Source of the DNA: Reyranella sp.
Lineage (GTDB): Bacteria > Pseudomonadota > Alphaproteobacteria > Reyranellales > Reyranellaceae
NCBI GenBank assembly: GCA_052439685.1
Contig: JBQVQG010000028.1
Location: 541 to 64,540 of the forward strand
Length of the DNA: 64,000 nt
Direction: 5' to 3'
The position numbers were made by a program, and so were the translations under genes. Under the pieces are notes generated by a model that had not been told where the DNA came from, ran no database searches, and was given only the letters and a program-made list of their open reading frames with translations. Positions 1-64,000 of the stretch are shown here, piece after piece. The number at the start of each line of letters is the position of its first letter. The stretch's first letter is position 1.

Positions 1-301
1 CACGCGTGTTGTTCGGGCCGCGGTCGAGCTTCAGCGACTGCTGCAGCCAAGCTCCCATCGCCTCTATGGTCTGGGGTCGTGGATCGGGCAGCTGGAGCTG
101 AGCATTGATCTGCTGCTGGTCAGGCAAGGACAGCTTCATGGTGCTGCGGTGATTGAGCCAGATGCCGCTGAACCCGAACAGGAGACCGAGCAGCGCACCC
201 CACAGGCCGAACCACCCGTGCGTCTTGCGTACCCAGCGCACGAAGCTCAGCCGGCGATTCACCTTCCCCGCTTTGCCGGGCATGGCGGCGGTGACGGTCA
301 T
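1..301 (-). CDS. PepSY-associated TM helix domain protein (PiuB-like), runs off the window edge
   Basis: Manual translation from ATG at 301 (TGATG overlap with the upstream stop): MTVTAAMPGKAGKVNRRLSFVRWVRKTHGWFGLWGALLGLLFGFSGIWLNHRS...; the RKxHxWxGL...SGIWLNH pattern is typical; follows the PKHD hydroxylase. Confidence 0.75.
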   Translation of the reverse strand, partial: MTVTAAMPGKAGKVNRRLSFVRWVRKTHGWFGLWGALLGLLFGFSGIWLNHRSTMKLSLPDQQQINAQLQLPDPRPQTIEAMGAWLQQSLKLDRGPNNTR

Positions 302-984
302 CAGGTCTCGCTCCATTGCCGCACGAGGTTGTGGTAGCAGCCGATCAGCGCCCGCCGCGCCCCCTCGTCCGCGTTGGTCTCGTTCAGCCGCTGGATGGCG
401 TTGTCCATGTCGTGCAGGAGAGACCGTTGCATGTCGTCCCGGATCAGACTCTGCGTCCAGAAGAAGCAGGCCATTCGCACACCGCGGGTGATCGGGGCCA
501 CCGAATGCAGACTGGTCGCGGGATAGACGACCATGTCGCCTGCCGCCAGCTTGACGCTGTGCTGGCCGTACGTGTCCTCGATCTGCAGCTCCCCGCCGTC
601 ATAGTCCTCGGGATTGCTGAGGAACAACGTCGCCGATACGTCGGTACGCAGCTTGCGCCCGTTGTGCGGGTTGATGCGCACGCTGCCGTCGACGTGCGCG
701 CCGAATCTCATCCCTTCCCCGTAGCGGTTGAACATGGGCGGATAGATCTCGTTCGGCAGAACGGCGCTGATGAAGACCGGGTGGACCTCCAGCGCCGCCC
801 CGACGATGCGCTGGCAGGCGATCGCCGTTTCAGACCGCTCGTCGATCTGTTGATTGAACTTCACCGGCGCGCCCTGATAGCCGGCGGTCACGCGACCGTC
901 GACCCACGAATTGGAGCGCTCCAGGCGCTCGCGCAGACTGACGAGCTGCGCGGCGTTGAGGACTTGGGGAATACAGACCAGCAT
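301..984 (-). CDS. piuC: PKHD-type Fe(II)/2OG-dependent hydroxylase (PiuC/YbiX)
   Basis: PPMFNRY, HVD, DVSATLFLS.PE.YDGGEL, YPATSLHSVAPITRG.R motifs; downstream of a TonB receptor. Confidence 0.95.
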   Translation of the reverse strand: MLVCIPQVLNAAQLVSLRERLERSNSWVDGRVTAGYQGAPVKFNQQIDERSETAIACQRIVGAALEVHPVFISAVLPNEIYPPMFNRYGEGMRFGAHVDGSVRINPHNGRKLRTDVSATLFLSNPEDYDGGELQIEDTYGQHSVKLAAGDMVVYPATSLHSVAPITRGVRMACFFWTQSLIRDDMQRSLLHDMDNAIQRLNETNADEGARRALIGCYHNLVRQWSET

Positions 985-1005
985 GACGGGCGGCGGCTAC
1001 CGTCT

Positions 1006-3297
1006 TCACAGACGATAGTTCAGCGTGATCATGCCCGTGGTGCCAGACCCCATCACCGCGCGGCCACCGTCGGACGCGATGACGCCGTCGTAGTAGACAG
1101 AGTTGAACAGGTTGTAGACGTTGAGCCGTACGTCGTAGGTCGGCTGCTTGTAGGCTGCCGTCAGGTCGACGCGGGCATAGGCCGGAACGACCACGGTATT
1201 GGTATTGTTGGCATAGCGCTGTCCGACATAGAAGACGCCGCCGCCGATCTCGTAGGTCTCCTTGAACGTGTAGGTCGTCCACAGGTTCGCAGAGTCTCTC
1301 GGCGTGTTGAGCGGCACCTTGCCCGTCGTGTTGCCGATGCCGTTCTGGTAGCTCAACCCCTGCAGGATGACGCCGTTCAGATAGGCGTAGCCACCGAACA
1401 CCTGCCATTCCGGCGTGATGCGGCCAGAGAAGCCGACGCGGCCACCACTCACCTGCACGTTTCCGGTCGGCGAGTAACTGCCATCCGGGTTCTGCGTCCT
1501 CGCATTGTTCTTGACGATCGAGAACACTGCGGCATTGAGAGAGAGATTGGCATTCAGCAACTCGTACTTGACGCCAGCCTCCACGCCCTTGTTGTTTTCT
1601 GGCGGCAGGTTCGATGCGCCGGTCGTCGAGGTGAGTTGCTCGAGGGAGGGATTGAACGAGGTGCTATACGAAACGTAGTACGATTGCGCCGGTGTCGGCT
1701 CGTAAATGACGCCGGCTCGGACGCTGAGGAAACTGTCAGCCTGGTAGAGAAACGGGACCTGGGTGTTTCCGGCCGTATTGGCGCTATTGACGGAGTTGCC
1801 GACCGTCGCCGAGTAGTAGTCCCAGCGCAGGCCGCCGACGACTTTCACCTCGGGAATGACCTGAACCGTGTCGTTGAAGTAGAAGCCGGCGCCCCAGGCC
1901 TGTGACGACGCGTAGTTGCCTGGCACGGACGCGACGTTGCCGGGCGTGTTGGCGCCGACCGTGTAGCCTGCCGGGGTGCAGCCGACGGACCCGGCCGGCA
2001 GAGCGATACCGTTGCATGTGCCGGTACGGCTGGATTGCTTGTTCGAGTAGGATTCGTAGTTCAGATCGACACCCATCAACAGCGTGTGGCCGACTGTTCC
2101 GGTGTTGAACTTGGCCAACACTTCGGTCTGGTTCTCCACCGTGATGTCATTGATGTTTCGGTCACGACTGAGCTGGCGGATCCACAGATTGCCGAGCGGC
2201 GCGGCACTATAGGGGATGTTGTTCGGGCCGCGCGGCGCCGCCACGAAACCACCGTTGGCGCCGAGCGTGCCGACGAATCCGCCCGAGGTTTCACGCACGG
2301 CCGTGTTCACCCAGACGAACTCCGTCTGGTTGCGCAGGTTCAGGTTCGGAGCGAATTTGTGCTCGATCAGGCTCTGCAGGGCGATGACGTCCTGCTCGGT
2401 ATAGTCGTCGTTGAAGCCCCAGGCGGTGTTGCGGGGCGCGTTGAGCGGATAGCCGTTCAGGTTCGGGACACCATAGTTCACCTGGTCCTTCTTATGCTGA
2501 AGGATCGCGCCCAGCGTGATCTCCGTGGGCGTGCCGATGCCGAGCTTCACGCTCGGCGCGAGACCGAAGTCGAGGACATTGGTCTGGTCGACCGTCGAGG
2601 CCTTGCCGACCTGGAACATCGCCGACACGCGGGCCGCGTTGGTCTCCTCGAAGGGCGTGTTGACGTCCGCCGTCGTGCGCACGAGGCCGTTGGTGGTCAC
2701 CTGGGCACTGAGTTCCGTCGCCTGCTTCAGGAACGGCTTCTTGGTCACCTGGTTGATGACGCCGCCCGTCGAGCCGCGGCCGAACAGCATCGAGGACGGG
2801 CCCATCAGCACCTCGACCTGCTCCAGCGCGAACACGTCGCGATAGTACTGGCCGCGGTCACGCATGCCATCGAGATAGATGTCGGTCCGGGCGGAGAAGC
2901 CGTTGATGTTGATGTTGGTGCCGATGGCACCGCCTTCCGCCGACCCGATCGTGACGCCCGGCGCGTTGCGGACGGCGTCTTCCAGCTTGGTTACGCCCTG
3001 CGACTGCATCAGCGCCCGGTTGATGACGACCACCGACTGCGGCACGTCCATCAGGTTGGCGGCGCCGAGGCGGTTGATGGAGCCTCGCGTGGTCTGGAAG
3101 TCCTCGCTGGGACGGCTGCCGGTGACCGTCACGGTCTGCATGGTCGCGGGCGCGGCAGATGGAGCCGCGGGCTGGTTTTCAGTCGAAGGCGTGGCTGGCG
3201 CAGGCGCTGGCGTCTGAGCGGGATCCTGCTGGGCCATGGCGCCCGGCGCCACGAGCAATCCAACCAACGCCGTCTTGACCGGTACGCGCTTTGCCAT
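1006..3297 (-). CDS. TonB-dependent siderophore receptor (Fiu/PiuA-like)
   Basis: Signal peptide, TVTVTG TonB box, plug motifs (DVPQSV.VI, GFSARTDIYLDG, EQVEVLMGPSSMLFGRGSTGG), C-terminal NVYNLFN..Y and terminal YRL. Confidence 0.93.
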   Translation of the reverse strand: MAKRVPVKTALVGLLVAPGAMAQQDPAQTPAPAPATPSTENQPAAPSAAPATMQTVTVTGSRPSEDFQTTRGSINRLGAANLMDVPQSVVVINRALMQSQGVTKLEDAVRNAPGVTIGSAEGGAIGTNININGFSARTDIYLDGMRDRGQYYRDVFALEQVEVLMGPSSMLFGRGSTGGVINQVTKKPFLKQATELSAQVTTNGLVRTTADVNTPFEETNAARVSAMFQVGKASTVDQTNVLDFGLAPSVKLGIGTPTEITLGAILQHKKDQVNYGVPNLNGYPLNAPRNTAWGFNDDYTEQDVIALQSLIEHKFAPNLNLRNQTEFVWVNTAVRETSGGFVGTLGANGGFVAAPRGPNNIPYSAAPLGNLWIRQLSRDRNINDITVENQTEVLAKFNTGTVGHTLLMGVDLNYESYSNKQSSRTGTCNGIALPAGSVGCTPAGYTVGANTPGNVASVPGNYASSQAWGAGFYFNDTVQVIPEVKVVGGLRWDYYSATVGNSVNSANTAGNTQVPFLYQADSFLSVRAGVIYEPTPAQSYYVSYSTSFNPSLEQLTSTTGASNLPPENNKGVEAGVKYELLNANLSLNAAVFSIVKNNARTQNPDGSYSPTGNVQVSGGRVGFSGRITPEWQVFGGYAYLNGVILQGLSYQNGIGNTTGKVPLNTPRDSANLWTTYTFKETYEIGGGVFYVGQRYANNTNTVVVPAYARVDLTAAYKQPTYDVRLNVYNLFNSVYYDGVIASDGGRAVMGSGTTGMITLNYRL

Positions 3298-3342
3298 TTC
3301 TTCTCCCCAAAAGGCTACTCGTCTCCCCCGAATTGAGGAGAA

Positions 3343-3389
3343 TGCGAGTTATTATCACGGAAAGAAAAAGGCATTGATAATGAATCGCA
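3343..3389. promoter_or_regulatory. Two Fur-type iron boxes upstream of the TonB receptor
   Basis: TGCGAGTTATTATCA (3343-3357) and TGATAATGAATCGCA (3375-3389) resemble the TGATAATnATTATCA consensus and are near reverse complements (13/15). Confidence 0.6.
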
Positions 3390-3448
3390 TGCACTGATGC
3401 GAACCAGCCCTGCAACCATGATACATATGGACTGCAACGGCTGGGAGA

Positions 3449-3524
3449 TGGCGCGCCCGGCTGGATTCGAACCAGCGGCCTACCGCTTAGAAGGCGGTTG
3501 CTCTATCCACTGAGCTACGGGCGC
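3449..3524 (-). tRNA. tRNA-Arg (anticodon TCT)
   Basis: GCGCCCGTAGCTCAGTGGATAGAGCAACCGCCTTCTAAGCGGTAGGCCGCTGGTTCGAATCCAGCCGGGCGCGCCA: cloverleaf, ACCGC/GCGGT anticodon stem, TTCGAA T-loop, encoded CCA. Confidence 0.97.
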
Positions 3525-3574
3525 TTGCCAATAGAATCGAGGTTTTCTGAGGATCGCTCGCCAACGGTACGGTC

Positions 3575-3599
3575 CTGTTGGGGACTGCTGTTGGGGACT
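3575..3599. repeat. Tandem 12-bp direct repeat CTGTTGGGGACT x2
   Basis: Exact copies at 3575-3586 and 3588-3599, 50 bp from the tRNA 5' end. Confidence 0.8.
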
Positions 3600-3934
3600 C
3601 GGTTCTCAATCTGCCCCTTCTCGCCGCCTCAGTAGTGATCGCCGGCAGGGCCGGAAATCTGCCCGCTGAGAGGCAGCGACTTTGTATGGCCCCATGCGCG
3701 CGCCGTCTAGCCGCGCCCGCACCCCGCTCATGTCTCCATGCGGACTCTTCGGCTGACGCCAGCAGGTAGCGGCAATACCCTGCCACTATATCCCGCGCGC
3801 AGCGCCGACGCGGACGTGATGCAGCGGTGGATCGCCGCCTCCGACATCGACGCGGCCTGCACAGGCGGGATACAGCGAGGCGCCGGCTCACGGCGGGGAG
3901 CGCCAACCTGGACCAAGACGAAGCTGGGCTGTTG

Positions 3935-4123
3935 ATGGTCGGCCCGTGGCGCCACCCGCCTGGCACGTTGTGCGCCCCGCGGACGATCCTCGGCCACCAA
4001 TACGTCGTGTGTCACGGCTGCCGTCGTTTCACCGCCATGGTCATCCCGGCAGGCATGGAAGATCGGAAGTATGAGCCCTGCCCTGTGTCTGCCGGCTCCG
4101 CGGCCAGCGTGGCGAACTCGTGA
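3935..4123 (+). CDS. Small Cys-containing hypothetical protein or remnant
   Basis: MVGPWRHPPGTLCAPRTILGHQYVVCHGCRRFT...; one CxxC motif; weak coding support. Confidence 0.3.
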   Translation: MVGPWRHPPGTLCAPRTILGHQYVVCHGCRRFTAMVIPAGMEDRKYEPCPVSAGSAASVANS

Positions 4124-4253
4124 CGGACGTGCCTCGCGGCATTAAGTCGGCTTCCGCCGGGACATCCAGGCAGGTGCTGCCGACTGAAAGTCCTACCGTA
4201 ATGGAAGCGAAAGCTCTTTCTGATATCGGGATACTGGATTAGATGCGGGGTCG

Positions 4254-4460
4254 ATGAAAAACGCCAAAGAGCTGATGGCGCGCCTCGGCTGCCGCCTTGA
4301 GCAGGACAGATTGACCGAAGCCGAATTTAGAAGCGCCGTGGCCGAGGTCTTGGCCGCCACGACGGACGGGCTGAGCGGCGCCAACTACCTGATGCTGTCG
4401 CAAGAGATCCGTGACCTCGAGCATGCTTGGCAGGATAGCTGCGAGCGGACTGCTAACTGA
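4254..4460 (+). CDS. Small helical hypothetical protein (paralog of 5820..6083)
   Basis: 68 aa; 19/48 ungapped identities to the product of 5820..6083. Confidence 0.7.
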   Translation: MKNAKELMARLGCRLEQDRLTEAEFRSAVAEVLAATTDGLSGANYLMLSQEIRDLEHAWQDSCERTAN

Positions 4461-4644
4461 GATTCTGTTTGCCGGGCTCGATCGGTTTGGCTCCACTCCA
4501 GGCCCCCACCGCGTCGTGCCAGTAATCGATCGCGGCTTTCAGATGCCCCAAGCGCTTGTCCGAGCTATCGACCCGAAACATTGCAAGCTCATCTATCACG
4601 CGCTGCCTGGCAGCGCGTACGTTCTCGGAATGGTGATCCGACAT
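4453..4644 (-). CDS. Small hypothetical protein
   Basis: 63-aa ORF convergent with 4254..4460, plausible composition. Confidence 0.4.
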   Translation of the reverse strand: MSDHHSENVRAARQRVIDELAMFRVDSSDKRLGHLKAAIDYWHDAVGAWSGAKPIEPGKQNLS

Positions 4645-5318
4645 GCATCCCCAACCAATTCACCCTCACTCTAAATTAGTATTAAAGGTGCCGTTTTTCA
4701 ACGCACGTGCCGAAATTTTAGGCAGTGACGGTGCTCAACAGATCACAGCAAAGTGCGGGTGAGACCTTGAGGATGCCTTCCGAGGTGCTGCCGCTGGCAG
4801 TGTTGGCACGTTCGTGACGCTGGCGTTGATCTTGTAGAAGGCTGGCGCCCGCCTCCCCCACCCATCGAGGAGATGTCGCACAATACCCGCCGGCTTCTGC
4901 TGCCCATTGCAGCCGTGCAGTACGTTGAGATAGCTGTGCCTGCCAAGCCAAGGATCCTCAGGGTCTGCATCGCCTCGGGCCGGGGTGATCCCCCCCCCCC
5001 GCCAGTTGCCCGATTTGGATCGAGCGGGAGACCATTCTTGAACTGCAGGCTGGAGGCCCGCCTAAATCCGGCCAACGCCGCCGCTGCGCAACGCCTTGGG
5101 AGCGCGGTGCTTATTCATGGATATTTAACATGGACGCAATCTCAAACCGAGCTTGGCTATTGAAGCCTGGCGTAGGTTTAGCGATTTGCGAATTGCCGGT
5201 CATGGGCGGCGCATAGCGAAAACTCACCGCATCGGTACAGAGCCGGCAGGCCCAGTGCCGAGAAGAGCTGGCCGGGTGTGCCCTTGAACACGCAAGCGGC
5301 GCAATTGCGAAAGGCCGC

Positions 5319-5669
5319 TCACTCCGACTCGGCTTGACGAAGCGCTTCTGCACGTTCGCAGGCTGCCGCAGCTTCCTTGTACTGCTTGAGGTCGAGATAG
5401 GCACGAGCGAGGTATTCATAATGGGGTGGCTTCTTGTATTCGCCGGTCGCCACAGTCGCGAAGAGATGGCGGGCCGCAGAGCGCTGCTTAATGGCAACGA
5501 GCGTGCGGACCGCCAGGCACGTCGCCTCAAGCCGAAGGCCCCGGTCGGTCTTCAAACCCGCGATCCGTTCGAAGATCCTCGTAGTATCGTCCCAATCGCT
5601 TCGGCTGAAGGATGCGCGCATCTCATCAATCAACTTCTTGCCGAGCTCGATCTCTTCCTCTGTGCTCAC
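5319..5669 (-). CDS. TPR-like repeat protein
   Basis: C-terminal HYEYLARAYLDLKQYKEAAAACERA is a TPR-like helix pair; GTG start at 5669 chosen (ORF open to 5801). Confidence 0.6.
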   Translation of the reverse strand: MSTEEEIELGKKLIDEMRASFSRSDWDDTTRIFERIAGLKTDRGLRLEATCLAVRTLVAIKQRSAARHLFATVATGEYKKPPHYEYLARAYLDLKQYKEAAAACERAEALRQAESE

Positions 5670-5819
5670 TACGATGTCCCCACATATTGCAAGCGTTGCA
5701 GCACGTCCGCTCAAGGCTTCGATGTCACTGTGGTCTAACTGCCTGCGGATTCCAAACAGTGGCGGCAGTGGCCCGAAACGGGGCGATGGCCTGGGCCGCA
5801 AAATTCCGAAGACTACGCA

Positions 5820-6083
5820 TCAACTGAGCGACCGCTTTAGGCTCTCCTTCCAATCGTGCTCTATCTCCCGAATCTTCTGGGCGATGAGCAGGCCATCGAT
5901 TGATCCTAAATCCCCAGGCGTTGCGGCAATGATATCCGAGACCGCCGCGATGAAGTCCTTTTCGCTCATACGGTCCTGCGCGATTCGGTCCTGTAACGCA
6001 TCCAGGCCAATGCTGATTTTACTCTTCAACGTCGCGGAGAGTTTTGGAATCGCAGGCGAACGTTTGTCGCTATTGCCTTTCAT
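5820..6083 (-). CDS. Small helical hypothetical protein (paralog of 4254..4460)
   Basis: ATG at 6083 preceded by GAGGAGGAG; shares the QDRxxExxF..AV...AAT...Q.IR..EH.W..S pattern. Confidence 0.75.
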   Translation of the reverse strand: MKGNSDKRSPAIPKLSATLKSKISIGLDALQDRIAQDRMSEKDFIAAVSDIIAATPGDLGSIDGLLIAQKIREIEHDWKESLKRSLS

Positions 6084-6527
6084 GACACTCCTCCTCTCGG
6101 CAGCCAAGGATGACACGAGAGAAAGGAGTCTTGGATAGATTCCGAAAAAACTGATGGGTGATCAGTGGGCTTATCTCTGCGTTCTTGCACTCGGACATCG
6201 AGCATTGATCGGCTCAGCCTGTGCTGCACGTATTGCTCTGCATCGACGATTGGCCAAGCTGCAAATGCGAACGAATCCCGGTCACGCATCGATGAATCGA
6301 TCACAAGCCATTGTTTCGAAATTCGGCAAACGTTGGAATGCGTGCAAATCTCTGCAACGAGCTGGTCGCCTCAGGAGGCGGCCAGGGTCACCGCAGCATG
6401 AACGCAAACATCCGCGCTTAGTTCGCTACAGGACAATAAGCTAAGACACTGTGGAGACGCTTTTTTATTCAAAGGTATGCAAACATGCGGGATGGTGAAG
6501 TGAGCGGATTACTCCTACTCTCTCAAT

Positions 6528-6806
6528 ATGGTCGACGAGCAGCGCAACAAGATTTTGGCGGTCCTTGCTGAGATAAACGAGTCCTTGGATAAGCGCCTTA
6601 AAGATGATGGTGCTTCTTCGCTTCCGCACGTAATCGTGGCGATTGGGCCCGATGGACACGCGCTTGTTCACGGCAATGTCGACCTTCCGCGACTCAAGAT
6701 GTTGGCCAAAGAGCTGACCGAGCTTGTCGATGCTTCGCTATCGATTCAAAAAAATAGATACGAGCGCGCCGATGCAGCTGCCGCTTCGAAAGCACCTATT
6801 CACTGA
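6528..6806 (+). CDS. Hypothetical protein
   Basis: 92-aa ORF with globular alpha/beta-like composition. Confidence 0.6.
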   Translation: MVDEQRNKILAVLAEINESLDKRLKDDGASSLPHVIVAIGPDGHALVHGNVDLPRLKMLAKELTELVDASLSIQKNRYERADAAAASKAPIH

Positions 6807-6999
6807 AAGCTGCTCGGTCCGGGATGTCGCGCGATTGCACGTTCGCTACTCCTGGGCATGACGCGTGTGCAATATATCTAGCCCAGCGCGCGCCCATCTA
6901 TTTCCGTTGATGCCGAACACCACGCCCATGCAGACGGCGCAGGCTGCTGTGAGCGTCGCCACCAGCAAGCCAAGAATAGGATGATCGCGATTTCCCTAC

Positions 7000-7260
7000 T
7001 CACCTTCCCGTCAACGGCTTGAACACGCAGCGCACCATCCCCCCGCGGATGCAGTGTCGTCAGTTGTAGTCGATCGACGGATCGAGCCCCTGCGCGACAC
7101 GCGCGCGCGGCATCAGGATGATGTCGCCGGCGCCGGTGGTGGTCGCGATCCCTGCCTGGGTCTCCCGCAACTTCGTGGCATGCTTGCGCCGGCAGTCGCA
7201 TGGGCCGCAACAGTGGACACCGTCGCGGTCGACGTAGCGCGGCTGTTCATGATCCAGGCG
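7000..7260 (-). pseudogene. Degenerate Cys-rich small protein gene
   Basis: Protein-like segments in different frames (WIMN / EQPRYVDRDGVHCCGPCDCRRKH...IDYN* / CIRGG / MVRCVFKPLTGR*) imply frameshifts and a stop. Confidence 0.35.
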
Positions 7261-7407
7261 GCGTCGCCGAGGCGACGCTTCAGCTGGGGTGCACGACCTC
7301 GACGGTCCGGAACTTCTGGACGCAACCAACTGCGCGGCCACCGCGTCGGCATGGGGGGGGGGGGCCCCCCCCCGCAACCCCCCGGGGCCACCTCTCTCGT
7401 CTGACGC

Positions 7408-7572
7408 AGGGCAATCGCATATGGAAATTTCCGTCGTCTCGACCGGAGCGCGCAGCGCGGAGTGGAGAGACCTTTTTTCCACCATTAGCCGTCAAATCGA
7501 GGAAAGAAGGTCTCTCCACTCCGCTGCGCTCCGGTCGAGACGACGGGGAGTTTGGGCAAATGCGATAGCCCT
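7408..7572. repeat. Palindromic intergenic repeat, family A copy 1
   Basis: CCGTCGTCTCGACCGGAGCG...GGAGTGGAGAGACCTT / AAGGTCTCTCCACTCC...CGCTCCGGTCGAGACGACGG, with outer IR AGGGCAATCGCAT / ATGCGATAGCCCT. Confidence 0.9.
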
Positions 7573-7593
7573 ACCGTATGGTGGGGCCGGTCT

Positions 7594-8412
7594 ATGAGCG
7601 CGGCCGAGAAGGCGCTTGCCGATCTCGAGGCGCAGGGGCGGGGCTTCAGCGCCCGCCGCCTGCGCCTGTGGCTCATCGCGGCACTCGTGCTGGCCTTCTA
7701 TGCCGTGTCGTGGGACCTCGCGGGCATCGATCTCGAGCGGCTGGCGACCGGCCTGCCCAGGCTCGGCCACTGGATCGCGTCGGCCTGGCCGCCCGACACG
7801 CGCGAGGTGCCGCTGTTCGCCTATCGCATCGCCGAGACCGTGGCGATGGCGGCGCTGGGCACGACGCTCGCGACCCTGCTCGCCATCCCGATGGCGATCC
7901 TCGCCAGCCGCAACATCACGCCCTGGCCGGCGCTCTACTATCCGGTGCGCTGGTTCCTGAACGCGCTGCGCGGCATCGACTCCTTCGTCTTCGCGCTGCT
8001 GTTCGTCGCGGCGGTCGGCCTCGGCCCCTTCGCCGGCGTGATCGGCATCGCGCTCCACACCTGGGGCAGTGCCGCCAAATTCTTTGCCGACCATATCGAG
8101 AATGCCAATCTCGGGCCGCTCGACGCCGTGCGCACGACCGGCGCCGGCCGCTTCACCGCGATCTGCTACGCGCTGGTGCCGGACATCCTGCCGGTGATGC
8201 TCTCGACCACGCTGTTCTGGTGGGAGTTCAACATCCGCGCCTCGACCGTGCTGGGCGTGGTCGGCGCCGGCGGTATCGGCCTCGAGCTGAAGAACAGTAT
8301 GGACCTGCTCGACTTCCCGCGGCTCTTCACCATCATCGCCATGATCCTGGTGGTCGTGACCGTGCTCGACCAGGTCTCGGCCTGGCTGCGCAAGCGGCTC
8401 ATCCGGTCATGA
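7594..8412 (+). CDS. phnE: PhnE/PtxC-like ABC transporter permease
   Basis: ETVAMAALGT, R.....LRGID.FVFALLFVAAVGLGPFAG, WEFNIRASTVLGVVGAGGIG motifs; start at ATG 7594. Confidence 0.9.
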   Translation: MSAAEKALADLEAQGRGFSARRLRLWLIAALVLAFYAVSWDLAGIDLERLATGLPRLGHWIASAWPPDTREVPLFAYRIAETVAMAALGTTLATLLAIPMAILASRNITPWPALYYPVRWFLNALRGIDSFVFALLFVAAVGLGPFAGVIGIALHTWGSAAKFFADHIENANLGPLDAVRTTGAGRFTAICYALVPDILPVMLSTTLFWWEFNIRASTVLGVVGAGGIGLELKNSMDLLDFPRLFTIIAMILVVVTVLDQVSAWLRKRLIRS

Positions 8413-9158
8413 GAGGCGCGCCGCGTCTCACCGCCGTCGGTCTCGCCAAGGCCTTCAAGGGCCATGCGGCGATCGACGACATCAGCTTCACCGTGCGCGA
8501 GGGCGAGTTCGTTGCCGTGCTGGGGCCCAGCGGCGCCGGCAAGACGACGCTCTTCCGCTGCCTGACCGGCCTGCTGGCGCCGGACAGGGGCGAGGTGAGG
8601 GTGGGAGACGACGACATCGCAACGCTGCATGGCCGCGCCCGCCGCCGGATCGCCGTGGTGTTCCAGCAGTTCAATCTCGTGAGCCGCCTCACGGCCCTCG
8701 ACAACGTGCTGGCCGGCCGTCTCGGTCATGTGCCGGCATGGCGCGGCGTGCTGCGCCGCTTCGACCGCGACGACCGGCTGCTGGCGCTGGAAAGCCTCGA
8801 TCGTGTCGGCCTGCTGCGCCAGGCGATGCAGCGCGCCGACACGCTCTCAGGCGGCCAGCAGCAGCGGGTGGCGATCGCGCGCGCCATGGCGCAGCGGCCG
8901 AGCCTGATCGTGGCCGACGAGCCGGTGGCCAGCCTCGATCCGGCGGCCGGTGCGGGCGTCCTCGAACTGCTGCAGCGCATCGCGCGCAGCGACGGCGTCG
9001 GCGTCGTCTGCTCGCTCCATCAGGTCCATCTGGCGCGGACCTATGCCGATCGCGTCGTTGGCCTGTCGCAGGGGCGCAAGGTGATCGATAGTCCGGTGGC
9101 CGAGTTCGACGAGGCCGCGTTCGGCCATCTCTACGGCAACAGCGAGACACCGACATGA
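8409..9158 (+). CDS. phnC: PhnC-like ABC transporter ATP-binding protein
   Basis: GPSGAGKTT Walker A, FQQFNLV.RLTALDNVL.GRLG, LSGGQQQRV, ADEPVASLDP; ATGA overlap with phnE. Confidence 0.92.
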   Translation: MRGAPRLTAVGLAKAFKGHAAIDDISFTVREGEFVAVLGPSGAGKTTLFRCLTGLLAPDRGEVRVGDDDIATLHGRARRRIAVVFQQFNLVSRLTALDNVLAGRLGHVPAWRGVLRRFDRDDRLLALESLDRVGLLRQAMQRADTLSGGQQQRVAIARAMAQRPSLIVADEPVASLDPAAGAGVLELLQRIARSDGVGVVCSLHQVHLARTYADRVVGLSQGRKVIDSPVAEFDEAAFGHLYGNSETPT

Positions 9159-10693
9159 AGCCGACCGAAACCCACGTTTTTCCCGACGGCATCACCGGCC
9201 CCGACGTCAGCTTCGACGGCGGCGACCTCGATTGCGGCAACGGGCTCCTGCTGCTGATCCGCAAGCACATCGACCCGATGGCGCGCGGCCAGCTGCTGGA
9301 AATCCTCTCGACGGAAATCTCGGTCGACGAGGACCTGCCGGCCTGGTGCCGCCTGACGTCCAACGAGCTGGTCTCGTTCCAGAAGGTCGGCAAGCAGCGC
9401 AGCTTCGTGATCGCCAAGGGCAAGCTCGCCGAACGTGGAGCCAAGGAAGAGCGCCACTGGAGTGGCGCGCTCCGCACGACGGACATTGCTGGAGCGCGCC
9501 ACTCCAGTGGCGCTCATGCTCGGACAGAACCCGTAGCCGCGCCGCCGGTTCCCGCGATGTCCGTCATGGGCATCGGCTCCTGGCCGCGCCCGCGCTGGAT
9601 GGTCGAGGCGATGCATTCCTACGTCGAGGGCAAGCTCGACGAGGCCGCGTTCCACGAGACCGCCAACGATGCCGTGCGCCTCGTCGTCGCCGCGCAGGAG
9701 CGGGCCGGGGTGGGCGTCCTCACCGATGGCGAGCAGCGCCGCGATTCCTATGCGAGCTTCGTGGCGACACGGCTCGACAATTGCCAGCTCATCCCGCTGA
9801 CCGACCTGCTGCCGCTGGTCGACGATCCCGAGAAGTTCGAGCGTGAGCTGCGGGCGCTCGACGTGCCGGCCGCCGACGTGCGCCACCCGGCGGTGCTGGG
9901 CCGCATCTCGCGCAGCCGTCCGCTGGTGCGACACGAGGCGGATTTCCTGCGCACGCTCTCGACCAGGCCGATCAAGGTCGCGCTGCCGGGTCCTTATCTG
10001 CTGACGCGCACCATGTGGATGGAGTGTCTGAACGAGCGCGCCTATGAGAGCCGCGAGGATCTGGCCCAGGACATCGTGACGGCGTTGCGCGCCGAGCTGA
10101 AGGACCTGCTCGATGCCGGTGTCTCGCTGGTCCAGTTCGACGAGCCGGTCCTGTCGGAAGTGGTGTTCAGCGGCGCCAAGAGCGGCCCCAGCTTCATGTG
10201 CGGGGCGCTGTCGGAATCGCGGGAGCCGGCGCATGAGCTGGCCTTCGCCCGCGACCTCGTGAACGCGGTGGTCGACGGAAGCCCGCGCGAGCGCATCGCG
10301 TTGCATGTCTGCCGCGGCAACTGGACCCCCGATGAATCGGTCGCGCTGGCCGGCGACTATCGCCCGCTGGTCGACACGCTCGCCTCCATGCGGGTCGGCG
10401 CCTATCTCCTGGAGATGTGCACCCCGCGCGCCGGCGAACTCGAGATCCTGAAGGCGCTGCCGCAGGACGCCCGCATCGGCGTCGGCGTGGTGAACCAGAA
10501 ATGCGCCCATGCCGAGCCGGTCGAGGAAGTCGGCGCCAAGATCGCCCGCGCCATCGACCTGTTCGGCAAGGACCGCCTGCTGTTCCATCCCGATTGCGGC
10601 TTTGCCACCTTCGCCGACAACCCGATCTGCAGCGCTACCGCCGCCGAGGAAAAGCTCAAGGTCATCGTCGAGGCGGTCGAGCGGTTGCGCTGA
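9155..10693 (+). CDS. TusA/SirA-like N-terminal domain fused to a cobalamin-independent methionine synthase II (MetE C-terminal-like) domain
   Basis: N-terminus FDGGDLDCGNGLLLLIRK...GQLLEILSTE.SV.EDLPAWCR; C-terminus GSWPRP, TDGEQRR, QFDEP, Zn ligands LHVCRGN and HPDCGF. Confidence 0.85.
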   Translation: MKPTETHVFPDGITGPDVSFDGGDLDCGNGLLLLIRKHIDPMARGQLLEILSTEISVDEDLPAWCRLTSNELVSFQKVGKQRSFVIAKGKLAERGAKEERHWSGALRTTDIAGARHSSGAHARTEPVAAPPVPAMSVMGIGSWPRPRWMVEAMHSYVEGKLDEAAFHETANDAVRLVVAAQERAGVGVLTDGEQRRDSYASFVATRLDNCQLIPLTDLLPLVDDPEKFERELRALDVPAADVRHPAVLGRISRSRPLVRHEADFLRTLSTRPIKVALPGPYLLTRTMWMECLNERAYESREDLAQDIVTALRAELKDLLDAGVSLVQFDEPVLSEVVFSGAKSGPSFMCGALSESREPAHELAFARDLVNAVVDGSPRERIALHVCRGNWTPDESVALAGDYRPLVDTLASMRVGAYLLEMCTPRAGELEILKALPQDARIGVGVVNQKCAHAEPVEEVGAKIARAIDLFGKDRLLFHPDCGFATFADNPICSATAAEEKLKVIVEAVERLR

Positions 10694-10772
10694 CCGCCGC
10701 GCTGCACCGGCAGCCTATACCGGTTTCGCCGATCGGGGAACGGGCGCCAGATGCACTCTCGATCGGGAGAGG

Positions 10773-11036
10773 GTGACATCGTGCACGTCGGTTCTTCGTG
10801 GCCGCAGGCGCGGCGGTCGGTCTTTTCGGAATTTCCACACCAGGGAGCAGCGCGAGATCGAGACCGGGCCGCTCACGGGGCGCGAGTTCGTCCTTGCCGC
10901 GGCGGGCGACCGCTTCGTGCGGGCGCGTCTCTACCTCACGCGGCAGGCGGTCTATTCGCAGATCGCGCAGGGGCGCCTGTCCCGGCTCGGCAGCCCGATG
11001 GTCACGCGGTTCTTCGACTCGCTGCGGTTCGGCTAG
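10773..11036 (+). CDS. Hypothetical or truncated gene fragment
   Basis: 3' part (GPLTGREFVLAAAGDRFVRARLYLTRQAVYS...FFDSLRFG) looks protein-like; no clear start or RBS. Confidence 0.35.
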   Translation: MTSCTSVLRGRRRGGRSFRNFHTREQREIETGPLTGREFVLAAAGDRFVRARLYLTRQAVYSQIAQGRLSRLGSPMVTRFFDSLRFG

Positions 11037-11093
11037 CGGGCGCGCCGGCGCCGGAGCCGTTCCGGCTGGCGCGACTTGTGATATAGCGGCGCC

Positions 11094-13052
11094 ATGTCGG
11101 CCCCTCCCACCAAGGCACCTGCGTCTGCTGGCAAACCTTTGGATGACGGCTCGTTCCGCCAGCTGGTCGAGGGCGTGCTCGACTATGCCGTGTACATGCT
11201 CGATCCCGCGGGCAACGTCGCGAGCTGGAACAGCGGCGCCGAACGCTTCAAGGGCTACACTGCGGCCGAGATCGTCGGCAGCCATTTCTCGCGCTTCTAC
11301 GCCGAAGAGGATCGCCGTTCCGGCCTGCCGGCGCGGGCCCTCGACATCGCGCTGCGCGAGGGCCGGTTCGAGAACGAGGGTTGGCGCGTGCGCAAGGACG
11401 GCACGCGCTTCTGGGCGCATGTGGTCATGGACCCGATCCGCGGTCCCGACGGCACGCTGCTGGGCTTCGCCAAGGTCACGCGCGACCTGACCCGGCGGCG
11501 CGCGGCGGCGGAGGAGCTGCGCCGCAGCCAGGAGGAGTTCCGCCTTCTGGTGCAGAGCGTCACCGACTACGGCATCTATATGCTCGATCCCGAGGGCAAC
11601 GTCGCGACCTGGAATGCCGGGGCCCAGCGGATCAAGGGCTATGCGCCGGAAGAGATCGTCGGCCAGCACTTCTCGCGTTTCTATACCGAGGAGGACCGTG
11701 CCGCCGGCGCGCCGCAGCGGGCGCTCGCCACCGCACTGCACGAGGGCCGCTTCGAGAACGAGGCCTGGCGCGTGCGCAAGGACGGCACGCGCTTCTGGGC
11801 CAGCATCGTCATCGATCCGGTTCGCGAGCCCGACGGCACGCTGCGCGGCTTCGCCAAGGTCACGCGCGACATCACGGAGCGCCGCGAGGTGCAGCTCGAA
11901 CTCGAGCGCGCGCGCGAGGCGCTGTTCCAGTCGCAGAAGATGGAGGCGATCGGCCAGCTCACCGGCGGCGTCGCGCACGACTTCAACAACCTACTGACCG
12001 CCGTCATCGGCAGCCTCGAACTGGTGCGCAAGCGCCTGCCGGCCGACGACCGGAACCTGCTGCTGATCGACAATGCCATGCAGGCGGCGCGCCGCGGCGC
12101 CACCCTGACGCAGCGCATGCTGGCCTTCGCGCGGCGGCAGGAACTCGATCCGGAACTGGCCTCGGTCGCTGCGTTGGTGACCGGCATGACGACGCTGTTC
12201 GACCACACGCTCGGCCCCTCGATCGTGCTCGACGTCGACTGCCCGGCGTCGCTTCCGCCGGTAAGGGTCGACGTCAACCAGCTCGAAATGGCGCTGCTCA
12301 ACCTCGTGGTCAATGCGCGCGATGCCATGCCGCGCGGCGGCGTCATCGCCATCTCGGCGCGCGAGGCCACGGCGGACCCGGCCTCGACGTTCCCGCTGCC
12401 GGCCGGCCGCTACGTGCGCCTCTCGGTCCGCGACCAGGGCCACGGCATGGATGCCATCACCCTGGCGCGCGCGACCGAACCGTTCTTCACGACCAAGGGC
12501 GTGGGCAAGGGGACCGGCCTCGGCCTCTCGATGGTGCACGGACTCGCCGAACAGCTGGGCGGCCGCCTGCAACTCGAGAGCGTCCCGGGCATCGGAACGA
12601 CTGCGTCGCTGTGGATCCCGATGGCCGCCGGCGCCGATGTTCTGTCTCAGCACAGCGAGCCCGCGCCCGCGGTCGAGGCGACGTCGCTGTACATCCTCGC
12701 GGTCGACGACGACGCGCTGATCCTCGTGAACACCGCCGCCATGCTGGAGGATCTCGGTCACGAGGTCGTCACCGCCTATTCCGGCCGCGAGGCGCTGGCA
12801 GCGCTCGCGGGCATGGAACGGGTCGATCTCGTCGTCACCGATCAGGCGATGCCCGGCATGACCGGCACCGAACTGGTCGCCGCCATCCGGCGCGAGCGCC
12901 CCGACCTGCCGGTCCTGCTCGCGACCGGCTATGCCGAACTGCCCGACGGCGGGATGTCCGACATCCCGCGCCTCAACAAGCCCTTCCTGCAGGCCCATCT
13001 CGATCACGCCATCGCCGAGGTGATGCGGGGCCGATCCAAGTCGTCCGGCTGA
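11094..13052 (+). CDS. Hybrid sensor histidine kinase PAS-PAS-HisKA-HATPase-REC
   Basis: Two PAS/PAC repeats (DYA.YMLDP.G.V.SWN.GA...R.RKDGTRFWA), GQLTGGVAHDFNN H-box, PFFTTK..GKGTGLGL, VDDD receiver. Confidence 0.95.
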   Translation: MSAPPTKAPASAGKPLDDGSFRQLVEGVLDYAVYMLDPAGNVASWNSGAERFKGYTAAEIVGSHFSRFYAEEDRRSGLPARALDIALREGRFENEGWRVRKDGTRFWAHVVMDPIRGPDGTLLGFAKVTRDLTRRRAAAEELRRSQEEFRLLVQSVTDYGIYMLDPEGNVATWNAGAQRIKGYAPEEIVGQHFSRFYTEEDRAAGAPQRALATALHEGRFENEAWRVRKDGTRFWASIVIDPVREPDGTLRGFAKVTRDITERREVQLELERAREALFQSQKMEAIGQLTGGVAHDFNNLLTAVIGSLELVRKRLPADDRNLLLIDNAMQAARRGATLTQRMLAFARRQELDPELASVAALVTGMTTLFDHTLGPSIVLDVDCPASLPPVRVDVNQLEMALLNLVVNARDAMPRGGVIAISAREATADPASTFPLPAGRYVRLSVRDQGHGMDAITLARATEPFFTTKGVGKGTGLGLSMVHGLAEQLGGRLQLESVPGIGTTASLWIPMAAGADVLSQHSEPAPAVEATSLYILAVDDDALILVNTAAMLEDLGHEVVTAYSGREALAALAGMERVDLVVTDQAMPGMTGTELVAAIRRERPDLPVLLATGYAELPDGGMSDIPRLNKPFLQAHLDHAIAEVMRGRSKSSG

Positions 13053-13058
13053 CGAGGA

Positions 13059-13709
13059 TCAGGGGCTGCTGCGCCCCACCTTCGGTTCGGTTCCGGCGAG
13101 CAGGCGCACGATGTTGGCGCGGTGGAGTGCGAGCACGTAGAGGCCGCCGGCGATGACCAGCAGGCGATAGGCCAGCGGCTCGGGCAGCAGGCAGACGAGA
13201 ATCGCGGCCGTCACCGCCGCCAGCATCGAGGCGAGCGACACGATACGCACGAGTGCCAGCACGGCGAGAAAGACGAAGGCCGCGCCCACGCCGACCGGCC
13301 ACGACAAAGCGAGCAGCACGCCGAGGCCGGTCGCCGCCGACTTGCCGCCGGTGAAGCCCAGCCAGATCGAGCGGCTGTGGCCCAGCAGCACGGCAAGCCC
13401 GCACAGGCAGACCGCCCAGGGCATTCCGTCCGGCGATGCGCCCAGCCAGGGATAGAGCCAGCGCGCGAGCAGGATCGCCGCCATGCCCTTCAGCACGTCG
13501 ACAACCAGCACCACCAGGGCCGGTCCCTTGCCCAGCGTGCGCAGTACGTTGGTCGCGCCGGTCGACCCGGAACCGTGCTGACGGATGTCGATGCCGCGCA
13601 GCAGCCGGCCCGCCAGATACCCCGTGGGCGTCGAGCCCAGGAGATAGGCGGCAGCGACGCCGGCGATCCCGAAGAGCGAAATGAAAAACGGCGATGTCGC
13701 GTCGTGCAG
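13059..13709 (-). CDS. plsY: Glycerol-3-phosphate 1-O-acyltransferase PlsY
   Basis: YLLGS.PTG, GSGSTGATNVLR, DVLKG, GH, GGKSAAT, HRANI.RL..GTEP; no in-frame ATG/GTG before the conserved N-terminus, so CTG at 13709 is proposed. Confidence 0.9.
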   Translation of the reverse strand: MHDATSPFFISLFGIAGVAAAYLLGSTPTGYLAGRLLRGIDIRQHGSGSTGATNVLRTLGKGPALVVLVVDVLKGMAAILLARWLYPWLGASPDGMPWAVCLCGLAVLLGHSRSIWLGFTGGKSAATGLGVLLALSWPVGVGAAFVFLAVLALVRIVSLASMLAAVTAAILVCLLPEPLAYRLLVIAGGLYVLALHRANIVRLLAGTEPKVGRSSP

Positions 13710-13855
13710 CGGAAGGCTCCGTCAAATCCGCGCCAACTGTAGCGCAGAAAGTCGTGACGGCGCGTCCTCTGCTTGCTGGCTTCACTCGTCCTGAATAGTG
13801 TGCCGGTCGCAAGGTCAAGGGGCGGCAAAGCCCTGGAGATCAGGGAGGAATTGTA

Positions 13856-14845
13856 ATGCGTACACCGACTCGTCGTGGGCTCATCGTTACGGGCGCAAGC
13901 GCTCTCGCGGCGCCGGCTCTTTTCACCAGTTCGTCGCGGGCGCAGGGCGCGTTCCCGAACAAGCCGATCCGGATCGTCGTACCCTATCCGGCGGGCGGAC
14001 AGACCGACGGCATCGCGCGCGTCTATGGCGAGTATCTCGGCCGCAAGCTCGGCACCTCCGTGGTGGTCGAGAACAAGGGCGGCGCCGGTGGCACGATCGG
14101 CGTGGCCGAGGTCAAGCGCGCGCCGCCCGACGGCTACACCATCCTCTGCACCATTTCCTCGTCGCTGATCCAGAACCGGGTCACGGTGAAGGACCTGCCG
14201 TATGATCCGGAGAAGGACTTCACCTATCTCGCCATGACGACCAGCCTCGGCGGCCCCGTCGTGGCGGCCGAGAAGACCGGCGCGACCAACCTCAAGCAGT
14301 TCCTCGAATACGCCAAGAAGGTCGACAAGTTGAACTTCGGCGCCTACGGGCCGGGTTCGACGCCGCAGATGCTGATCGAGACGATGGCGCGCCAATACGG
14401 GTTCAAGGTCGAGGTCGTGCAGTATCGCGGCGAGGCCGCGATGTTCGCCGACGTGGCGGCCCAGGCGCTCGACGGCGCGGCGGGCAGTCCGGCCGGTGCG
14501 GCCTCGGTGATCGGTTCCGGCAAGGGCAGGGCCATCGCCATGATGGGCGACCGTCTGCCGGCCTTTCCCGGTGTCGAGACGATGGTGGAGCAGGGCGCCG
14601 TCGGCGGCTTCTACGAGACGCGCGCCTTCGCTGTCTTCGCCGTCCCGGCGGCGACGCCCAAGGACGTCGTAAAGAAGCTCTCCGACACGCTGTTCGAAGC
14701 CGGCACCGACGAGAAGGTGAAGGCGCTGATGGCCAATTACCTGATCGTCGGTCCCCTCGATTTCGAAGCGACCAACAAGGTCTTCCAGCGAGACACCCGG
14801 ATCATGCTCCAGGTGATGAAGGAGATCGGGATCAAGGCCGAGTAG
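13856..14845 (+). CDS. Bug/TctC tripartite tricarboxylate transporter substrate-binding protein
   Basis: Tat-like RRGL leader, FPNKPIRIVVPYPAGG.TD..AR, VENKGGAGG.IG, DGYTI, Y.GEA. Confidence 0.92.
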   Translation: MRTPTRRGLIVTGASALAAPALFTSSSRAQGAFPNKPIRIVVPYPAGGQTDGIARVYGEYLGRKLGTSVVVENKGGAGGTIGVAEVKRAPPDGYTILCTISSSLIQNRVTVKDLPYDPEKDFTYLAMTTSLGGPVVAAEKTGATNLKQFLEYAKKVDKLNFGAYGPGSTPQMLIETMARQYGFKVEVVQYRGEAAMFADVAAQALDGAAGSPAGAASVIGSGKGRAIAMMGDRLPAFPGVETMVEQGAVGGFYETRAFAVFAVPAATPKDVVKKLSDTLFEAGTDEKVKALMANYLIVGPLDFEATNKVFQRDTRIMLQVMKEIGIKAE

Positions 14846-14952
14846 TCGGCCGCGCAAGGCGCGGCCGGGGGAGCGTAGGAGCTTGCCCACGGCAAGCTCC
14901 GGGAGCGACGTATGCCGGTGCAACAGGTCTCTTGAACAGCGAGGAACCAACC

Positions 14953-15456
14953 ATGTCCTTCACGGTAACCAGCGACAGCTTCAAGGAAGGCGCCACCCTC
15001 GGGATGGAGCACATCCTCTCGGCCGAGTACGGCTTCGGCTGCGGCGGCGGCAACAAGTCGCCGCACCTGCGCTGGTCCGGCGCGCCCGAGGGCACCAAGA
15101 GCTTCGCCGTGCGCTGCTACGATCCCGACGCACCGACCGGCTCGGGATTCTGGCACTGGGTGGTGGTCAACATCCCCGCCGGCACGACCGAGCTGGCGCT
15201 CGACGCCGGCAACCCGAAGGCCGGCCTTCTCCCAAAGGGCGCGCTGCAGACGCGCACCGACTTCGGCGCCCCGGGCTATGGCGGTCCGTGCCCGCCGCCG
15301 GGCCACGGCCCGCACCGCTACGTCTTCACGGTGTTCGCGGTGAAGGAAGAGGCCCTGCCGGTGACTGCCGACACGTCGGCCGCGATCGTCGGCTTCCAGC
15401 TGCATTTCAACACGCTGGCCAAGGCCGCGCTGACCGGCACCTTCGAAAGAACGTAG
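14953..15456 (+). CDS. YbhB/YbcL family (PEBP/Raf kinase inhibitor-like) protein
   Basis: N.SP.L.WS..PEGTKSFA...YDPDAPTGSGFWHWVV.NIP, YGGPCPPPGHGPHRY.FTVFA. Confidence 0.93.
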   Translation: MSFTVTSDSFKEGATLGMEHILSAEYGFGCGGGNKSPHLRWSGAPEGTKSFAVRCYDPDAPTGSGFWHWVVVNIPAGTTELALDAGNPKAGLLPKGALQTRTDFGAPGYGGPCPPPGHGPHRYVFTVFAVKEEALPVTADTSAAIVGFQLHFNTLAKAALTGTFERT

Positions 15457-15607
15457 CCAGCGCCGAGCGCGACCTTGCGAGAGAGCGTCAGGACATTGCC
15501 TTCGGCACTATCCGGGAGCGACGTCTGGCTCTCTCGTCCGCAGGGACCTTCGACCCCCATCGCCCTCGTAGGACTCGCTCGGTCGTACAGGACATGCATT
15601 CGTGTCC

Positions 15608-16422
15608 TTACAGTATGCCTTCTTGCGCGGCCTGATGAACCGTCCTCACGATCGGCCAGAAGCCAAGGCGCCGCGCGAGCGATCCATCGACATGGAGGGA
15701 CCAGGGATTTCGCATGTCCTCGGCCGACGGTTCCATCCTCTGGCCCACGAGTCCCACCAATTCATAGACCGTGGTCGGCGCTTCATCGGATATGTTGACG
15801 ATCCGACCATCGAAGGCGCCTGCCAGCGCGAGCTTTATCGCCGTTGCAATATCGCGATGGTGTATCGTGCTCATCCGATGGGCGGGATGGAAGCCGGCGG
15901 CGACCAGGTGCTTTGGCAGCATCTCCAGGTGACCGTCGCCGTCGCCATAAACGAACGGGAACCGTGAGATCGACCAGTTCAAGCCACTCTCGCGCAGCAG
16001 TTTCTCGGCTGCGACCTTGCTGGCGGGATAGGCATGTTGCGGCTCGACACGATCGGTCTCCCGGGCGGGCTGGGTCGAGTTCTTGTCGTAGACATTCGAC
16101 GTGCTCGCCATGATGAAGCGAGCGCCCGGCGCGTCGGCTTGCACGGCGGCGATCAAATTGCGGGTGCCCTCCAGGTTGCTCCTCCAGATCAAATCGATAT
16201 CCGGGCTGCGAAAGACGGCGGCCAGATGCACGACCGCCGAAACACCCCGAACAGCCTCCGAGAGCGTCGAACGGTCGAGAATATCGCCCGTCACGGCCGT
16301 TGCTCCCGGGGGGAGGGCTTCCCTGTCCGCAGCAGTAGCCGGCAAGCAAAGCCTGCTTCCACCAGCCGCGGAACAAGGCGCTCGCCAACGAGGCCTGTCG
16401 CTCCCGTCATCAGGATCGTCAT
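15608..16422 (-). pseudogene. NAD-dependent epimerase/dehydratase (extended SDR), frameshifted near 16310-16325
   Basis: ATG 16422 gives MTILMTGATGLVGERL... (Rossmann motif) that stops after about 43 aa; the rest (VVHLAAVF, Y.ASK) is in another frame; the shift lies in a G/C homopolymer run and could be a sequencing error. Confidence 0.8.
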
Positions 16423-16426
16423 GGGC

Positions 16427-16876
16427 TCATACTTTTCCCGAGAGGGTCTGTAGCCGCTCGGTCGCCAATCGAAGGACGCGGATCGTCGTGGCCAGATCGG
16501 TCTCGTCGATGCCGTCGAAAGCAGCCTGGTGAATGAACGAGAGGTCCGGGAGTTGGCGCCACAGGGCCTTGCCTGAACGTGTCAGGCTCAGAAGACGCTG
16601 GCGCTGGTCTTCTTCGTTCGAGGTCTGCTGGACCAGCCCTTTGCGAACGAGCGTGGCGATGATCCCGCTCAAAGTTGCCCGTTCGAGCTCAAGCGCATGT
16701 CCGAGATCGCGCTGCACCGCCGGACCGGCGTTTGCCAGGTGCCAGAGGACGTACCACTGCGTCGAACCCACATCGTATGGACGGAGGGTCGCGTCCATGA
16801 GGGCCCGTCCCGCAAAATAGCATCGCTTTGTCCATGCGCCGACGGTCAGATGTTCGGCGTCTCGTTCGTCCCGCAT
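16427..16876 (-). CDS. MarR family transcriptional regulator
   Basis: TQWYVLWHL...QRDL...LELERATLSGIIATLVRKGLV....D.RQRLLSLT..G winged-helix pattern. Confidence 0.9.
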   Translation of the reverse strand: MRDERDAEHLTVGAWTKRCYFAGRALMDATLRPYDVGSTQWYVLWHLANAGPAVQRDLGHALELERATLSGIIATLVRKGLVQQTSNEEDQRQRLLSLTRSGKALWRQLPDLSFIHQAAFDGIDETDLATTIRVLRLATERLQTLSGKV

Positions 16877-16893
16877 GCCGGGGCCCTTCCATC

Positions 16894-16930
16894 CGTTTGC
16901 TACCTTGCGGATATCGCAAGGTAGCAAACG
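16894..16930. promoter_or_regulatory. Perfect 16-bp inverted repeat, likely MarR operator
   Basis: CGTTTGCTACCTTGCG-GATAT-CGCAAGGTAGCAAACG, ending 18 bp upstream of the marR ATG. Confidence 0.65.
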
Positions 16931-16961
16931 AATAGTCAAGCGTGTTCGCCTGGGTCCTGGG

Positions 16962-18755
16962 CTAGCGCTCGTCCAACGGCGGAAACTTCCACTTCCCGTT
17001 GCGGATCGGCAGGAACGAGCCGTCGTCGACGCCGACCTCCTCGGCGATGCGTTCGTTGGTCACCTGATTGAGCGCCAGGATGAGATCGCCGTTCTTCTTC
17101 ATGTCGAGCGAGAGGTTCGTCATCTCGTCCGGATCGGCCTCGAGGTCGTAGACTTCGAGGTCGTTCTTCGCGAGCAGTTCCTCCATCGTCTTAGGCGCGT
17201 TGAAGGCCACCGGCGAGAAATAGCGCGAGAAGCGATAGCGGCCGTCGAAGATGCTGCGGATGGCGGTGCGGTTGCGGAAATCCGGCGGTTGCGCGGCCAG
17301 CATCGTCTCCTGCTGCTCCGGCGGCTTGGTCCGGAACGCGCGCATGTCGATCGTCATCGCGGCCCACTTCGGGTCCGAATAGGACAGCATGTCGAAGTTG
17401 AACAGCGAGGCCGGCCGCACGGACTTGGGACCCGCGGTCGCCGGGTTGCGCAGCAGGGCGGAGAAATCCCTGCCGCGCAGACCCTCGCTGGCCCGCGCGA
17501 CCGCGGCGGCATCCTTGCCGGTGAGGGCGAGGAGGGTTGGCGTGAGGTCGAGCTGCGAGGTGATCGCCTGGCATTCCTTGCCGCCGGGAAAGCCCGGATG
17601 GACGATCATCAGCGGCAGGTGGTTCTGCTGGCGGTAGGTGTTGGTGCCCTTGCCGCGCATCTGGTGGCTGCCGCCCAACTCACCATGGTCGGCCGTGAAG
17701 ACGACGATCGTATTCTGCGCCATGCCGTTGTGCTCGAGCGCGGCCATCAGGCGCTCCACCTTCTGGTCGCAGTCGCGAATAGCGTTGAAGTAATAGTTGC
17801 GCAGGTCGCGCCAGCGCCTGTCCTCGTCGGGCCAGACACCTACCAGAAGGTCGATCGATTGCTGGTAGTAGAGGTGCGCCTTCGGCCGGCCCGGCGCATC
17901 GAGCGCCTGGTGGCGGCTCGCGGGCAGGGGCACGCCGTCCCAAGTCGCGCGATAGAGCTCGTCGTCCGGCGCGCGGGCGATGGGGAGCGCATGCCGCTTG
18001 CCTTGGATGTTCTCGGTCCCGGTATCGGAGTCGAAGTACATCGTGTCGTGTGGGTTCACGAGATTGACCGCGAGGTACCAGGGCTGGCCCTTCGTGCGCA
18101 GCGTCTGCGCCTCGGTGCGCAGCCACGTGACCGCGGTCGCCAGTGTGCCGTCGTCGTACTTGTAGCCACCGAGCGTGCCGTCGATCAGGTCACCGACGCC
18201 GAAGAAGTCCTGGAATCCGTAGGACTGCATGGTCTTGCGATAGTCGAGCAGCGGCGCGTCGACTGGCTTGTCGTTGAGGTCCATCGTCGCCGAGAGATGC
18301 CACTTGCCCTGATAGGCGGCGTGGTAGCCCAGCTCGTTGAGCCGATGGCCGATCGTCTTGATCCTGGTCGAGAGGTCGCGCTGCCAGATGTAGTTGAGAT
18401 TGTCGGCGATCCCGGTGTGCTGGATGTGCTGGCCGGTATAGACGACCGAACGCGCCGAGGAGCAGACGCAGGAGGCCGCCTGATGATTGAGGAAGGTGAC
18501 GGCCTTCTTCTTGATCGCCTCGCGCCCCGGGACGGGGAACGGCCAGGTCGGGAAGAAATGCTCCTGGTCGACCAGCACGAACAGGATGTTGTAGCCGGCC
18601 AGCATCGTGGCCGTCGGAGGACCGGCCGGCGCGGGGGCGGGTGCCTGTGCCTGCGAGATTCCGCCGGCCAGCAGGGTCGTGCCTAGCAGGGCGGCACCGG
18701 AGGCCATGGCCGAGCGGCGGGACGGGAGGGACGAGTCGTCTTCGGGGATCGCCAT
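16962..18755 (-). CDS. Sulfatase-like hydrolase with Tat-like signal
   Basis: SRRSAM leader, NILFVLVDQ, CSSAR (CxxxR formylglycine motif), GKWHLS, VNPHD, FTADHGE..G.H. Confidence 0.9.
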   Translation of the reverse strand: MAIPEDDSSLPSRRSAMASGAALLGTTLLAGGISQAQAPAPAPAGPPTATMLAGYNILFVLVDQEHFFPTWPFPVPGREAIKKKAVTFLNHQAASCVCSSARSVVYTGQHIQHTGIADNLNYIWQRDLSTRIKTIGHRLNELGYHAAYQGKWHLSATMDLNDKPVDAPLLDYRKTMQSYGFQDFFGVGDLIDGTLGGYKYDDGTLATAVTWLRTEAQTLRTKGQPWYLAVNLVNPHDTMYFDSDTGTENIQGKRHALPIARAPDDELYRATWDGVPLPASRHQALDAPGRPKAHLYYQQSIDLLVGVWPDEDRRWRDLRNYYFNAIRDCDQKVERLMAALEHNGMAQNTIVVFTADHGELGGSHQMRGKGTNTYRQQNHLPLMIVHPGFPGGKECQAITSQLDLTPTLLALTGKDAAAVARASEGLRGRDFSALLRNPATAGPKSVRPASLFNFDMLSYSDPKWAAMTIDMRAFRTKPPEQQETMLAAQPPDFRNRTAIRSIFDGRYRFSRYFSPVAFNAPKTMEELLAKNDLEVYDLEADPDEMTNLSLDMKKNGDLILALNQVTNERIAEEVGVDDGSFLPIRNGKWKFPPLDER

Positions 18756-18879
18756 CCGTTTGCTCCTGTGTGAACGTGCCTCATGCTACGCGGACACGGC
18801 GACGGAGTGCACACGAAATGCACTCGGCGTTTCATGCACGTTGACGTAGGCTCGGCATCATGGAGCAGGGAGCGTGAAC

Positions 18880-19896
18880 ATGTCCTTTCGGCGTATCGCG
18901 GTCGAAGAAGCCTTCGTGACGCCGGAGATCATGGCGGAATGGCAAAAGGTGCTGGCGGGCCCCGACGCCGAGCCCGGCTTCGCGAAGATGGGGGAGTCGA
19001 TCCTCGCCCAGACGCCGGCCAACAAGCCGCTGGACGACCGGCTGCTCGACATCGGCGCGGCGCGCCTCGCGCATATGGATGCGATCGGTCTCGACATGCA
19101 GGTCCTCTCGCTCACCTCGCCGGGCGTGCAGGTGTTCGATGCGGCCCTGGCGACGCGGCTCGCGGCCGAGTCCAACGACGCGCTGGCGGCAGCTGTGCGC
19201 GCCCATCCGACGCGCTTCGCCGGCCTGGCCGCCATCGCACCGCAAGATCCGGCGGCGGCGACGAAGGAGATCGAGCGCGCTGCCAATACGTTGAAGCTCA
19301 ACGGCCTGATCGTGAACTCCCACACCAAAGGGGAGTATCTCGATGCGCCGAAGTTCCGGCCGATGCTCGCGGCGGCCGAGGCGCACGACATGCCGATCTA
19401 TCTCCATCCGCGCGAGCCCGCCGCCTCGTGGGTCGCGCCCTATCTCGACTATGCGCTGTGGTTCGCCGGCTGGGGCTTCGCCGCCGAGACCGGCCTGCAT
19501 GCGATGCGCCTCCTCATGTCGGGCACCTTCGCGCGCCATCCGAAGCTCAGGATCGTGCTCGGCCACATGGGCGAGGCCATTCCCTTCTGGCTGCAGCGCA
19601 TCGACAACCGCTATCTGCTGGAGGTGAAGATCGGCGCCTGCGAGAAGCTGCCGCGACTGCCGAGCGAATACTTCCTCGACAATTTCGTGATCACCACCTC
19701 GGGCGTGACCTCGATGCCGGCGCTGCGCCTCTCGCTCGACGTGCTGGGCGTCGACCGCATTCTCTTCGCCGCCGATTTCCCCTACGAGGACGACGCCGAA
19801 GCCGTGCGCTTCATGGACGGCGCCAGCGTCACGGAGGAGGAGCGGCGGAAGATCTACGAGACCAATGCCTGCCGGGTGTTCGGGCTCGCTCACTAG
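18880..19896 (+). CDS. Amidohydrolase_2 family, LigW/gamma-resorcylate decarboxylase-like
   Basis: IAVEEAF, VLSLTSPGVQ, NSHT, YLHPR, LGHMGEAIPFWL.RID, ITTSG, FAADFPYE. Confidence 0.88.
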   Translation: MSFRRIAVEEAFVTPEIMAEWQKVLAGPDAEPGFAKMGESILAQTPANKPLDDRLLDIGAARLAHMDAIGLDMQVLSLTSPGVQVFDAALATRLAAESNDALAAAVRAHPTRFAGLAAIAPQDPAAATKEIERAANTLKLNGLIVNSHTKGEYLDAPKFRPMLAAAEAHDMPIYLHPREPAASWVAPYLDYALWFAGWGFAAETGLHAMRLLMSGTFARHPKLRIVLGHMGEAIPFWLQRIDNRYLLEVKIGACEKLPRLPSEYFLDNFVITTSGVTSMPALRLSLDVLGVDRILFAADFPYEDDAEAVRFMDGASVTEEERRKIYETNACRVFGLAH

Positions 19897-19927
19897 AGCT
19901 TCAGATCGTGGTTCAGCACTATTGGCG

Positions 19928-20920
19928 TCAGGTAACGTAGACCTGCGCGCGATGATAGTTGAGATAGGCTCGCTGGCTGTCGGAGAAGCCTTGCGCCAGC
20001 CAAGGCATTGGGGCTTCGGAGAAGCCGAGCTGCTTCCATGCATGTTCGCCGAGCCCGAGGCGGCGAAGGTCGCCCTGGTCGAAGCGGGGGGAAACCCGCA
20101 CCTCGCCGCTGTCCTCGAAGGAGATGAAGCCTCGGTCGAAGAGTAGATCGGCGTCTGGCGTGAGCAGGAGCCCGTTCGCGCCGTCGAGTCGTTGGGTTGG
20201 CGTCTCGCATGATCGCCAGGGCCTGATGTGGCTGGCGATCAGCAGCGCGGGGTTGGTGATGCCCGTGAGCCGGCACGACCTCTCAACTTTTTCGACATTC
20301 GACCGGAACGTGCCCTGGCCCCGGCGAGCCTGAATTGTGGCCGTCCGCACCGTGTCGCTTAGCGTGAGGTCGGTGCGAATGCTCGCTTCGACACGGTCAT
20401 CGAGCTCGTCCTTGACGTTGCGGAACGTCAGTCGGTTGGCACCACCGGTGCGCAGCTGAACTTCGTCCACGTGAGCGCTCGCGACGACGATGTCGTGGAT
20501 TTCCCGCGGAATGGCCGCGAGGTAGACGCCCTGATTGCCGTCGCCGGAGGACGCGCGGATGGGTGAATACTTTTCAGGCAGCAGGGGCCCGATCAGCGCC
20601 AGCAGATTCTTCGGGCGCACGGGCGGATCGAGGCGGGTCCAAAAAACCGGCAGCAGCCACCCTTCGTTGTTCCAGTATGAGCCCGTCGCACCAAATTCCG
20701 ACGGCTTGGGCGCTGTGAACGCGAAATCCGCGACCCGCCCGACATAGCGGATGAGCTGGTTGGCGTAGGAGAGGACCAGATCGCCGGGACTGGCCGCGCG
20801 CATGTTGTCGTAGAAGCGGTTACGCGCGCCGTTTGCCGAGGTCTTGGGCGACCACAGGTACTGGTGCTCAATCTCCTGATTGAACGTCTGCTTGTGATTG
20901 ACCCACCAGTATTGCCGCAT
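19928..20920 (-). CDS. EVE-HNH modification-dependent (type IV) restriction endonuclease, VcaM4I-like
   Basis: N-terminus YWWVNHKQTF.QE....YLWSPK...FYDNM....PGDLV.SYA; C-terminus RRGQG.FR...C.LTG......LIASHIRPW...RLDG.NGLLL...LFDRGFISF. Confidence 0.85.
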   Translation of the reverse strand: MRQYWWVNHKQTFNQEIEHQYLWSPKTSANGARNRFYDNMRAASPGDLVLSYANQLIRYVGRVADFAFTAPKPSEFGATGSYWNNEGWLLPVFWTRLDPPVRPKNLLALIGPLLPEKYSPIRASSGDGNQGVYLAAIPREIHDIVVASAHVDEVQLRTGGANRLTFRNVKDELDDRVEASIRTDLTLSDTVRTATIQARRGQGTFRSNVEKVERSCRLTGITNPALLIASHIRPWRSCETPTQRLDGANGLLLTPDADLLFDRGFISFEDSGEVRVSPRFDQGDLRRLGLGEHAWKQLGFSEAPMPWLAQGFSDSQRAYLNYHRAQVYVT

Positions 20921-21076
20921 GCAAATGCAATCTAACCGCTTGGCGGCGCGGAGACCAAGAGGGCCGGGCGTCGTCTGGCCGGCAAATCCCCCCTTTCGTT
21001 CGGGGCGGTCGCCCGCCATAAGACGGGGCGGGGGAGGGCCGATCGACGGCCTTCGGGAGAGGACGGGAATCTCGAG

Positions 21077-21868
21077 ATGGCCGGGCTGTTGGGGGATCGC
21101 GGGACACAGGTCCTGAAGCTCGTCGTCGCCGGCGCGGCCGGTGCACTGCTTTCGGCCTGTGCCAGCGACAGCACCTCCTACCAGGAGCAGGCGCTGCGGG
21201 CGTCGGAAGGCGGCGACCTCAAGGCCGCGACCGCCCTCGCGCAGAAGGAGGTCGAGAAATACTCGGCCACTGACCAGTGCTCCTCCACCACCAACTACAA
21301 TTGCGGCACCCTGGCGCTCGCCTATAGCAGCCTGGCCGAGTACCAGATCCTGAGCGGCAATCTGGCCGCCGGCGAGCGCAGCTTCGACCGCGCCAAGGGC
21401 GCGCTGCAGCGGGTCCCGAAGGACAACAAGCCCAGCGCCACCGGCATGGTCTATCGCGATGTGTCGGAAGCCTTCTGGAAGGCCGGCGACAAGAAGCGCG
21501 CCATCGCCGTCTTCAAGGAAGGCACGACCCGCGGTGCCGACGAGTGGCTCTACACCTCCTCCGCCGCCAAGGCCGTCGCCCAGCAGGGGGGCCGACCCGC
21601 GCCCGCCCTGCCGGACACCCCGGCGGCGCCCGGTTTGCCGACGGCCGCGCCGGGTGCCCCGATTCCCCTCGGGCCCGCGGTCACGCCGGCCGCGGCGACC
21701 GAAACCGACACGATGATCAAGGCGACCCCGCTTGGCGACCCGACCACCGGTGCGCCCGCCGTCAGCGACTCGCCGCGCGGCGGCCGGCCGCCCAGCTCGG
21801 CCGAACCGGCACCTGCACCGCTGACGCCCAGTCCGCTGACACCGACCCCGCTGCAGCGCTCGCGCTGA
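21077..21868 (+). CDS. Putative lipoprotein with TPR-like helices and Pro/Ala-rich tail
   Basis: LLSAC lipobox, helical repeats, low-complexity C-terminus. Confidence 0.7.
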   Translation: MAGLLGDRGTQVLKLVVAGAAGALLSACASDSTSYQEQALRASEGGDLKAATALAQKEVEKYSATDQCSSTTNYNCGTLALAYSSLAEYQILSGNLAAGERSFDRAKGALQRVPKDNKPSATGMVYRDVSEAFWKAGDKKRAIAVFKEGTTRGADEWLYTSSAAKAVAQQGGRPAPALPDTPAAPGLPTAAPGAPIPLGPAVTPAAATETDTMIKATPLGDPTTGAPAVSDSPRGGRPPSSAEPAPAPLTPSPLTPTPLQRSR

Positions 21869-21911
21869 AGCGGGCGTTCGATCGCCTCCGAGGGCGCGCC
21901 TGCGGCGCGCC

Positions 21912-22646
21912 CTAGATCTGCGCCAGACCGCCGTCGACGAAGACCTCGCCGCCGGTCATGAAGCTTGAATCGGCGGAGGCGAGGAACGCCGCCACCGCGC
22001 CGGTCTCCGACGGCTCGCCGATGCGGCCGAGCGGCGTTGCGGCACCGATCGCTTCGAAGGCTTCCTTGCCCACGACCTCGAGCGCCAAGTCGGTTCGAGT
22101 AGGGCCCGGCGACAGGACGTTGACCCGGATGCCGGTGCCCTTCAGGTCGAGCGCCCAGCTGCGCGCCAGATTGCGCACCGCGGCCTTGGTGGCGCTGTAG
22201 ATGCTGAACTGCGCCGTGCCCATCTCGCCGGTGGTCGATCCGGTGAGGATGATCGACCCGCCGGCCTTCATCAGCGGCAAGCCCTTCTGCACCGAGAAGA
22301 TCAGCCCCTTCACGTTGACGTCGAAGATCTGGTCGTACTGCTCCGGCGTGATCGCGCCCAGCGGCGCGAAGGCGCCGGTGCCGGCATTGGCGAACAGGAT
22401 GTCGAGCCCGCCGCGCTCCGTCTTCACCGTCTCGTACAGCCGGTCGAGGTCGGCCATCTCGGTCACCGAGCCGCGCACCGCGCGCGCCGAAGCGCCGAGC
22501 TTTGCCACGGCGGCATCGAGCTGTTCCTGCCGTCGTCCGAAGAGATAGACGAAGGCGCCTTCATCGACGAAGCGCTGCGCGGCGCCCAGCCCGATGCCGG
22601 TGCCGTCGCCGGTGATCACGGCCGTCTTGCCTTTGAGTCTGCTCAT
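21912..22646 (-). CDS. SDR family oxidoreductase
   Basis: TGDGTGIG (G-to-D variant of the Rossmann motif), LFANAG, YSATKAA, NVLSPG, FVDGG. Confidence 0.92.
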   Translation of the reverse strand: MSRLKGKTAVITGDGTGIGLGAAQRFVDEGAFVYLFGRRQEQLDAAVAKLGASARAVRGSVTEMADLDRLYETVKTERGGLDILFANAGTGAFAPLGAITPEQYDQIFDVNVKGLIFSVQKGLPLMKAGGSIILTGSTTGEMGTAQFSIYSATKAAVRNLARSWALDLKGTGIRVNVLSPGPTRTDLALEVVGKEAFEAIGAATPLGRIGEPSETGAVAAFLASADSSFMTGGEVFVDGGLAQI

Positions 22647-22731
22647 CCTGTGCTCCTGCTTTTGAGGTTGCACAGAGCTGGAGGCGTACCCACCTAAGGA
22701 CAAGTATGCACCTTTTGGTAAGTGCCTCAAA

Positions 22732-23136
22732 ATGTCAGACGCCTCTCCGCAGGTCCCGACCTGCACCCCGACCTTGCCGGGCTTCACCTGCGGCCTCGAT
22801 GCCACGCTGCGGGTGATCGCCGGCAAGTGGAAACCGCTGATCCTCTACTTCCTGGCGCAGGGCGGCCCGACCCGCTACGGCGAGCTGCGCCGCGCCATGC
22901 GCGACGTCAGCGACAAGATGCTGATCCAGCAACTCAAGGAGCTGACCGCCGACGGCCTCGTGCGCCGCACCGACTACCGGGAGGTGCCGCCGCGGGTCGA
23001 CTATGCCCTGACCCCGCTGGGCGAGAGCCTCGCCCAGGCCCTGGTGCCGCTCTGCACTTGGGGTACCGATAACCTCGCCGAGGTGACGCGCGTCTTCGCC
23101 CAGCGCGCGGCCACTGCGGCCGTGGAGCGCGCTTAG
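22732..23136 (+). CDS. HxlR family transcriptional regulator
   Basis: IAGKWK.LIL..L, RYGELRR....VSDKML.QQLKEL.ADGLV.R..Y.EVPPRVDY.LT; divergent from the SDR. Confidence 0.93.
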   Translation: MSDASPQVPTCTPTLPGFTCGLDATLRVIAGKWKPLILYFLAQGGPTRYGELRRAMRDVSDKMLIQQLKELTADGLVRRTDYREVPPRVDYALTPLGESLAQALVPLCTWGTDNLAEVTRVFAQRAATAAVERA

Positions 23137-23163
23137 GACGGCGCGCTGCGGTGACGATCCTGC

Positions 23164-24600
23164 TTACCCCACCTTCTTCGCCGGCGGCGGGGACCAGGTG
23201 CCGTTGATGATCGAGGGCGGCGTCTCGGTGGGCCAGTAGAGGCGCAGCATCAGCTGGAACTTGCCCTTGGGTGCGGGCAGCCAGTTCGATTCCTTATCGG
23301 CGCCGGGCGATTCGTTCTGGATGTAGAGATCGGTCGAGCCGTCGGCGTTGGCCTTCAGCTTCTGCCGTGCGCTGATCGAGTAGCGGTTGATCGGGTTGGC
23401 GACGAAGAAGAAGTCGGCATCGTACATGGTGAGCGACCAGAAGCCCTTGACCGGCGGCAGCTGGCCCTTGGCGAAGCGCATCACGTATTTGTTCTTGCCG
23501 TCATAGTCGCTGCCGTTGGCGTCCTTCATCGACATCGGATAGATCGCGTCCTGCGGCCGGTTGGCGCCCAGCCCGATCGCCGTGACCAGCGCGCGGTTGA
23601 GATAGTCCGTCCCGTAGAGGCCGGTGACCGTGTCGTAGAGCCAGCCGTTCACGTTCTTCACCGACTTGCCGAGCTTGAGCTGCAGCATGATGCGGTCGAA
23701 GGCGATGTGCGGGATGCGCGCCACGAAGTCGGCGTCGAGCTTGCTCTTGTCGAAGTCCTGGCCGGGCACCAGGCCGATGCGGGCGAAGCGCGCGACGGCG
23801 GCGGCATCGGCCGGCGTCGGCGGGTTGGTCTTCATCAGCTCGGCCAGCAGGGTGAAGTAGGAGACGGCGTCGAGCGCGTTCACCTGCTCGCGCACCGCCG
23901 TCTTCATGTCGACCTTGGGATCGACCGTGGCAGCGGGCGGCGTGTAGTCCTTGCCCCAGGCGCTGAGCGGCACCAGCTTGCACTGGTCCTGGAGCGCATG
24001 GACGGCGGCATAGTCCTCCGGCGTGCCGGTGCAGTAGATGCGGCCCAGCATCCACACCAGGCTGGTCGGCGACTTGTATTCCTTGACGCCGGCCGGGAGC
24101 GTGCCCTTCCAGCCGGGGCCGGTGATGGCATAGGTCTGCGCGCCCGTGCCGGTGGTGCGCGAACCCGGCACCTGGAAGACGCTGGTCCAGCCGTCGAGCA
24201 TCGGGAACAGGTAATAGCGGCCCTTCATGTCGGGCAGGCTGAGCACCCACGGTTCCTTGCCGACATCGGCCCAGGCGATCGTGTAGAGCGTGTCGGCGTT
24301 GGGGGCCGTGACATCGCGGAAGGCGGCGGTGGGATATTCGCGGATGCGCGCGAACTGGCCCATCGGCGCGCGCGTGCCAGCGGGGGCCGCGACGTTGGTC
24401 ATGATCCGCCGCGTCATCTCCATGGTGACCAGCGGATAGCCGTAGACATAGGCGTCGGTCGCCAGCCAGAACTCCTCCAGCCCGCCGAGGATCGGCACGC
24501 CTTCCTGGGCCTGCGCACTGGTGGAGGGAAGGAGACCGCCGAGGGCGGAGAGCGTGCCGGCGAGACCGCCCAAAGTGGCGTTGCGACGATTGATGGCCAT
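23164..24600 (-). CDS. DUF1254/DUF1214 domain protein (exported)
   Basis: NRR leader, DAYVYGYPLV, PNADTLY...W.D, LDGWT, LPPVKGFWSLTMYD, NWLPAP.G.F.LMLRLYWP. Confidence 0.9.
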   Translation of the reverse strand: MAINRRNATLGGLAGTLSALGGLLPSTSAQAQEGVPILGGLEEFWLATDAYVYGYPLVTMEMTRRIMTNVAAPAGTRAPMGQFARIREYPTAAFRDVTAPNADTLYTIAWADVGKEPWVLSLPDMKGRYYLFPMLDGWTSVFQVPGSRTTGTGAQTYAITGPGWKGTLPAGVKEYKSPTSLVWMLGRIYCTGTPEDYAAVHALQDQCKLVPLSAWGKDYTPPAATVDPKVDMKTAVREQVNALDAVSYFTLLAELMKTNPPTPADAAAVARFARIGLVPGQDFDKSKLDADFVARIPHIAFDRIMLQLKLGKSVKNVNGWLYDTVTGLYGTDYLNRALVTAIGLGANRPQDAIYPMSMKDANGSDYDGKNKYVMRFAKGQLPPVKGFWSLTMYDADFFFVANPINRYSISARQKLKANADGSTDLYIQNESPGADKESNWLPAPKGKFQLMLRLYWPTETPPSIINGTWSPPPAKKVG

Positions 24601-24617
24601 GATCGAACCTCTCTCTT

Positions 24618-25496
24618 TCAGAACCGGAAACTCACGCCCAGCACGGGGCCGTAGAAGACCTCGTTGAGGCCGAAGGCGGTGGCGCCGCTGCCGCTGTTGT
24701 AGTTGATGCCGAGCGCACGGAAGCCCGCGAGGGCCGCGATCTGGTAGCCGCTCATCTGCCAGTCGTAGGCGTAGACGGCGATCGCCTGCCAGCTCAGCGA
24801 GTTCTGTAAATTGAAGCCGCCGATGTCGCCGCGCACCGTGATCGTCTGGTGAGGCGCGAGCTGGTGGCGCAGCCGCAGGCCGACCAGCGGATCCACCCAG
24901 GCCGTGGTGCCGCTGTCGGCCAGTGCGATGCCGCCGCTGCGACTCAGGTTGAAGCGGGTGGTGTCGGCGGTGAGCAGCGCGTCGAAGGTGCCCACCAGGT
25001 TGACGTTCCAGTAGCGGAAGCCGCCCACCGCCTCGAGCGTCGTCGCGCCGCTGCCGGTGCCGGTGCCTCCCCAACGCTTGAGTTCATAGACGCCGCCTAG
25101 CTCCATCACGAACATCTGCATCGTGAGTGCCGCGTTGGCCGTCGCGCTGAGCTTCAGGCCGGCGACCGGGTTGCGATAGGCGGCCTGGCTGGTGGTGAAG
25201 CCCATCTTGGTGAAGACGAGATCGGCATAGACGCCGAGCGGTCCCTTGTCGGCCTCGAGATAGCCCATGAAGCCGATCAGCGAATCGCTCTTCTGCAGCA
25301 GGTCGATGAAGCTTGCATTGGTGTCGACCGTCTGGCCGTGCGAGGTCGTGCTGCCGCCCACGCTCATCAGCCAGCCATAGCTGGCGACCTGGAAGCGCCA
25401 GGCGTCGGGAGTGGTCGCCGGCTCCGCCGTCGCAACGACCGGACAGGCGAGGACACCCCCGACGACGAGCGCAGCAGCCGCCAACTTCCGATTCAC
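24618..25496 (-). CDS. Predicted outer-membrane beta-barrel protein
   Basis: Signal peptide from GTG 25496, alternating beta-strand pattern, WVDPLVG.R, terminal GPVLGVSFRF. Confidence 0.75.
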   Translation of the reverse strand: MNRKLAAAALVVGGVLACPVVATAEPATTPDAWRFQVASYGWLMSVGGSTTSHGQTVDTNASFIDLLQKSDSLIGFMGYLEADKGPLGVYADLVFTKMGFTTSQAAYRNPVAGLKLSATANAALTMQMFVMELGGVYELKRWGGTGTGSGATTLEAVGGFRYWNVNLVGTFDALLTADTTRFNLSRSGGIALADSGTTAWVDPLVGLRLRHQLAPHQTITVRGDIGGFNLQNSLSWQAIAVYAYDWQMSGYQIAALAGFRALGINYNSGSGATAFGLNEVFYGPVLGVSFRF

Positions 25497-25673
25497 GAGG
25501 CTTCTCCGGCCGTTCAGAGGGATCGAATCTTCCCCGGCGGTGTGCCAAAGCGCCTTTCGGGACGCCATGACAGTTTGCGCCAAAAGTGCAACCATCCCGC
25601 TACGGTGACGAGTCTCGCGACCTCCCAAGAACCAGGCACACCCGCCCACCGCAGCAACGCTGCAGGCCGCAGC

Positions 25674-26651
25674 ATGCGTGTCGGGCCGATCTTCGGCCTG
25701 GAAGCGCTGCTGGCGCGCTTCGGCGTGGCGTTGGCGCCGCTGGTGGCCGAGGCGGGCCTGCCGCCCGACTGTTTCGGCGACCCCGACAATCGCTGGCCGG
25801 TTGACCGCCTGCTCGATCTCGTGGCGCGCTGCGCCGAGGCCGCGACCTGTCCGCATCTCGGGCTGCTGCTCGCCCAGCCGGTGGAGCCTGCCGCGCTGGG
25901 CGCACCGCTCGCCCGCCTGCTGGGGGGTGCGCTGACGGTCGAGCGCGCACTGCGCGGCCTGACGATGAACCTGCACCTGAACGGCGAGGCGCTGGTGCCG
26001 GCCCTCTCGACCGGCCCCGACGGCGCCTGCTTCAGCATCACGCCCTACGCCTATCACCTGCGCGGGACCGACCATCTCGAGGACTTCTCGCTGGCGGTGC
26101 TGACCAACATCCTGCGCTTCCTGGGTGGGCCGAAATGGACGCCGCTGCGCGTGACCCTCGCCCATCGCGCGCCGGCCGACCGCCGGCCTTACGACGAATT
26201 CTTCCGCGCGCCGCTCACCTTCGGCGCGCCGCAGAGCGCCGTGCACTTCGACCCGTCCTGGCTGCCGCGGCGGCCCGCGCCGACGCCGCCGGGACTGGCC
26301 GCGCCGCCGCCACCGCCGGCGGCTGGGGAGGAGCTCGACATCGCGATCCTCGCCCGGCGGGAGATCGTCCGCGGGATGGCGCAGGGCATCGTCGGCGTCG
26401 ATGCCGTCGCCTCCGCCCTGGGCCTCAGCCGGCGCACGCTCAACCGCCGCCTCGCCGAACGCGGCACCTCGATCCGCGATCTCATCGCAGAAGTCCGCGT
26501 CCAGGTCGCGCAGCAGCTGATGCGCGATACCGATCTCACGATCGCCGACATCGCCGTCACCACCTGCTATTCCGACGTCGCCGCCTTCTCGCGCGCCTTC
26601 AGCGCGAGAACGGGCGTCTCGCCGGCGGCGTGGCGGAGCGCACAGGCCTAG
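25674..26651 (+). CDS. AraC family regulator (VirS/OruR-type ligand domain)
   Basis: C-terminal double HTH (VASALGLSRRTLNRRL...IADIA...YSDVAAFSRAF....G.SP..WR). Confidence 0.9.
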   Translation: MRVGPIFGLEALLARFGVALAPLVAEAGLPPDCFGDPDNRWPVDRLLDLVARCAEAATCPHLGLLLAQPVEPAALGAPLARLLGGALTVERALRGLTMNLHLNGEALVPALSTGPDGACFSITPYAYHLRGTDHLEDFSLAVLTNILRFLGGPKWTPLRVTLAHRAPADRRPYDEFFRAPLTFGAPQSAVHFDPSWLPRRPAPTPPGLAAPPPPPAAGEELDIAILARREIVRGMAQGIVGVDAVASALGLSRRTLNRRLAERGTSIRDLIAEVRVQVAQQLMRDTDLTIADIAVTTCYSDVAAFSRAFSARTGVSPAAWRSAQA

Positions 26652-27613
26652 ACACCGTCGGCGGTGATGCCGAGTTGGCGGATGAGCTTGCCGAGGCGGA
26701 CATGCTCGCGGCGCATCGCCTCGTCGAGTTCGCGCGGACTCATCGGCATCGGATCGATGCTGGCATGGGCGAGGCGGGTGCGGACCTCGGGATCGGCGAG
26801 GGCCTTGTTCACCGCCTTGTTCAGCCGGTCGACGATCGCGTCGGGCAGGCCCTTCTGTCCGAGGATCGGGATCGACGACTGGACCTGCAGCTCGGCCTCG
26901 CCCTGTTCCTCCATGGTCGCGACGTCTGGCAGATCGGGGTCGCGCTTCAGGCCCACCACCCCGATCGCCTTGAGCCGTCCCGCCTTGACGTGCGGCGCCG
27001 CCAGCGTGCTGCTCACGATCGCGAGGTCGAGGCGGCCGCCCAGCAGGTCCTGAACGCCGGGCGGCAGGCCCTTGTAGGAGATCGAGGTGATGTCGATGCC
27101 GTACTTCATTCGGAACTGCTCGGGAATCAGGTGGGCCGAGGTACCGTTGCCCGGGTTGAGATAATTGAGCTTGCCCGGATTGGCCCGCGCCAGCGCGACG
27201 AACTCCGCGATCGTGTTCGCGGGCGAGGCCGGCGGCACGCAGATCAGCGCGCTGCTCACGCCCACCATGGCGATCGGCTTGAAGTCGGCCATCGCGTCGA
27301 ACGGCGCCCGCATCAGCAGGTTCAGCACGACATGGCCCGACACGGTGAGATAGAGCGTGTAGCCGTCGGCCGGCGCCCCCAGCACCAGTTGCGCCGCCAG
27401 GATGCCGTTGGCGCCGGGCCGCGGGTCGATCAGCCAGGTCTGGCCGAGCTCGCGCTGCATGGCCTCGGACAGCGAGCGCGCGGCGACGTCGAGCAGGCCA
27501 CCGGGCGGCCCCGGCAGAACCACGCGGATGGTCTTCGACGGATAGGCGTCGGCATGGACGGCGGTCGCGGGAACCATCGCGGCGGCGCCGGTGAGGAACA
27601 GGCGGCGCTTCAT
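26648..27613 (-). CDS. Bug/TctC substrate-binding protein
   Basis: YPSKTIRVVLP.PPGG..D..AR, RPGANG, DGYTL, YKG..P...DLLGG. Confidence 0.92.
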   Translation of the reverse strand: MKRRLFLTGAAAMVPATAVHADAYPSKTIRVVLPGPPGGLLDVAARSLSEAMQRELGQTWLIDPRPGANGILAAQLVLGAPADGYTLYLTVSGHVVLNLLMRAPFDAMADFKPIAMVGVSSALICVPPASPANTIAEFVALARANPGKLNYLNPGNGTSAHLIPEQFRMKYGIDITSISYKGLPPGVQDLLGGRLDLAIVSSTLAAPHVKAGRLKAIGVVGLKRDPDLPDVATMEEQGEAELQVQSSIPILGQKGLPDAIVDRLNKAVNKALADPEVRTRLAHASIDPMPMSPRELDEAMRREHVRLGKLIRQLGITADGV

Positions 27614-27615
27614 GG

Positions 27616-28452
27616 TCAGGCCCGGTGGAACGGCTTGTCGCCGCAGATCGTGACCCGGTGACCGTAGCGGCGGTTCGGGAAGTAGTCGAACAACGCGTGG
27701 TGCTGGGTGCAGCGATTGTCCCAGAACGCCACCGAGTTGGCCCGCCACGCGAAGCGGCAGTGCAACTCAGGCGTCTCGATGTGGCGATAGAGCATCTCCA
27801 GCACCGCGTCGCTCTCAGGCTTCTTCATCTGCGGGATGCGGACCGTGAAGCCGCGGCTGACATAGAGTGCCTGGCGGCCGGTCTCGGGATGGGTGCGCAC
27901 GATCGGATGCTCGCTGGCGGGAAATGCCATGTCGGCGCGGTCGTTGGCCTTGTTGCGGAAGCTGTGTGCCTTGGCGCTGTCATGGAGGGCGGTGAGGCCG
28001 GTCAGCATCTTCCGTATCGGCTCCGACAGGGTCTCGTAGGCCCGGTACATGTTGGCGAACAGCGTGTCGCCGCCGCCATCGGGCGGAACCTCCGTGAGAT
28101 GGAGGATCGAGCCCATCGGCGGCTCGGCATCGCAGGACACGTCGCTGTGCCATTCCTCGCCGGCCACGCGCTTCGAAGTCTCGTCGGCCTTGATCACCAG
28201 GATCTCGCGATGCTCGGGCACGCCGATCGGCGCATTGGGATGGACGTGCAGGCGGCCGAAGCGCCGGCCGAACGCCTTGTGGCTCTCGATGTTCATCTCC
28301 TGGTCGCGGAAGAAGATCACGAGATTGTCCATCAGCGCCTGATGGACCTCGTCGAACTGCTGGTTGCCCAGCGGCCGCGAGAGATCGACGCCGGAAATCT
28401 CGGCGCCGATCGTGGGGGTGAGCTTGCGGACGCCGATCGATTGATAGTCCAT
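27616..28452 (-). CDS. TauD/TfdA family Fe(II)/2OG dioxygenase
   Basis: IGAEISGVDL, WHSDVS (HxD), GGDTLFAN, HPIVRTHPETG, WDNRCTQH.A...Y...R. Confidence 0.93.
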   Translation of the reverse strand: MDYQSIGVRKLTPTIGAEISGVDLSRPLGNQQFDEVHQALMDNLVIFFRDQEMNIESHKAFGRRFGRLHVHPNAPIGVPEHREILVIKADETSKRVAGEEWHSDVSCDAEPPMGSILHLTEVPPDGGGDTLFANMYRAYETLSEPIRKMLTGLTALHDSAKAHSFRNKANDRADMAFPASEHPIVRTHPETGRQALYVSRGFTVRIPQMKKPESDAVLEMLYRHIETPELHCRFAWRANSVAFWDNRCTQHHALFDYFPNRRYGHRVTICGDKPFHRA

Positions 28453-28568
28453 GTTTCCTCTAGGAATTTTCCCAAGGATAGGCGCGCGCCGGTCCGGGCA
28501 TTTGACATTCGGGGACATGGATTTGACAGTTCGGGCGGGGTGCTTCCTGCCCCTGCCGCGACCGGGCC

Positions 28569-29594
28569 GTGACCGACTTCATCCGCAGCGCCTGCCTCAC
28601 CTCCTATCCGGAACTCGCCCGGTCGCTCGGGCTCGACCCGCTGCGCCTGCTGAAGGAGGCCGGCATCGACCGGCGCTGTCTCGACGATCCCGACGTGAAG
28701 GTGCCGGCCGGCGGCCTGCGCCGGCTGCTGGAGAACGCCGCGCGGGCGGCGGGTGCCGAGGATTTCGGCCTGCGCCTCGCCGAGACACGGTCGCTGTCGA
28801 TCCTGGGGCCGATCGGCCTGCTGGTGCGCGAGGAGCCGACGGTGCGCGACGCGCTGCTGTCGCTGATGCGCTACATCCCGCTGCACAACGAATCGCTCGA
28901 CCTGCGGCTGGAGGAGAGCGAGGGCCTCGCGCTGGCGATCGTCGAGATCCGTGTGCCGCGGCCGGTGCCGCTGCGCCAGGGCACGGAGCTGGCGGTCGGC
29001 GTCCTGCATCGCGTGCTGCAGTCACTGATCGGTCCGCAGTGGCGGCCGTCCCTTTCCTTCATCCACGAGGCACCCGCCCGCCGCGACACGCATCGCCGGC
29101 TGTTCGGCGGCCGGGTCGAGTTCGGGCGCGACTTCAACGGCATCGTCTGCGAGAGCCGCGACCTCGACCGCCGCATCCCGGCCGCCGATCCCGCGCTCGC
29201 GCGCTATGCGCGGCAGCATCTCGAGGCGCTGCTGGCGCGGCCCAACACGCGGCTCTCCGACAAGACGCGCGAGCTGATCTCGCTGCAGCTTGCGACCGGC
29301 CGCTGTACCGACGACCTGGTGGCCGGGCAGTTGAACCTGAATCGCCGCCTGCTGCACCGGCGGCTGGCAGAGGAGGGGCTGACCTTCACCGAGATCCTGG
29401 AGAGCGTACGCACCGGGATCGTCACCCGCGCCTTGTCGAACACCGACCGGCCTCTCAGCGCGCTGGCCGACATGGCGGGCTTCTCCTCGCTCAGCGCCTT
29501 CTCCCGCTGGTTCCGCGACCGTTTCGGCACCGCGCCCTCGGCCTGGCGGAGCACCGCACGGACGCAACTCAAGGGCAGGTCCGAGCGTTATTAA
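28569..29594 (+). CDS. AraC family regulator
   Basis: Same ligand-domain type as 25674..26651; C-terminal GFSSLSAFSRWF...FG..PS.WR; divergent from tauD-like gene. Confidence 0.92.
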   Translation: MTDFIRSACLTSYPELARSLGLDPLRLLKEAGIDRRCLDDPDVKVPAGGLRRLLENAARAAGAEDFGLRLAETRSLSILGPIGLLVREEPTVRDALLSLMRYIPLHNESLDLRLEESEGLALAIVEIRVPRPVPLRQGTELAVGVLHRVLQSLIGPQWRPSLSFIHEAPARRDTHRRLFGGRVEFGRDFNGIVCESRDLDRRIPAADPALARYARQHLEALLARPNTRLSDKTRELISLQLATGRCTDDLVAGQLNLNRRLLHRRLAEEGLTFTEILESVRTGIVTRALSNTDRPLSALADMAGFSSLSAFSRWFRDRFGTAPSAWRSTARTQLKGRSERY

Positions 29595-29682
29595 TCGCAA
29601 GAAATGGCCAATTCCGCCTTGGTTTGGCCCGCAGCGCTTCCGATGATGGTTGTATGCCCGGATATGGGCTGGAGGGAGAGAA

Positions 29683-30030
29683 ATGCTGACGACCTTTGCG
29701 AGGCTTGTGCTTGTTGGCGGCATCGGCATGGCCGCCGCGGCGTGCCAGGGCGATGGCTACGGCCAGCCGACCGGCTATCAGCCCGCGTACAACAACGGCT
29801 ATTACGCGCCGCCGCCGCCGCAACGCTACGCCTATTCGCAGCCCGCGCCGGCCTACTATGGCAACCAGGGCTACGGCTATAACAACGGTTATAATCAGGG
29901 TCCCCGGATGACGACCGTGACCGTCACGAACCGCGGCCAGAACGGCTACGCCGACCAGGTCGTGCAGCAGCAGGTCGCCTGCGGCACCCAGTATTACGAC
30001 GGCTACCGCCAACGCTACGCGCGCTGCTGA
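29683..30030 (+). CDS. Small secreted Tyr/Gly/Gln-rich hypothetical protein (possible lipoprotein)
   Basis: GGAGGGAG RBS, hydrophobic leader ending AAAC, low-complexity body. Confidence 0.65.
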   Translation: MLTTFARLVLVGGIGMAAAACQGDGYGQPTGYQPAYNNGYYAPPPPQRYAYSQPAPAYYGNQGYGYNNGYNQGPRMTTVTVTNRGQNGYADQVVQQQVACGTQYYDGYRQRYARC

Positions 30031-30110
30031 TCCGAGCGGCGGAACGCCGCCGCACCAACGACGCCGCATCGCCTGACAAGAGCCTCCGGGCGAAGGTTTC
30101 CGGAGGTTTC

Positions 30111-31088
30111 TTGTGTAGAAGGATTTTCGTTGCGCTCGGCGTCTCGTTCGTCGGCCCGCCGGTCATCGGCATGGCCGCGGCGAGCGCCCAGGATTTTCCC
30201 GGCAAACCGATCACCATCCTCGTGGGCTACGCGCCCGGTGGAAATATCGACGTGACCGCGCGCACCGTCGGCCAGGCGCTGTCGAAAGTGCTGGGTCAGC
30301 CCTTCGTCATCGAGAACCGCCCGGGTGCCGCCGGCCTGATCGCCCGGACCGCCGCCGCGAAGGCCAAGCCCGACGGCCATACGCTGGTGCTGGCCGGCAC
30401 GGCCAGCCTGGTGCTGGCGCCCCGCCTGGGGGCCAAGCCGCCTTACACGGTGGACGACTTCGCGGGCCTCGGCACCGTTTCGGAGACGCCGCTGGTGATC
30501 GAAGTCCCGGCAACCAGCCGCTTCCAGAGCTTCGCCGAGCTGGCGGCCTTTGCCAAGGCCAACCAGGCAGCGGTGTGGATCGGCCATGCCGGCAACGGCA
30601 CGACCAGCCATCTCGCGCTGCTGCGCCTGGAGCAGCGGCTCGGCGTGACGTTCACCGCCGTTGCCTACAAAGGTGCGGCGGCGGCCACCGCCGACCCGCT
30701 GGGCGGCACCGTCGATGCCGTCGTCGACGAGCTCCCGAACTCGCTCGGCCAGCTGCGCGCCGGCGCCTTCAAACCGCTGGCGGTGACCAGCCTGCAGCGC
30801 GCCGCCGACCTGCCGCAGACACCGACCCTCAACGAGCTCGGCCTGAAGGGCTTCGAGGTCGTCGCCGTCACCGGCCTGCTCGCGCCCGCCAGGACGCCGC
30901 CCGCCACGATCAAGCTGCTGGGCGACGCGCTGCAGAAGGTGCTCGACGATCCCGATGTCCAGGCGAAGCTGAAGGGCCTCGGCAGCGAGCCGCGCGCGCT
31001 GAGCCCCGACGCGTTCGACGCCCTCCTGAAGAAGGAAGACGCTGCCGCGGCGCAGATGATCAAGGATGGGGTGTTGCAGGCGGAGTAG
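30111..31088 (+). CDS. Bug/TctC substrate-binding protein
   Basis: FPGKPITILVGYAPGG..D..AR, ENRPGAAG, DGHTL, YKGAA. Confidence 0.9.
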   Translation: MCRRIFVALGVSFVGPPVIGMAAASAQDFPGKPITILVGYAPGGNIDVTARTVGQALSKVLGQPFVIENRPGAAGLIARTAAAKAKPDGHTLVLAGTASLVLAPRLGAKPPYTVDDFAGLGTVSETPLVIEVPATSRFQSFAELAAFAKANQAAVWIGHAGNGTTSHLALLRLEQRLGVTFTAVAYKGAAAATADPLGGTVDAVVDELPNSLGQLRAGAFKPLAVTSLQRAADLPQTPTLNELGLKGFEVVAVTGLLAPARTPPATIKLLGDALQKVLDDPDVQAKLKGLGSEPRALSPDAFDALLKKEDAAAAQMIKDGVLQAE

Positions 31089-31263
31089 CACGGTCTGGAT
31101 CTTCCTCGAGACGAAGATGTGATCCATGAATGGTTCAGTTGGGCCGTTCGGGCATGATTGATGGCCCGTCGATGGCGAGGGTCATCCCGCATTGCTGACT
31201 CCTTCAAACGTTTGCTGCTCATGCTATGTTGCAACTCGCTCCTGAGGCCTGCGAGATGCTTCG

Positions 31264-31599
31264 TTGATGAACTCGTACCATCGGCTGATTGAATGGATAG
31301 ATCGCCCGTCGGTCCTCCTCCGGCTGGCCATCGCGTTCGTTACCGCGTGGGCGATCTTATTCTCGCAGGTATCCACTCTCGATCGCGTACCGCCCGATTA
31401 CGTCGACAAGGGTGTGTATTGCCTTCACGCCCTGGGCCACACAATGAGCATGGCGCTGTTCAGAAGCCTGTTCCCTTGGCTGGTCGCCGTCCAGATCGCC
31501 GGCGTCATCCTTATCGCGCTGCGCATCGTGCCGCTCGTCTGGATCCCGCTCGCGGTACTGCCGCTGTTCTGGGGCGGCCTGGTCCTGATCTGTCCTTAG
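31264..31599 (+). CDS. Small membrane hypothetical protein
   Basis: 111 aa with about three hydrophobic segments. Confidence 0.55.
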   Translation: MMNSYHRLIEWIDRPSVLLRLAIAFVTAWAILFSQVSTLDRVPPDYVDKGVYCLHALGHTMSMALFRSLFPWLVAVQIAGVILIALRIVPLVWIPLAVLPLFWGGLVLICP

Positions 31600-31689
31600 C
31601 TCGGCAGCGCTCTTAACGGGAACGGCCCAGTGTCGGGGAGGAAAAAGCCAGTGTTAGTGCCAACGACACATACGTCCATGGCATGATAA

Positions 31690-32304
31690 ATGTCAGGCCG
31701 AGACAATCCAAAGTTAGGTCCTCTGATGCAACGTGTTGCGCGAGCGCTTGGTCCGATAGCGGTTTTCGCGGGTGTTGCTCTTGCTCTTGTGCTTGTCGGG
31801 GAACTGGCAAACGAGTTCCGTACCGGAGGGAGTAGAGCCCGATGGTATGACTTCGCATGGCTGTTTGTTCTGTTCGCGTATCTTGCTTCAAGCGTGGTCA
31901 TGCTGGTGATGCGCCTGCAGCAACGAGAATTCTTGAGAGCCGCCTCTTGGGCATTCATCGGCGCGATAACGATCTCGCGTATTCTCTATCCTGAAATCTA
32001 CCGGAGCGCAGAAGACCGGATGATTCCCTACGCGCTGGCAAAGCTGGCGGTTTGCGATATTCCGCAAAAGGCACATTCAAGTTCTGCTTTCACCGTTTGC
32101 TATGCTTATCAGCGATTCCCGTGGGATCGGATCCTGATACGAAGCGCTTCCAACGAGCTACTCCTGCCGGTAGAGCATTGGTCAGAAGGCCTGAAGGCTT
32201 CGCTTGAATCAAATCGACTGACTCAGAATATCGTTTACTGCGGCTATCGTCGGATAACGCAAATAAGCCCTGACTATCTGTTTGTTGAAGTGGCATGTGG
32301 ATAG
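31690..32304 (+). CDS. Membrane protein with soluble Cys-containing C-terminal domain
   Basis: 204 aa, three N-terminal TM segments, lower-GC codon usage. Confidence 0.6.
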   Translation: MSGRDNPKLGPLMQRVARALGPIAVFAGVALALVLVGELANEFRTGGSRARWYDFAWLFVLFAYLASSVVMLVMRLQQREFLRAASWAFIGAITISRILYPEIYRSAEDRMIPYALAKLAVCDIPQKAHSSSAFTVCYAYQRFPWDRILIRSASNELLLPVEHWSEGLKASLESNRLTQNIVYCGYRRITQISPDYLFVEVACG

Positions 32305-32587
32305 GTTTGCTTCTCCTGCCTGTTGTCACCGCCACATTCGCCTTTTGGTGGTTTGACGTTCGCAAACCGGTCAGTCGCCAATGAAGTGGGAATCGATGAC
32401 TGGCAGGAGAGAAGGCGGAAGCAATGACTCTGGGCTGCGCGCTTGGGACTCTTGCTGTCTTCGGCGCTCTGGGAGCGGGTACCATCAGCCAGATTCTTGA
32501 CGAATTCCCGCCGCTCACCGCTCGCCCCCATCCGCCAATCCGGCTAAACACCATCCCGCTGTCTTAGCGTCGGGAGAGGGTGCCTCA

Positions 32588-33553
32588 ATGAAAAACAGCC
32601 CACGAATCATCATCAACTCCGACGTGCTCGCGCCCGCCGCGCTGGCGTTGCTCGAGGCGCGTGGCGCCGAGGTGCGTATGTTGCCGACGCGGGCCACCGA
32701 GGCCGAGATGATCGCGGCGGTGGCGGAGGCGCCGACGCATGCGATCCTGGTGCGGACCACCAAGATCACGCCGGCTGTCTATAACGCCGCGCCCGACCTG
32801 CGGGTCGTGTCCAAGCACGGCGTCGGCTACGACAATATCGACGTTGCAGCCGCCAGTGCGCGCGGCATCGCGGTGCTGCGCACCCACGGCGCCAATGCCC
32901 GCTCGGTGGCCGAGCTGGCGCTGGGAATGATGATCTCGGTGCTGCGCTACATGGCGCCGTTCGACACCGCGCTGAAGCAGGGCACCTGGCCGCAATCGGC
33001 CTTCATGGGCCGCGAGCTGTCAGGCTCGAAGCTCGCTATTGTCGGCTGCGGCGCCGTCGGCTCGTCGCTGGTGGCACTCTGCCGGCCGTTCGATCTCGAG
33101 ATCCGGATCTACGATCCCTACCTCTTGCCCGACGCAATCCCCGAGGGCGTCGGCCGCGTCGATGTCCTGGGCGAGCTGCTCGAATGGGCGGACATCGTCA
33201 GCCTGCATTGTCCGCTGACCGAGGAGACCGACCGCATGATCGATGCGGCGGCGCTCGCCCGCATGCGTAAGGGTACGTTCCTGGTGAATGCCGGGCGCGG
33301 CCCGCTGGTCGACGACGTGGCCCTCGTGGCGGCGCTGGAGAGCGGCCATCTCGCCGGCGCCGCGCTCGACACTTTCGTCGTCGAGCCGCCCAATCCCGAT
33401 CATCCGCTGTGGAAGCAGAAGAACGTCGTCTTCACGCCACATATCGGCGGCTCGACCCGCCAGTCGCTGGAGAGGGTCGCCGTGCAGGCGGTCGAGAACA
33501 TCTTCTACGTGCTCGATGGCACGCCGCTGCCGGCGAAGTGCGTGGTGGGGTGA
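32588..33553 (+). CDS. D-isomer-specific 2-hydroxyacid dehydrogenase (SerA-like)
   Basis: KHGVGYDNID, GCGAVG, SLHCPLT..T, VNAGRG, AALDTF..EP, TPHIGG. Confidence 0.93.
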   Translation: MKNSPRIIINSDVLAPAALALLEARGAEVRMLPTRATEAEMIAAVAEAPTHAILVRTTKITPAVYNAAPDLRVVSKHGVGYDNIDVAAASARGIAVLRTHGANARSVAELALGMMISVLRYMAPFDTALKQGTWPQSAFMGRELSGSKLAIVGCGAVGSSLVALCRPFDLEIRIYDPYLLPDAIPEGVGRVDVLGELLEWADIVSLHCPLTEETDRMIDAAALARMRKGTFLVNAGRGPLVDDVALVAALESGHLAGAALDTFVVEPPNPDHPLWKQKNVVFTPHIGGSTRQSLERVAVQAVENIFYVLDGTPLPAKCVVG

Positions 33554-33583
33554 GAGCGGTCGGCCTGTGCGCCCCGCACACCA

Positions 33584-33692
33584 CCTCATCCTGAGGAGGT
33601 CGCGCAGCGACCGTCTCGAAGGATGGGCGTCAGGCGGGGTGCTCGTTCGACCCTTCGAGACGCGCTCCAGAGGAGCGCTCCTCAGGGTGAGG
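33584..33692. repeat. Palindromic intergenic repeat, family B copy 1
   Basis: CCTCATCCTGAGGAG...GTCTCGAAGG...CCTTCGAGAC...CTCCTCAGGGTGAGG between convergent genes. Confidence 0.88.
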
Positions 33693-33697
33693 GCGGG

Positions 33698-35902
33698 TTA
33701 CCCGACGTCCGGCATCTCCTCCAAAAGCTTGTCCAGCGTGATCGGATAGTCGCGCACCCGGACGCCGGTGGCGTTGTAGATCGCGTTCGCCACGGCGGCG
33801 GCGACGCCGCAGATGCCGAGTTCGCCGACGCCCTTGGCCTTCATCGGCGAGGACAGGGGATCGGTCTCGTCGAGGAAGATCACTTCCTGGTGCGGGATGT
33901 CGGCGTGCACCGGCACCTCGTAACCCGCGAGGTCGTGGTTGACGAAGAAGCCGTGGCGCGTGTCGACCGCCAGCTCCTCCATCAGCGCCGCGCCGGCGCC
34001 CATGGTCATGGCGCCGATCACCTGGCTGCGCGCCGATTTCGGGTTGAGGATGCGGCCCGAGGCGCAGACCGCCAGCATGCGCCGGATCCGCACCTCGGCG
34101 GTATCGGCATCGACGGCCACCTCGACGAAATGCCCGCCGAAGGTCGACAGCTGATGCTTCTTGTCGAGGCCGCCGAACTCGATCGCATCCTCGGCCACCA
34201 GCTCAGTCCCCCTGGCCGCCTCGGCGAGCGCGATGCGGCGGTCGCCCGAGCGGACCTGGCCGTCGGCGAATTGCGCGTCGGCGGCGTTGAGGCCGAGCTT
34301 GGCGGTAACCGCCTCGCGCAGCTTCAGGCAGGCGGCGTAGACGCCGGCGGTCGAGGAGTTGCCGCCGAACTGGCCGCCCGACCCGGCCGACACCGGGAAA
34401 GCCGAATCGCCCAGCCGCACCACCACCTTGTCGAGCGGCACGCCCATCATCTCGGCGGCGGTCTGGGCGATGATCGTGTAGCTGCCGGTGCCGATGTCGG
34501 TCATGTCGGTCTCGACGGTGACGACGCCCTTTGCGTCGAGCCGCACCCGCGCGCCCGACTTGATCACCGGCGACCCGCGATAGGCAGCGGCCATGCCGAG
34601 GCCGACCAGCGAGCGCCCGTCGCGCGCCTGCCGCGGCGTGGCCTTGCGGGCCGACCAGCCGAAGCGCTCGGCCCCGGTCCGCAGGCACTCGGTGAGCTGG
34701 CGCTGGGAGAAGGGGCGTGTGGGCCGCTCGGGATCGACCTGGGTGTCGTTGCGGATACGGAACTCGATCGGATCGAGGCCGAGCTTCTCGGCCATCTCGT
34801 CCATCGCGATCTCCAGCGCCATCATGCCGGGCGCCTCGCCGGGCGCGCGCATCGAATTGCCCTCGGGCAGATCGAGCACGGCCAGCCGCTGGCGGGTCAG
34901 CCGGTTGGCGCCGGCATAGAGCAGCCGCGTCTGCATGATCGCGGTTTCCGGCTTGCCCTCGGGCAGGTCGCCCGACCAGCTGTCATGGCCGATCGCCGTG
35001 ATCGTGCCGTCCTTCGCCGCCCCGATGCGCAGGCGCTGGATCGTTGCCGGACGGTGGGTGGTGTTGTTCATCATCAGGGGCCGCTGCAGCGCCACCTTGA
35101 CCGGGCGCCTGGCTGCTCGCGCGCCGAGCGCCGCCAGCACCGCGTCGGCACGCACCCACAGCTTGCCGCCGAAGCCACCGCCGATATACGGCGACATCAG
35201 GTGGACCTTGTCCTTGGGCATATGCAGGGTCTTCGCCACGTCGCCGACGCTCCAGGCGATCATCTGGTTCGAGGTCCACAGCGAGAGCCTGTCGCCCTTC
35301 CACGAAGCGATTGTGGCGTGCGGCTCCATCATCGCGTGCGACTGGTCGGGCGTGGTGTAGGTGGCATCGAGCTGCACCGGCGCGGCGGCAAAGGCTGCGT
35401 CGAAATCGCCGACCGCACTGTCGGCGGGCTCGTCGTCCGTGCCGGCGGGCTTGGCCTTGTCGCGGGATGCCGCGAGATCGAAGGCGCCCTTGGCCGGCGT
35501 GTACGCGACCTCGATCAGCCCGGCGGCATGGCGCGCCTGCTCGAAGGTCTCGGCGACGACCAGGGCGACGGCCTGGTGATAGTGCTCGATGTCGGGTCCG
35601 CCCAGCAGCGTCGCTGTATTGTACTCGCCCTTGCCGAGCTTGCCGGCATTCTCCGCCGTGACGATGGCCAGCACGCCGGGCGCGGCCTTTGCGGCGGCGA
35701 TATCCATGGAGGCGATGCGGCCCTTGGCGATGGCCGATCCCAGCACATGGCCATAGGCCGCGTCGGGCGCCACGTCGTGACGCTCATAGGCATAGGGCGC
35801 GGTGCCCGTGGTCTTCAGCGGTCCCTCGATGCGGTCGAGCGGCTGGCCGACGATCTTCAGCCGGTCGATCGGATTGGTCGTGGCGGGCGTGTCGAATTTC
35901 AT
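33698..35902 (-). CDS. paoC: Aldehyde oxidoreductase molybdopterin subunit PaoC/YagR
   Basis: KTTGTAPYAYE, H..MEPH, GGGFGGK, MRAPGE, DIGTGSYT, AKGVGELGI. Confidence 0.95.
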   Translation of the reverse strand: MKFDTPATTNPIDRLKIVGQPLDRIEGPLKTTGTAPYAYERHDVAPDAAYGHVLGSAIAKGRIASMDIAAAKAAPGVLAIVTAENAGKLGKGEYNTATLLGGPDIEHYHQAVALVVAETFEQARHAAGLIEVAYTPAKGAFDLAASRDKAKPAGTDDEPADSAVGDFDAAFAAAPVQLDATYTTPDQSHAMMEPHATIASWKGDRLSLWTSNQMIAWSVGDVAKTLHMPKDKVHLMSPYIGGGFGGKLWVRADAVLAALGARAARRPVKVALQRPLMMNNTTHRPATIQRLRIGAAKDGTITAIGHDSWSGDLPEGKPETAIMQTRLLYAGANRLTRQRLAVLDLPEGNSMRAPGEAPGMMALEIAMDEMAEKLGLDPIEFRIRNDTQVDPERPTRPFSQRQLTECLRTGAERFGWSARKATPRQARDGRSLVGLGMAAAYRGSPVIKSGARVRLDAKGVVTVETDMTDIGTGSYTIIAQTAAEMMGVPLDKVVVRLGDSAFPVSAGSGGQFGGNSSTAGVYAACLKLREAVTAKLGLNAADAQFADGQVRSGDRRIALAEAARGTELVAEDAIEFGGLDKKHQLSTFGGHFVEVAVDADTAEVRIRRMLAVCASGRILNPKSARSQVIGAMTMGAGAALMEELAVDTRHGFFVNHDLAGYEVPVHADIPHQEVIFLDETDPLSSPMKAKGVGELGICGVAAAVANAIYNATGVRVRDYPITLDKLLEEMPDVG

Positions 35903-35905
35903 GGC

Positions 35906-36856
35906 TCAGCCCTTCGCGTCGGCCAGCACGGCGGCGAGCGCGCGCTCGGCCAGCGGCAGTTTGAACTTGTTCTCTTCGGTGGGTTTTGCACCGGCGAGCA
36001 GCCTGGCCATCACCGGCTTCGCCCCGCGCGCCATGTCTGCTTCGGCGTCCTCGTTGCGCCACGGCTTGGGCGCCACGCCGCCCAGCGCCACCCGGCCGCT
36101 GCCGTCGGGCTGGACGATGGCGGCGACCGAGACGAGGGCGAAGGCGTAGGACGCGCGGTCGCGCACCTTGCGATAGTGATGCGTGCCGCCGGCCGGCTTG
36201 GGCAGCGTGACCGACGTGATCAGTTCGCCGCGCTCCAGCACCGTCTCGATCTCGGGCGTGTCGCCGGGCAGGCGATGGAAGTCGGCGATCGGGATGGTGC
36301 GCGTTTGGCCCTTGGGTGTCATCGTCTCCACCGTGGCGTCGAGGACGCGCATCGCCACCGGCATGTCGCCGGGATGGGTGGCGATGCAGGCGTTGCTGCC
36401 GCCCACCACCGCGAGCTGGCGGCTGTAGCCGCCCAGCGCCGAACAGCCGCTGCCGGGGCGGCGTTTGTTGCACGCCATGTTGGTGTCGTAGAAATAGGGA
36501 CAGCGCGTGCGCTGCAGGAGATTGCCCGCCGTCGTGGCGCGGTTGCGCAACTGGCCCGAGGCGCCCGACAGCAGCGCGCGCGACAGAACCGCATAGTCGC
36601 GCCGCACCCGCGCATCGGCGGCGAGATCGGTGTTGCGCACCAGGGCGCCGATGCGCAGGCCGCCGTCCGGTTTCGCCTCGATCTTGTCGAGGCCGAGGCC
36701 ATTGACGTCGATCAGATGCGCCGGCGTCTCGATCTGCAGCTTCATCAGGTCGAGTAGGTTGGTGCCGCCGGCGATGAAGCGCGCGTCCGGCCGGTCCGCG
36801 GCCGCGCGGGCGGCCTCGGCGGGCGAGGCGGCGCGTTCGTAGGTGAAGGGCTTCAT
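35906..36856 (-). CDS. paoB: FAD-binding subunit PaoB/YagS
   Basis: [56 protein letters not shown]. Confidence 0.95.
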
Positions 36857-37515
36857 GCCTTCCTCCCGGCGACGTCGCCGATGGCCTCGACGATGTTGGA
36901 ATAGGCGCCGCAGCGGCAGATGTTGCCGCTCATGCGCTCGCGCAGCTCGGCGTCGTCGAGCGGGGGCTTGGCATTGAGGTCGGCGGTGACATGGCTCGGG
37001 ATGCCGGCCTCGATCTCCGCCAGCACCGCGACTGCCGAGCAGATCTGGCCCGGCGTGCAGTAGCCGCACTGGTAGCCGTCATGCTTCACGAAGGCGGCCT
37101 GCATCGGATGCAGCTTGTCGGGCGTGCCCAACCCCTCGATGGTGGTGATCTCGCCGCCCTGGTGCATGACCGCCAGCGTCAGGCAGGAATTGATGCGCCG
37201 CCCGTCGAGGATCACCGTGCAGGCGCCGCACTGGCCGTGATCGCAGCCCTTCTTGGTGCCGCCGAGATGCAGCCCCTCGCGCAGCGCGTCGAGCAGGGTC
37301 GTGCGCGGATCGAGTTCGAGATCGCGCGGCTTGCCGTTGACGGTGAAGGAAATTTTCAGCGCCGGTACGGCGCCACTCGACGGCGCCTGCGGGGCAGGGG
37401 GAGCGGGAGTCGTCTGCGCCCCGGCCCGTGGGGCCACGGCGCCGACTGCCGCCGTGGCGACGGTCGCCGCCATCAGGGTGCGTCTTTTCACATCGTTTTC
37501 GCGGGGGCTTGCCAT
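36853..37515 (-). CDS. paoA: 2Fe-2S subunit PaoA/YagT with Tat signal
   Basis: KRRTL leader, [33 protein letters not shown]. Confidence 0.95.
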
Positions 37516-37786
37516 GGCTGGCTCCTGCTGGGGTGGCGCCGGTGCGGGTTCAGGCCGCTCAACGCCGCCTCCGCCGCCATCGTTGCGCCGATTCCCAGGC
37601 CGCTTTTGCCGCGCGCGGGTTGTAGATCGGTGATGCCTGGAAGGTGACCGATCGAGGCTCGCGGCGTGCCTGACGGCGGCCCGGACGGTTCTTGCAATCC
37701 CCAGCCGCGCTTCCCCCTAATGGGACCGTCCGCTCTCAAGCACGCGGTCACTGAATATTTTCGGATTCTCGCGAGCAGTACAACCA

Positions 37787-38005
37787 ATGCACCCACATTC
37801 CCTGTCCATCGCTGCGGATCTATTGCTCTTCACGGTCTTCTTCGGGGGCATCGCCTGGATAGGCCGCGTGACGTCCGGCTCGCGGAAACTTCTCGCCCGC
37901 CAAGGTGACCCCAAAGGGTTCTGGATCGCTGTTGTCGCGTATCTGGCTCTGATGCTGTGGGGCCTGAAAGCCTGCCCGAAATGCTCGATCGGGTGGCCGC
38001 AATGA
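37787..38005 (+). CDS. Small membrane hypothetical protein
   Basis: 72 aa with two hydrophobic segments. Confidence 0.45.
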   Translation: MHPHSLSIAADLLLFTVFFGGIAWIGRVTSGSRKLLARQGDPKGFWIAVVAYLALMLWGLKACPKCSIGWPQ

Positions 38006-38303
38006 ACACCGAGCTGAAGAAGCAGTCCGCCAGTCCCTGAAGAGAACCTGCCCGGCCGCCTATCTATTCGAGGCGATCAACTTCGGGGCGACGACGATCA
38101 GCGTGCAGCTGCCCTTTGGTGGGCGACCAGCGACAAGCGCTCGATGGCGGAGGCAATGCGCCGAAAGCTTCACTGACGCTTCAATGTCTAGCGTTTCTAT
38201 CGGCCGCCGGCGCGAAATATGATGACTCTTCCTCGCGAGTGATCACAGAATACTCGGCGGGAGGGAGTACTACCGACAGGGGTAAGTCAGAGGGGGTAGC
38301 GTT

Positions 38304-38756
38304 ATGGGTGCCTTGGGATGGACGATCTACCGGCCGGAACAGCTGGTCGTGATTCGCGGCATCGGCGTATTCGACATCTACTTTGCGACGGCGTTTCGAG
38401 AGGCCATGCGTGCAGAGGGCGCAGCAGGCTTTTGCAAGTTGTTCGATCTCAGCCGGGTCGACATCAAGCTGAGCAACCAGGACATGGAGAGCATGGTCGC
38501 CAGTACGCGCCTGGGAGGACCTATCCGGTCTGGGCCCATCGCGATTTATTTGGGCAAGACCCCGCCGCCGCTTCTGGTGGACATGGCGATCCTGCTGAAA
38601 GACCGGATAGGACACCGTCGGCGTATCCGCCTCTTCACGGACCAGGCTCTTGCGAGACAGTGGCTCGCCGGGGAGGGGCCAGCCCTAAACCCTCCCCATG
38701 AGGTCTTTCAGCTCCCGTCGAGAGGTGCGACGAAGGCCGGCAACGTGAGGCGTTGA
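38304..38756 (+). CDS. Hypothetical protein, possibly STAS/SpoIIAA-like fold
   Basis: KLFDLS...IAIYLG...IRLF....A..WL pattern. Confidence 0.55.
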   Translation: MGALGWTIYRPEQLVVIRGIGVFDIYFATAFREAMRAEGAAGFCKLFDLSRVDIKLSNQDMESMVASTRLGGPIRSGPIAIYLGKTPPPLLVDMAILLKDRIGHRRRIRLFTDQALARQWLAGEGPALNPPHEVFQLPSRGATKAGNVRR

Positions 38757-38792
38757 GGCGGTCTGCGCACGCGGTGCTGAGGTGACGCAGCC

Positions 38793-39710
38793 TCAGGACG
38801 CAGGCGCGTCCATCACATCCAGCAGGCCCGGCCGCACGCCCAGCTGCTCGACGAGCTGATCGAGCTTGCGGCGGGCGACGGGATTGCTCTGCTGGTGGCG
38901 GGTCGCGAGGATCAGTTCGTTCTTCAGCGTGTGTTCGAGGCCGGTGAACTCGGTGACGCGCACCTTGTAGCCCTTGGCTTCGAGCACCAGGCCGCGCAGC
39001 ACGTTGGTGGCATGGGCGCCGAACTCGCGGCGGTGCATCGGATGGCGCCACAGCTGGTCGATCGGCCCCGGCTTCGCATGCTCGAGCAGCGACGCGACCT
39101 CGGCCTGGCAGCAGGGGATCAGCGCCACCACCTTGGCCTCGTGGCGCAACGCGAAGCGGATCGCATCGTCGGTGGCGGTGTCGCAGGCATGCAGCGCCGT
39201 CACCATGTCGGCGCGGCCCCCCTCGGCGTGACCACCCGGCAGCACCGTGTCGGCGATGCCGCCGGCCACGAAAGACATGCGCTCGAAGCCGCAGGCTTTC
39301 GCGAGCTGCTGCGAGCGCTCGACCAGTTCGGCGCGCACGTCGATGCCGACGATCGAGCCGCGCCCGGCCGGGCCGATCACCAGATCGTAGAGGATGAAGC
39401 CGAGATAGGATTTGCCGGTGCCGAGATCGGCGATCACCGGATCGTTTCCGTCTTCACCGTTCTCTGGCGCCAGCAGCGCGTCGATCGAGGGGCGCAGCAG
39501 CTGCACGAGATGCAGCACCTGCTTCAGCTTGCGCCGCGTGTCGAGGTTCAGCCCGCCGTCGCGCGTCAGCACGTGCAGCGCCTTCAGGAGCGTCACGGAA
39601 CTCTCGCGCGCCGGCCCCGGCCACATCTCCGCCAGCACCTTCTGCGCGGCGATCACGTCCGGCCGTTCGCGGGAGGAGGGCGGCCGCTTGTGGGAGTGCT
39701 GCTTGGTCAT
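38793..39710 (-). CDS. Class I SAM-dependent methyltransferase
   Basis: DLGTGKSYLGFILYD, GIDVR, ALHACDTATDDA, PCCQ. Confidence 0.88.
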   Translation of the reverse strand: MTKQHSHKRPPSSRERPDVIAAQKVLAEMWPGPARESSVTLLKALHVLTRDGGLNLDTRRKLKQVLHLVQLLRPSIDALLAPENGEDGNDPVIADLGTGKSYLGFILYDLVIGPAGRGSIVGIDVRAELVERSQQLAKACGFERMSFVAGGIADTVLPGGHAEGGRADMVTALHACDTATDDAIRFALRHEAKVVALIPCCQAEVASLLEHAKPGPIDQLWRHPMHRREFGAHATNVLRGLVLEAKGYKVRVTEFTGLEHTLKNELILATRHQQSNPVARRKLDQLVEQLGVRPGLLDVMDAPAS

Positions 39711-39763
39711 CGGGGGAGCTTGTGGGCGAGACCGCAGGTCGCCGCAAGCTCCCCGCTGCGTTT

Positions 39764-40192
39764 CTAGTGCCGCGCCGGCAGCGGCAGGATCACGGGCGTA
39801 GGCGGCGGCGGGATCAGGGGGAGGCCGAGCGTGTGGTTGAGTTCGGCCACGTCGTCGATCCAGGGCGAGACGCGGTCGGCGCCGGTCGCGGGCGGGGGCT
39901 CGTGGGTCATGAGCTGCGTCACCGTCACCGAATCCGGCCGGTGCGGGCCCGCGACATGGGCGAGGTGGAAGCGGCGGCCGTCGGTGAGGCTGGCGACGCA
40001 CTCCAGCAAGGTGGAGGTACCCGCGCGCCGCGTGCGATAGGCCTCGACCTGCTCCAGGTCATCGAAGGTGAAGCCGTAGGGCTGGTCCGCCGCAAGCTCG
40101 AAAGCACGCCGGATCAGAGCGGCTTCCCGGTCGAGCGGATCCCTTGCCCCCAGATCCCGGGCATTGGGCAGGTATTCGAAAGCGACGGACAT
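39764..40192 (-). CDS. Hypothetical protein (third gene of putative SOS operon)
   Basis: 142 aa; GGAGAG RBS; 10-bp gap from the upstream gene. Confidence 0.7.
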   Translation of the reverse strand: MSVAFEYLPNARDLGARDPLDREAALIRRAFELAADQPYGFTFDDLEQVEAYRTRRAGTSTLLECVASLTDGRRFHLAHVAGPHRPDSVTVTQLMTHEPPPATGADRVSPWIDDVAELNHTLGLPLIPPPPTPVILPLPARH

Positions 40193-40202
40193 GGGCTCTC
40201 CC

Positions 40203-40793
40203 TTACAGATGGTGCAGGCCGCGGCAGCAACGCCAGAACCATGCCCGGTGTTCCCGCTCCGCCCATTCGATCATCACGCCTGCATGGTTGCGCGGGTCGG
40301 AGATGGTGGGATGGGCCTTTTCGATGATCTTCGCGGCGTTGAAATGCGCGGTGTAGGAATAGGTGCCGACATGCCGCTCGGCGCGGTAATGGGCGACCAC
40401 CTGGCGGGTCATGCCGGTCAGGCGGCCCCAGGCGAGGATCTCCTCGCGCTCGGCCGCCATGCGCTCCCATTCCAGCGCCACTTCCTCGCGCGTGGCGCCA
40501 CGCGTGCAGTGAGCCTTGAGGCGATGAAGCCGCGTCTCCAGCGCATGTTCGCGGAGTTTCGCGGCCTGCTCGGGGCAGGTGAAGTAGAAGTGCCGGATGC
40601 CGTTGAACTCGCCGCTGCGCACGTCGCCGAACGGCTTCATCCAGCCGCTCAGCTCGGCCAGTTCCAACGACGTCCAGCCGCCGCGGTGGATGATGGCGGT
40701 GGTGTGCGGGAAGGCCCGCTCGAGTTCCTCCGAGGTATTGCAGCGCACGCGCACGGGCGGCGGCGGCGGGAGAGGCAGGTCGCCACGCATCAT
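40203..40793 (-). CDS. Hypothetical protein (second gene of putative SOS operon)
   Basis: 196 aa from ATG 40793 with GGGAGG RBS. Confidence 0.7.
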   Translation of the reverse strand: MMRGDLPLPPPPPVRVRCNTSEELERAFPHTTAIIHRGGWTSLELAELSGWMKPFGDVRSGEFNGIRHFYFTCPEQAAKLREHALETRLHRLKAHCTRGATREEVALEWERMAAEREEILAWGRLTGMTRQVVAHYRAERHVGTYSYTAHFNAAKIIEKAHPTISDPRNHAGVMIEWAEREHRAWFWRCCRGLHHL

Positions 40794-40804
40794 CGTCGCC
40801 TCCC

Positions 40805-41038
40805 TCAGTGATTGCGCACGAAGGAGCGCACGGAGGCGGCCGACAGGAAGCGCGTGACGCTGAAGGCGCGCGAGCCGCACTTGCCGCAGACCACGCCGGC
40901 CTCTGCGAGCGTCCGGCGGTCGCCCGCCACGGCCTTCAATGCGGCGGCGGTGACGACCACGCGACGCACGCAGCGGTCGCATTCGATGCCGACGGGATGC
41001 CTGCCCGTGGCGACGTCGTGAAGCGTGAGACCGGTCAT
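40805..41038 (-). CDS. Small zinc-ribbon-like protein (CxxC...CxxC)
   Basis: 77 aa, ECDRC and VCGKC; AGGAGG RBS before ATG 41038. Confidence 0.75.
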   Translation of the reverse strand: MTGLTLHDVATGRHPVGIECDRCVRRVVVTAAALKAVAGDRRTLAEAGVVCGKCGSRAFSVTRFLSAASVRSFVRNH

Positions 41039-41070
41039 CCAGCACCTCCTTGCTGGACCGACTCGTATGC

Positions 41071-41085
41071 GAACAAAACAGGAAC
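41071..41085 (-). promoter_or_regulatory. Alphaproteobacterial LexA (SOS) box
   Basis: GAAC-AAAACAG-GAAC (GTTC-N7-GTTC on minus strand), 33 bp upstream of ATG 41038. Confidence 0.8.
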
Positions 41086-41178
41086 AACAAGCCACTTAAT
41101 ACGGGGGGTGCGGCGGGGAGAGAGCGCTATCCTTGGGGGCGGCCTTGAGGTGGCCTAGGGGGCGCCGGTTCGCCGCTG

Positions 41179-41685
41179 CTACTTCACATGCAGGGTTGCC
41201 AGGAACGCCAACAGGGAAAAGCCAATGCTTCCCAGCGCGGCGAGGCGCCATGCCCAGCCGTAGAACCAGACCTTTCTGGCGACGGTGGAAGATCTTCTGG
41301 CCAGAACCGCCTCGTCGAGTGCTGCGGGATCACCCTCTTTCTCGCCAAAAGAGACGCCGAAAAAATCTCCTTCGAAGTTAATGACGGGAAAGGCAAAGCA
41401 ACAACTTGCAATCGTTGCTATCAGGCTCGCATGGCCAACGACGATGCCGAGCAGGCGCAACGTGCTGTTGCCGACCTGAAGAAGGTCGCTGCCATTTATG
41501 ATCAGGACGTAGGCGAGGGCCGCAACAACCATCGCGTTTACCCTGAGAAGCACGGAGGTCTTCGAATCGAGATTCGACAAGATGCCGTTCAGGCGATCGC
41601 AAGCCGTCAGGATGGCCCGCGCCTCCGGACTGCCCTGACCGAGTTGAATGTTTGCCAGGAAAAGAGCTTGCTTATGCAGTCTCAT
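41179..41685 (-). CDS. Three-TM membrane protein resembling Pycsar TM effectors
   Basis: LDSKTSVLLRVNAMVVA resembles the effector D.KA..LL..N pattern; GGAGG RBS; lower GC. Confidence 0.55.
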   Translation of the reverse strand: MRLHKQALFLANIQLGQGSPEARAILTACDRLNGILSNLDSKTSVLLRVNAMVVAALAYVLIINGSDLLQVGNSTLRLLGIVVGHASLIATIASCCFAFPVINFEGDFFGVSFGEKEGDPAALDEAVLARRSSTVARKVWFYGWAWRLAALGSIGFSLLAFLATLHVK

Positions 41686-41744
41686 ACGGCCTCCTGCATC
41701 GCCCCGGATTCGCCGGAGGCTTTTTGGTTTGAGTGACGCCGCCC

Positions 41745-42119
41745 CTAGGGCCGCGCCCTGTAGTCGAAGTCGGCGTCGCTCAGCAGCCAGAAGGCGGAGA
41801 TCCTGTCGTCGCGCATCCGGTAGAAATAGTTCACCTCGGTGGTGAAGCGCTGGCCGCTGGCGATGAGGGTGCAGGCATGGACGAAGCGGAGGGCGAAGCG
41901 GTCGGTGTCGGCGACGATGTCCTGGATGTCGTAGGCGGCGTCGCTGAAATGGAGCCGGTCCCATTCGAGGCGCCGCACGACGTCGTCGCGGGTCAGCACC
42001 TGCGCGCGATGATGGCCGACCATGTCGGCATGATAGAAGCGCGGCACGGCGGCGGGATCGAACCTCTCCCAGACGTCCTGCATCAGTCGAACGGCGAAGG
42101 CGCGGGTCGTCTCGGACAT
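41745..42119 (-). CDS. SnoaL/ester cyclase-like (NTF2-fold) protein
   Basis: 124 aa: VWE.FD...V.RFYH.D, DIVAD.DRFALRF, YRMRDDRI...W. Confidence 0.75.
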   Translation of the reverse strand: MSETTRAFAVRLMQDVWERFDPAAVPRFYHADMVGHHRAQVLTRDDVVRRLEWDRLHFSDAAYDIQDIVADTDRFALRFVHACTLIASGQRFTTEVNYFYRMRDDRISAFWLLSDADFDYRARP

Positions 42120-42133
42120 GCTTCTCTCCGGGG

Positions 42134-43033
42134 TCAGTCGGCCGTCGCGCCGATATAGGGAATGATCTGCCGGTCGGGCCGGTCGAAGTCGATCAGGATG
42201 CGGCCGGGGATCTTCGCGACCTCGAGGTTCTTCGTGAAGAAGGCGCGGCTGCCGAAGCGCGGCAGGAACTCGGCCCGCGCCGTCGACCAGTCGACGAAGG
42301 CGCAGTAGTGCGCGGCGGGCAGGGTGCAGGGATCGCGGGCCGGCTCGATCTGGGAAAATCCCAGCGGATGCCAGTCGTGATAGAGGCTGCCGATGAAGCG
42401 GCTGGCGGGATAGGGGGCCGGGCCGCAGTTGAATCGGCGCGCGAGTTCGCAATAGCGCGGATAGCTGTCGCGGAAATCGCTCACGCGATACGAGGCGCTG
42501 TCGGTCGATTGCAGCTCCTTCGCCTCGGCCCCGGTGAGTGCGTTCGCGCCTTCGAGGAAGCGCTGGCCGATCGTCTCGCCTTTCTCCTGCTCCACCGCGC
42601 GGATGATCTGCAGCAGGCCGCGCGCATTGGCCGGATAGAGCTCGGTGCGCCGCGGGAAGATGACGGCCGAGACGTGCTGGCCCTCGCCCAGGCGCAGCCC
42701 GTTCTTCTCCAGCGCCTGCTTCGCCGTGTAGCCCGCCATTTCCTCGTAGCTCGCGACGAACGAATAGAGCTGGTCCGGCGGCCCGAGCCGTTCCAGCCGG
42801 TCGATCGCCAGCCACGGCTCCTTCTGCGGATCGAAGGCGACCAGGCGGATGAGATGGCCGACCGGGCGGCTGCTCTCGAGATCCGCCCAGGCCTGCGCGG
42901 CGCTCATGCGCTCGAACGAAGGCGGCGCGGCACGCGGCGGGGCGAGGGCGATCGCGACGGCGGCGAGGATCACGCCGGCGGCCAGGCTCGCGAACAGGGC
43001 GCCCCTGAGGAGGCGTTTCGAGGGGATCGTCAT
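42134..43033 (-). CDS. Membrane-anchored or exported hypothetical protein
   Basis: 299 aa; N-terminal hydrophobic helix; four C-terminal Cys. Confidence 0.7.
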   Translation of the reverse strand: MTIPSKRLLRGALFASLAAGVILAAVAIALAPPRAAPPSFERMSAAQAWADLESSRPVGHLIRLVAFDPQKEPWLAIDRLERLGPPDQLYSFVASYEEMAGYTAKQALEKNGLRLGEGQHVSAVIFPRRTELYPANARGLLQIIRAVEQEKGETIGQRFLEGANALTGAEAKELQSTDSASYRVSDFRDSYPRYCELARRFNCGPAPYPASRFIGSLYHDWHPLGFSQIEPARDPCTLPAAHYCAFVDWSTARAEFLPRFGSRAFFTKNLEVAKIPGRILIDFDRPDRQIIPYIGATAD

Positions 43034-43121
43034 TCAGCCTTCTCTATACGCCGGGACCATCGCATATGATCTCCGTCGCCTTGCCATCTTTCGGACGTGG
43101 TGACACCCCACATCCAAGGAC

Positions 43122-44549
43122 ATGCTTCGAGGCGACGACCTGGTGACACCTCTTTCCCGTCTGAAAAACGCGGCCGATTCCACCCTGGAGGGGCTGGCGG
43201 CGGCGTTCGACGCCTCGCCGCTGGGGCAGCGGCGGCATCGCATCGCCGTGACCGGGCTGCAGCGCTCGGGCAAGACCGTGTTCATCACCGCCTTCGCCCA
43301 TGCGCTCCGCACGGCGGCGCAGGCGCCGATGGCGGCCTTCCCGTTCTTTCCCTGGCGCGAGCATGTGCGCGACGTCGAACTGCTGGCGATCCCCGGCGTG
43401 CCGCGCTTTCCCGTCGAGGAGCGGCTGGACCAGTTGCTCGCCGAGCCGCCGGCCTGGCCGGCGCCGACCACCGGCTTGAGCGGCCTCAGGGTGCGCATCC
43501 GGCACGGCGATGTCGGCCTGTTGCGCTCGGCGCTGTCGTCGACGGCCACCACCGATCTCGATCTCATCGACTATCCCGGCGAATGGCTTCTGGACCTGCC
43601 GATGCTGACCCAGTCGTTCCGCGACTGGTCGCGGCAGATGGAGGAGCTGGCCAACAGCGCCGGCCGGCACGATCTCGCGGCACCCTGGCTCGCCGCCGTG
43701 CGCGCGCTCGATCCCGCCGCGCCGGAGAATCCCGCCGAGCTGGCGCGCATCGGCCTGCTCTATCGCGACTATCTCCTGCGCTGCCGCGAGGAGCGCAGCC
43801 TGTGCTTCGTGCAGCCCGGCCGCTTTGCGCTGGCCGACGAAACGGTCGATCCGGCCGCCTTGTTCTTCCCGCTCTCCACCGTGCGCTCGGGCGTGCGTGG
43901 GCCCCGCAGCGGCACGATGGGCGCCGCACTACTGCGCCGCCACGCCGCCTACCTGAAGCAGGTGCGGCAGTTCTACGGCGAGGTGTTCGGCCGCATGGGC
44001 AAGCAGGTGCTGCTGGTCGATCTGCTGTCGGCGCTGCAGCAGGGCCGTGACGCCTTCGCCGATCTCGGCCTCGCCATCCGCAGCATCAGCGACGCCTTCG
44101 ACGATCTGCGCAACCCGCTGCTGCGCCTGCTGCCGCTCGCCCGGGTCGACCGGCTGGCGCTGGCCGCCACCAAGGCCGACCATGTCACCGCCGACCAGCA
44201 TGCCAACTTGGTCAACCTGCTGCGCGACCTGATCGGGGAGCCGTTCCTGCAGGCGACGGCGCGGCAGTCGGGCCTGCTGGCCGTGGCCTCGGTGCGCGCG
44301 ACCACCGACCTCAAGCTCAAGGTCAACGGGCTCGCCACGCCCTTCCTGCGCGGCATCCCGGCCGGCCGAGCTGAGGTGCTCGACATCCAGCCCGGCGTGA
44401 TCCCCGGCACCATCCCCGCCGCCGACCAGTGGGCCGAGCAGGGCTTCAACATCCGCCGCTTCGAGCCGCCGCGCCTGGGCCCCGCCTTCCGCGACCGCCC
44501 GCTGCCGCACGTCAATCTCGACAAGGTCCTCCAGTTCCTCCTCGCGTGA
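43122..44549 (+). CDS. ycjX: YcjX family P-loop ATPase
   Basis: IAVTGLQRSGKTVF, LDLIDYPGEWLLDLP, ATKADHV, LDKVLQFL. Confidence 0.93.
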   Translation: MLRGDDLVTPLSRLKNAADSTLEGLAAAFDASPLGQRRHRIAVTGLQRSGKTVFITAFAHALRTAAQAPMAAFPFFPWREHVRDVELLAIPGVPRFPVEERLDQLLAEPPAWPAPTTGLSGLRVRIRHGDVGLLRSALSSTATTDLDLIDYPGEWLLDLPMLTQSFRDWSRQMEELANSAGRHDLAAPWLAAVRALDPAAPENPAELARIGLLYRDYLLRCREERSLCFVQPGRFALADETVDPAALFFPLSTVRSGVRGPRSGTMGAALLRRHAAYLKQVRQFYGEVFGRMGKQVLLVDLLSALQQGRDAFADLGLAIRSISDAFDDLRNPLLRLLPLARVDRLALAATKADHVTADQHANLVNLLRDLIGEPFLQATARQSGLLAVASVRATTDLKLKVNGLATPFLRGIPAGRAEVLDIQPGVIPGTIPAADQWAEQGFNIRRFEPPRLGPAFRDRPLPHVNLDKVLQFLLA

Positions 44550-44557
44550 GCATCCTC

Positions 44558-45475
44558 ATGAGCACCACCAACGCCGAGACCCCCCGCCGCCTCGTCGACA
44601 TGGAGTTCCGGCCGGGCGACCTGCCGCCGGCCGACGCGCCCTCGCTCGACGAGGTCCTGCCCGAGGTGACGACGCGCCCGCCGGCGATCCGCTGGCCGGC
44701 CAAGCTGGCGCTGGGCTCGGCCGGCCTGCTGCTGGTGCTGTTCGTCGTCGACGGCGCGGTCTCGCTGCTGCGCAGTGCGATCGAGCAGGGCAGCGTGCTC
44801 GACCTGGCGCAGTTCGGCCTGCTGGTGGCGCTGCTGGTCTCGACCTTGTGGCTGGTGGCCGGCCAGGCCCGCGCCTATGCGCGGCTGAAGTCGGCGGAGC
44901 GGGCGAGGGAACTCGCCGAGCATCTGGCGCGGCTGGGCGGCGTCGGCAGCGGCGGCCGCCTGGTCGGCGTCCTCGAGGCGCTCTACGCCGGCAATCCCGA
45001 GGTGCGCGGCAAGCTCGGCGCCGTCTCGGCCGCGCTGCAGCCGCAGCACACCGACGCCGACGTGATCGATCTTCTGAACCGCGAGATCTTCGTGCCGATG
45101 GATCGCCTGGCCGACGACCGCATCCAGCGCGCCGCGCTGCGCGCCAGCCTCGGCGTGGCGGCCTGTCCGCACCCCGCGCTCGACGCGCTGGTCGTGGTGG
45201 GCATCGGCGTCGCGCTGGTGAAGGACCTGATGCTGATCTACGGGCTGCGCCATAGCGCGCGCGCCGTCTGGCGCATCATCTCGCACGTCCTCCTGTCGGC
45301 CTCCTCGACTGCCGTCATGAGCAGCGTCGTCGAGTTCGCGATGAAGGCCACCCACGACCGCATCGCTGCCGCTGTCGTCGGCACCGCCGGTGAAGCCCTG
45401 GTCGTCGCCCGCCGCATCTTCGCGCTCGGCATGCTGGCCAAGGAGGAGATCCGCCCGCTGCCGGCGCCGCGGTGA
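44558..45475 (+). CDS. ycjF: YcjF family (DUF697) membrane protein
   Basis: Two TM segments, P.D..A...I, P.P.LD, IYGLR, RPLP end; follows ycjX. Confidence 0.88.
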   Translation: MSTTNAETPRRLVDMEFRPGDLPPADAPSLDEVLPEVTTRPPAIRWPAKLALGSAGLLLVLFVVDGAVSLLRSAIEQGSVLDLAQFGLLVALLVSTLWLVAGQARAYARLKSAERARELAEHLARLGGVGSGGRLVGVLEALYAGNPEVRGKLGAVSAALQPQHTDADVIDLLNREIFVPMDRLADDRIQRAALRASLGVAACPHPALDALVVVGIGVALVKDLMLIYGLRHSARAVWRIISHVLLSASSTAVMSSVVEFAMKATHDRIAAAVVGTAGEALVVARRIFALGMLAKEEIRPLPAPR

Positions 45476-45505
45476 GGGGAGTGTTGTCGGGCGTTTATGA
45501 GGGCG

Positions 45506-47221
45506 TCAGGCCGCCGCTTCCAGTCGATCATCCGAAGGCTCCAGGGCCTCGTGCAGCAGCGCATCGAGCAGCCTGCTCCGCGCTGTCTCCTCCGCGGCAA
45601 GGCTCGCTTCCAGTCGGTCGCAAAGGGACATCAGCATATCTACGCGGGTGACGATACGCTGTTGCTCGTGCACAGGCGGTATTGGGATTGCAAGGGGTTT
45701 GAGCTTTGCTGCCTTGATCCCCCTGGCCGTCATACCAGTGGCGTGGCTGTCGATAAGGTGCTGCATGACATCGCTCATCAAGAACAGCATCAATAGCCGG
45801 GTGTTGATCTTCCCATAGGGCTGAAAGCAGATTGCACGCTGAGCGAGTGCAAAGGGCTCCTCGATATCATTCAGGCAAATGTTTGCGAGTGGCGCTTCGG
45901 TGGTGAAGAAAAGGTCGCCGACTTCGGGAAAGCCGCGCGTCATCCAAGTCTTGAAGGTTGCCAGTGAAATGTATTCCCGCGGCTCGCGGTTCAGGTACCC
46001 CCTGCGAATGTTCTTCGCGGTAATAAGCGGAATTCCACCATCCGTCTTAGGGGGCGTATTGCCCCGATAGTCAATGAAGAGAAAGAGGTTTTCGAATGAC
46101 TGCAGCGACCAGCCAGGCGGAAGCGTCATGGGAAACTCCGCCCGTGCCGGATCGGGAGCGATCCTGATGCGCGGGTCGCTTGTTAGGCTTTTTCTTTCGG
46201 CTTTTTTCTTTGCGATCCGCTTTAATAACTCTGACGTCGGTTCATCCGTCGGATCCTGCGGGACGAGCCTGCCTCTCACCGCGAGACTAAGGATCGCCTG
46301 CCGCAGCTGCTTGATCTGATCGGGCTGCGCCGTCATCGAGGGCAGCGCGTCGAGGGCGAAGCGGGCGTCGGTCTGGAAGGTCTCGGGGGCGGGATCGTTG
46401 AGGCGGGCGAGGCTTGCGGCGGTCAGGCGATCCCGTGTTTCCTCCCGTGCCGTCCGTGACTTCTCGAGCTGGTCGCACAGAGCCATCAATTCATCGACCT
46501 TGGCGACGATGCGGTGTTGTTCCGCAAAAGGAGGCAAACCAAAAGCCAAACTGAGAAGTATCGACTGGTTCAAGTTCTGCATAGTTGAACCAACGGCAGT
46601 CCCGTTGAGGTATTCACGGGAAAACGGGGAGCCAATGAGCAGGACCAGAAATCGCGCGAATATGCACCGCGACGGTCGAAGGATGAGGCTTCCTGTTCCA
46701 CACAGCCACCCCTGCTCATGTTCCGAGACAACGGCGCAGCGGCCCATTTCACCGCGGCGCCCCATAACGATATCGTTGGCTCGAAGCTTGAAGGTGGCCA
46801 GTCGCAATAGGGTATCCGTCCCAACTGCCATCTTTTCGATCGGCACTATTCTTTCATTTTGAATGGATGCAGGGTTGATTACCGGCGTGCCGCCAACTTG
46901 GTAGTCACTCTGGTGGAGGGAGCTGCCGAACGGACCCGTCTGCAATTCATCCAGCACTTGCGCAATGCTCGCGGCAGACCAGCCAGGCGGCAGCGCGAAC
47001 GGCAGCTCGCTGGCGGTTGCCGAATGCTTCTTCCCTGATCTCGACAACAACGAAGTTGCAGAGACCCTCTTCAGCGACTCCGGCGCCGGTTCATCCCTCG
47101 AATCCTGCGACACCAGCTTCCCGCGCACGGCCAAATCGAGGATGAACCGCCGCAGCCGCGCGATCGCGTCTGGCGCCTCGGCAATCTTCTCATAGTGCGC
47201 CAGAAGCCGCTCCGCGTTCAT
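45506..47221 (-). CDS. hsdS: Type I R-M specificity subunit
   Basis: LRRFILDLAVRGKLV.QD, two LP.GW-initiated TRDs, PP..EQ.RIV..VD.LM.LCD.LE repeats; 571 aa as in type IB. Confidence 0.95.
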   Translation of the reverse strand: MNAERLLAHYEKIAEAPDAIARLRRFILDLAVRGKLVSQDSRDEPAPESLKRVSATSLLSRSGKKHSATASELPFALPPGWSAASIAQVLDELQTGPFGSSLHQSDYQVGGTPVINPASIQNERIVPIEKMAVGTDTLLRLATFKLRANDIVMGRRGEMGRCAVVSEHEQGWLCGTGSLILRPSRCIFARFLVLLIGSPFSREYLNGTAVGSTMQNLNQSILLSLAFGLPPFAEQHRIVAKVDELMALCDQLEKSRTAREETRDRLTAASLARLNDPAPETFQTDARFALDALPSMTAQPDQIKQLRQAILSLAVRGRLVPQDPTDEPTSELLKRIAKKKAERKSLTSDPRIRIAPDPARAEFPMTLPPGWSLQSFENLFLFIDYRGNTPPKTDGGIPLITAKNIRRGYLNREPREYISLATFKTWMTRGFPEVGDLFFTTEAPLANICLNDIEEPFALAQRAICFQPYGKINTRLLMLFLMSDVMQHLIDSHATGMTARGIKAAKLKPLAIPIPPVHEQQRIVTRVDMLMSLCDRLEASLAAEETARSRLLDALLHEALEPSDDRLEAAA

Positions 47222-48675
47222 CGGGCCAGCGCCTCGGCCAGGATCGCCTTCAACTGGTCGCGCAGCCGCGCGGTCTCGGCCTCGGCGGCGGTGAGGTCGG
47301 CCAGCAGGGTTTCCGGGTCGCCGTGGTCGTCGGCGACGGTGTGCGGGTTCTTGATGTCGAGATTGTAGCCGCGGGCCTTGACCTCTTCGGCCGTCACCTT
47401 CCAGGCGCGCGGGCCTTCGTCGCGGCCCCTACGTTTGGCGCCGCCCCACCAGTCGATGCAGTCCTGCAGGTGTTCGAGGCGGATCGGCCGGGTCATCGAG
47501 TAGGCCTTCTGGCCCTCGGGCACGCGATGCTCCCAGTACCAGATGTCCTTCGTCGGCGTGCCTTTCTCGAAGAACAGCAGGTTAGTGCCGATGGAGGCAT
47601 AGGGCCGGAACACCGAGTTGGGCAGCCGCACGATGGTGTGCAGGTTGCACTCCTCCATCAGGTGTTCCTTCAGCCGCGTCTTCACGCCCTCGCCGAACAG
47701 CGAGCCGTCCGGCAGCACCACGGCGGCACGGCCGCCGGTCTTCAGCAGGCGCACGATCAGCGCGAGGAACAGGTCGGCGGTTTCCTTTGTGCGGAAGTGC
47801 GTCGGGAAGTTGCTCTCGATGCCGTCTTCCTCGCGGCCGCCGAACGGTGGGTTGGTCAGCACGATGTCGACCCGGTCGGACTGGCTGTAGCTGATGTAGG
47901 GCCGCGCCAGCGTATTGTCGTGATGCACGAAGCTGGGGTCCTCGACGCCGTGCAGCAGCATGTTGGTGACGCAGAGCATATGCGGCAGCTGCTTCTTCTC
48001 GACCGCGCGCAACGCCGCCTGCATCGTGGCTTCGTCGTTGGGCCTCCTCACGTACTTGGCACGCATGTGGCGCATGGCGCCGGTGAGGAAGCCGCCCGTG
48101 CCGCAGGCCGGGTCGAGCAGCAGCTCGCCGGGGCGCGGGTCGATGCGGTCGGTCATGAAGGCGGTCACGGCGCGCGGCGTGTAGTATTCACCCGCATTGC
48201 CGGCCGACTGCAGGTCGTTGAGGATCTGCTCGTAGATGTCGCCGAAATGCTGGCGTTCGCTGAGATCGTTGAAGTCGATCTCGTTGATGCGGTTGACCAC
48301 CTGCCGCATCAGCTGGCCGGACTTCATGTAGTTGTAGGCGTCCTCGAACACGTCCTTGACGACGCGCCGCCGGTCGCCCGGCCGTGTCGAGGTTGGCAGC
48401 TCCTTCAGCGCCGGGAACAGCTCGCCGTTGATGAAGGCGAGCAGCGCGTCGCCGGTGATGCCCTCGGGGTCCGCCGCCCAGCTCCGCCATTGCAGCTTCT
48501 TCGGGATCGGCGAGCGATAGGCGTCCTTGGTGAGCTCCAGCTCCTGGTCCTGGTCGTCGATGATCTTGAGGAAGAACATCCAGCACAGCTGGCTGATGCG
48601 TTGGGCATCGCCATCGACGCCACTGTCCTGGCGCATGATGTCCTGGATGGATTTGACGGCGTTACGCACGGGCAT
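47218..48675 (-). CDS. hsdM: Type I R-M m6A methyltransferase
   Basis: GEYYTPR, LDPACGTGGF (motif I), NPPF (motif IV). Confidence 0.97.
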   Translation of the reverse strand: MPVRNAVKSIQDIMRQDSGVDGDAQRISQLCWMFFLKIIDDQDQELELTKDAYRSPIPKKLQWRSWAADPEGITGDALLAFINGELFPALKELPTSTRPGDRRRVVKDVFEDAYNYMKSGQLMRQVVNRINEIDFNDLSERQHFGDIYEQILNDLQSAGNAGEYYTPRAVTAFMTDRIDPRPGELLLDPACGTGGFLTGAMRHMRAKYVRRPNDEATMQAALRAVEKKQLPHMLCVTNMLLHGVEDPSFVHHDNTLARPYISYSQSDRVDIVLTNPPFGGREEDGIESNFPTHFRTKETADLFLALIVRLLKTGGRAAVVLPDGSLFGEGVKTRLKEHLMEECNLHTIVRLPNSVFRPYASIGTNLLFFEKGTPTKDIWYWEHRVPEGQKAYSMTRPIRLEHLQDCIDWWGGAKRRGRDEGPRAWKVTAEEVKARGYNLDIKNPHTVADDHGDPETLLADLTAAEAETARLRDQLKAILAEALAR

Positions 48676-48687
48676 GGACTGGACCGA

Positions 48688-51600
48688 CTAGGGGTGAAAG
48701 CGCTCGACGATCGCCCGGGCGTGATCGCCCACCGGGGAAGGCGAAGCGGGCCACATAGCGAGCCACTCCCTATAGCTGATCGACTGGAAAGAAACCTCGG
48801 CCTCCCGCACGGCCGCGGCAAATCGTGCGATCTCCTCGCGATGACGGGCGAACGATGCCGCGGGAATGGGGCTGCCCTTGAGGGAGGCGGGCTCCGCGAA
48901 CAGATAGACCAGGACCGGCGCCTTGCCCTTGCGGCGCCCGTCGGTCACGAGCCCGAAGGCGTGCTTCACCAGTTGTGCCGCATCGAGGAATTCGAACGTC
49001 TGCTGCCCCGACGCGAGGGCATCGCGCATCGCTTCGTAGGGCTTCAGGTCCGGCCCCCAGTCAACGCGGCTGTAGGCGGCCGAAAAAATCGGTTTCTTGC
49101 GATCCCGATAGGGCTCGAATCGCTTGGATTCGACGCCGATAAGCTGGTCGCCGGTCTCCACGACCGCATCGAGCCAGGGGTGCTTCCCGCCACGGAACGG
49201 AAAGCGCGCGCTGTATTCGACATCGACCAGAGAGGCCGTCGCATGCGGCTTCATGCCGGGCAGGGGCGGTAGCTCGCCTGGACGCTCGGCGAACCAGCCG
49301 AACGTGTTGCAGGCCAGTGCCGCCGAACTCTCCGGGCTGGCGAATTTCCCGCTTTCTATTTCGGCGCCGCCGGCCTTGGCCAGGCGTGCAAGGACGTGCG
49401 CCGCGGACACGCCGGGCAGAAAATCGTCGTGCATAGGCTGGGTGGTCTCCTGGTACAGCTCGGCCTGCATCTCCCGCACGGCCTGCTCGAAGCCTTGCCG
49501 GTCGCCGAACGCCCGGATCAGCTGAAAGGGGGTGCCCAGCCCCGTGAAGGGGGCGATTCGGAGCACGTTGGTGTCGTCGAGATTGAGCACGCCTTCGTCG
49601 GCATACTTGGCCAGCAGCGCGTCGAGCACCGCTCGGGCCTGCGGGCCGTACTTGGCGAACACGTCGCGCTTCTTCACGTTGTCGGCGCGCTCGCGGCGGG
49701 TCAACGGCTTGCGGTCGAAGGCGACGTGGCAGATGAGGTCGAACGGGTCGAGGTCCTTGCCGACTTCCTCGGCGACCGGATCGAGCAGCAGGCCCTCGGC
49801 GGCGAGTTCGTCGATCACCGCCTGCTTGCGCTCGGCCGCCTTCCAGCGCTTCAGGAAGTCGTCGAGGCTAGTGAAGCGCTTCTCGAGGGTGGTCTTGGTG
49901 AAGTCGCGCAGCGTCTCGGTGATCAGCTTGCCGTTCTCGTCGAGATACTCGACGCGCTCGGCGACGATGGTCGCGGTCACGCCGTCGACACAGACCTTGC
50001 GCCGATCGCTGAAGCCGCCTTTCGATGCCGAGGGAAAGGGAAAGCCGTCGACGATGGTCTCGTCGTCGCCCGGCTGGGGCGGGATAGGATCCTCGTCGTC
50101 GGGCGGGACGGGGGATTCGTCCGGCCCGGGCTCGTAGATCTGCACCGGCTCGCCGTCGAAATCCGGGTCGGCGAAATGGTTGGTGGCGCCGCGGAAGTCG
50201 ATCAGGGTGAAATAGAACTTCTTGGTGTCCTCGTGGACGCGGGTGCCGCGCCCGACGATCTGCTTGAACTCGGTCATCGAGCCGACCTCGCGGTCGAGCA
50301 CGATGAGGCGGCAGGTCTGGGCATCGACGCCGGTCGACAGCAGGCGGGAGGTCGTGACCAGCACCGGGTAGGGCGATTCCGGATCGATGAAGTTGCCGAG
50401 CTGGTCGGTGCCTTCCTTGTCGTTGCCGGTGATGCGCATGACGTAGCGCGCATTCGCCTGCACGAGGTCGGCATTCTCGTTGACCAGCGCCTGGCGCATG
50501 CGCGCCGCATGTTCCTGGTCGACGCAGAAGACGATGGTCTTCTGGAAACGGTCGCCGCTCTGCTTCAGGAACTCCGTGACCTTCCGGGCCACCAGCCGGG
50601 TGCGGTCGTCGAGCACCAGCGTGCGCTCGAAGTCCCTGGCGTTGTCGATGGGGTCGTCGACCTCGTCGCCGTCTCGGTCGAACTGGCCCTTTTCCGGCCG
50701 GTAACCCTCGACGTCGGGGTCGATAGGGACTTTCACGACCTTGCAGGGCGCGAGGAAGCCGTCGCGGATGCCCTGCTTCAGCGTGTAGGAGAACACCGGC
50801 TTGCCGAAATAGGCGATGTTCGAGGTGTAGGTGGTTGCCTTCGGCGTCGCGGTGAGGCCGATCTGCGTCGCCGAGTCGAAGTATTCGAGGATTTCCCGCC
50901 ACGCGCTGTCCTCGGCGGCGCTGCCCCGGTGGCATTCGTCGATGACGATGAGGTCGAAGAAGCCCGGCGAGAAGCTCTTGTAGAGTTTCTGGCGCTCCTC
51001 CGGTCCGGTCAGCGACTGGTACAGGCCGAGATAGACCTCGTGGGACTTGTCGACCTGCCGCGTGCCGTCGACGGCGAGCGCCAGTTCCTCCTTCGTGCCG
51101 TCGGCCTTCTCGATGGTCTTTGACCGCGTGCTGAGCTTGGCCATGACGCCGCCGAACGGGCGGAAGTCGTTCACCATCGTCTGGTCGATCAGCACGTTGC
51201 GGTTGGCCAGGAAGAGGATGCGCCTCTCGCGCCCGGCCTTCCAGAGCCGCCAGATGATCTGGAAGGCGGTGTAGGTCTTGCCGGTTCCGGTCGCCATTAC
51301 GAGCAGGATGCGCTGCTGGCCCTTGGCGATGGCCTCGACGGCGGCGTTGATGGCGTTGACCTGATAGTAGCGCGGGCCCTTGCCGCCATAATATGGCTGC
51401 AGGACGATCTGTTCCGCCTCTCGCGTCAGCCCTTTCCATTGGCGGTAGCGTTCCCACAGGTCGGCGGGCGAGGGGAAGGCATCGAGGGGCAGGTCGACCT
51501 CGACCGGCTGGGCGTTGCCGGTCCGATCGTGAAAGACGAAGCCGTCGCCGTTGGACGAGAAGACGAAGGGGATGCCCAGCGTCTCGGCATAGTCCAGCGC

Positions 51601-51861
51601 CTGCTGCATGCCGTCGCCGACGCTGCGGGAATTGTCCTTGGCCTCGATGACGGCGAGCGGGATGTTCGGCTTGTAGGAGAGGATGTAGTCCGCCCGCTTG
51701 AGCGCGCCGCGGCTGACCAGCTTGCCGCGGACCATGATGCGGCCCTTGGTGAAGGACTTTTCCTCGAGAATCTGAGTGTCGACATCCCAGCCCGCCTTTG
51801 TCACGGCCGGCGTGATGAATTTCGTGCAGATGTCGCGCTCGCTCAGAGCCTTCTTGTCCAT
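48688..51861 (-). CDS. hsdR: Type I restriction subunit (EcoAI/EcoEI-like) with a C-terminal in-frame extra nuclease-like domain of about 248 aa
   Basis: SERDICTKFITPA, IEAK, MATGTGKT, DECHRG, FKQIVGRGTR, EcoEI_R_C-like tail ending AELYQETT, then MHDDF...LDAVV...IGVESKRFE...DAAQLVKHAFGL. Confidence 0.93.
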   Translation of the reverse strand: MDKKALSERDICTKFITPAVTKAGWDVDTQILEEKSFTKGRIMVRGKLVSRGALKRADYILSYKPNIPLAVIEAKDNSRSVGDGMQQALDYAETLGIPFVFSSNGDGFVFHDRTGNAQPVEVDLPLDAFPSPADLWERYRQWKGLTREAEQIVLQPYYGGKGPRYYQVNAINAAVEAIAKGQQRILLVMATGTGKTYTAFQIIWRLWKAGRERRILFLANRNVLIDQTMVNDFRPFGGVMAKLSTRSKTIEKADGTKEELALAVDGTRQVDKSHEVYLGLYQSLTGPEERQKLYKSFSPGFFDLIVIDECHRGSAAEDSAWREILEYFDSATQIGLTATPKATTYTSNIAYFGKPVFSYTLKQGIRDGFLAPCKVVKVPIDPDVEGYRPEKGQFDRDGDEVDDPIDNARDFERTLVLDDRTRLVARKVTEFLKQSGDRFQKTIVFCVDQEHAARMRQALVNENADLVQANARYVMRITGNDKEGTDQLGNFIDPESPYPVLVTTSRLLSTGVDAQTCRLIVLDREVGSMTEFKQIVGRGTRVHEDTKKFYFTLIDFRGATNHFADPDFDGEPVQIYEPGPDESPVPPDDEDPIPPQPGDDETIVDGFPFPSASKGGFSDRRKVCVDGVTATIVAERVEYLDENGKLITETLRDFTKTTLEKRFTSLDDFLKRWKAAERKQAVIDELAAEGLLLDPVAEEVGKDLDPFDLICHVAFDRKPLTRRERADNVKKRDVFAKYGPQARAVLDALLAKYADEGVLNLDDTNVLRIAPFTGLGTPFQLIRAFGDRQGFEQAVREMQAELYQETTQPMHDDFLPGVSAAHVLARLAKAGGAEIESGKFASPESSAALACNTFGWFAERPGELPPLPGMKPHATASLVDVEYSARFPFRGGKHPWLDAVVETGDQLIGVESKRFEPYRDRKKPIFSAAYSRVDWGPDLKPYEAMRDALASGQQTFEFLDAAQLVKHAFGLVTDGRRKGKAPVLVYLFAEPASLKGSPIPAASFARHREEIARFAAAVREAEVSFQSISYREWLAMWPASPSPVGDHARAIVERFHP

Positions 51862-51939
51862 GCAGCGGATACAGCTCCCCCGTGCAACATTGTTACTCGC
51901 CGCCCGGTGCCGTTGCCATGCTTATGAGACAAGTTGCTT

Positions 51940-51969
51940 GCTAATATATTAGCTATCAGCTAATATTAG
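51940..51969. promoter_or_regulatory. Palindromic operators of the toxin-antitoxin promoter
   Basis: GCTAATATATTAGC (51940-51953) and CTAATATTAG (51960-51969) directly upstream of the toxin start. Confidence 0.7.
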
Positions 51970-51972
51970 ACC

Positions 51973-52224
51973 GTGACAACAGTCGCCTACAGTAAATCAG
52001 CGCTCAAGGTGCTGAGCCGGCTGCAGCCCAAGCTGGCGGCGCGGATCATGGAGAAAGTCGACCAGTTCGCTGCCGATCCGCAAGCCCAGGCCAACAATGT
52101 GAAGGCTTTGGCCGGATCGCCCTATATCCGTCTTCGTGTCGGCGACTGGAGAGTCATCATGGACGAGCAGGGTACCGTGCTACTGGTCCTCGAAATCGGC
52201 CCTCGGGGCGACATCTACAGGTAG
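51973..52224 (+). CDS. RelE/ParE family toxin (HigB-like, toxin first)
   Basis: YSKSALK.L..L....A.RI..K, VKAL.G...IRLRVGDWRVI, IGPRGDIYR. Confidence 0.9.
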   Translation: MTTVAYSKSALKVLSRLQPKLAARIMEKVDQFAADPQAQANNVKALAGSPYIRLRVGDWRVIMDEQGTVLLVLEIGPRGDIYR

Positions 52225-52233
52225 GAGGCGAGC

Positions 52234-52587
52234 GTGCAGATCATCACCACCCCGAACGGCGAGCGTCTCGTCATCCTGCCGCTCGCGGACTACGAACAGC
52301 TCGTCGACCAGGCCGACATTGCGAAGGCGAACAAGGTCGTGCGCGACATTGCGGCGGGTGACGATGAGGTCGTACCGGCGGAGGTCGTGCGCCGTCTCAT
52401 CGCCGGCGAAAACAAGGTCAGGGTCTGGCGCAGCCATCGCGGACTGTCGGGGCGCGAGCTTGCGGCCGCCGCCGGCGTCAGCGCCCCGTTCATCTCCGAG
52501 ATCGAGAGCGGCAAGAAGGATGGAAGCGTGTCGGTGATGAAGAAGATTGCCGACGTGCTGAAGGTCGATCTCGACGACCTGGTGTGA
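52234..52587 (+). CDS. XRE-family HTH antitoxin (HigA-like)
   Basis: VILPLADYEQL, VRVWR.HRGLS..ELA..AGVS..FISEIESGKK. Confidence 0.9.
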   Translation: MQIITTPNGERLVILPLADYEQLVDQADIAKANKVVRDIAAGDDEVVPAEVVRRLIAGENKVRVWRSHRGLSGRELAAAAGVSAPFISEIESGKKDGSVSVMKKIADVLKVDLDDLV

Positions 52588-52615
52588 GTCGGCGGGGCGG
52601 TGACGGGGCGCATCG

Positions 52616-53014
52616 ATGGAGTTCAAACCGATTCTCCGGCTCGACACGATGTACGGGCATTGCGACGAGCTGAAGATCGAGTTCCGCGAAATGGATCTCA
52701 TCGCCACCGTTCAGTACTACCGCACGGCCGGCACCTTCAGCAGGATCTTCACCTTCGGCTTCGTGCAGGGCCACAGCCTCTATTCCGAGATGTTGATGCC
52801 GCTCACGGCGCGGCACTGCATCGATCAACTCTGTGAAGTGGCCGGTTCCGAATGGGTGGATCGATACAGAGAGCGCGTGTCGTCCGATCTGCGCGGTCTC
52901 CGCCACTACGCGATCTACTTCACCAAGTGCGGCTATCTCGAAGTCCTCAGCCATCGACTCGAAATCGGACCGGAAATCGTGGCTGCGGACCCCGTGCAGA
53001 CCAAAGGACTTTGA
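52616..53014 (+). CDS. Hypothetical protein, immunity-protein-like
   Basis: 132 aa; LRHYAIYF...GYLEVLS C-terminal pattern. Confidence 0.55.
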   Translation: MEFKPILRLDTMYGHCDELKIEFREMDLIATVQYYRTAGTFSRIFTFGFVQGHSLYSEMLMPLTARHCIDQLCEVAGSEWVDRYRERVSSDLRGLRHYAIYFTKCGYLEVLSHRLEIGPEIVAADPVQTKGL

Positions 53015-53146
53015 GACTGCGGGGTCGACGCGTTCCAGGTCGATCTGGACGACGCATGTGACGCACTGGCCGGAGAATGCGGCGGCTTCTATCCTGAGGG
53101 CGAGCCGCGGGGACTACACGCGGGCGGGGATGGAGCGGGACCAGAC

Positions 53147-54538
53147 ATGAAAAAGGCGCGCAAGACCACGCAGAGGGAACCGGCGTTCCTGCATGCCGAC
53201 GAGCGGCGCGCCGCCGGGAAGGCGATCCGCGAGACGGTGCCGCGGGTCTCGCATGCCCACTGGAAGGCGCCGAAGGACCGGGCCGACATCGTCGAGATCA
53301 TCGAGCGCTCCAACAAGGGGCGGCTCGAGCACCTGATCCCGATCCGCCACGGGCGCATGATGGAATCGGCCTTCGCCTTCTATCGCGGCACCGCCGACAT
53401 CATGGCGGCCGACCTCGCCACGACGCCGGTCTCGGGACTGCGGGTACAGGCCTGCGGCGACGCCCATCTCTGCAACTTCGGCGGCTTCGCCACGCCCGAG
53501 CGGCGGGTGATCTTCGACATCAACGATTTCGACGAGACCCTGCCCGGCCCGTGGGAGTGGGACGTCAAGCGCCTGGCCGCCAGCCTGGTCGTGGCCGGCC
53601 GCCAGATCGGCCTGGCCGAGAGCGATGCGGTGCGCGCCGCCCGCGCCGCCGCCAGCTCCTATCGCGAGCGCATGTCGGACTATGCCGGGATGCGGGCGCT
53701 CGACGTCTGGTACGATGCGATCGACCTCGACCGCTTCATCAAGGCCGTCGACTCGCCCGAGCGGCAGGAGATCATCCGCAAGCGCCTCGAGAAGATCGAG
53801 GAGAAGAACGTCCCCGACTATCTGTTCCCCAAGCTCGCCGACCATGTCGGCGACACGCCGCGCATCAAGGACGATCCGCCGCTGATCTTCCATCCGACGC
53901 CGGAGCAGACGCCCGGCCTCCACACGCAGTTCGGCGACGCCATCCGGCAGTATCGCGAATCGCTGCCCGAGCATCTGCGCACCCTGTTCGACCGCTACGA
54001 GTTCTGCGACCTCGCCATCAAGGTGGTGGGCGTGGGCAGCGTCGGACGGATGTGCGGCGTGGTCCTGTTCATGGCCGACAGCCGCGATCCCATCTTCCTG
54101 CAGGTCAAGGAGGCCGTGCCCTCGGTGCTGGAGCCCTATGTCGGCAAAAGCCTGCACGACAATCACGGCCAGCGCGTCGTGGCGGGCCAGCGGCTGATGC
54201 AGTCGGCCAGCGACCTGTTCCTCGGCTGGACGCGCGGCCTCGACGGGCGCTCGCACTATGTCCGCCAGCTGCGCGACATGAAGATCAGCGCCGTCGTCGA
54301 GAGCTTCGATGCCGGCGACCTGCGCACCTACGGCCGGATCTGCGCCTGGGCGCTGGCGCGCGCCCATGCCCGCTCGGGCGACCCGGCGATGATCGCGGGC
54401 TATCTCGGCGGCAGCGAGACCTTCGACGACGCCATCGCCGATTTCTCGGTCGAGTATGCCGACCAGGCCCAGCGCGACTATCGCACCTTCGTCAAGGCGA
54501 TCCGCCAAGGCCGCCTGAAGGCCGAGCGGCTGGGCTGA
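53147..54538 (+). CDS. DUF2252 domain protein
   Basis: LIPIRHGRM..S.FAFYRG.A, CGDAHL.NFG, FDINDFDET, KVVGVGSVG, LQVKEA, ALARAHARSGD. Confidence 0.93.
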   Translation: MKKARKTTQREPAFLHADERRAAGKAIRETVPRVSHAHWKAPKDRADIVEIIERSNKGRLEHLIPIRHGRMMESAFAFYRGTADIMAADLATTPVSGLRVQACGDAHLCNFGGFATPERRVIFDINDFDETLPGPWEWDVKRLAASLVVAGRQIGLAESDAVRAARAAASSYRERMSDYAGMRALDVWYDAIDLDRFIKAVDSPERQEIIRKRLEKIEEKNVPDYLFPKLADHVGDTPRIKDDPPLIFHPTPEQTPGLHTQFGDAIRQYRESLPEHLRTLFDRYEFCDLAIKVVGVGSVGRMCGVVLFMADSRDPIFLQVKEAVPSVLEPYVGKSLHDNHGQRVVAGQRLMQSASDLFLGWTRGLDGRSHYVRQLRDMKISAVVESFDAGDLRTYGRICAWALARAHARSGDPAMIAGYLGGSETFDDAIADFSVEYADQAQRDYRTFVKAIRQGRLKAERLG

Positions 54539-54553
54539 GGCCGGCGCCGCGGC

Positions 54554-55057
54554 TCAGGCGCCGCGGACCCGCGCCACGTGGCGCGCCAGCTTGGCCAGCG
54601 TCTGGCCGCCATATTCGACGGCGCCGAAGCCGATCGCGCCGTCGCGCTGTGCCTTCGAGGGATGCATCTGGCGCAGGGTGAGGACGGTCTTGCCGTCGCT
54701 CTGCTCGTCGAAGGTGACCAGCATGCGGAAGCGGCCGGGATCCTCGTCGCGGTCCGAGCCGTGCTCGACCTCGATCAGCGACGGCGCCTCGAGGCGCAGG
54801 AAGCGCATGCGGTTGTCGTAGCGCGTGCCGTCGGGCGCCACCATGTCGAAGCGCCACAGCCCGCCGGGCCGCAGCTCGATTTCGTGGCTCTCGATCTCGA
54901 AACCTTCGGGCCCGAACCACAGCTGGATCTGCTCCGGGTCGGTCCAGGCGGCATAGACGAGGGCGCGCGGCGCATCGATCACGCGGGTCAGCACGATCTC
55001 GCGGTCGAGGGGCCAGTCCTGCCAGGCGGAGGGCGGCGGGGTGAACGGATTGCTCAT
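54554..55057 (-). CDS. SRPBCC/AHSA1 family protein
   Basis: IVLTRVIDAPRALVY.AWTDP....WFGP.GF, LRPGG.WRF.M..PDG. Confidence 0.9.
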   Translation of the reverse strand: MSNPFTPPPSAWQDWPLDREIVLTRVIDAPRALVYAAWTDPEQIQLWFGPEGFEIESHEIELRPGGLWRFDMVAPDGTRYDNRMRFLRLEAPSLIEVEHGSDRDEDPGRFRMLVTFDEQSDGKTVLTLRQMHPSKAQRDGAIGFGAVEYGGQTLAKLARHVARVRGA

Positions 55058-55060
55058 GGT

Positions 55061-55396
55061 CTAATGCTTCCTCTTCAGGCGTTGGACATGGGCCTCCAGC
55101 CGGTCGAGGCGCCTCTCCCACGAGGCGACGTGCCGGTGGATCCACGCCTCGGTCTCGCGCAGCGCGCGCCGCTCGATGCGGCAGGTCCGCACCCGCCCGG
55201 TCTTCTCGGAGCTGATCAACCCGCTGTCTTCGAGCACCCGCACATGCTTCAGGAGCGACGGCAGGGCGATCTCGAACGGCTGCGACAGCTCGCTGACCGA
55301 CTTCGGCCCCTCGCACAAACGGGTGACGATCGCCCGCCGGATCGGATCGGAAAGCGCCGCGAAGGCCCGGTCGAGGTCGGTCGAATGGTTAGCCAT
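55061..55396 (-). CDS. ArsR/SmtB family regulator
   Basis: LDRAFAALSDP.RRAI..RL, KHVRVLE..GLI...K.GRVR. Confidence 0.92.
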   Translation of the reverse strand: MANHSTDLDRAFAALSDPIRRAIVTRLCEGPKSVSELSQPFEIALPSLLKHVRVLEDSGLISSEKTGRVRTCRIERRALRETEAWIHRHVASWERRLDRLEAHVQRLKRKH

Positions 55397-55476
55397 GACG
55401 GAAACTATTATCGCGCGCGGCGGCGTGGTCAAGGGAAAGTTTCACGAGTGGCTAAGTGTTGGGATTGGCCCACCAT

Positions 55477-55587
55477 CCTCATCCTGAGGCGGCCGCTGTG
55501 CGGCCGTCTCGAAGGATGGGCAAAGGGCGTGGTGTTCGTGCCCACCCTTCGAGACGCGGTCCGGCGGACCGCTCCTCAAGGATGAGG
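55477..55587. repeat. Palindromic repeat, family B copy 2
   Basis: CCTCATCCTGAGG...GTCTCGAAGG...CCTTCGAGAC...CTCCTCAAGGATGAGG. Confidence 0.85.
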
Positions 55588-56042
55588 TGTTGGTGGGAGG
55601 CGCCGGGTAGCTCACGAGCCGCGTGATAGCGTTCGATCTGGGAGAGGAAGCCCGACCACAACGCGCGGCGCTTGGCCAACCAGGCCGCGCGCTCATCCGT
55701 GCGCCACGATCGGAACGGGATGCCGCTCCACGGCGTGCGCTTCGCGCTTTCGTGGGTCTGCAGGTGGGAGAGCCAGAGGAGGGCGGCGGCGGCGTGGGCT
55801 TCGTGGGGGAACTGGCCGAGCTGTTCGCAATCGGGCTCGAGCCAGCGGTCGAAGGCGAGGCCCAGCGCGCGCTCGACCCGCTGGAAGTCGCGGCTGCGGT
55901 GCGCGACCTCGGCGCTGCAGAGCGCGACGGCGCGGGCGCGGACGTTTTCGATGTCGGTTGCGGGCGCGGGGAGGGGGCGGCGGTGGCGGCGGATCAGCTC
56001 GGCGACGGTCTCTTTCGGGCGAACGGCGAGACTATCGGGCAT
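55479..56042 (-). CDS. Hypothetical protein, putative target of the CI-like repressor; 3' end reads through repeat B
   Basis: About 145 protein-like residues, then about 35 residues encoded by the repeat. Confidence 0.6.
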   Translation of the reverse strand: MPDSLAVRPKETVAELIRRHRRPLPAPATDIENVRARAVALCSAEVAHRSRDFQRVERALGLAFDRWLEPDCEQLGQFPHEAHAAAALLWLSHLQTHESAKRTPWSGIPFRSWRTDERAAWLAKRRALWSGFLSQIERYHAARELPGASHQHLILEERSAGPRLEGWARTPRPLPILRDGRTAAASG

Positions 56043-56048
56043 GGCGAC

Positions 56049-56102
56049 AGTATCGGATCAGGGTCCGGATTTTTCAAGGCATTATCCGGAATAAAGTCCG
56101 GA
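56049..56102 (-). promoter_or_regulatory. Sigma70-like promoter TTGAAA-N17-GATACT with three TCCGGA sites
   Basis: -35 at 56072-56077, -10 at 56049-56054, 6 nt before ATG 56042; TCCGGA at 56064, 56085 and 56097. Confidence 0.7.
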
Positions 56103-56110
56103 TATCTCTT

Positions 56111-56220
56111 TGTCGTCTTGAGGGCAGCGAAAGACCTCACGGAGCGACCAGAGGACTCCCTTGCGGGCGGGAGATCCTTCGCGGCGCTCCAAGGCGGGGG
56201 TTACCCCGCCCGCGATGACA
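56111..56220. repeat. Degenerate palindromic repeat, family C (GTCATCCTGAGC..AGCGAAGGATCT type)
   Basis: TGTCGTCTTGAGGGCAGCGAAAGACCTC...GAGATCCTTCGCGGCGCTC...GATGACA. Confidence 0.6.
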
Positions 56221-56293
56221 AGAGGAGAGTGCGAACGGCTCGTTCTGCCACCGTCGCTCCCGGACATTGCTGCGCAATGTCCTGACGCTCTTG

Positions 56294-56342
56294 GAAGGGA
56301 GGAAGATAGGCCGAGCGAAGCTCGGCCTATCTTCCTCCCTTC
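56294..56342 (-). terminator. Perfect 23-bp hairpin overlapping the repressor stop codon
   Basis: GAAGGGAGGAAGATAGGCCGAGC-GAA-GCTCGGCCTATCTTCCTCCCTTC; no U-tract. Confidence 0.55.
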
Positions 56343-57082
56343 ATCAGCTCGTCCCACTCCAGCACGCGGTAGACGCGGAACACCATCCGGCGGTCGACGT
56401 CGAATTCCTTGGGCGGACGATACTGCGCAAGCTTCAGGGTCTTCACCGAGATGCCGACCAGCAGCTTGACCACGGTCTGGCGCACGCTGGAGCCGGCGAT
56501 CGGCCTGAACTCGACCACGACATGGTCGTTGACGCTGGGGGCGCGGTCGCGCTCGACGTAGATCAGGCTGTTGGGCTTGCGCCACGGCCACATCGAATCG
56601 CCCACCACGTTCAGCGCGAACACGTCGCCGCGGCCATGGATGCCCGGCGGGCGCGCGACATGGTCGATCACCGTGCCGTTCATCTCGAACTCGCCGTTGC
56701 CATCGCCGCCCATCGCCGTGCCATAGAGCGGCACGTCGTTGGTCATGTGGCCGAGCATTGGCCGGCCCGGCGCGTCGAAGGCGGGCGTGACGTTGCCGGC
56801 CAGATCGGTGACGAAGGAGGAGGCCGAGCCGTCGGCCGCCGTGGGGAACTCGCCCTGCAGCTCGGCGACGCCGACCGGACGGCCGGTCTTCTTCGCGGCA
56901 CCGGCGGCCAGCCGCGCATAGGTCTTGTCGGTCAGCGTCTTGGCGCCGGTCGGGTCGTCCAGGAATTTGCGCAGCGTTCCGTCGCCCAGGCCTGAGAGCG
57001 ATTCCCACTGGGCGACGTTGAGGCCGGCCCCGGCCATGAAGGCGCGCAGGGCCTGGCGGCGCTGGTTGGCGTCGAAGGCCAT
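56327..57082 (-). CDS. CI/LexA-like repressor: N-terminal HTH plus S24 autopeptidase
   Basis: N-terminal helical HTH, VPLYG.A.GG linker, FALNVVGDSM (catalytic Ser) and VVKLL (Lys). Confidence 0.88.
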   Translation of the reverse strand: MAFDANQRRQALRAFMAGAGLNVAQWESLSGLGDGTLRKFLDDPTGAKTLTDKTYARLAAGAAKKTGRPVGVAELQGEFPTAADGSASSFVTDLAGNVTPAFDAPGRPMLGHMTNDVPLYGTAMGGDGNGEFEMNGTVIDHVARPPGIHGRGDVFALNVVGDSMWPWRKPNSLIYVERDRAPSVNDHVVVEFRPIAGSSVRQTVVKLLVGISVKTLKLAQYRPPKEFDVDRRMVFRVYRVLEWDELMKGGR

Positions 57083-57100
57083 GCCGTCAGTCTGACATTT

Positions 57101-57176
57101 TCCGGAATGATTTCCGAGAGGGGAATTTTCCGGAATCCGCCTTGAAGTCGGAAAATAATCCGGATACTCTTCCGGA
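57101..57176. promoter_or_regulatory. Operator cluster in the divergent intergenic region
   Basis: TCCGGA at 57101, 57129, 57159 and 57171, near matches at 57113 and 57147; GATACT at 57163-57168, 8 nt before ATG 57177. Confidence 0.7.
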
Positions 57177-57395
57177 ATGGCCTCTCCCAGACTCGCCCCT
57201 CCAGTCCTCCACCCGTTCCTGGTCGAGGACGCCGCCGACTGTCTCGGCTTCGAACGGGCCGGTGGCTACTCGGCCCGCGCCGCCCGCCTGGCAACCCGCG
57301 ACGTACTGGCCGACCGCGCCCGCGAACTGGGCTATCCCGAAAGGGAGATCGAGCGGGTGGTCGAGGCGGCGCTGGCCGCCGCGTTGCTGCAATGA
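57177..57395 (+). CDS. Small hypothetical protein divergent from the repressor (Cro position)
   Basis: 72 aa, helical, no Shine-Dalgarno sequence. Confidence 0.6.
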   Translation: MASPRLAPPVLHPFLVEDAADCLGFERAGGYSARAARLATRDVLADRARELGYPEREIERVVEAALAAALLQ

Positions 57396-57400
57396 GTGCC

Positions 57401-57530
57401 TTCCGTCGTCTCGACCGGAGCCTCGCGCAGCGAGGCGGAGTGGAGAGACCTTCTCTCCACGATTTGGCGGCTCGTGGTCGAGCGAAGGTCTCTCCGCTCC
57501 GCGCTGCGCGCTCCGGTCGAGACGACGGAA
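57401..57530. repeat. Palindromic repeat, family A copy 2
   Basis: 20-bp perfect arms TTCCGTCGTCTCGACCGGAG / CTCCGGTCGAGACGACGGAA between convergent stop codons. Confidence 0.9.
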
Positions 57531-57532
57531 AA

Positions 57533-58111
57533 TTACGGCTCGCCCAGCCAGAGCGGCCAGCTGCCCTTGCGTGCCTTGCGGGCTTCGAACTCGGCATCGG
57601 CGTAGCGCTGGGCGGCGCGCGGTTCCCACGACAGCGGCTCGTCGAGCTCGTGGCCGTAGACGACGCCGGACGCCAGCATCGCGCCGCCGAGATCGATCGG
57701 CTGGGCCTCGTCGAGGGCGCATTGCGCGACCAGGCGGCATTCCGAATCGTAGCGCGCGATGCGGCACTTTACCTTGTGGTCGGCGCGCGACAGCAGATCT
57801 TCCAGCGTCGCCCGCGCGCGCATGCCGGGCACTGTCTCGACCCGCTGGGCATCGCGCAGCGCCGGCGCCTGCACGCCCCAGATGCGGAGCGGCGTCTTGA
57901 GGCCGCTGCCGCCCAGCGTCTCGCCGTCGAGGGCGAAGACCTGGCCGGACCAGTTCTGCGGCAGCGCACCGTGGGTGGCGGTGCAGCCCTGCGGCTTGGA
58001 CGACGCCGCGGCCGGAGCGGCGGGTGTGGCAGCCGAAGGCTTGGCGTTCTGCGCCCAGGCGGCGGGCGCCAGCAGCGCGATCGAAAGGGCGGCGAGGGCA
58101 AGTCTCTTCAT
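57533..58111 (-). CDS. Exported thermonuclease (SNase)-like protein
   Basis: Signal peptide, LDGETL, LRIWGVQAP, YDSECRLVAQC, DLGGAML..G, Y..AE..AR..RKG.W; the usual catalytic Asp positions appear varied. Confidence 0.75.
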   Translation of the reverse strand: MKRLALAALSIALLAPAAWAQNAKPSAATPAAPAAASSKPQGCTATHGALPQNWSGQVFALDGETLGGSGLKTPLRIWGVQAPALRDAQRVETVPGMRARATLEDLLSRADHKVKCRIARYDSECRLVAQCALDEAQPIDLGGAMLASGVVYGHELDEPLSWEPRAAQRYADAEFEARKARKGSWPLWLGEP

Positions 58112-58213
58112 GCGCCGACCGTGACTTCCGTTTGAGGCGAGGTAAAGGCCGATGGCACGCAGCAGAACGATCACGCTCAAGCTTCTCCTTTTCAGCCGCG
58201 CAGGAGCGACGCG

Positions 58214-58459
58214 ATGAGCCGCGGCCGTCCCTGGAGCGCCGACGATGCGGCGCGCCTGCGCCGGCTGGTCGCCGCCGGCGAGACCGATGGCGCCATCGCC
58301 GAGGCGATGGGGCGTCATCCCGACATGATCCGCCGTCAGCGCCGCGCCGCCGGCCTCGCGCCCGGCCAGTCGCGCGCCGCGACGGTCATGATGATGAGGG
58401 TGAACCGGCGGCGGCTGGGCCGGAAGGTCGCCGGCAAGTACGAGCCGGAGAGCCCGTGA
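58214..58459 (+). CDS. Small HTH protein (GcrA-N/Myb-like)
   Basis: WSADDAARLRRL.AAG.TD.AIA..MGRH; GGAG RBS. Confidence 0.65.
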   Translation: MSRGRPWSADDAARLRRLVAAGETDGAIAEAMGRHPDMIRRQRRAAGLAPGQSRAATVMMMRVNRRRLGRKVAGKYEPESP

Positions 58460-58866
58460 TGGCGGCGCGACCCACGCTCTACAGCGAGGCACTGGCGGCC
58501 GAGATCTGCCGCCGCCTGGCCGACGGCGAGCTGCTGTGCGACGTCTGCCGCCCGGCCCGCATGCCCAGCCGCGACACCGTGCGCCGCTGGCAAAGCGAGA
58601 ACGGCCCGTTCCGCGACCGCTACGCCATCGCCCGCGACCAGCAGGCCGATGCGCTCGCCGAGGAAGCGATCCACATCGCCCGCAACGCCGACGCCGACAG
58701 CGTGACCGTCTGCCGGCTGCAGATCGACACGATCAAATGGCTCATCGCGAAGATCGCGCCGAGACGCTACGGCGACAAGCTGGTGCCCGACGCGACCGTG
58801 AACCTCTCGATCGGCGACGCGATCGAGAAGGGGCGGGAACGGGTGGCGCGGTTGCGGGCAGGGTGA
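58459..58866 (+). CDS. Phage terminase small subunit-like protein (Sf6-type)
   Basis: RPTLYS..LA.EIC.RLA.GE.L..VCR...MPS..TV.RW......FR..YA.AR..QAD.LA...RLQIDT.KW...KIAPRRYGDK; TGATG coupling to the upstream gene. Confidence 0.8.
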   Translation: MAARPTLYSEALAAEICRRLADGELLCDVCRPARMPSRDTVRRWQSENGPFRDRYAIARDQQADALAEEAIHIARNADADSVTVCRLQIDTIKWLIAKIAPRRYGDKLVPDATVNLSIGDAIEKGRERVARLRAG

Positions 58867-58901
58867 GGGCGGTGGATGGAGCGTGCCATCCTGCGACGCA
58901 C

Positions 58902-59062
58902 GGCAATCGCATGTGAAATCTTCCGTCGTCTCGACCGGAGCGCGCAGCGCGGAGTGGAGAGACCTTCCTTCCACCAATAGCCGTCAAATGGAGGAAAGAA
59001 GGTCCCTCCACTCCGCTACGCTCCGGTCGGGACGACGGGGGGTGGGTAGATGCGATAGCCCT
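58902..59062. repeat. Palindromic repeat, family A copy 3 (with the same outer flanks as copy 1)
   Basis: GGCAATCGCAT...CCGTCGTCTCGACCGGAGCGCGCAGCGCGGAGTGGAGAGACCTT...ATGCGATAGCCCT. Confidence 0.9.
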
Positions 59063-59110
59063 GCGGCGACGGGGAATGTCCCGTCGCCCGCAGGATCGCC
59101 GAGGCGTTTC

Positions 59111-60343
59111 TCAGATGCGCTCGATGATGATCGCCGGGGCCATGCCGCCGGCGGCGCACATCGTGACGAGACCGAACTGCTTGTCCTGCCGCTCGAGCTC
59201 GTCGAGGACGGTGCCGATCAGCATGGCGCCGGTCGCGCCGATCGGGTGGCCGAGCGCGATCGAGCCGCCGTTGACGTTGACCTTGTCGCGATCGAGATCG
59301 AGATCGCGCACGAACTTCTCCGAGACGACGGCGAAGGCTTCGTTGATCTCCCAGAGGTCGATGTCGCTCGTCTTGAGACCGGCCTTCTCCAGGACCTTGC
59401 GGGCCGCCGGCACCGGCGCATTGAGCATCAGCTCGGGGCTGTCGCCCATGTTCGCCATGGCCACGACGCGGGCGCGCGGCTTGAGGCCATGGGCCTTTGC
59501 GTAGTCGGGCGACGCCAGCAGCACGGCGGCCGAGCCGTCGACGACGCCGGAGGAATTGCCGGCATGATGGACATGCTCGATCTCGAGGCCGGGATAGGCC
59601 TGCAGGATCAGCGAGCGATAGGTCATGCCCTTGTCGTCGAGCGGGACGTCGGCCATCGCCGCGAAGGCGGCCTTGAGGTTGGCCAGTCCCTCGCGAGTGG
59701 TCTGCGGACGCGGATATTCATCGCGATCGAGGGCCAGCGTGCCGTCTTCCTTGTAGACGGGGATCAGGGACTTGGCGAAGCGGCCCTCGGCGATGGCGAT
59801 CGCCGCGCGTTGCTGGCTGACATAGCCCGCCTCGTCCAGCGCCTGGCGCGGGATCTTCTCCAGCGTGGCGATGGCGTCGGCGCAGATGCCCTGGTGCGTC
59901 TGGGGATGATGCAGGCGCAGGCGCAGATTGCCGTTGTCCATGACCGACGGCCCGCTGCCGCGGCTGCGGTCCATCGACATCATCTCCGTCCCGCCGGCGA
60001 CCACCAGGTCTTCCATGCCCGACTTGATGCAGGCGGCGGCGAGGCTCACGGCGCTGATGCCCGAACCGCAGAAGCGGTCGATCGTGATGCCGCTCGCCTT
60101 GACGTCATAGCCGGCATCGAGGGCCGACATGCGGCCGAGATCGCCGCTCTGCTTCGAGACCTGGGCGGCCGTCCCCCAGATCACATCGCCGACTTCCTTG
60201 GTGTCGATCTTGTTGCGGTCGGCGATCGCCTTGAGGACGGTCGCGCCGAGCTGCTGCGGATGAACCTCCCACAGCGCGCCCTTGCCGGCCTTGCCGACGC
60301 CGCGCGGCGTGCGGCAGGCATCGATGATCCATGCTTCGGTCAT
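59111..60343 (-). CDS. Acetyl-CoA C-acyltransferase (thiolase)
   Basis: RFCGSG, EINEAFA, GHPIGATG, MCAAGG. Confidence 0.95.
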   Translation of the reverse strand: MTEAWIIDACRTPRGVGKAGKGALWEVHPQQLGATVLKAIADRNKIDTKEVGDVIWGTAAQVSKQSGDLGRMSALDAGYDVKASGITIDRFCGSGISAVSLAAACIKSGMEDLVVAGGTEMMSMDRSRGSGPSVMDNGNLRLRLHHPQTHQGICADAIATLEKIPRQALDEAGYVSQQRAAIAIAEGRFAKSLIPVYKEDGTLALDRDEYPRPQTTREGLANLKAAFAAMADVPLDDKGMTYRSLILQAYPGLEIEHVHHAGNSSGVVDGSAAVLLASPDYAKAHGLKPRARVVAMANMGDSPELMLNAPVPAARKVLEKAGLKTSDIDLWEINEAFAVVSEKFVRDLDLDRDKVNVNGGSIALGHPIGATGAMLIGTVLDELERQDKQFGLVTMCAAGGMAPAIIIERI

Positions 60344-60368
60344 TGTTCTGTCCTTTCCCGGTTCCAGC

Positions 60369-61154
<786 letters not shown>

Positions 61155-61341
61155 GAGCGCTGATTCCCCCAGGATATGATGTCGTGATTGGTTCGCCCGG
61201 ATTGTTAGAGCATCGCGACCGCGGTTGACCAGAGGTGCCTATCCGCCTCTCGAAACTTGGAGCCGCGATCCGAAAGCGATGGCAGCGAACGGCCGGCACC
61301 CATTGTGCGTGCCCTCGTGTTGCGAGATGGGTCGATCGTGT

Positions 61342-61470
61342 CTAGGTCGTGGACTCATAATTTCTGATCCACAGGCGCGCTGCGGCGAGATGGATTGCAG
61401 CGAGGAAGTTCGCTGCGGTCTTGAAGTAGCGTGTAGCGATGCCTCTGAAGTGCTTCAGGCGGTTGTCCTC
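61342..61470 (-). pseudogene. IS5-family transposase C-terminal remnant
   Basis: NRLKHFRGIATRYFKTAANFLAAIHLAAARLWI matches the IS5 C-terminal signature (LK.FR.IATRY.K...NF). Confidence 0.85.
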
Positions 61471-61730
61471 ATGTGGGCTTTCAGCGGGTAAACCGGAAAT
61501 GGCCGACGTGCGGCCAAATCGACGCGAATGACCCACAAGGGGCATCAATGGCCTTGACCCGGTGCGGCCTACTTTTGGTTTGATAGGGTTCTCTCGGGGG
61601 CCGCGTCATTTGCGTCCAGTAACGACCTCGGGCGGTCGATCCCGCGCGAGGCTGAAATGGTGACGGTCCTATTGGAACTCCCCCTTCGTGATAGGCAAGG
61701 CATCAGGCAACAAAAGAGAGGACCGACCGT

Positions 61731-62033
61731 ATGATCAGCCTAATAAATGTCTTCACGGTAGACCCAGCCAACCAGGATCGGCTCCTCGATTTGCTTGCGC
61801 GCGCGACCGATGAATTCGTCAGCCGGGCACCTGGCTTTGTTTCCTCGACCCTTCATCGGAGCCTCGACGGCACGAAGGTGACCATGTATGCGCAGTGGCG
61901 CAGCGCGGAAGACTATGAGGCCATGCGCCAGGATCCTGGACCGCTACCCTTTCTCGAAGAGGCGCTCAAGATCGCGAAATTTGAGCCGGGCATGTATGAG
62001 GTCGTGCGCACATTCTCGCCCATTGATAGGTAG
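61731..62033 (+). CDS. Antibiotic biosynthesis monooxygenase (ABM) family protein
   Basis: LINVFTV.P.NQ..L, PGFVSS.LHRSLDG.KV..YAQW; AGAGGA RBS. Confidence 0.88.
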   Translation: MISLINVFTVDPANQDRLLDLLARATDEFVSRAPGFVSSTLHRSLDGTKVTMYAQWRSAEDYEAMRQDPGPLPFLEEALKIAKFEPGMYEVVRTFSPIDR

Positions 62034-62278
62034 GCTTCGCCCCCGCGCGCGAATCCGGACTTCCGCTGTTGGCCCTTCGGCGACCTCAGGAGACGTCCGC
62101 TTTCTCGCCGCTGCTAGGGGTTGAGCGGGCATCAGGGGCAGCGGCGTAATGAGTACACAGCCTAGGGCTTCGCAGTAATCGATGCCTGCGGGTCACGACT
62201 CTGGATTCCATCCCAAGCCACACGCTCACTCAGCATTCGTCCCAGACGAGCAGACGGCCGATCCAAGGCATACCTCCT

Positions 62279-62743
62279 TCACCCCTCGCTCTCCTGTCCC
62301 AGCCGGGCGAGCCGGGTGCGCGCGGCGGTGCGCTTGCTGTCGCGACGGTGCTTGTAGGCGAGCAGGTCTTCCGCCCGGATGCGGCGGTGGGTGCCGATCT
62401 TGTGGTGCGGGATCTCCCGGGTCTCGAGCATCTTCACGAGGAAGGGCCGGGAGACCTCGAGCATGTCGGCGGCCTGCTGGGTGGAAAGGTCCGCGCCGGA
62501 CGGTACGAGCGTGACCGCGTCGCCCTTGCCGATGGCCTGCAGGAGATCGAGCATCAGGCGGGCGACCGCCGGCGGCAGGTCGACCTCGGCGCTCTTGGCG
62601 CCCTTCTTGACGTGAAGCGACAGGCCGCCGCGCCTGTCCTTGTAAGTCGCGAGGACCGTGCCGGCTGTCGCGGCCTTCTCGGCTTCGGCCTGTGTCGGGA
62701 GGCGTTCGGAAAGCGAGTCGTCGACGGGCATCGGAGTCTCCAT
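62279..62743 (-). CDS. Excisionase-family (HTH_17, MerR-like) DNA-binding protein
   Basis: LP..V..L..DLL..I..G..VT.VP...LSTQQAADMLEVSRPFLVKML....IP..KIGTHRRI. Confidence 0.9.
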   Translation of the reverse strand: METPMPVDDSLSERLPTQAEAEKAATAGTVLATYKDRRGGLSLHVKKGAKSAEVDLPPAVARLMLDLLQAIGKGDAVTLVPSGADLSTQQAADMLEVSRPFLVKMLETREIPHHKIGTHRRIRAEDLLAYKHRRDSKRTAARTRLARLGQESEG

Positions 62744-62780
62744 CTGGTCCGTGTCGCCGCGGGGGCGGGCCGGGCATTAT

Positions 62781-62816
62781 AAACGAAATAATCGCAATAG
62801 TCGAAACAGTCGAAAG
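62781..62816. promoter_or_regulatory. Four tandem 9-bp direct repeats upstream of the HTH_17 gene
   Basis: AAACGAAAT AATCGCAAT AGTCGAAAC AGTCGAAAG; CG every 9 bp (62784, 62793, 62802, 62811). Confidence 0.7.
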
Positions 62817-62911
62817 CAATGTCGCAGGCCGGGGAGGGCGCCGGAATCGTCGGGTCGCCGCACGATTTGGGTTGATATACAAAGGCCGGAAAGCCCGCCC
62901 AAGGTCTTCCG

Positions 62912-63691
62912 ATGGCCACCAGTTCGATCGAATGGACCAACGCGACCTGGAATCCGGTCGCGGGCTGCACGGTCCTGTCGCCGGGCTGCACCAACTGCTA
63001 CGCGATGCGCTTGGCGGCGCGCCTCGAGGCGATGGGCATGGCGAAATATGCCGGGCTGACGCGCCTGTCGGGCGGCCGGGCGAAGTGGACGGGCGCGGTG
63101 CGGCTCGATCGCGCCGCGCTCGGCGTGCCCGAGGGCTGGAAGAAGCCGCGCATGATCTTCGTCAACTCGATGTCGGACCTCTTCTGGGAGGCGGTGCCCG
63201 AATCGTTCGTCGCCGAGGTCTGGAACGTCATGGCGCGGACGCCGCATCATACCTACCAGATCCTCACCAAGCGGCCCGAGCGCATGGAGGCGCTGACCGC
63301 GCGGCTGCCGCGGCTGCCCAACGTGTGGCTGGGCACGAGCGTCGAGAATGCCGACCATCTGTTCCGCATCGATCACCTGCGCCGCGTGCCGGCGGCCGTG
63401 CGCTTCCTGTCGCTGGAGCCGCTCCTGTCGTCGCTGGTTTCGGCGGTTCCGGGCGGCCTCGATCTCAGGGGAATCGACTGGGCCATCGCGGGTGGCGAGT
63501 CCGGTCCCGGCGCGCGGCCCGTCGATCCGGCCTGGGTGCGCGAGATCCGCGACGCCTGCCAGGCGCTGGGCACGGCGTTCTTCTTCAAACAGTGGGGCGG
63601 CACGAACAAGAAGAAGCAGGGCCGTATGCTGGATGGCAAGACCTGGGACGAGTTTCCGCAACAACCGTGCACGGGCGGCCCGCGCCCGTGA
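62912..63691 (+). CDS. DUF5131 (phage Gp37/Gp68-like) three-Cys radical-SAM-like protein
   Basis: IEWT..TWNPV.GC...SPGC.NCYA, IFVNSMSDLF, YQILTKRP.R, WLGTSVE, FLSLEPLL, IAGGESG, FFFKQWGG. Confidence 0.93.
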   Translation: MATSSIEWTNATWNPVAGCTVLSPGCTNCYAMRLAARLEAMGMAKYAGLTRLSGGRAKWTGAVRLDRAALGVPEGWKKPRMIFVNSMSDLFWEAVPESFVAEVWNVMARTPHHTYQILTKRPERMEALTARLPRLPNVWLGTSVENADHLFRIDHLRRVPAAVRFLSLEPLLSSLVSAVPGGLDLRGIDWAIAGGESGPGARPVDPAWVREIRDACQALGTAFFFKQWGGTNKKKQGRMLDGKTWDEFPQQPCTGGPRP

Positions 63692-63753
63692 ACGAAACGG
63701 TCGATCGTCGCGGGGGAATAGGCGCGGCGGGCAAGACGGGGTAAGAAGCGTCG

Positions 63754-64000
63754 ATGTCTGATATCGAAGCGCTCCGCAAATCGCTGGCCCTCTCGTCGGA
63801 GGGGCTGGCGTCCGAAGAAAAGAAGAAGATGGCGGTCGACGCCATCACCACCATCATCGACGCGCTCGGCCGCGGCGTGGGCCCGTTCGGCGAATGGGAA
63901 CAGCGCTGCCTGGCCGCCGCGATCATCGCGCTGCGCGCCGGCAAGAACGACGAGTCCCGCTCGCTGGCCCGCCGCGCCATCTGGCCCGAGGAGAACCGCC
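63754..64000 (+). CDS. Hypothetical helical protein, runs off the window edge
   Basis: Open frame MSDIEALRKSLALSSEGLASEEKKKMAVDAITTIIDALGRG... with host-like codon usage. Confidence 0.65.
   Translation, partial: MSDIEALRKSLALSSEGLASEEKKKMAVDAITTIIDALGRGVGPFGEWEQRCLAAAIIALRAGKNDESRSLARRAIWPEENR

Follow-up and report, generated by a model that had tools for sequence, protein, structure and literature searches.

The window analysed here is a stretch of 64,000 nucleotides from Reyranella sp. (GCA_052439685.1 JBQVQG010000028.1:541-64540), and we found that its positions 7594 to 10693 hold three co-directional genes on the + strand: a phnE-type ABC permease gene (7594..8412, 272 aa), a phnC-type ABC ATPase gene (8409..9158, 249 aa) and a gene (9155..10693) for a 512-aa fusion of a TusA-like carrier domain, a flexible Ala/Pro-rich linker and a single-barrel MetE-like Zn enzyme. 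The ATGA start/stop overlaps of the original prediction were read in the sequence at 8409-8412 (phnE/phnC) and 9155-9158 (phnC/fusion). Both transporter proteins pass the NCBIfam equivalog cut-offs of phosphonate transporters: PhnE, which also has the BPD_transp_1 domain and 98% amino acid identity to its counterpart at a related locus (L009), scored 269.9 bits for TIGR01097 (cut-off 216.7), and PhnC scored 278.8 bits for TIGR02315 (cut-off 266.1) and 120 bits for Pfam ABC_tran. The genome has two further complete phnCDE systems.

Immediately left of these genes, a G12C9 run (7353..7373, no strand) marks an artificial join of two unrelated genome regions; it was the sole G-run/C-run junction, with one occurrence, when the 6.08-Mb assembly was scanned. 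We checked the junction against an independent assembly of the same strain (GCA_052439495.1) and found that contig JBQVQC010000015.1 matches window positions 1-7353 at 100% and then diverges beyond the junction, and that contig JBQVQC010000040.1 matches positions 7374-17320 at 100%. In a complete relative genome, the left flank is inverted and lies 1.4 Mb away. Since the two flanks are identical to different contigs, each continuing otherwise, the window contig is chimeric at 7353-7373. The TonB-dependent receptor, the tRNA and the low-GC island left of the join are not true neighbours of the operon, and findings that rest on adjacency across 7353-7373 are invalid. No Pfam family was found in the open reading frames of the low-GC island (3530-7350), and an RNA search of the window returned the tRNA and hairpin-type chance matches only.

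Right of the join, positions 7374..7593 (+) are the 3' portion of the genuine spacer between phnD and phnE, identical to positions 10410-10629 of the same-strain locus (L093) in GCA_052439495.1. This spacer includes a palindromic MITE/REP-like dispersed repeat (7391-7577) with dozens of genome copies, which folds as RNA at -132.6 kcal/mol (z = -12.1). Recombination at the MITE was rejected as the breakpoint because the repeat is part of the true spacer. A real inversion was rejected as the cause of the break as well: both flanks diverge in the other assembly, and in the window's own assembly a 4110-bp contig (C64) stops where the true sequence starts, its end lying 4 nt beyond that start.

On JBQVQC010000040.1, phnE is immediately preceded by tusA2, dsrE and an HtxB-like phnD, and in the window's own assembly these three genes are on C64. 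The operon thus has six genes in the same strain, tusA2 (~82-98 aa), dsrE-like (120 aa, CSPC motif), HtxB-like phnD (297 aa; positions 9463-10356 of the same-strain locus), phnE, phnC and the fusion gene, of which the window shows the 3' half only because its contig is a chimera. Hence, the transporter had been described as lacking a binding protein, with no phnD nearby, owing to an assembly artefact.

The TusA-like domain of the fusion (aa 1-95; 9155..9439, +) gave a borderline match to Pfam TusA (PF01206) at residues 32-88, with 28.7 bits relative to a gathering score of 28.6. It matches the TusA structures 1DCJ and 3LVJ at E = 3e-4, and its score for the TusA equivalog NF001423 is below the cut-off (25.7 relative to 78). 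The DCG predicted at the TusA Cys position is present: the carrier Cys27 (codon 9233-9235) lies in the motif DLDCGNG and is invariant in an alignment of 18 homologues, as is a second cysteine, Cys65, in AWCRLT. The canonical Cys-Pro-x-Pro motif of TusA is absent, the fusion having D-C-G-N-G and TusA2 having G-C-G-P. In the AF2 model of the fusion (pLDDT 74.8, pTM 0.69), this domain is beta-alpha-beta-alpha-beta-beta (strands 18-21, 47-52, 71-78 and 81-87; helices 29-39 and 57-67), and Cys27 directly precedes helix 29-39. Linker residues 97-120 have pLDDT values below 50; the linker-coding region contains an in-frame inverted repeat (9441..9523, +) with 33-nt arms that are 91% complementary and a weak hairpin-type Rfam match, and there the linker is unlike that of close homologues in the alignment.

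The rest of the fusion (aa 133-512; 9551..10693, +) is a MetE C-terminal-type (beta/alpha)8 barrel by alignment to 3RPD and 1T7L, with 105.2 bits for Pfam Meth_synt_2 (PF01717; cut-off 21) and a MetE fold by Foldseek (E = 4e-21 for 1XR2; TMt values of 0.77 for 3RPD and 0.79 for 1YPX). The predicted HxC...C Zn ligands are intact. H384 (10304-10306), C386 (10310-10312), E420 (10412-10414) and C481 (10595-10597), all on the + strand, align to the Zn ligands of 3RPD and 1T7L, which are H641, C643, E665 and C726 in E. coli MetE numbering (PMC7857596), and are invariant in the 18 homologues. Likewise invariant are S142 (IGSWP), E193 (DGEQ) and D329 (FDEP), which align to Ser22, Glu73 and Asp188 of 3RPD; the homocysteine-binding residues of MetE are Ser433, Glu484 and Asp599 in E. 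coli numbering (PMC7857596). For the named methionine-synthase equivalogs of NCBIfam (NF003317, NF006589, TIGR01371 and others), the protein scores far below the cut-offs, the best score being 165.6 relative to 406. The fusion is not the housekeeping methionine synthase, since a canonical MetE with two barrels is encoded elsewhere in the same genome, along with two more MetE-like paralogues; in this respect, too, the original prediction of an enzyme other than an ordinary methionine synthase agrees with the genome.

The barrel has a family-specific loop, SFMCGALSES, an insertion of ~20 residues relative to MesD, in which Cys349 (codon 10199..10201, +) is invariant in the alignment; residues 333-354 around it have low pLDDT in the AF2 model. 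In two unfused relatives (L094, 44% identity; L095, 35% identity), which came up via truncated relatives, the Cys349 column is an in-frame TGA (TFM-TGA-ATL and SFY-TGA-GVL, respectively), and the homologous frame is open 3' of each TGA. Hence, these two relatives probably have selenocysteine at the Cys349 column. Simple folding of the 62 nt 3' of each TGA gave no significant SECIS hairpin (z = 0.7 and 0.1), both contigs being short, and a search of JGI metagenomes for the exact motif SFM-TGA-GALSES returned one chance match only.

The binding protein encoded upstream scored 261 bits to HtxB (5ME4) and is ~50% identical to HtxB. It keeps the pocket residues W52, W68, P71-W72-G73, Y97, T129, S130, R178, N205 and D206, and its pocket changes, N128S, F158H and M176F, are exactly those of the published HtxB-like subgroup, which is defined by N128S, F158H and M176Y/F with W52, R178 and D206 retained (Adams et al. 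2019, PMC6629693). Across 27 binding proteins of the cassette, these signature residues vary little or not at all. By its residues, the protein is thus a member of the HtxB-like subgroup of hypophosphite/phosphite binders, whose ligand is only predicted, the prediction being phosphite and not selenite (PMC6629693). It shares the capping Trp, oxygen-binding loop and R178/D206 salt bridge with HtxB of the HtxBCDE transporter of Pseudomonas stutzeri. In contrast, the cassette version lies within a TusA/DsrE/MetE-like operon and does not adjoin htxA or ptxD, and its Cys109, unpaired and invariant, has no equivalent in HtxB.

The fusion was found at no fewer than 571 species-level genome loci and is strongly conserved, with identities of 65-94% across Alpha- and Betaproteobacteria. 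Among 80 related loci kept for comparison, the constant core is tusA2-dsrE-fusion, with optional inserts between dsrE and the fusion gene: the ABC importer, and/or X520 with a small CxxC membrane protein (Xmem). The arrangement was tusA2-dsrE-Xmem-X520-fusion in 24 loci, tusA2-dsrE-phnDEC-fusion in 20, tusA2-dsrE-fusion in 19, and 5 had both inserts; in all, the importer was present in ~30 (~40%) and X520 in ~30. The phnEC linkage is therefore not unique to this genome. X520 is a secreted, membrane-anchored, Pfam-less protein with no match among Pfam, NCBIfam or PDB sequences; its AF2 model (pLDDT 81) gave only a weak match to a DUF1608 S-layer-like fold (TM 0.2-0.3). TusA, DsrE, PhnDEC and X520 were the only conserved neighbours in the 80 loci, and ptxD-like, htxA-like, sulfur-assimilation and sulfur-oxidation genes were not conserved near the cassette. 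In 8 loci examined for cis-regulatory RNAs, riboswitches included, there was none within the cassette or 5' of it; the matches were two RNase P genes 3' of the fusion gene and a sul1 RNA ~7.5 kb downstream (L027). We found no paper on the cassette, nor any that joins TusA and DsrE with a cobalamin-independent methionine synthase, or with MetE and phosphonate.

Of 301 genomes sampled evenly from the class, 1 had the cassette, and, since random sampling gave a single carrier, carrier genomes were tested directly for selD. We found selD in 49 of 50 cassette genomes relative to 57 of the 300 others (19%) of the even class sample (Fisher p = 9e-29, kinship ignored), a baseline of Alphaproteobacteria only, the cassette set including Betaproteobacteria as well. 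Within one family, selD was present in 9/9 cassette genomes relative to 73/151 (48%) overall, and selA was present in 44/51 cassette genomes. Hence, the cassette occurs almost only in selD-positive, that is, selenium-using, genomes. A phnD-like gene and selD had been among the neighbours to look for; the former is part of the operon, and selD or selA directly adjoins the cassette in only 2 of the 80 loci (L026 and L077). Because the TGA-bearing relatives would be selenoproteins, the link of the Cys forms to Sec-using lineages might reflect common descent and not function.

The best single-barrel match in sequence and fold is MesD, a core methionine synthase (3RPD; Price et al. 2021, PMC7857596). 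Both proteins have one barrel of the MetE C-terminal type, lack the folate-binding barrel and agree in the four Zn ligands and in the Ser/Glu/Asp homocysteine residues. However, the two are ~22% identical, and the fusion adds the TusA-like domain on its flexible linker and the ~20-residue Cys loop, has TusA and DsrE as operon partners and is nearly restricted to selD-positive genomes. The MesD partner DUF1852 (MesX) was seen neither at the related locus L009 by Pfam scans nor among the called genes of the same-strain locus, and TusA and DsrE are not mentioned by Price et al. 2021 (PMC7857596).

A second comparison is YedF, a SelD-associated fusion of SirA/TusA-like and DsrE-like domains (CGxC) that is a candidate for selenium acquisition and trafficking with the YedE/FdhT transporter; YedF/FdhU was reported to regulate biogenesis of the Se-dependent formate dehydrogenase in Campylobacter (PMC5322559). 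The resemblance to the cassette is functional only and consists of TusA/SirA-like and DsrE-like CxxC modules, an uptake system and SelD co-occurrence. Unlike YedF, cassette TusA2 and DsrE are separate genes, neither of which matched TIGR03527 (YedF) at E <= 0.01 in NCBIfam; the cassette transporter is an ABC or X520 module and not YedE, and a MetE-like enzyme is attached. With the TusA/DsrEFH relay, the cassette shares small alpha/beta carriers, a TusA cysteine placed where helix 1 begins, and a partner with the DsrE fold. It differs in its motifs (CGNG and GCGP instead of CPxP, an extra invariant Cys in AWCRLT, and CSPC in DsrE), and tRNA-thiolation, Dsr and sHdr genes were not found near it.

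We tentatively favour, at slightly less than an even chance, the reading that the operon serves to acquire and relay selenium, or less likely sulfur, and acts at a homocysteine-type zinc site. The importer would take up a small pyramidal oxyanion, for which we prefer hydrogen selenite, since it is an isostere of phosphite, the predicted ligand of the HtxB-like subgroup. Cysteines in DsrE (CxxC), in TusA2 and in the tethered TusA domain would reduce the oxyanion and carry it as a selenotrisulfide or perselenide, and the swinging TusA domain may present this cargo to the Zn/Cys349 site, where it would react with a homocysteine-type amino acid or pass on towards SelD. The homocysteine site and the zinc thiolate point to alkyl transfer, but a gene for a methyl/alkyl donor is absent from the cassette. 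The sulfur- or selenium-transfer pathway of the original prediction fits in this form, and our tests favour selenium, given how closely selD accompanies the cassette and given the TGA codons that relatives have in place of Cys349, but its binding-protein-less transporter does not stand, and the tusA2, dsrE-like and HtxB-like genes were outside the window.

A relay of sulfur itself, in which TusA/DsrE persulfide brings or removes sulfane sulfur at a zinc-site homocysteine-type substrate (e.g. by forming or unloading homocysteine persulfide) and the importer takes up a sulfur oxyanion, sulfite for instance, would suit the classical sulfur-relay families TusA and DsrE and the homocysteine site kept in the barrel. 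Sulfite, too, is isosteric with phosphite. However, sulfur metabolism is universal and the cassette is confined to selD-positive genomes, one of its cysteines is probably selenocysteine in relatives, and the sulfur genes named above are not conserved near it, so we consider this reading rather unlikely. The TGA at the Cys349 column also bears on redox repair or reduction, in which Cys/Sec349 acts on an oxidised methionine- or homocysteine-type amino acid at the zinc site and TusA2, DsrE and the TusA domain form a thiol-disulfide reductant chain and do not carry sulfur or selenium: sites where Sec and Cys replace each other are typically redox-active, the barrel keeps its homocysteine/methionine site and the active-site loops are flexible in the AF2 model. 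DsrE-like UxxC selenoproteins are known (PMC13188914), which counts for redox repair and is also a precedent for the selenium link. Distinctly unlikely as it is, this reading leaves unexplained the oxyanion-type importer, the secreted X520 module and the restriction of Cys forms to selD genomes.

A further reading is a system for reduced phosphorus, with phosphite or hypophosphite imported and then used or oxidised by cysteine chemistry in the cassette, or with the cassette as a mere neighbour. The ~50% identity to HtxB, the retained P-H...pi cap Trp and pocket residues, and the equivalog scores of PhnE and PhnC all fit, but the majority of cassettes lack an ABC importer, so its substrate is not an obligatory co-substrate; moreover, ptxD-like and htxA-like genes are not conserved, two other complete phnCDE systems are present, and translational coupling with recurrence in two proteobacterial classes counters a chance neighbourhood. 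We regard this reading, too, as distinctly unlikely. The least probable reading weighed here is a fifth folate-independent methionine synthase, in which the TusA domain and its partners supply or activate the methyl group in place of MesX or corrinoid proteins. It draws on the full conservation of the Zn and homocysteine residues of core methionine synthases and on MesD (3RPD) as the closest solved relative. Against it, cysteine thioethers donate methyl groups poorly, MetE and two MetE-like paralogues are already encoded in the genome, the scores are far under every NCBIfam methionine-synthase equivalog cut-off, SAM-II and cobalamin riboswitches were not found before the cassette in 8 loci, and the selD restriction is left unexplained.

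Returning to the selenium relay, its fullest form is unlikely: an undescribed selenium-assimilation machine that would combine the first selenite-specific ABC binding protein with a new class of MetE-fold enzyme, whose Zn/Cys(Sec) site would act on a protein-bound perselenide brought by the tethered TusA arm and so form or convert a selenohomocysteine-type product or supply SelD. In this machine, the Se lone pair would lie beneath the capping Trp, with the protonated oxygen bonded to Asp206. In a still bolder variant, imported phosphite and carrier-bound Se(0) would give selenophosphate without ATP.

To our knowledge, the means by which bacteria scavenge trace selenium and deliver it without harm to selenophosphate synthetase are still largely unexplained. 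The cassette places a Sec/Cys site (Sec probable) within a methionine-synthase fold, highly conserved and nearly confined to selD genomes. The HtxB-like ABC importer newly tied to it in ~40% of loci offers a simple entry to the substrate, since ligands of binding proteins are readily assayed, and this linkage casts doubt on the assignment of the HtxB-like subgroup to phosphite, as assumed in the literature (PMC6629693).

We found three co-directional genes in the window, from the ORF listing and by direct reading of the sequence: phnE (7594-8412, + strand, 272 aa), phnC (8409-9158, +, 249 aa) and a fusion gene (9155-10693, +) whose 512-aa product joins a TusA-like domain to a Meth_synt_2 domain. 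Direct reading also showed ATGA start/stop overlaps at 8409-8412 (phnE/phnC) and 9155-9158 (phnC/fusion). PhnE and PhnC scored above the cut-offs of their NCBIfam equivalogs (269.9 vs 216.7 bits and 278.8 vs 266.1 bits, respectively). For the fusion, the Pfam TusA match at residues 32-88 is borderline (28.7 vs 28.6 bits), the Meth_synt_2 match is clear (105 bits), and solved structures of TusA/YhhP (E = 3e-4) and of MetE and the core methionine synthase MesD were matched too. In an alignment of the fusion with 17 homologues, three cysteines are invariant: C27 (DLDCGNG), C65 (AWCRLT) and C349 (SFMCGALSES). Hence, the original prediction described the genes and motifs correctly.

In the AlphaFold model of the fusion (pLDDT 74.8, pTM 0.69), the disordered linker at residues 97-120 joins a TusA-type domain (beta-alpha-beta-alpha-beta-beta) to the barrel; the model is uncertain at the Cys27 loop, the Cys349 loop and the loops following each zinc ligand. 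With Foldseek, the barrel matched MetE at E = 4e-21 and the single-barrel structures 3RPD (MesD) and 1YPX at TMt 0.77-0.79. MetE and core methionine synthases bind zinc through His641, Cys643, Glu665 and Cys726 and homocysteine through Ser433, Glu484 and Asp599, which are Ser22, Glu73 and Asp188 in 3RPD (Price et al. 2021, PMC7857596). HMMER alignments to 3RPD place the equivalents in the fusion at H384, C386, E420 and C481 for zinc and S142, E193 and D329 for homocysteine, and all seven are invariant in the fusion and the 17 homologues. Since these functional residues are invariant, the barrel very likely binds zinc as well as an amino acid of the homocysteine or methionine type. Unlike MesD, the fusion barrel has an insertion of ~20 residues, which bears Cys349.

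The linker-coding part of the gene holds an in-frame inverted repeat with 33-nt arms (9441-9523). It has the appearance of a small palindromic element that the disordered linker can accommodate; the linker peptide (AKEERHWSGALRTTDIAGARHSSGAH) is unlike that of close homologues. In every close Reyranella relative, the fusion is followed by a hybrid histidine kinase/response regulator (11094-13052 in the window), whose two PAS domains are an internal duplication (11153-11507 vs 11537-11884, ~80% DNA identity). In Pseudolabrys loci, unrelated hybrid kinases lie upstream of the cassette.

Synteny with close Reyranella relatives breaks off just upstream of phnE, where the relatives have three genes, for a TusA-like protein (98 aa), a DsrE-like protein (120 aa) and a binding protein of the PhnD family (297 aa). 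The window's own genome also has these genes (tusA2, dsrE and phnD), each intact and in one copy, on a contig of 4110 bp that ends 57 nt past phnD. The breakpoint in the window is a G12C9 run (7353-7373), unique in the 6.08-Mb assembly, and positions 1-3524 map 1.4 Mb off, inverted, in a complete relative genome. In GCA_052439495.1, an assembly of the same strain, a 29.3-kb contig also encodes the binding protein and is 100.000% identical to the whole 4110-bp contig and to window 7374-17320, the two overlapping by 4 nt; its uninterrupted order is tusA2-dsrE-phnD-(274-nt spacer)-phnE-phnC-fusion. A separate 119.7-kb contig of GCA_052439495.1 matches window 1-7353 at 100% identity and beyond the match carries a C-rich run and further genes. 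As each flank of the G12C9 run is identical to a different contig, the window's contig is a chimera joined at homopolymer tracts. Hence, the transporter without a binding protein and without phnD nearby, the oddity of this locus in the original prediction, is proven to be a misassembly: phnD, present also on the 4110-bp contig, directly precedes phnE on the 29.3-kb contig. Two further phnCDE systems in the window's genome are both complete and unrelated to that of the cassette.

Region 3452-7352 of the window looks like a tRNA-linked island: after a tRNA gene (3452-3524, -) the GC content drops to 59-61%, and this stretch has short ORFs only, which lack Pfam matches and include two paralogous small proteins (4254-4460, +; 5820-6116, -). 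Because it is located across the chimeric join, this stretch is unrelated to the operon.

The true phnD-phnE spacer contains a 187-nt palindromic dispersed repeat (window 7391-7577), which folds as RNA at -132.6 kcal/mol (z = -12). The repeat has dozens of genomic copies, several of them at contig ends, where they probably fragment the assembly. The family is MITE/REP-like, palindromic and about 130-190 nt long, with more copies at ~57403-57534 and ~58895-59062 (from coordinates of the window's contig). In a Reyranella relative (locus L010, ~5110-6440), the same spacer holds an opposite-strand transposase-like gene of ~1.3 kb, IS110-like by eye; the spacer seems to be an insertion hotspot.

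The fusion is highly conserved: it is encoded in at least 571 species-level genomes of Alpha- and Betaproteobacteria, and identity runs from 70 to 95% across its best 120 protein clusters. Carriers that can be handled in the laboratory include Paracoccus aminovorans, Xanthobacter, Azospirillum and Nitrospirillum. Its sequence space is compact, with only 176 representatives (50% identity) at E <= 1e-30, mostly fragments. Across the 80 loci kept, no neighbours are conserved other than tusA2, dsrE, phnD, phnE, phnC and a Pfam-less pair that lies between dsrE and the fusion, Xmem/X520. The arrangements are tusA2-dsrE-Xmem-X520-fusion (24/80), tusA2-dsrE-phnDEC-fusion (20/80), tusA2-dsrE-fusion (19/80) and a form with both inserts (5/80). 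phnD is present in 25 of the 27 untruncated loci with phnC; the exceptions are L017 and L052, whose upstream part had no match to a cassette gene at the thresholds used. Hence, both the fusion and its linkage to the ABC system are conserved, which speaks against two of the outcomes that would have refuted the original prediction (a fusion that is not conserved, a phnEC linkage unique to this genome). The core of the cassette is the carrier/enzyme trio of tusA2, dsrE and the fusion, with the uptake modules as optional parts.

Xmem (~170 aa) is a membrane protein, one helix of which bears a CxxC motif, and X520 (~520 aa) is secreted, all-beta and C-terminally anchored with an invariant GCPTGH motif. 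The pair occurs in about 30 of the 80 cassettes (e.g. L024 5798-7944, L021 3196-5322 and L015 5885-8004). X520 had no sequence match to families or the PDB, and its model (pLDDT 81) resembles no solved structure except, weakly, the S-layer DUF1608 domain; neither search hinted at its function.

We found that the binding protein matches HtxB, the hypophosphite-binding protein of Pseudomonas stutzeri (PDB 5ME4), at 261 bits, with PtxB, PhnD, AioX and ArrX scoring far less; it falls outside Haft's putative selenate binding-protein family (TIGR04553, 70.7 vs a cut-off of 250). With residue roles taken from Adams et al. 2019 (PMC6629693), it keeps the capping Trp52, Trp68, Pro71-Trp72-Gly73, Tyr97, Thr129, Ser130, Asn205 and the Arg178/Asp206 salt bridge and differs from HtxB by Asn128 to Ser, Phe158 to His and Met176 to Phe, which is exactly the pattern of the soil 'HtxB-like' subgroup in that study. 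For this subgroup, the study predicted phosphite binding and modelled a pocket larger than that of HtxB, 88 vs 68 cubic angstroms. These pocket residues are invariant or nearly so among 27 cassette binding proteins. Cys109, apparently unpaired, is invariant in the cassette binding proteins (L009 5398-6291 and 26 other loci; 3160-4053 on the 4110-bp contig of the window's genome, equal to 9463-10356 of locus L093 from GCA_052439495.1), whereas HtxB has Thr there. A free periplasmic cysteine is unusual for a binding protein, and this one brings to mind the arsenite-binding cysteine of AioX.

The cassette co-occurs with selenium genes and is all but restricted to genomes with selD. selD scored above its curated cut-off in 49 of 50 cassette-bearing genomes vs 58 of 301 in an even class sample, which covers Alphaproteobacteria only and has the cassette solely in the window's own genome (Fisher p = 9e-29, a statistic that ignores phylogeny and has an alphaproteobacterial baseline). 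Within a one-family sample, selD was present in 9/9 cassette genomes vs 73/151 overall (p ~0.001-0.002 by a hypergeometric estimate that likewise ignores phylogeny), and 44 of 51 cassette genomes, the window's among them, have selA. selD adjoins the fusion, directly after it, in L026, as selA does in L077; the other loci of the 80 lack such an arrangement. The sole SelD of the window's genome is a 741-aa fusion (contig C25, 21638-24518) with a pyridine-nucleotide-disulfide-oxidoreductase-like N-terminal half, with a 131-aa OsmC-like gene after it (by eye); most other cassette genomes have an ordinary SelD of ~350 aa.

The called proteins of two unfused relatives of the fusion (44% and 35% identity) stop exactly before the Cys349 column. 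In both, the DNA has TGA at that column, a probable selenocysteine (Sec) codon, and the downstream frame is open and homologous (HICRGNW, HVCRGN); a SECIS hairpin after the TGA was not demonstrable by simple folding. The gene before the probably Sec-containing relative in L094 (1-219) has a C-terminus unlike TusA or DsrE; the cassette may also come in versions with other partners. There are precedents in the literature: YedF, a SirA/TusA-like protein with a DsrE-like part carrying CGxC, co-occurs with SelD (PMC5322559), and a catalogue includes DsrE-like UxxC selenoproteins (PMC13188914). The Cys forms might track Sec-using lineages by descent, not function.

We infer that the cassette may be a trace-element-style acquisition and relay system. 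The uptake module (the HtxB-like ABC system or Xmem/X520) would import a small pyramidal oxyanion, and would be dispensable because such ions could also leak in via other carriers. The favoured candidate is hydrogen selenite, isosteric with phosphite. At neutral pH, hydrogen selenite keeps one proton and carries a single negative charge. A ligand in such a form can hydrogen-bond to Asp206 (PMC6629693). The oxyanion would be reduced and carried by cysteines of DsrE (CSPC), TusA2 and the tethered TusA domain, and, thanks to the flexible linker, Cys27 would come within reach of the Zn/Cys349 site, which would hold a ligand of the homocysteine type. Candidate reactions there are transfer to or from homocysteine, controlled reduction and hand-over towards SelD.

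Four other readings were weighed against this selenium relay. That the cassette relays sulfur is unlikely, though the likeliest of the four, and a redox-repair enzyme is less probable than that. A reduced-phosphorus system ranks just below and is also doubtful. Least probable is a fifth kind of core methionine synthase. The fusion scored far below every cut-off of the named methionine synthase equivalogs and, judged by these profiles, is not a named methionine synthase; besides the fusion, the genome encodes a canonical two-barrel MetE (514 bits) and two further MetE-like paralogues. In the literature, we found no paper treating this cassette, Price et al. 2021 (PMC7857596) included.

The window's locus adds independent support for the selenium link and for the Sec position, and its conserved coupling to an HtxB-like importer makes the substrate of the cassette experimentally approachable.

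Follow-up and report, generated by a model that had tools for sequence, protein, structure and literature searches.

The direct repeat GTTC-N7-GTTC is the box of the LexA regulon in Caulobacter crescentus, Rhodobacter and Rhizobium. Small SOS accessory proteins of the DinI, YolD-like and RecX type have no enzymatic domains and probably work through contacts with DNA or with repair proteins, and prophages have LexA-controlled antirepressor cassettes of the 186 Tum and Gifsy type. SRAP is an enzyme that shields abasic sites in single-stranded DNA; to our knowledge, no account exists of how bacterial abasic-site crosslinks of the SRAP/YedK type are targeted and resolved, and SRAP has no defined partner protein in bacteria. 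In Caulobacter, GTTCN7GTTC is the established SOS box consensus (PMC12700426). SRAP was defined as an SOS-linked family by Aravind, Anand and Iyer in 2013, and their paper describes two uncharacterised zinc ribbons (ZnR1 and ZnR2) that precede SRAP, for example in Afipia, ZnR-SRAP neighbourhoods that can extend to DinB and Ku, and a link between the ImuB-C domain and SRAP (PMC3765255). Nothing resembling the P2 or P3 proteins discussed below is described there (PMC3765255).

The operon considered here lies on the minus strand of a 64-kb stretch of Reyranella DNA (the window, meaning the whole stretch that was analysed), where a candidate LexA box precedes three small genes, P1, P2 and P3. Its promoter resembles those of the alphaproteobacterial LexA regulon in having the identical motif, overlapping the core promoter, but the genes under its control belong to no described SOS gene family. 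As in the imuA-imuB-dnaE2 cassette, a LexA box stands before a multi-gene accessory cassette; P1-P3, however, contain no polymerase, RecA-fold or Y-family domain. The products are short and putatively LexA-controlled, as are those of the DinI, YolD-like and RecX type, and P3 is acidic with a tail like a docking peptide, although this is an analogy only and no similarity in sequence or fold was detected. There is also a likeness to the ZnR-SRAP neighbourhoods, in which a small four-cysteine zinc-ribbon gene likewise heads an SOS-linked cassette, and in relatives of the P1-P3 operon it is SRAP that ends the cassette. The operon differs from these neighbourhoods in that P2, a protein with no fold match, is the constant member, in that P3 replaces SRAP, and in the lack of DinB and Ku. 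In our view it is a variant SOS accessory cassette of the ZnR-SRAP type. Taken jointly, a LexA-repressed tricistronic operon and an accessory module for nucleic-acid damage tolerance make up what is, on balance, the likelier account of the locus.

The predicted LexA box and the putative operon promoter

The candidate LexA (SOS) box is a perfect GTTC-N7-GTTC repeat on the minus strand (41071-41085), reading GAACAAAACAGGAAC on the plus strand and GTTCCTGTTTTGTTC on the gene strand. A first-pass annotation of this DNA had rightly called the box perfect but had placed it 33 bp from the first gene; 32 nt separate it from the P1 ATG. A putative core promoter (41062-41090, minus strand) surrounds the box, and we infer TTGTTG (41085-41090) and TACGAG (41062-41067) to be its -35 and -10 hexamers. 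The 17-nt spacer between the two is filled by the box, so that a bound repressor would exclude RNA polymerase. A scan for the sigma-70 consensus, uninformative in this high-GC alphaproteobacterium, found no strong match at the promoter.

By itself the box is not significant, since perfect matches occur in the window at chance level (one observed, 1.49 expected). An alternative explanation, that the match arose by chance or belongs to another regulator and that the operon stands outside the SOS response, draws on this rate of one perfect match per 64 kb and on the finding that the 110 perfect matches in the 6.08-Mb genome are mostly GC-rich and intragenic. What makes the box significant is that it sits within the core promoter, resembles the genuine SOS boxes of the genome and is conserved. 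Boxes with AT-rich spacers precede lexA (C2:326274) and recA (C11:51180) in the same genome, as well as the imuA-imuB-dnaE2 cluster (C35:24445), where the box, GAACAAAACACGAAC, is one nucleotide different from that of the P1-P3 operon. Two radical-SAM repair-type genes (C4:98097 and C16:86234) and a gene for a LigT-like 2H phosphoesterase (C4:96016) are also preceded by such boxes. The occurrence of GTTC-N7-GTTC at the genome's own lexA, recA and imuA indicates that the organism uses the classical alphaproteobacterial SOS box, and these sites, with those at the two radical-SAM genes, bear out the earlier naming of the repeat as a LexA box. To judge from its sequence, the P1-P3 box is a typical member of this AT-rich-spacer set of predicted SOS boxes.

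Conservation of the box

Relatives of P2 were sought in one genome per species, which gave 27 loci; all carry the label Reyranella or Rhodospirillales except for a few with broader or doubtful MAG labels. Of these loci, 26 are evaluable and one is truncated by a contig end. The first-pass annotation had proposed looking for the box upstream of orthologues, and a perfect box was found directly upstream of the first cassette gene at all 26 evaluable P2-family loci (42-88% protein identity), in both orientations and in at least eight mutually unalignable promoter contexts. In the 19 loci that share the gene order seen here the box is identical or nearly so, and ATTAAGTGGCTTGTT-box-GCATACGAGTC varies hardly at all as a block. 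Beyond about 25 bp upstream of the box, where the phylogenetic footprint ends, some of these same-order genomes have unrelated sequence. At the other loci, and at three metagenomic ones, the promoters do not align with that of the operon; their spacer sequences differ, and the box may even be in the opposite orientation. A perfect box is found 30-90 bp from the start codon in L049, L050, L052, L057, L027 and L029 and in the group L051, L053, L055 and L056, whose promoters also show a clear -35 element, TTGACT.

By chance, a box is expected within 150 bp in only about 0.3% of promoters, an estimate that uses the genomic frequency of about 1.8e-5 per bp. Set against this figure, its presence at 26 of 26 loci is clear support for LexA control. 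Because the box is kept across promoters that cannot otherwise be aligned, and because the same type of motif stands at the genome's own lexA and recA, the explanation by chance or by another regulator is highly improbable, and a chance box is effectively excluded. The P1-P3 operon is almost certainly repressed by LexA, and it is very likely that its promoter is LexA-controlled and released upon damage. In the undamaged cell, a LexA dimer would occupy the GTTC-N7-GTTC repeat within the promoter spacer; DNA damage would bring about RecA-stimulated self-cleavage of LexA and free the promoter, and a single mRNA with a short leader would then be made for P1, P2 and P3.

Organization of the operon

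Three genes for proteins of 77, 196 and 142 aa, each with a ribosome-binding site and separated by gaps of 10-11 nt, had been described from the start, and all of these features are present. P1 (40805-41038, minus strand, 77 aa, with its ATG at 41038) is preceded by a Shine-Dalgarno sequence, AAGGAGG (41045-41051, minus strand), that is kept in orthologues. P2 (40203-40793, minus strand, 196 aa) has the site GGGAGG, and P3 (39764-40192, minus strand, 142 aa) the site AGGGAGAG; the gap between P1 and P2 is 11 nt and that between P2 and P3 is 10 nt. The real P1-P3 frames are told apart from shadow open reading frames on the plus strand by GC content at third codon positions (0.86-0.88 versus 0.66-0.69). 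Pairwise comparison of the cassette genes with their orthologues gave dN/dS values of 0.11-0.55, pointing to purifying but rather relaxed selection. Values of 0.3-0.5 are high for core repair proteins and are nearer to those of accessory or conflict genes. Both the GC content and the codon bias of the cassette are host-like, and it is located in syntenic chromosomal backbone. No transmembrane or hydrophobic segment was found in P1, P2 or P3, and a role as division inhibitor was rejected on the ground that none of the three has a hydrophobic or membrane segment.

Searches of Pfam, NCBIfam, PHROGs and PADLOC returned nothing above noise for any of the three proteins, and profile searches against PDB sequences likewise gave no match. 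The profile and Foldseek searches suggested earlier for these unknowns gave no PDB profile match for P1-P3 and no fold match for P2 or P3. The original impression that the proteins are unlike RecA, Imu, Uvr or SRAP is upheld by the lack of any such family match, yet the relatives of P2 usually adjoin SRAP. The word new, as applied to the module, does not wholly fit P1, a member of a zinc-ribbon family with predicted LexA boxes that extends throughout the Alphaproteobacteria. With this operon, three uncatalogued protein families would be added to the alphaproteobacterial SOS regulon.

The P1 zinc ribbon

P1 is a basic four-cysteine zinc-ribbon protein, and the CxxC/CxxC pattern by which it was first recognized is formed by C20/C23 and C51/C54. 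Residues G17, C20, C23, R26, C51, C54 and G55 are invariant in the P1 alignment. Relatives of P1 were detected at 28 loci, distributed over 21 of the 301 alphaproteobacterial genomes and 18 of the 253 genera; 17 of the 28 have a perfect LexA box immediately upstream, and SRAP is nearby at five. The P1 family is thus one of zinc ribbons with predicted LexA boxes that is found across the Alphaproteobacteria, and it probably overlaps the ZnR-SRAP neighbourhoods set out in the 2013 paper (PMC3765255). In some of the orthologous cassettes (L040, L046 and L047) P1 has been lost or truncated.

P2 and its association with SRAP

The predicted structure of P2 (AlphaFold, pLDDT 90) has a beta-alpha-beta-beta-alpha domain at residues ~20-86, followed by a five-helix domain. 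The helical domain bears an HTH-like motif, W-G-x-x-T-G-x4-V-V-x-A-Y-R, which is kept in the most distant relatives, and the C-terminal tail W-A-x-x-E-H-R-x-W-F-W is invariant, being reduced to W-A-x-x-x-H-x-x-W-F in the most distant relatives; W177, H182, W185 and F186 form an invariant cluster. Foldseek found no significant match to the P2 model in PDB or BFVD. The best of its weak matches, below significance, were RRM domains, and these fell on the N-terminal part; one distant relative of P2 touches Pfam HTH_59 below threshold. P2 is probably a two-domain nucleic-acid-binding protein. The two domains also exist separately, the N-domain standing alone in L081 and the C-domain being fused to a cysteine-rich N-terminus in P0217. 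Relatives of P2 are few: a search of 5.8 billion clustered proteins gave 65, and a profile search of 1.84 billion representatives gave 69. Both P2 and P3 are confined to Reyranella and close relatives labelled Rhodospirillales.

The gene context of P2 elsewhere is the main pointer to function. Eight genome loci have P2 without P3, and in six of these a SRAP gene (PF02586) lies directly downstream in the same orientation (L049, L051, L053, L055, which is R. soli NBRC 108950, L056 and L057), twice as a tandem pair. L050 has, in place of SRAP, a LigT-like gene with a second LexA box, and both L050 and L052 adjoin a DUF3987 primase-associated gene. Distant P2-like genes also have SRAP as a neighbour: that of L027 is in a metagenomic island, that of L028 ends a prophage tail module, and that of L029 is on a short contig. 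As a genome of about 5,500 genes has only one to three for SRAP, the adjacency of P2 and SRAP is far beyond chance. A SRAP-like N-terminus near another distant P2-like gene (L023) fell below the Pfam SRAP model, is probably a broken gene and was not counted. Among cultured strains, R. soli has the P1-P2-SRAP form of the cassette and R. aquatilis KCTC 52223 the P1-P2-P3 form, with the methyltransferase after P3. SRAP is absent from the P1-P3 operon itself, and the SRAP gene that the genome does have (C11:90635-91318) is unlinked to the operon and lacks a LexA box, so that the link to SRAP is one of guilt by association in relatives.

On this evidence P1-P3 may be an accessory module for tolerating nucleic-acid damage, with P2 as its core and P3 in the position of SRAP, a reading that we hold tentatively and that falls somewhat short of probable. 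P2 would be the core, apparently co-transcribed with SRAP in most other lineages; P1 would be the basic zinc ribbon of a LexA-boxed alphaproteobacterial family; and P3 would take the position of SRAP, its proline-rich tail docking on some host protein. The guess with the best support is that the module binds damaged nucleic acid while P3 docks to a host factor. A more specific reading, and an unlikely one, would have P2 as a SRAP partner that recognizes abasic or otherwise damaged single-stranded DNA, or the SRAP-DNA crosslink, for downstream processing, with P3 replacing SRAP in the Reyranella clade of this operon and P1 as sensor. In that case P3 would be the lesion-handling subunit, and the sliding clamp or a protease might be what its tail docks on, P1 would be a zinc-ribbon DNA sensor common to ZnR-SRAP cassettes across Alphaproteobacteria, and the fold of P2 would be unlike any solved structure. 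P2, with no detectable structural relative, is in this respect a concrete candidate for a bacterial SRAP partner.

P3 and its relatives

P3 is an acidic alpha/beta protein, modelled as one helix packed on four strands (AlphaFold, pLDDT 71). Its N-terminus is an invariant Met-Ser, and its C-terminal tail (LGLPLIPPPPTPVILPLPARH) is disordered, proline-rich and nearly invariant, with the pattern LGLPLIPPxPxPVILPLPARH; the tail looks like a docking peptide for a host protein. A fold search with the P3 model gave no match. The compact alpha/beta fold weakly recalls cystatin-like inhibitors. The possibility that P3 is a stand-alone ImuB-C domain was rejected, the hhalign comparison with the C-terminus of the genome's own ImuB giving a probability of 4.8% and DUF6504 giving no match; P2 also has no match to this Pfam family.

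A P3 paralogue is present in the same genome (G000:C4:95589-95957; hhalign probability 92%), where it is divergent from the LigT-like gene, with a LexA box that is common to both and is kept in orthologues. Another genome (G001) has a stand-alone P3-like gene with its own box, and diverged pairs of P2-like and P3-like genes recur in G013:C52 and G005:C36. A weak P3-like match opposite a P2-like gene in G017:C12 has no convincing open reading frame and was not counted. Each of the P1, P2 and P3 families is independently tied to predicted LexA boxes, and for two families there is also a link to SRAP or LigT.

These distributions bear on the suggestion of a toxin/antitoxin or growth-arrest module induced in the SOS response, in which P2 would be the toxin and P1 or P3 would neutralize it. 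Small, tightly coupled genes behind a LexA box are known from Caulobacter higBA and from E. coli tisB and symE, the P3 fold has its weak likeness to cystatin-like inhibitors, and the genes evolve fast. However, P2 is found without P1 and without P3 in many loci (L049, L050 and L052), P3-like genes occur alone with their own box, and PADLOC, Pfam and NCBIfam returned no toxin or antitoxin match. As no two members are obligate partners, this suggestion fails, and we give it very little credence.

Relation to mobile elements

The main alternative to an accessory module for damage tolerance is that the cassette is mobile-element or prophage cargo. It would then encode an SOS-triggered regulator, either an antirepressor or a transcription factor acting through the HTH-like part of P2, that became fixed in the chromosome of one clade of Reyranella, and it would work for the element instead of for host repair. 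Several relatives have such surroundings: the distant P2-like gene in L028 closes a prophage tail module and has SRAP and a Dam methylase as neighbours, L050 and L052 have their DUF3987 neighbour, L027 is in an island with a resolvase, and L053/L113 lies within an IMG/VR prophage call (a single IMG/VR match), directly after an XRE-S24 repressor. The dN/dS values of 0.3-0.5 and the patchy distribution of the cassette within the genus fit this origin as well. In 19 genomes, on the other hand, the cassette is in conserved chromosomal backbone, with host-like GC content and with no adjacent phage or mobility genes. Neither P2 nor the distant P2-like P0205 matched anything in 50,697 phage records, and P2 had no match in 72,556 plasmid records. 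Additionally, S24-type repressors need no antirepressor, and partners such as SRAP and LigT suggest a role in nucleic-acid chemistry rather than in regulation. Unlike the prophage antirepressor cassettes of 186 Tum and Gifsy, the operon is not inside a prophage by an immunity region; the nearest phage remnant is ~15 kb away, and a location in a prophage immunity region is seen only in the relative L053/L113. An origin as cargo is unlikely on this balance, and if the module were such cargo it would show LexA boxes travelling with small cassettes.

The neighbouring methyltransferase

Downstream of P3 on the same (minus) strand is a gene for a SAM-dependent methyltransferase of the Methyltransf_32 family (38793-39710; PF13679, Pfam E=4e-38), and its membership in the operon is uncertain; transcripts from the SOS promoter may run on into it. 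The two genes are separated by a 53-nt spacer (39711-39763, minus strand), conserved by ortholog comparison, that RNA folding shows as a hairpin with a 10-bp stem (39745-39754 / 39713-39722). Alternatively, the spacer can be described by a conserved element, TTGCGG-N17-CACAAG, which is possibly the methyltransferase's own promoter for a leaderless mRNA. No Shine-Dalgarno site precedes the methyltransferase. No canonical terminator was found between it and P3, the consensus scan being uninformative at this high GC.

A four-gene operon, in which the methyltransferase is the last member and P1-P3 are accessory or targeting subunits of a damage-induced methylation of DNA, RNA or protein, is an alternative reading. 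The methyltransferase follows P3 in 19 of 19 cassette-bearing loci, a conserved block (38800-41107) runs from the promoter to the methyltransferase stop with no canonical terminator before the last gene, and in 18 genomes of the genus the methyltransferase is almost confined to those with the cassette. P2 cassettes elsewhere lack it, however, and G001 has the methyltransferase with neither cassette nor box. It also evolves much more slowly, with identities of 85-93% versus 46-88% for the cassette genes. The TTGCGG-N17-CACAAG element and the missing Shine-Dalgarno site suggest a leaderless promoter of its own, and one that would have survived in L034, where a hipBA-like insertion splits P3 from the methyltransferase and the proximal part of the spacer is kept. 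A four-gene operon is accordingly quite unlikely. Given the slow evolution, the isolated gene in G001, the lack of a Shine-Dalgarno site and the putative promoter element, we treat the methyltransferase as a co-inherited neighbour of the tricistronic P1-P3 operon.

SOS-associated loci elsewhere in the Reyranella genome

A paralogue of P3, the acidic third protein of the cassette, is found elsewhere in the genome of the window (G000), together with a LigT-like 2H phosphoesterase (contig C4, 95589-96711). A single LexA box, GAACATAACATGAAC, lies between the 122-aa paralogue and the phosphoesterase at C4:96016, and at least six further Reyranella genomes retain this box. With an enzyme of the 2',5'-RNA-ligase type in the SOS regulon, RNA or nucleic-acid ends may be processed in response to damage. 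The imuA-imuB-dnaE2 cluster of the same genome (C35:24500-30921) carries an extra gene between imuB and dnaE2, which looked PIN-like when judged by eye.

G000 also has an intact SRAP gene of its own (C11:90635-91318), encoding the enzyme that shields abasic sites. No LexA box was found within 300 bp upstream of it; in this it differs from the SRAP genes that follow P2, the core protein of the cassette, in related genomes. At one such locus (L051) two SRAP genes stand in tandem, and the leading one (6101-6736) begins MSNLY... rather than MC..., and so carries a natural substitution of Ser for the catalytic Cys2. A Met-Ser N-terminus is also invariant in P3 (25 sequences), with the following 15 residues being variable.

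Variation of the cassette and its borders

The zinc ribbon P1 is deleted in some orthologous cassettes (L046 and L047, and those of the P2-related proteins P0036, P0038 and P0039), leaving roughly the first 9 codons (M-x-G-L-x-L-x-D-V), which are joined to P2; these lineages can thus do without the ribbon. A diverged second cassette within one genome (G013:C52, locus L081, about 1405-2507) has a box, GTTCCTGTTTTGTTC, identical to the cassette LexA box, and encodes a P1-like ribbon of 77 aa, a protein of roughly 100 aa that matches distant P2-like proteins in their N-domain only, and a P3-like protein of 154 aa. Two further P1-like zinc-ribbon genes of G000 (C8:211949-212173 and C1:10467-10646) showed no convincing SOS-type box; the sole candidate at the C8 locus is the GC-rich GAACCCAGCAGGAAC, which recurs close to the contig ends of C4, C6 and C8 and is perhaps part of a repeated element.

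In one Reyranella genome (L034), a hipBA-type module (6046-7735), made up of genes for a hipA-like kinase and an XRE antitoxin-like protein, is inserted exactly in the spacer between P3 and the methyltransferase gene. Next to the cassette promoter, on its upstream side, lies a gene (window 41179-41700, minus strand, about 173-261 aa) that has no Pfam match and is low in GC (0.57; GC3 0.66); among the relatives compared, only the window and L017/L054 have it. It looks like a recent insertion with its end some 25 bp short of the LexA box.

Follow-up and report, generated by a model that had tools for sequence, protein, structure and literature searches.

Within the 64,000-nucleotide stretch of Reyranella DNA analysed here (the window), the locus around an S24-type repressor gene is probably a collinear and heavily deleted fossil, about 3.5 kb long, left by an ancient temperate phage of the same kind as lambda or Rhizobium phage 16-3. 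We propose that this fossil became fixed at one chromosomal site in a Reyranella subclade, where it is held under purifying selection, and that its core is a former immunity region with a CI/C-type repressor (HTH-like N-terminus, S24 C-terminus). Two small phage-derived genes, termed p72 and p187, appear from the arrangement of the sequence to be still controlled by this repressor and its operators. The reading as a fossil prophage rests on phage early-region homologues of p187, p72 and HTH81 (an 81-aa HTH gene), on the absence of an integrase from the contig, and on the lack, in the genome, of both an HK97-type capsid and any marker of a gene transfer agent (GTA). The features of the locus are listed in Table 1.

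Table 1. Features of the repressor locus and of the island around it; positions are those of the window.
Feature	Position	Strand	Remarks
p187, phage-derived early-left ('PL operon') gene	55479..56042	-	conserved body 55599-56042 (148 aa)
PL-like promoter of p187	56049..56077	-	-35 TTGAAA 56072-56077, 17-nt spacer, -10 GATACT 56049-56054, 6 nt, ATG 56042
OL1 CGGATCAGGGTCCG	56054..56067	.	in p187 promoter spacer, touches -10
OL2 CGGAATAAAGTCCG	56087..56100	.	begins 33 bp upstream of the OL1 start
Perfect 23-bp-stem hairpin	56294..56342	.	100% complementary, 3-nt loop; overlaps repressor stop codon 56327-56329
CI/C-type repressor, 251 aa	56327..57082	-	HTH-like N-terminal domain, C-terminal S24 domain
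Putative repressor promoter, PRM-like	57089..57117	-	-35 TCGGAA 57112-57117, 17 nt, -10 CAGACT 57089-57094, 6 nt, ATG 57082
OR3-like operator CGGAATGATTTCCG	57103..57116	.	overlaps -35 and spacer of repressor promoter
Degenerate fourth site CGGAAAATTCCCCT (- strand)	57119..57132	.	contains central TCCGGA 57129-57134
OR2-like operator CGGAAAATAATCCG	57149..57162	.	in p72 promoter spacer
OR1-like operator CGGATACTCTTCCG	57161..57174	.	covers p72 -10 and start site; two bases common with OR2
PR-like promoter of p72	57142..57170	+	-35 TTGAAG 57142-57147, 17 nt, -10 TACTCT 57165-57170, 6 nt, ATG 57177
p72, small three-helix protein, putative relic of phage early-right gene	57177..57395	+	phage homologue; promoter conserved
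Secreted SNase-like nuclease gene	57533..58162	-	Pfam SNase 1.6e-5; inside island
HTH81 (58214-58459) and Sf6-type small-terminase-like gene (58459-58866)	58214..58866	+	right end of fossil

The window repressor itself matched Pfam PF00717 with 21 bits (E 2.8e-4), below the 23.3-bit cut-off, and S24 homology was found throughout its family, as all 16 aligned members matched PF00717, the best at 3.1e-9. It further matched the repressor family phrog_4 (6e-9) and, by tblastn, C repressors of the Rhizobium phage 16-3 type at 26-36% identity with E-values down to 3e-15. Comparison with solved structures by phmmer and profile searches gave marginal LexA matches only, with E about 0.1 (0.13 for the LexA C-terminal domain). 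No Pfam HTH model matched the N-terminal domain; one of 16 relatives matched Xre-like-HTH at 0.0046, and the family profile gave marginal matches (E 0.05-0.07) to two HTH domains, namely that at the N-terminus of MuB and that of Prophage Lp1 protein 11, a small protein. The hairpin at the repressor stop codon, which had just two BLAST matches in the genome, is likely a terminator separating the repressor transcript from p187. Repressor homologues with 45% and 38% identity were encoded in full temperate phage contigs together with integrase, Rad52, NinB and lysozyme genes. In each of these contigs (L032 and L033), the repressor gene had inverted repeats of its own, one pair on the divergent side and another pair downstream (GGGA-N4-TCCC in L032, GGAW-N4-WTCC in L033), giving the same OR/OL layout with a similar geometry of half-sites and a short spacer. 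A search among viral contigs for a closely related active phage found no repressor above 45% identity to that of the window.

The first-pass annotation had reported an accumulation of TCCGGA hexamers on both sides of the repressor gene, with four perfect and two near matches in the 94-bp divergent gap (57083-57176) and three copies upstream of p187. This clustering was far beyond chance: the perfect copies were located at 56064, 56085 and 56097 upstream of p187 and at 57101, 57129, 57159 and 57171 in the gap, the near matches at 57113 (TCCGAG) and 57147 (TCGGAA), and all the 12-bp spacings that had been listed were real. Seven of the 19 TCCGGA copies in the window fell within the two promoter regions, and the window overall was not enriched for the hexamer (19 observed vs 26 expected). 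The 6.08-Mb genome contained 1567 copies (0.258 per kb), and when clusters were defined as at least three sites separated by no more than 45 bp each, two clusters only were detected genome-wide, both at the repressor locus. Two of the three perfect TCCGGA-N6-TCCGGA sequences in the genome were also located there; the third had a GC-rich centre.

From the pattern of conservation, the functional unit is better read as the 14-bp inverted repeat CGGA-N6-TCCG than as the hexamer; thus the shared sites of the first-pass annotation stood, whereas its hexameric unit gave way to the 14-mer, which fits the conservation. The outer T of the hexamer adjoining the p72 ATG was not conserved. OR, the region separating the repressor gene from p72, had three copies of the inverted repeat, and OL, before p187, had two; in 16 syntenic Reyranella genomes the half-sites CGGA/TCCG were fixed in position (OR: -92, -80 and -34; OL: -58 and -25), with the central 6 bp varying. 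The genome contained 117 such 14-mers, six of them within 1.12 kb of the repressor locus, and pairs less than 60 bp apart occurred three times genome-wide, all at this locus. We propose that a repressor dimer would bind these repeats in the form cGGAw-N4-wTCCg. A genome-wide regulon was considered and rejected, since there was no operator pair elsewhere in the genome and the lone other perfect TCCGGA-N6-TCCGGA was GC-rich at its centre. A LexA box at the locus was likewise rejected, the sole GTTC-N7-GTTC of the window being at 41071.

The OR1-like site, at -92 from the repressor ATG (-91 in L012), was perfect in 14 of 16 loci, while the OR2-like site at -80 (-79 in three outgroup loci) and the OR3-like site at -34 were each perfect in 13 and had one mismatch in the other three, the centre of the OR3-like site varying among loci (e.g. 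AATCAT, AACCCG, ATTCAT). The degenerate fourth site at -50 had two mismatches in the window and one in six loci, and was perfect in L013, the orthologous locus of Reyranella aquatilis KCTC 52223. On the other side, OL1, at -25 from the p187 ATG, was perfect in 12 of the 15 loci scored and had one mismatch in three, again with a variable centre; OL2 was at -57/-58 in most orthologous loci, and a third OL site was present at -69 in L013 and L014. In this way, three to four OR sites and two OL sites flanked the repressor and overlapped the early promoters in the 16 genomes. In the mechanism we propose, two operators would lie over the spacer, -10 and start site of the rightward promoter, which would now drive p72, and two at the leftward promoter, which would now drive p187, one of them inside the TTGAAA-N17-GATACT spacer. 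The operator over the -35 of the repressor's own promoter suggests autoregulation. The CI-like repressor, the operator common to two promoter regions and the lambda-like OR/OL layout, as first annotated, were thus borne out by conservation in 16 genomes and by the operator footprints.

That the TCCGGA clusters are chance or repeat-element sequences, or the sites of another regulator, would accord with the REP-like repeats of the region and with the lack of TCCGGA enrichment in the window overall. We regard this explanation as highly improbable, considering that the clusters were unique in the genome, that the sites kept their positions across 16 species with variable centres, that they overlapped the -35/-10 elements of all three promoters, and that the same layout was found around homologous phage repressors with different half-sites.

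The promoters were conserved together with the operators. For p187, the first-pass reading of TTGAAA-N17-GATACT-N6-ATG with an operator in the spacer was confirmed: both hexamers and the 6-nt gap before the ATG were kept in nearly all of 15 aligned orthologous loci, with the 6-nt sequence varying, and the exceptions were a few loci with variant hexamers and one locus with 5 nt. The sequence upstream of OL was unalignable between species, and a promoter/operator block of about 75 bp was kept. For p72, the annotation had also proposed GATACT (57163-57168) as the -10. A promoter close to the ATG was indeed present, but the exact hexamer did not hold, as it would leave a 15-nt spacer and its last base was not conserved. 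In TACTCT, 2 nt downstream, T1, A2 and T6 were unchanged at each of the 16 orthologous loci, and TTGnnn plus TAnnnT were likewise kept in 16/16, so that TTGAAG-N17-TAnnnT-N6-ATG has the same geometry as the p187 promoter. Conservation further led us to infer a PRM-like promoter for the repressor, the -10 of which kept A2 and T6 in orthologues (CAGACT, CACAAT, CATGAT, CAGAAT), always 6 nt from the ATG. In nearly every orthologous locus, p187, p72 and the repressor gene alike had a -10 followed by six variable nucleotides and then the ATG, which points to leaderless mRNAs and agrees with the placement originally suggested. No Shine-Dalgarno sequence was found before p187 or p72, and in both genes no start codon lay between the preceding in-frame stop and the ATG.

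The phage origin of the locus, which had been raised as a possibility, was supported by the homologues that the repressor, p187 and p72 have in phages. Homologues of p187 with about 53-55% identity adjoined ERF/Rad52/NinB genes in the early operons of phage contigs, and a tblastn search of p187 against 50,697 phage records gave no match. The last ~40 codons of p187 (55479-55598) ran into a REP-B repeat copy, the matches of this C-terminal tail were dispersed repeats, and the orthologues in other Reyranella were 144-157 aa long. The AF2 model of p187 was all-helical (pLDDT 88) and had no Foldseek match at E <0.001 in PDB or BFVD. Many His, Glu, Asp and Arg residues were invariant, which hints at a specific site for catalysis or binding. 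For p72, a phage homologue with 44% identity was found in two contigs (L029/L030), and its family comprised 41 clusters, with protein lengths of 60-105 aa, besides two long matches rich in repeats; its AF2 model (pLDDT 84) had no match in PDB at E <0.001 with Foldseek. Searches of both proteins against Pfam, NCBIfam, PHROGs and PADLOC returned nothing usable. In our model, p187 would be a relic of the recombination-side operon and p72 a relic of the replication-side operon.

At the position of lambda cro, a 64-aa gene was present only in three outgroup species (L012-L014) and was absent from the window and 12 other loci. The start ATG-nCC-TCT-CCC-A was common to this cro-like gene and p72, which indicates a fusion in which the first codons of p72 (M-A-S-P) derive from the deleted gene. 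Because the cro-position protein had no Pfam match and no BLASTP alignment to the repressor, its HTH character was read by eye only. The locus had been called a switch: a repressor-gated module is what was found, but not a bistable lambda switch, since the cro-like gene was deleted and its start codon fused to p72. The circuit would then act as a simple repressor gate.

To the right, the island continued with an SNase-like gene and the HTH81/small-terminase-like pair, and the order TerS-HTH81-SNase-p72-repressor-p187 was found between the same host genes in 16 Reyranella genomes. The island was thus collinear between the same host metabolic genes in 16 species, with ArsR/AHSA1 and thiolase/SDR as flanks. 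The SNase-like gene, whose product has what looks by eye like a signal peptide at its N-terminus, was syntenic in 16/16 loci, and the pair, coupled by TGATG, in 15/16. The small-terminase-like gene matched Pfam Sf6_terminase (1.7e-34) and phrog_1482 (4e-35), HTH81 had a homologue in a phage contig (L028) from the same group as those with p72 homologues, and no operator motif was found near the pair. As these genes lie 0.8-1.1 kb to the right in the same conserved island, the description of the repressor module as stand-alone could not be kept. All six island genes had dN/dS values of 0.17-0.37 (repressor 0.17, SNase-like gene 0.19, p72 0.21, p187 0.35), with dS comparable to that of flanking host genes; the repressor was the most constrained, its orthologues being 84-97% identical. 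The frames of p72 and p187 were intact in nearly all 16 loci, p187 not being recovered on the short contig L012. An orthologous repressor was found in only 16 of about 65 sampled Reyranella species, indicating a clade-specific rather than genus-wide core function. Empty sites were sought in Reyranella species without the island, and these were too divergent for comparison, lacking close flank orthologues and synteny. Rfam and tRNA scans of the region gave nothing real. The region is rich in REP-like repeats.

A prophage body was absent. Integrase, replication, lysis and virion genes did not embed the locus, the flanks were host metabolic genes and no integrase was present on the contig, in line with the original observation that an integrase or virion module was missing around it. 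Resident integrase-bearing elements exist in the genome, and no operator pair was found in them. In the 99.4%-complete genome there was no match to the HK97-type capsid (Phage_capsid, PF05065) or to GTA_TIM (PF13547), for both of which control genomes responded. The comparison with repressors that gate GTA activators, drawn in the first-pass annotation, was rejected on this ground. The small-terminase-like and HTH genes in the same island might suggest part of an active or inducible mobile element, namely a prophage, a TerS-using phage satellite or a GTA regulator, and phage satellites often carry a repressor and TerS. This is scarcely probable for an island of only about 3.5 kb located between the same metabolic genes in 16 species, with no integrase on its contig, no tRNA nearby, no operator before HTH81-TerS and neither marker in the genome. 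A fossil prophage remains the preferred reading.

If the fossil still works as a gate, inactivation of the repressor would lead to expression of p72 and p187, and this inactivation would most likely be RecA-filament-stimulated self-cleavage at the Ser163/Lys206 site. Damage induction, as proposed in the first-pass annotation, is plausible because this dyad is present: in the family alignment, Ser163 in GDSM was at least 90% conserved and Lys206 in VVKLL invariant. Characterised self-cleaving repressors are cut in the linker some 35-40 residues ahead of the Ser, at Ala-Gly or Cys-Gly. The equivalent in all Reyranella orthologues was instead Gly125-Gly126, and relatives had Ala-Gly (P0037-P0039) or Arg-Gly (P0035), the second Gly being invariant throughout.

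What might keep such a gate under selection can be read in several ways. We tentatively suggest a domesticated circuit, in which the gate was kept after prophage decay and rewired by two deletions that brought leaderless early promoters right up to p187 and p72. Damage or phage would then trigger, without Cro, a rapid burst of two new-fold proteins. If this is true, p187 and p72 could be, for example, a recombination/nuclease modulator or an abortive-infection/division effector. A related possibility, about which we are equally doubtful, is that the module is an effector system recruited by the host and triggered by DNA damage or phage, with p187 and/or p72 being a division inhibitor, a recombination/nuclease modulator or an abortive-infection toxin released upon repressor cleavage or titration. 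Its architecture matches the LexA-like systems PrtR/PrtN and AlpR/AlpA (PMC12796719), all its parts are under purifying selection, and p187 has its invariant His/Glu/Asp/Arg residues and adjoins recombination genes in phages; however, p187 and p72 are not homologous to PrtN or AlpA, belong to none of the Pfam, NCBIfam, PHROG and PADLOC families and have no fold match, and the cleavage site is non-canonical.

Alternatively, the repressor could have been kept mainly as a superinfection-immunity gene silencing phages with CGGA-N6-TCCG operators, with p72 and p187 as tolerated passengers. There are well-known cases of cryptic-prophage repressors conferring immunity, complete phages encode related repressors, and the repressor is the most constrained gene of the island. 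We nevertheless consider this unlikely as the main explanation, since the passengers have kept their frames in nearly all 16 loci under low dN/dS, their promoters and operators are conserved, no repressor closer than 45% was found in viral contigs, and the rest of the genome, with its resident integrase-bearing elements, has no operator pair. Immunity is compatible with the fossil gate, and the two are not exclusive.

As a fossil gate, the locus is a real, yet fairly ordinary kind of thing and reveals no new kind of system. It offers a clean natural example of a prophage immunity region shrunk to a minimal repressor-operator-target module that persisted through speciation, in which the deletions that removed cro and joined old early promoters to the surviving genes are still traceable. 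The CGGA-N6-TCCG operator and the three probable leaderless promoters may provide a compact regulatory toolkit for an understudied alphaproteobacterial genus. In addition, p187-like and p72-like proteins are small phage families, widespread in temperate phage early regions, with confident, unmatched folds.

Among annotated, isolated phages, the closest repressors were the C repressor of Rhizobium phage 16-3, those of Sinorhizobium phages AP-16-3 and NV1.1.1, to which the alignment was full-length, and CI of Aurantimonas phage AmM-1. These are likewise alphaproteobacterial temperate-phage repressors with an S24-type C-terminal domain; unlike the Reyranella repressor, to which their identity is low, the 16-3-type repressors sit in complete phages. 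The operator half-sites of phage 16-3 are ACAA/TTGT. DicA/DicB of Qin and RacR/YdaS-YdaT of Rac in E. coli resemble the Reyranella locus in that a decayed-prophage repressor still gates a few neighbouring phage genes from old early promoters. DicA and RacR are not known to have an S24 domain, and the Qin and Rac elements are much larger and strain-variable, whereas in Reyranella 16 species have conserved a remnant of about 3.5 kb.

In Pseudomonas aeruginosa, PrtR/PrtN and AlpR/AlpA each consist of a chromosomal phage-type S24 repressor that gates a small adjacent gene and is autocleaved after DNA damage (PMC12796719). The Reyranella repressor is also S24-type, is located in the chromosome and is predicted to gate a small adjacent gene; in contrast, p72 and p187 have no homology to PrtN or AlpA, neither matched an activator or antiterminator of this type among Pfam, NCBIfam and PHROG families, and the Reyranella operators are found at one locus only. 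With respect to the lambda immunity region, the locus differs in having no cro (deleted and fused to p72), no N/Q-type regulators, no integrase and no virion genes, and in its CGGA-N6-TCCG operator, its target genes that would also be leaderless and its Gly-Gly equivalent of the cleavage site. As in lambda, the repressor gene has one operator cluster on its divergent side and another at a promoter downstream on the same strand, each cluster has several operators, with operators over -10/-35 elements, a single operator is placed to shut off the repressor's own promoter, and the repressor has an S24 domain and is probably translated from a leaderless mRNA, as cI is from PRM.

We identify the locus as a fossilised immunity module of a prophage, an already known kind of thing. 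It lies on contig C28 (the window is C28:541-64540) of a genome of 6.08 Mb with 66% G+C, which related loci assign to Reyranella, and comprises six genes (hereafter the island), in which p187 (a 187-aa ORF) and p72 (a small protein) flank the repressor; the bordering host genes are ArsR/AHSA1 on the left and thiolase/SDR on the right. The first-pass annotation had described a lambda-like S24 repressor switch; its observation was real and its reading largely right, the object being this fossil module. A prophage or satellite was rejected, as the contig has no integrase, no tRNA lies nearby and the genome has no HK97-type capsid match, and so was a known defence system. A link to a gene transfer agent was also rejected, and the comparison with regulators of such agents drawn in the first-pass annotation was not borne out.

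Genes, putative operators and putative promoters of the island (window coordinates)
Feature	Position	Strand	Description
p187	55479-56042	-	ORF
Repressor	56327-57082	-	ORF, 251 aa
p72	57177-57395	+	ORF
SNase	57533-58162	-	SNase-like gene
HTH81	58214-58459	+	81-aa HTH gene
TerS	58459-58866	+	Sf6-type small-terminase-like gene
OR1	57161-57174		CGGA-N6-TCCG 14-mer, putative operator
OR2	57149-57162		CGGA-N6-TCCG 14-mer, putative operator
OR3	57103-57116		CGGA-N6-TCCG 14-mer, putative operator
Site beside OR3	57119-57132		Degenerate
OL1	56054-56067		CGGA-N6-TCCG 14-mer, putative operator
OL2	56087-56100		CGGA-N6-TCCG 14-mer, putative operator
p187 promoter			Putative; -35 TTGAAA, -10 GATACT
p72 promoter			Putative; -35 TTGAAG, -10 TACTCT
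Repressor promoter			Putative; -35 TCGGAA, -10 CAGACT

The TCCGGA positions, near matches and 12-bp spacings reported earlier were all found in the sequence. The hexamer is not enriched overall in the window (19 copies versus about 26 expected), and seven of the 19 are confined to two segments, 39 and 76 bp long. The whole genome holds 1567 copies (0.258 per kb, or about 0.024 expected per 94 bp), and a scan for clusters of at least three sites returned the two at this locus and nothing elsewhere; two of the three perfect TCCGGA-N6-TCCGGA copies also lie here. We read the hexamers 12 bp apart as 14-bp inverted repeats, CGGA-N6-TCCG, named after lambda as OR (between repressor and p72) and OL (before p187). 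Six of the 117 such 14-mers in the genome are inside this 1.12-kb stretch, as are all three pairs less than 60 bp apart; with operator pairs absent elsewhere, a repressor heading a dispersed regulon was rejected. The sixth 14-mer (CGGAACACCATCCG, 56376-56389) falls within the 3'-terminal part of the repressor ORF and may be either fortuitous or an additional operator. The eight bases that the motif specifies keep a constant distance to the ATGs across the 16 orthologous loci (OR at -92, -80 and -34; OL at -58 and -25) and the central six vary freely, which would be the footprint expected of a dimeric HTH operator. In the hexamer adjoining the p72 ATG, the outer T is often C, G or A in orthologues.

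Independent support for this putative operator reading comes from two complete temperate-phage contigs, L032 and L033, with repressor homologues of 45% and 38% identity. Each is flanked by four inverted repeats, one pair on its divergent side and one pair downstream, whose geometry of half-sites and short spacer resembles that in the window with different half-sites (GGGA-N4-TCCC and GGAW-N4-WTCC, respectively). One L033 repeat sits within the spacer of a TTGACG-N17-CATACT promoter.

The p187, p72 and repressor genes share one layout of -35, 17-nt spacer, -10, 6 nt and ATG, and the promoter scan recovered the TTGAAA-N17-GATACT previously claimed before p187. Across species, key -10 positions are kept (TAnnnT, GAtAcT, CAnnnT), and the 6 nt before the ATG are variable in sequence, almost invariant in length and free of Shine-Dalgarno motifs. 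Because this gap is nearly constant, Shine-Dalgarno motifs are missing and each ATG is the first start following an in-frame stop, leaderless mRNAs would be the most economical reading. The p72 promoter is overlaid by OR1 and OR2 across its spacer, -10 and start; OR3 overlies the repressor promoter's -35 and OL1 lies within the p187 promoter spacer. This predicted placement follows the same logic as in lambda, repression combined with autoregulation. The distance from repressor stop to p187 start ranges from ~130 bp to ~1.4 kb among species (e.g., L005:5753-7124) through insertions of unrelated or repeat sequence, and despite this the ~75-bp promoter/operator block adjoining p187 is kept in every species. 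A perfect hairpin (56294-56342; 23-bp stem, 3-nt loop) overlapping the repressor stop codon, with weak and meaningless Rfam miRNA matches, is probably a terminator or a rare palindromic element. Since the 51-bp divergent gap between the SNase-like gene and HTH81 (58163-58213) is without the operator motif, these two genes are probably controlled independently of the repressor.

The window repressor scores slightly under the Pfam cut-off for S24. Each of the 16 aligned relatives hits PF00717, the best at 3e-9; the window protein itself hits PHROG 4 ('transcriptional repressor') at 6e-9, and tblastn led to C repressors from Rhizobium phage 16-3 and relatives. Ser163 (GDSM) and Lys206 (VVKLL) are conserved, but the equivalent of the Ala-Gly scissile bond is Gly125-Gly126 in all Reyranella orthologues, so self-cleavage is at most plausible; three more distant relatives have Ala-Gly there. 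No LexA box was found at the locus. Elsewhere the genome encodes an ordinary LexA and a second S24 repressor (C6:7540-8115, 32% identity), the latter with an integrase gene roughly 9-10 kb away.

Structure prediction matched neither flanking protein to a known fold. For p187, neither a family nor a fold was matched, even though its model is confident (pLDDT 88) and it has many invariant His, Glu, Asp and Arg residues. Its homologues (53-55% identical) lie within phage early operons, adjoining ERF, Rad52, NinB, HNH, excisionase and integrase genes. Two paralogues in the same genome (C11:97196-97612, 39% full-length; C4:261545-261757, 58% over a 71-aa fragment) each have an integrase gene at a distance of about 9 kb; these sites and that of the second S24 repressor are probably resident prophages or islands, and none has CGGA-N6-TCCG operator pairs. 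A REP-B repeat (55470-55590; about 54 near-full-length genome copies) supplies the final ~40 codons of p187, hence 187 aa versus 144-157 aa in most orthologues. The three-helix model of p72 (pLDDT 84) likewise has no fold match; the family is small, with members mostly of 60-105 aa. In phage contigs that also bear a p187 homologue, the replication-side operon includes a copy of 44% identity. HTH81 has a homologue in phage contig L028. Island order and orientation mirror the phages: p187, repressor, then on the other side (cro), p72, ... HTH81, TerS. TerS is single-copy in this genome; two related genomes carry a diverged second copy past SDR/thiolase (L001:766-912, 76% identity; L002:77-424, 69% identity).

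L012-L014, the three orthologous loci that diverge most (R. aquatilis among them), retain a 64-aa gene at the cro position, coupled translationally (TGATG) to a longer p72 homologue. This protein (e.g., L013:4711-4905, - strand) has an HTH-like motif by eye and no Pfam match. The gene is gone from the window and 12 other loci, and p72 there begins with the cro-position start, ATG-nCC-TCT-CCC-A, followed by the p72 body from HP(F/L)LVEDA. Given this shared start and the missing gene, we conclude that a deletion joined p72 to the former PR/cro start. As p187 is internal to its operon in phages, its placement 6 nt past a PL-like -10 would likewise be best explained by deletion.

Synteny comparison found the same host genes on both sides of the island in 16 genomes. 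The repressor has a median dN/dS of 0.17 and p72 one of 0.21; the medians are 0.19 for SNase, 0.35 for both p187 and TerS, and 0.37 for HTH81, and island dS is similar to that of adjoining host genes. Of about 65 species sampled from the GTDB genus, 16 have the orthologous repressor, and no sister genus of the five covered has it; the insertion is therefore clade-specific and predates that clade's radiation. No empty site was identifiable among island-free species, which are too divergent. A palindromic REP/MITE-like element of ~130 bp, with TTCCGTCGTCTCGACCGGAGC / GCTCCGGTCGAGACGACGGAA as its terminal inverted repeats and about 61 near-full-length copies across the genome, occurs at 57400-57530 and 58917-59038, directly after the p72 and TerS-like stops, bracketing the SNase-HTH81-TerS block.

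The locus is of modest interest. Its operator footprint is very clean, its three promoters are probably leaderless, the deletions that took out cro and rewired the early promoters can be traced, and p187 and p72 represent two unassigned families of phage proteins. Damage inducibility and any host benefit are things we infer. The closest functional analogues are LexA-like local regulators of the PrtR/AlpR type (PMC12796719) and, likewise, the repressor modules of cryptic prophages.
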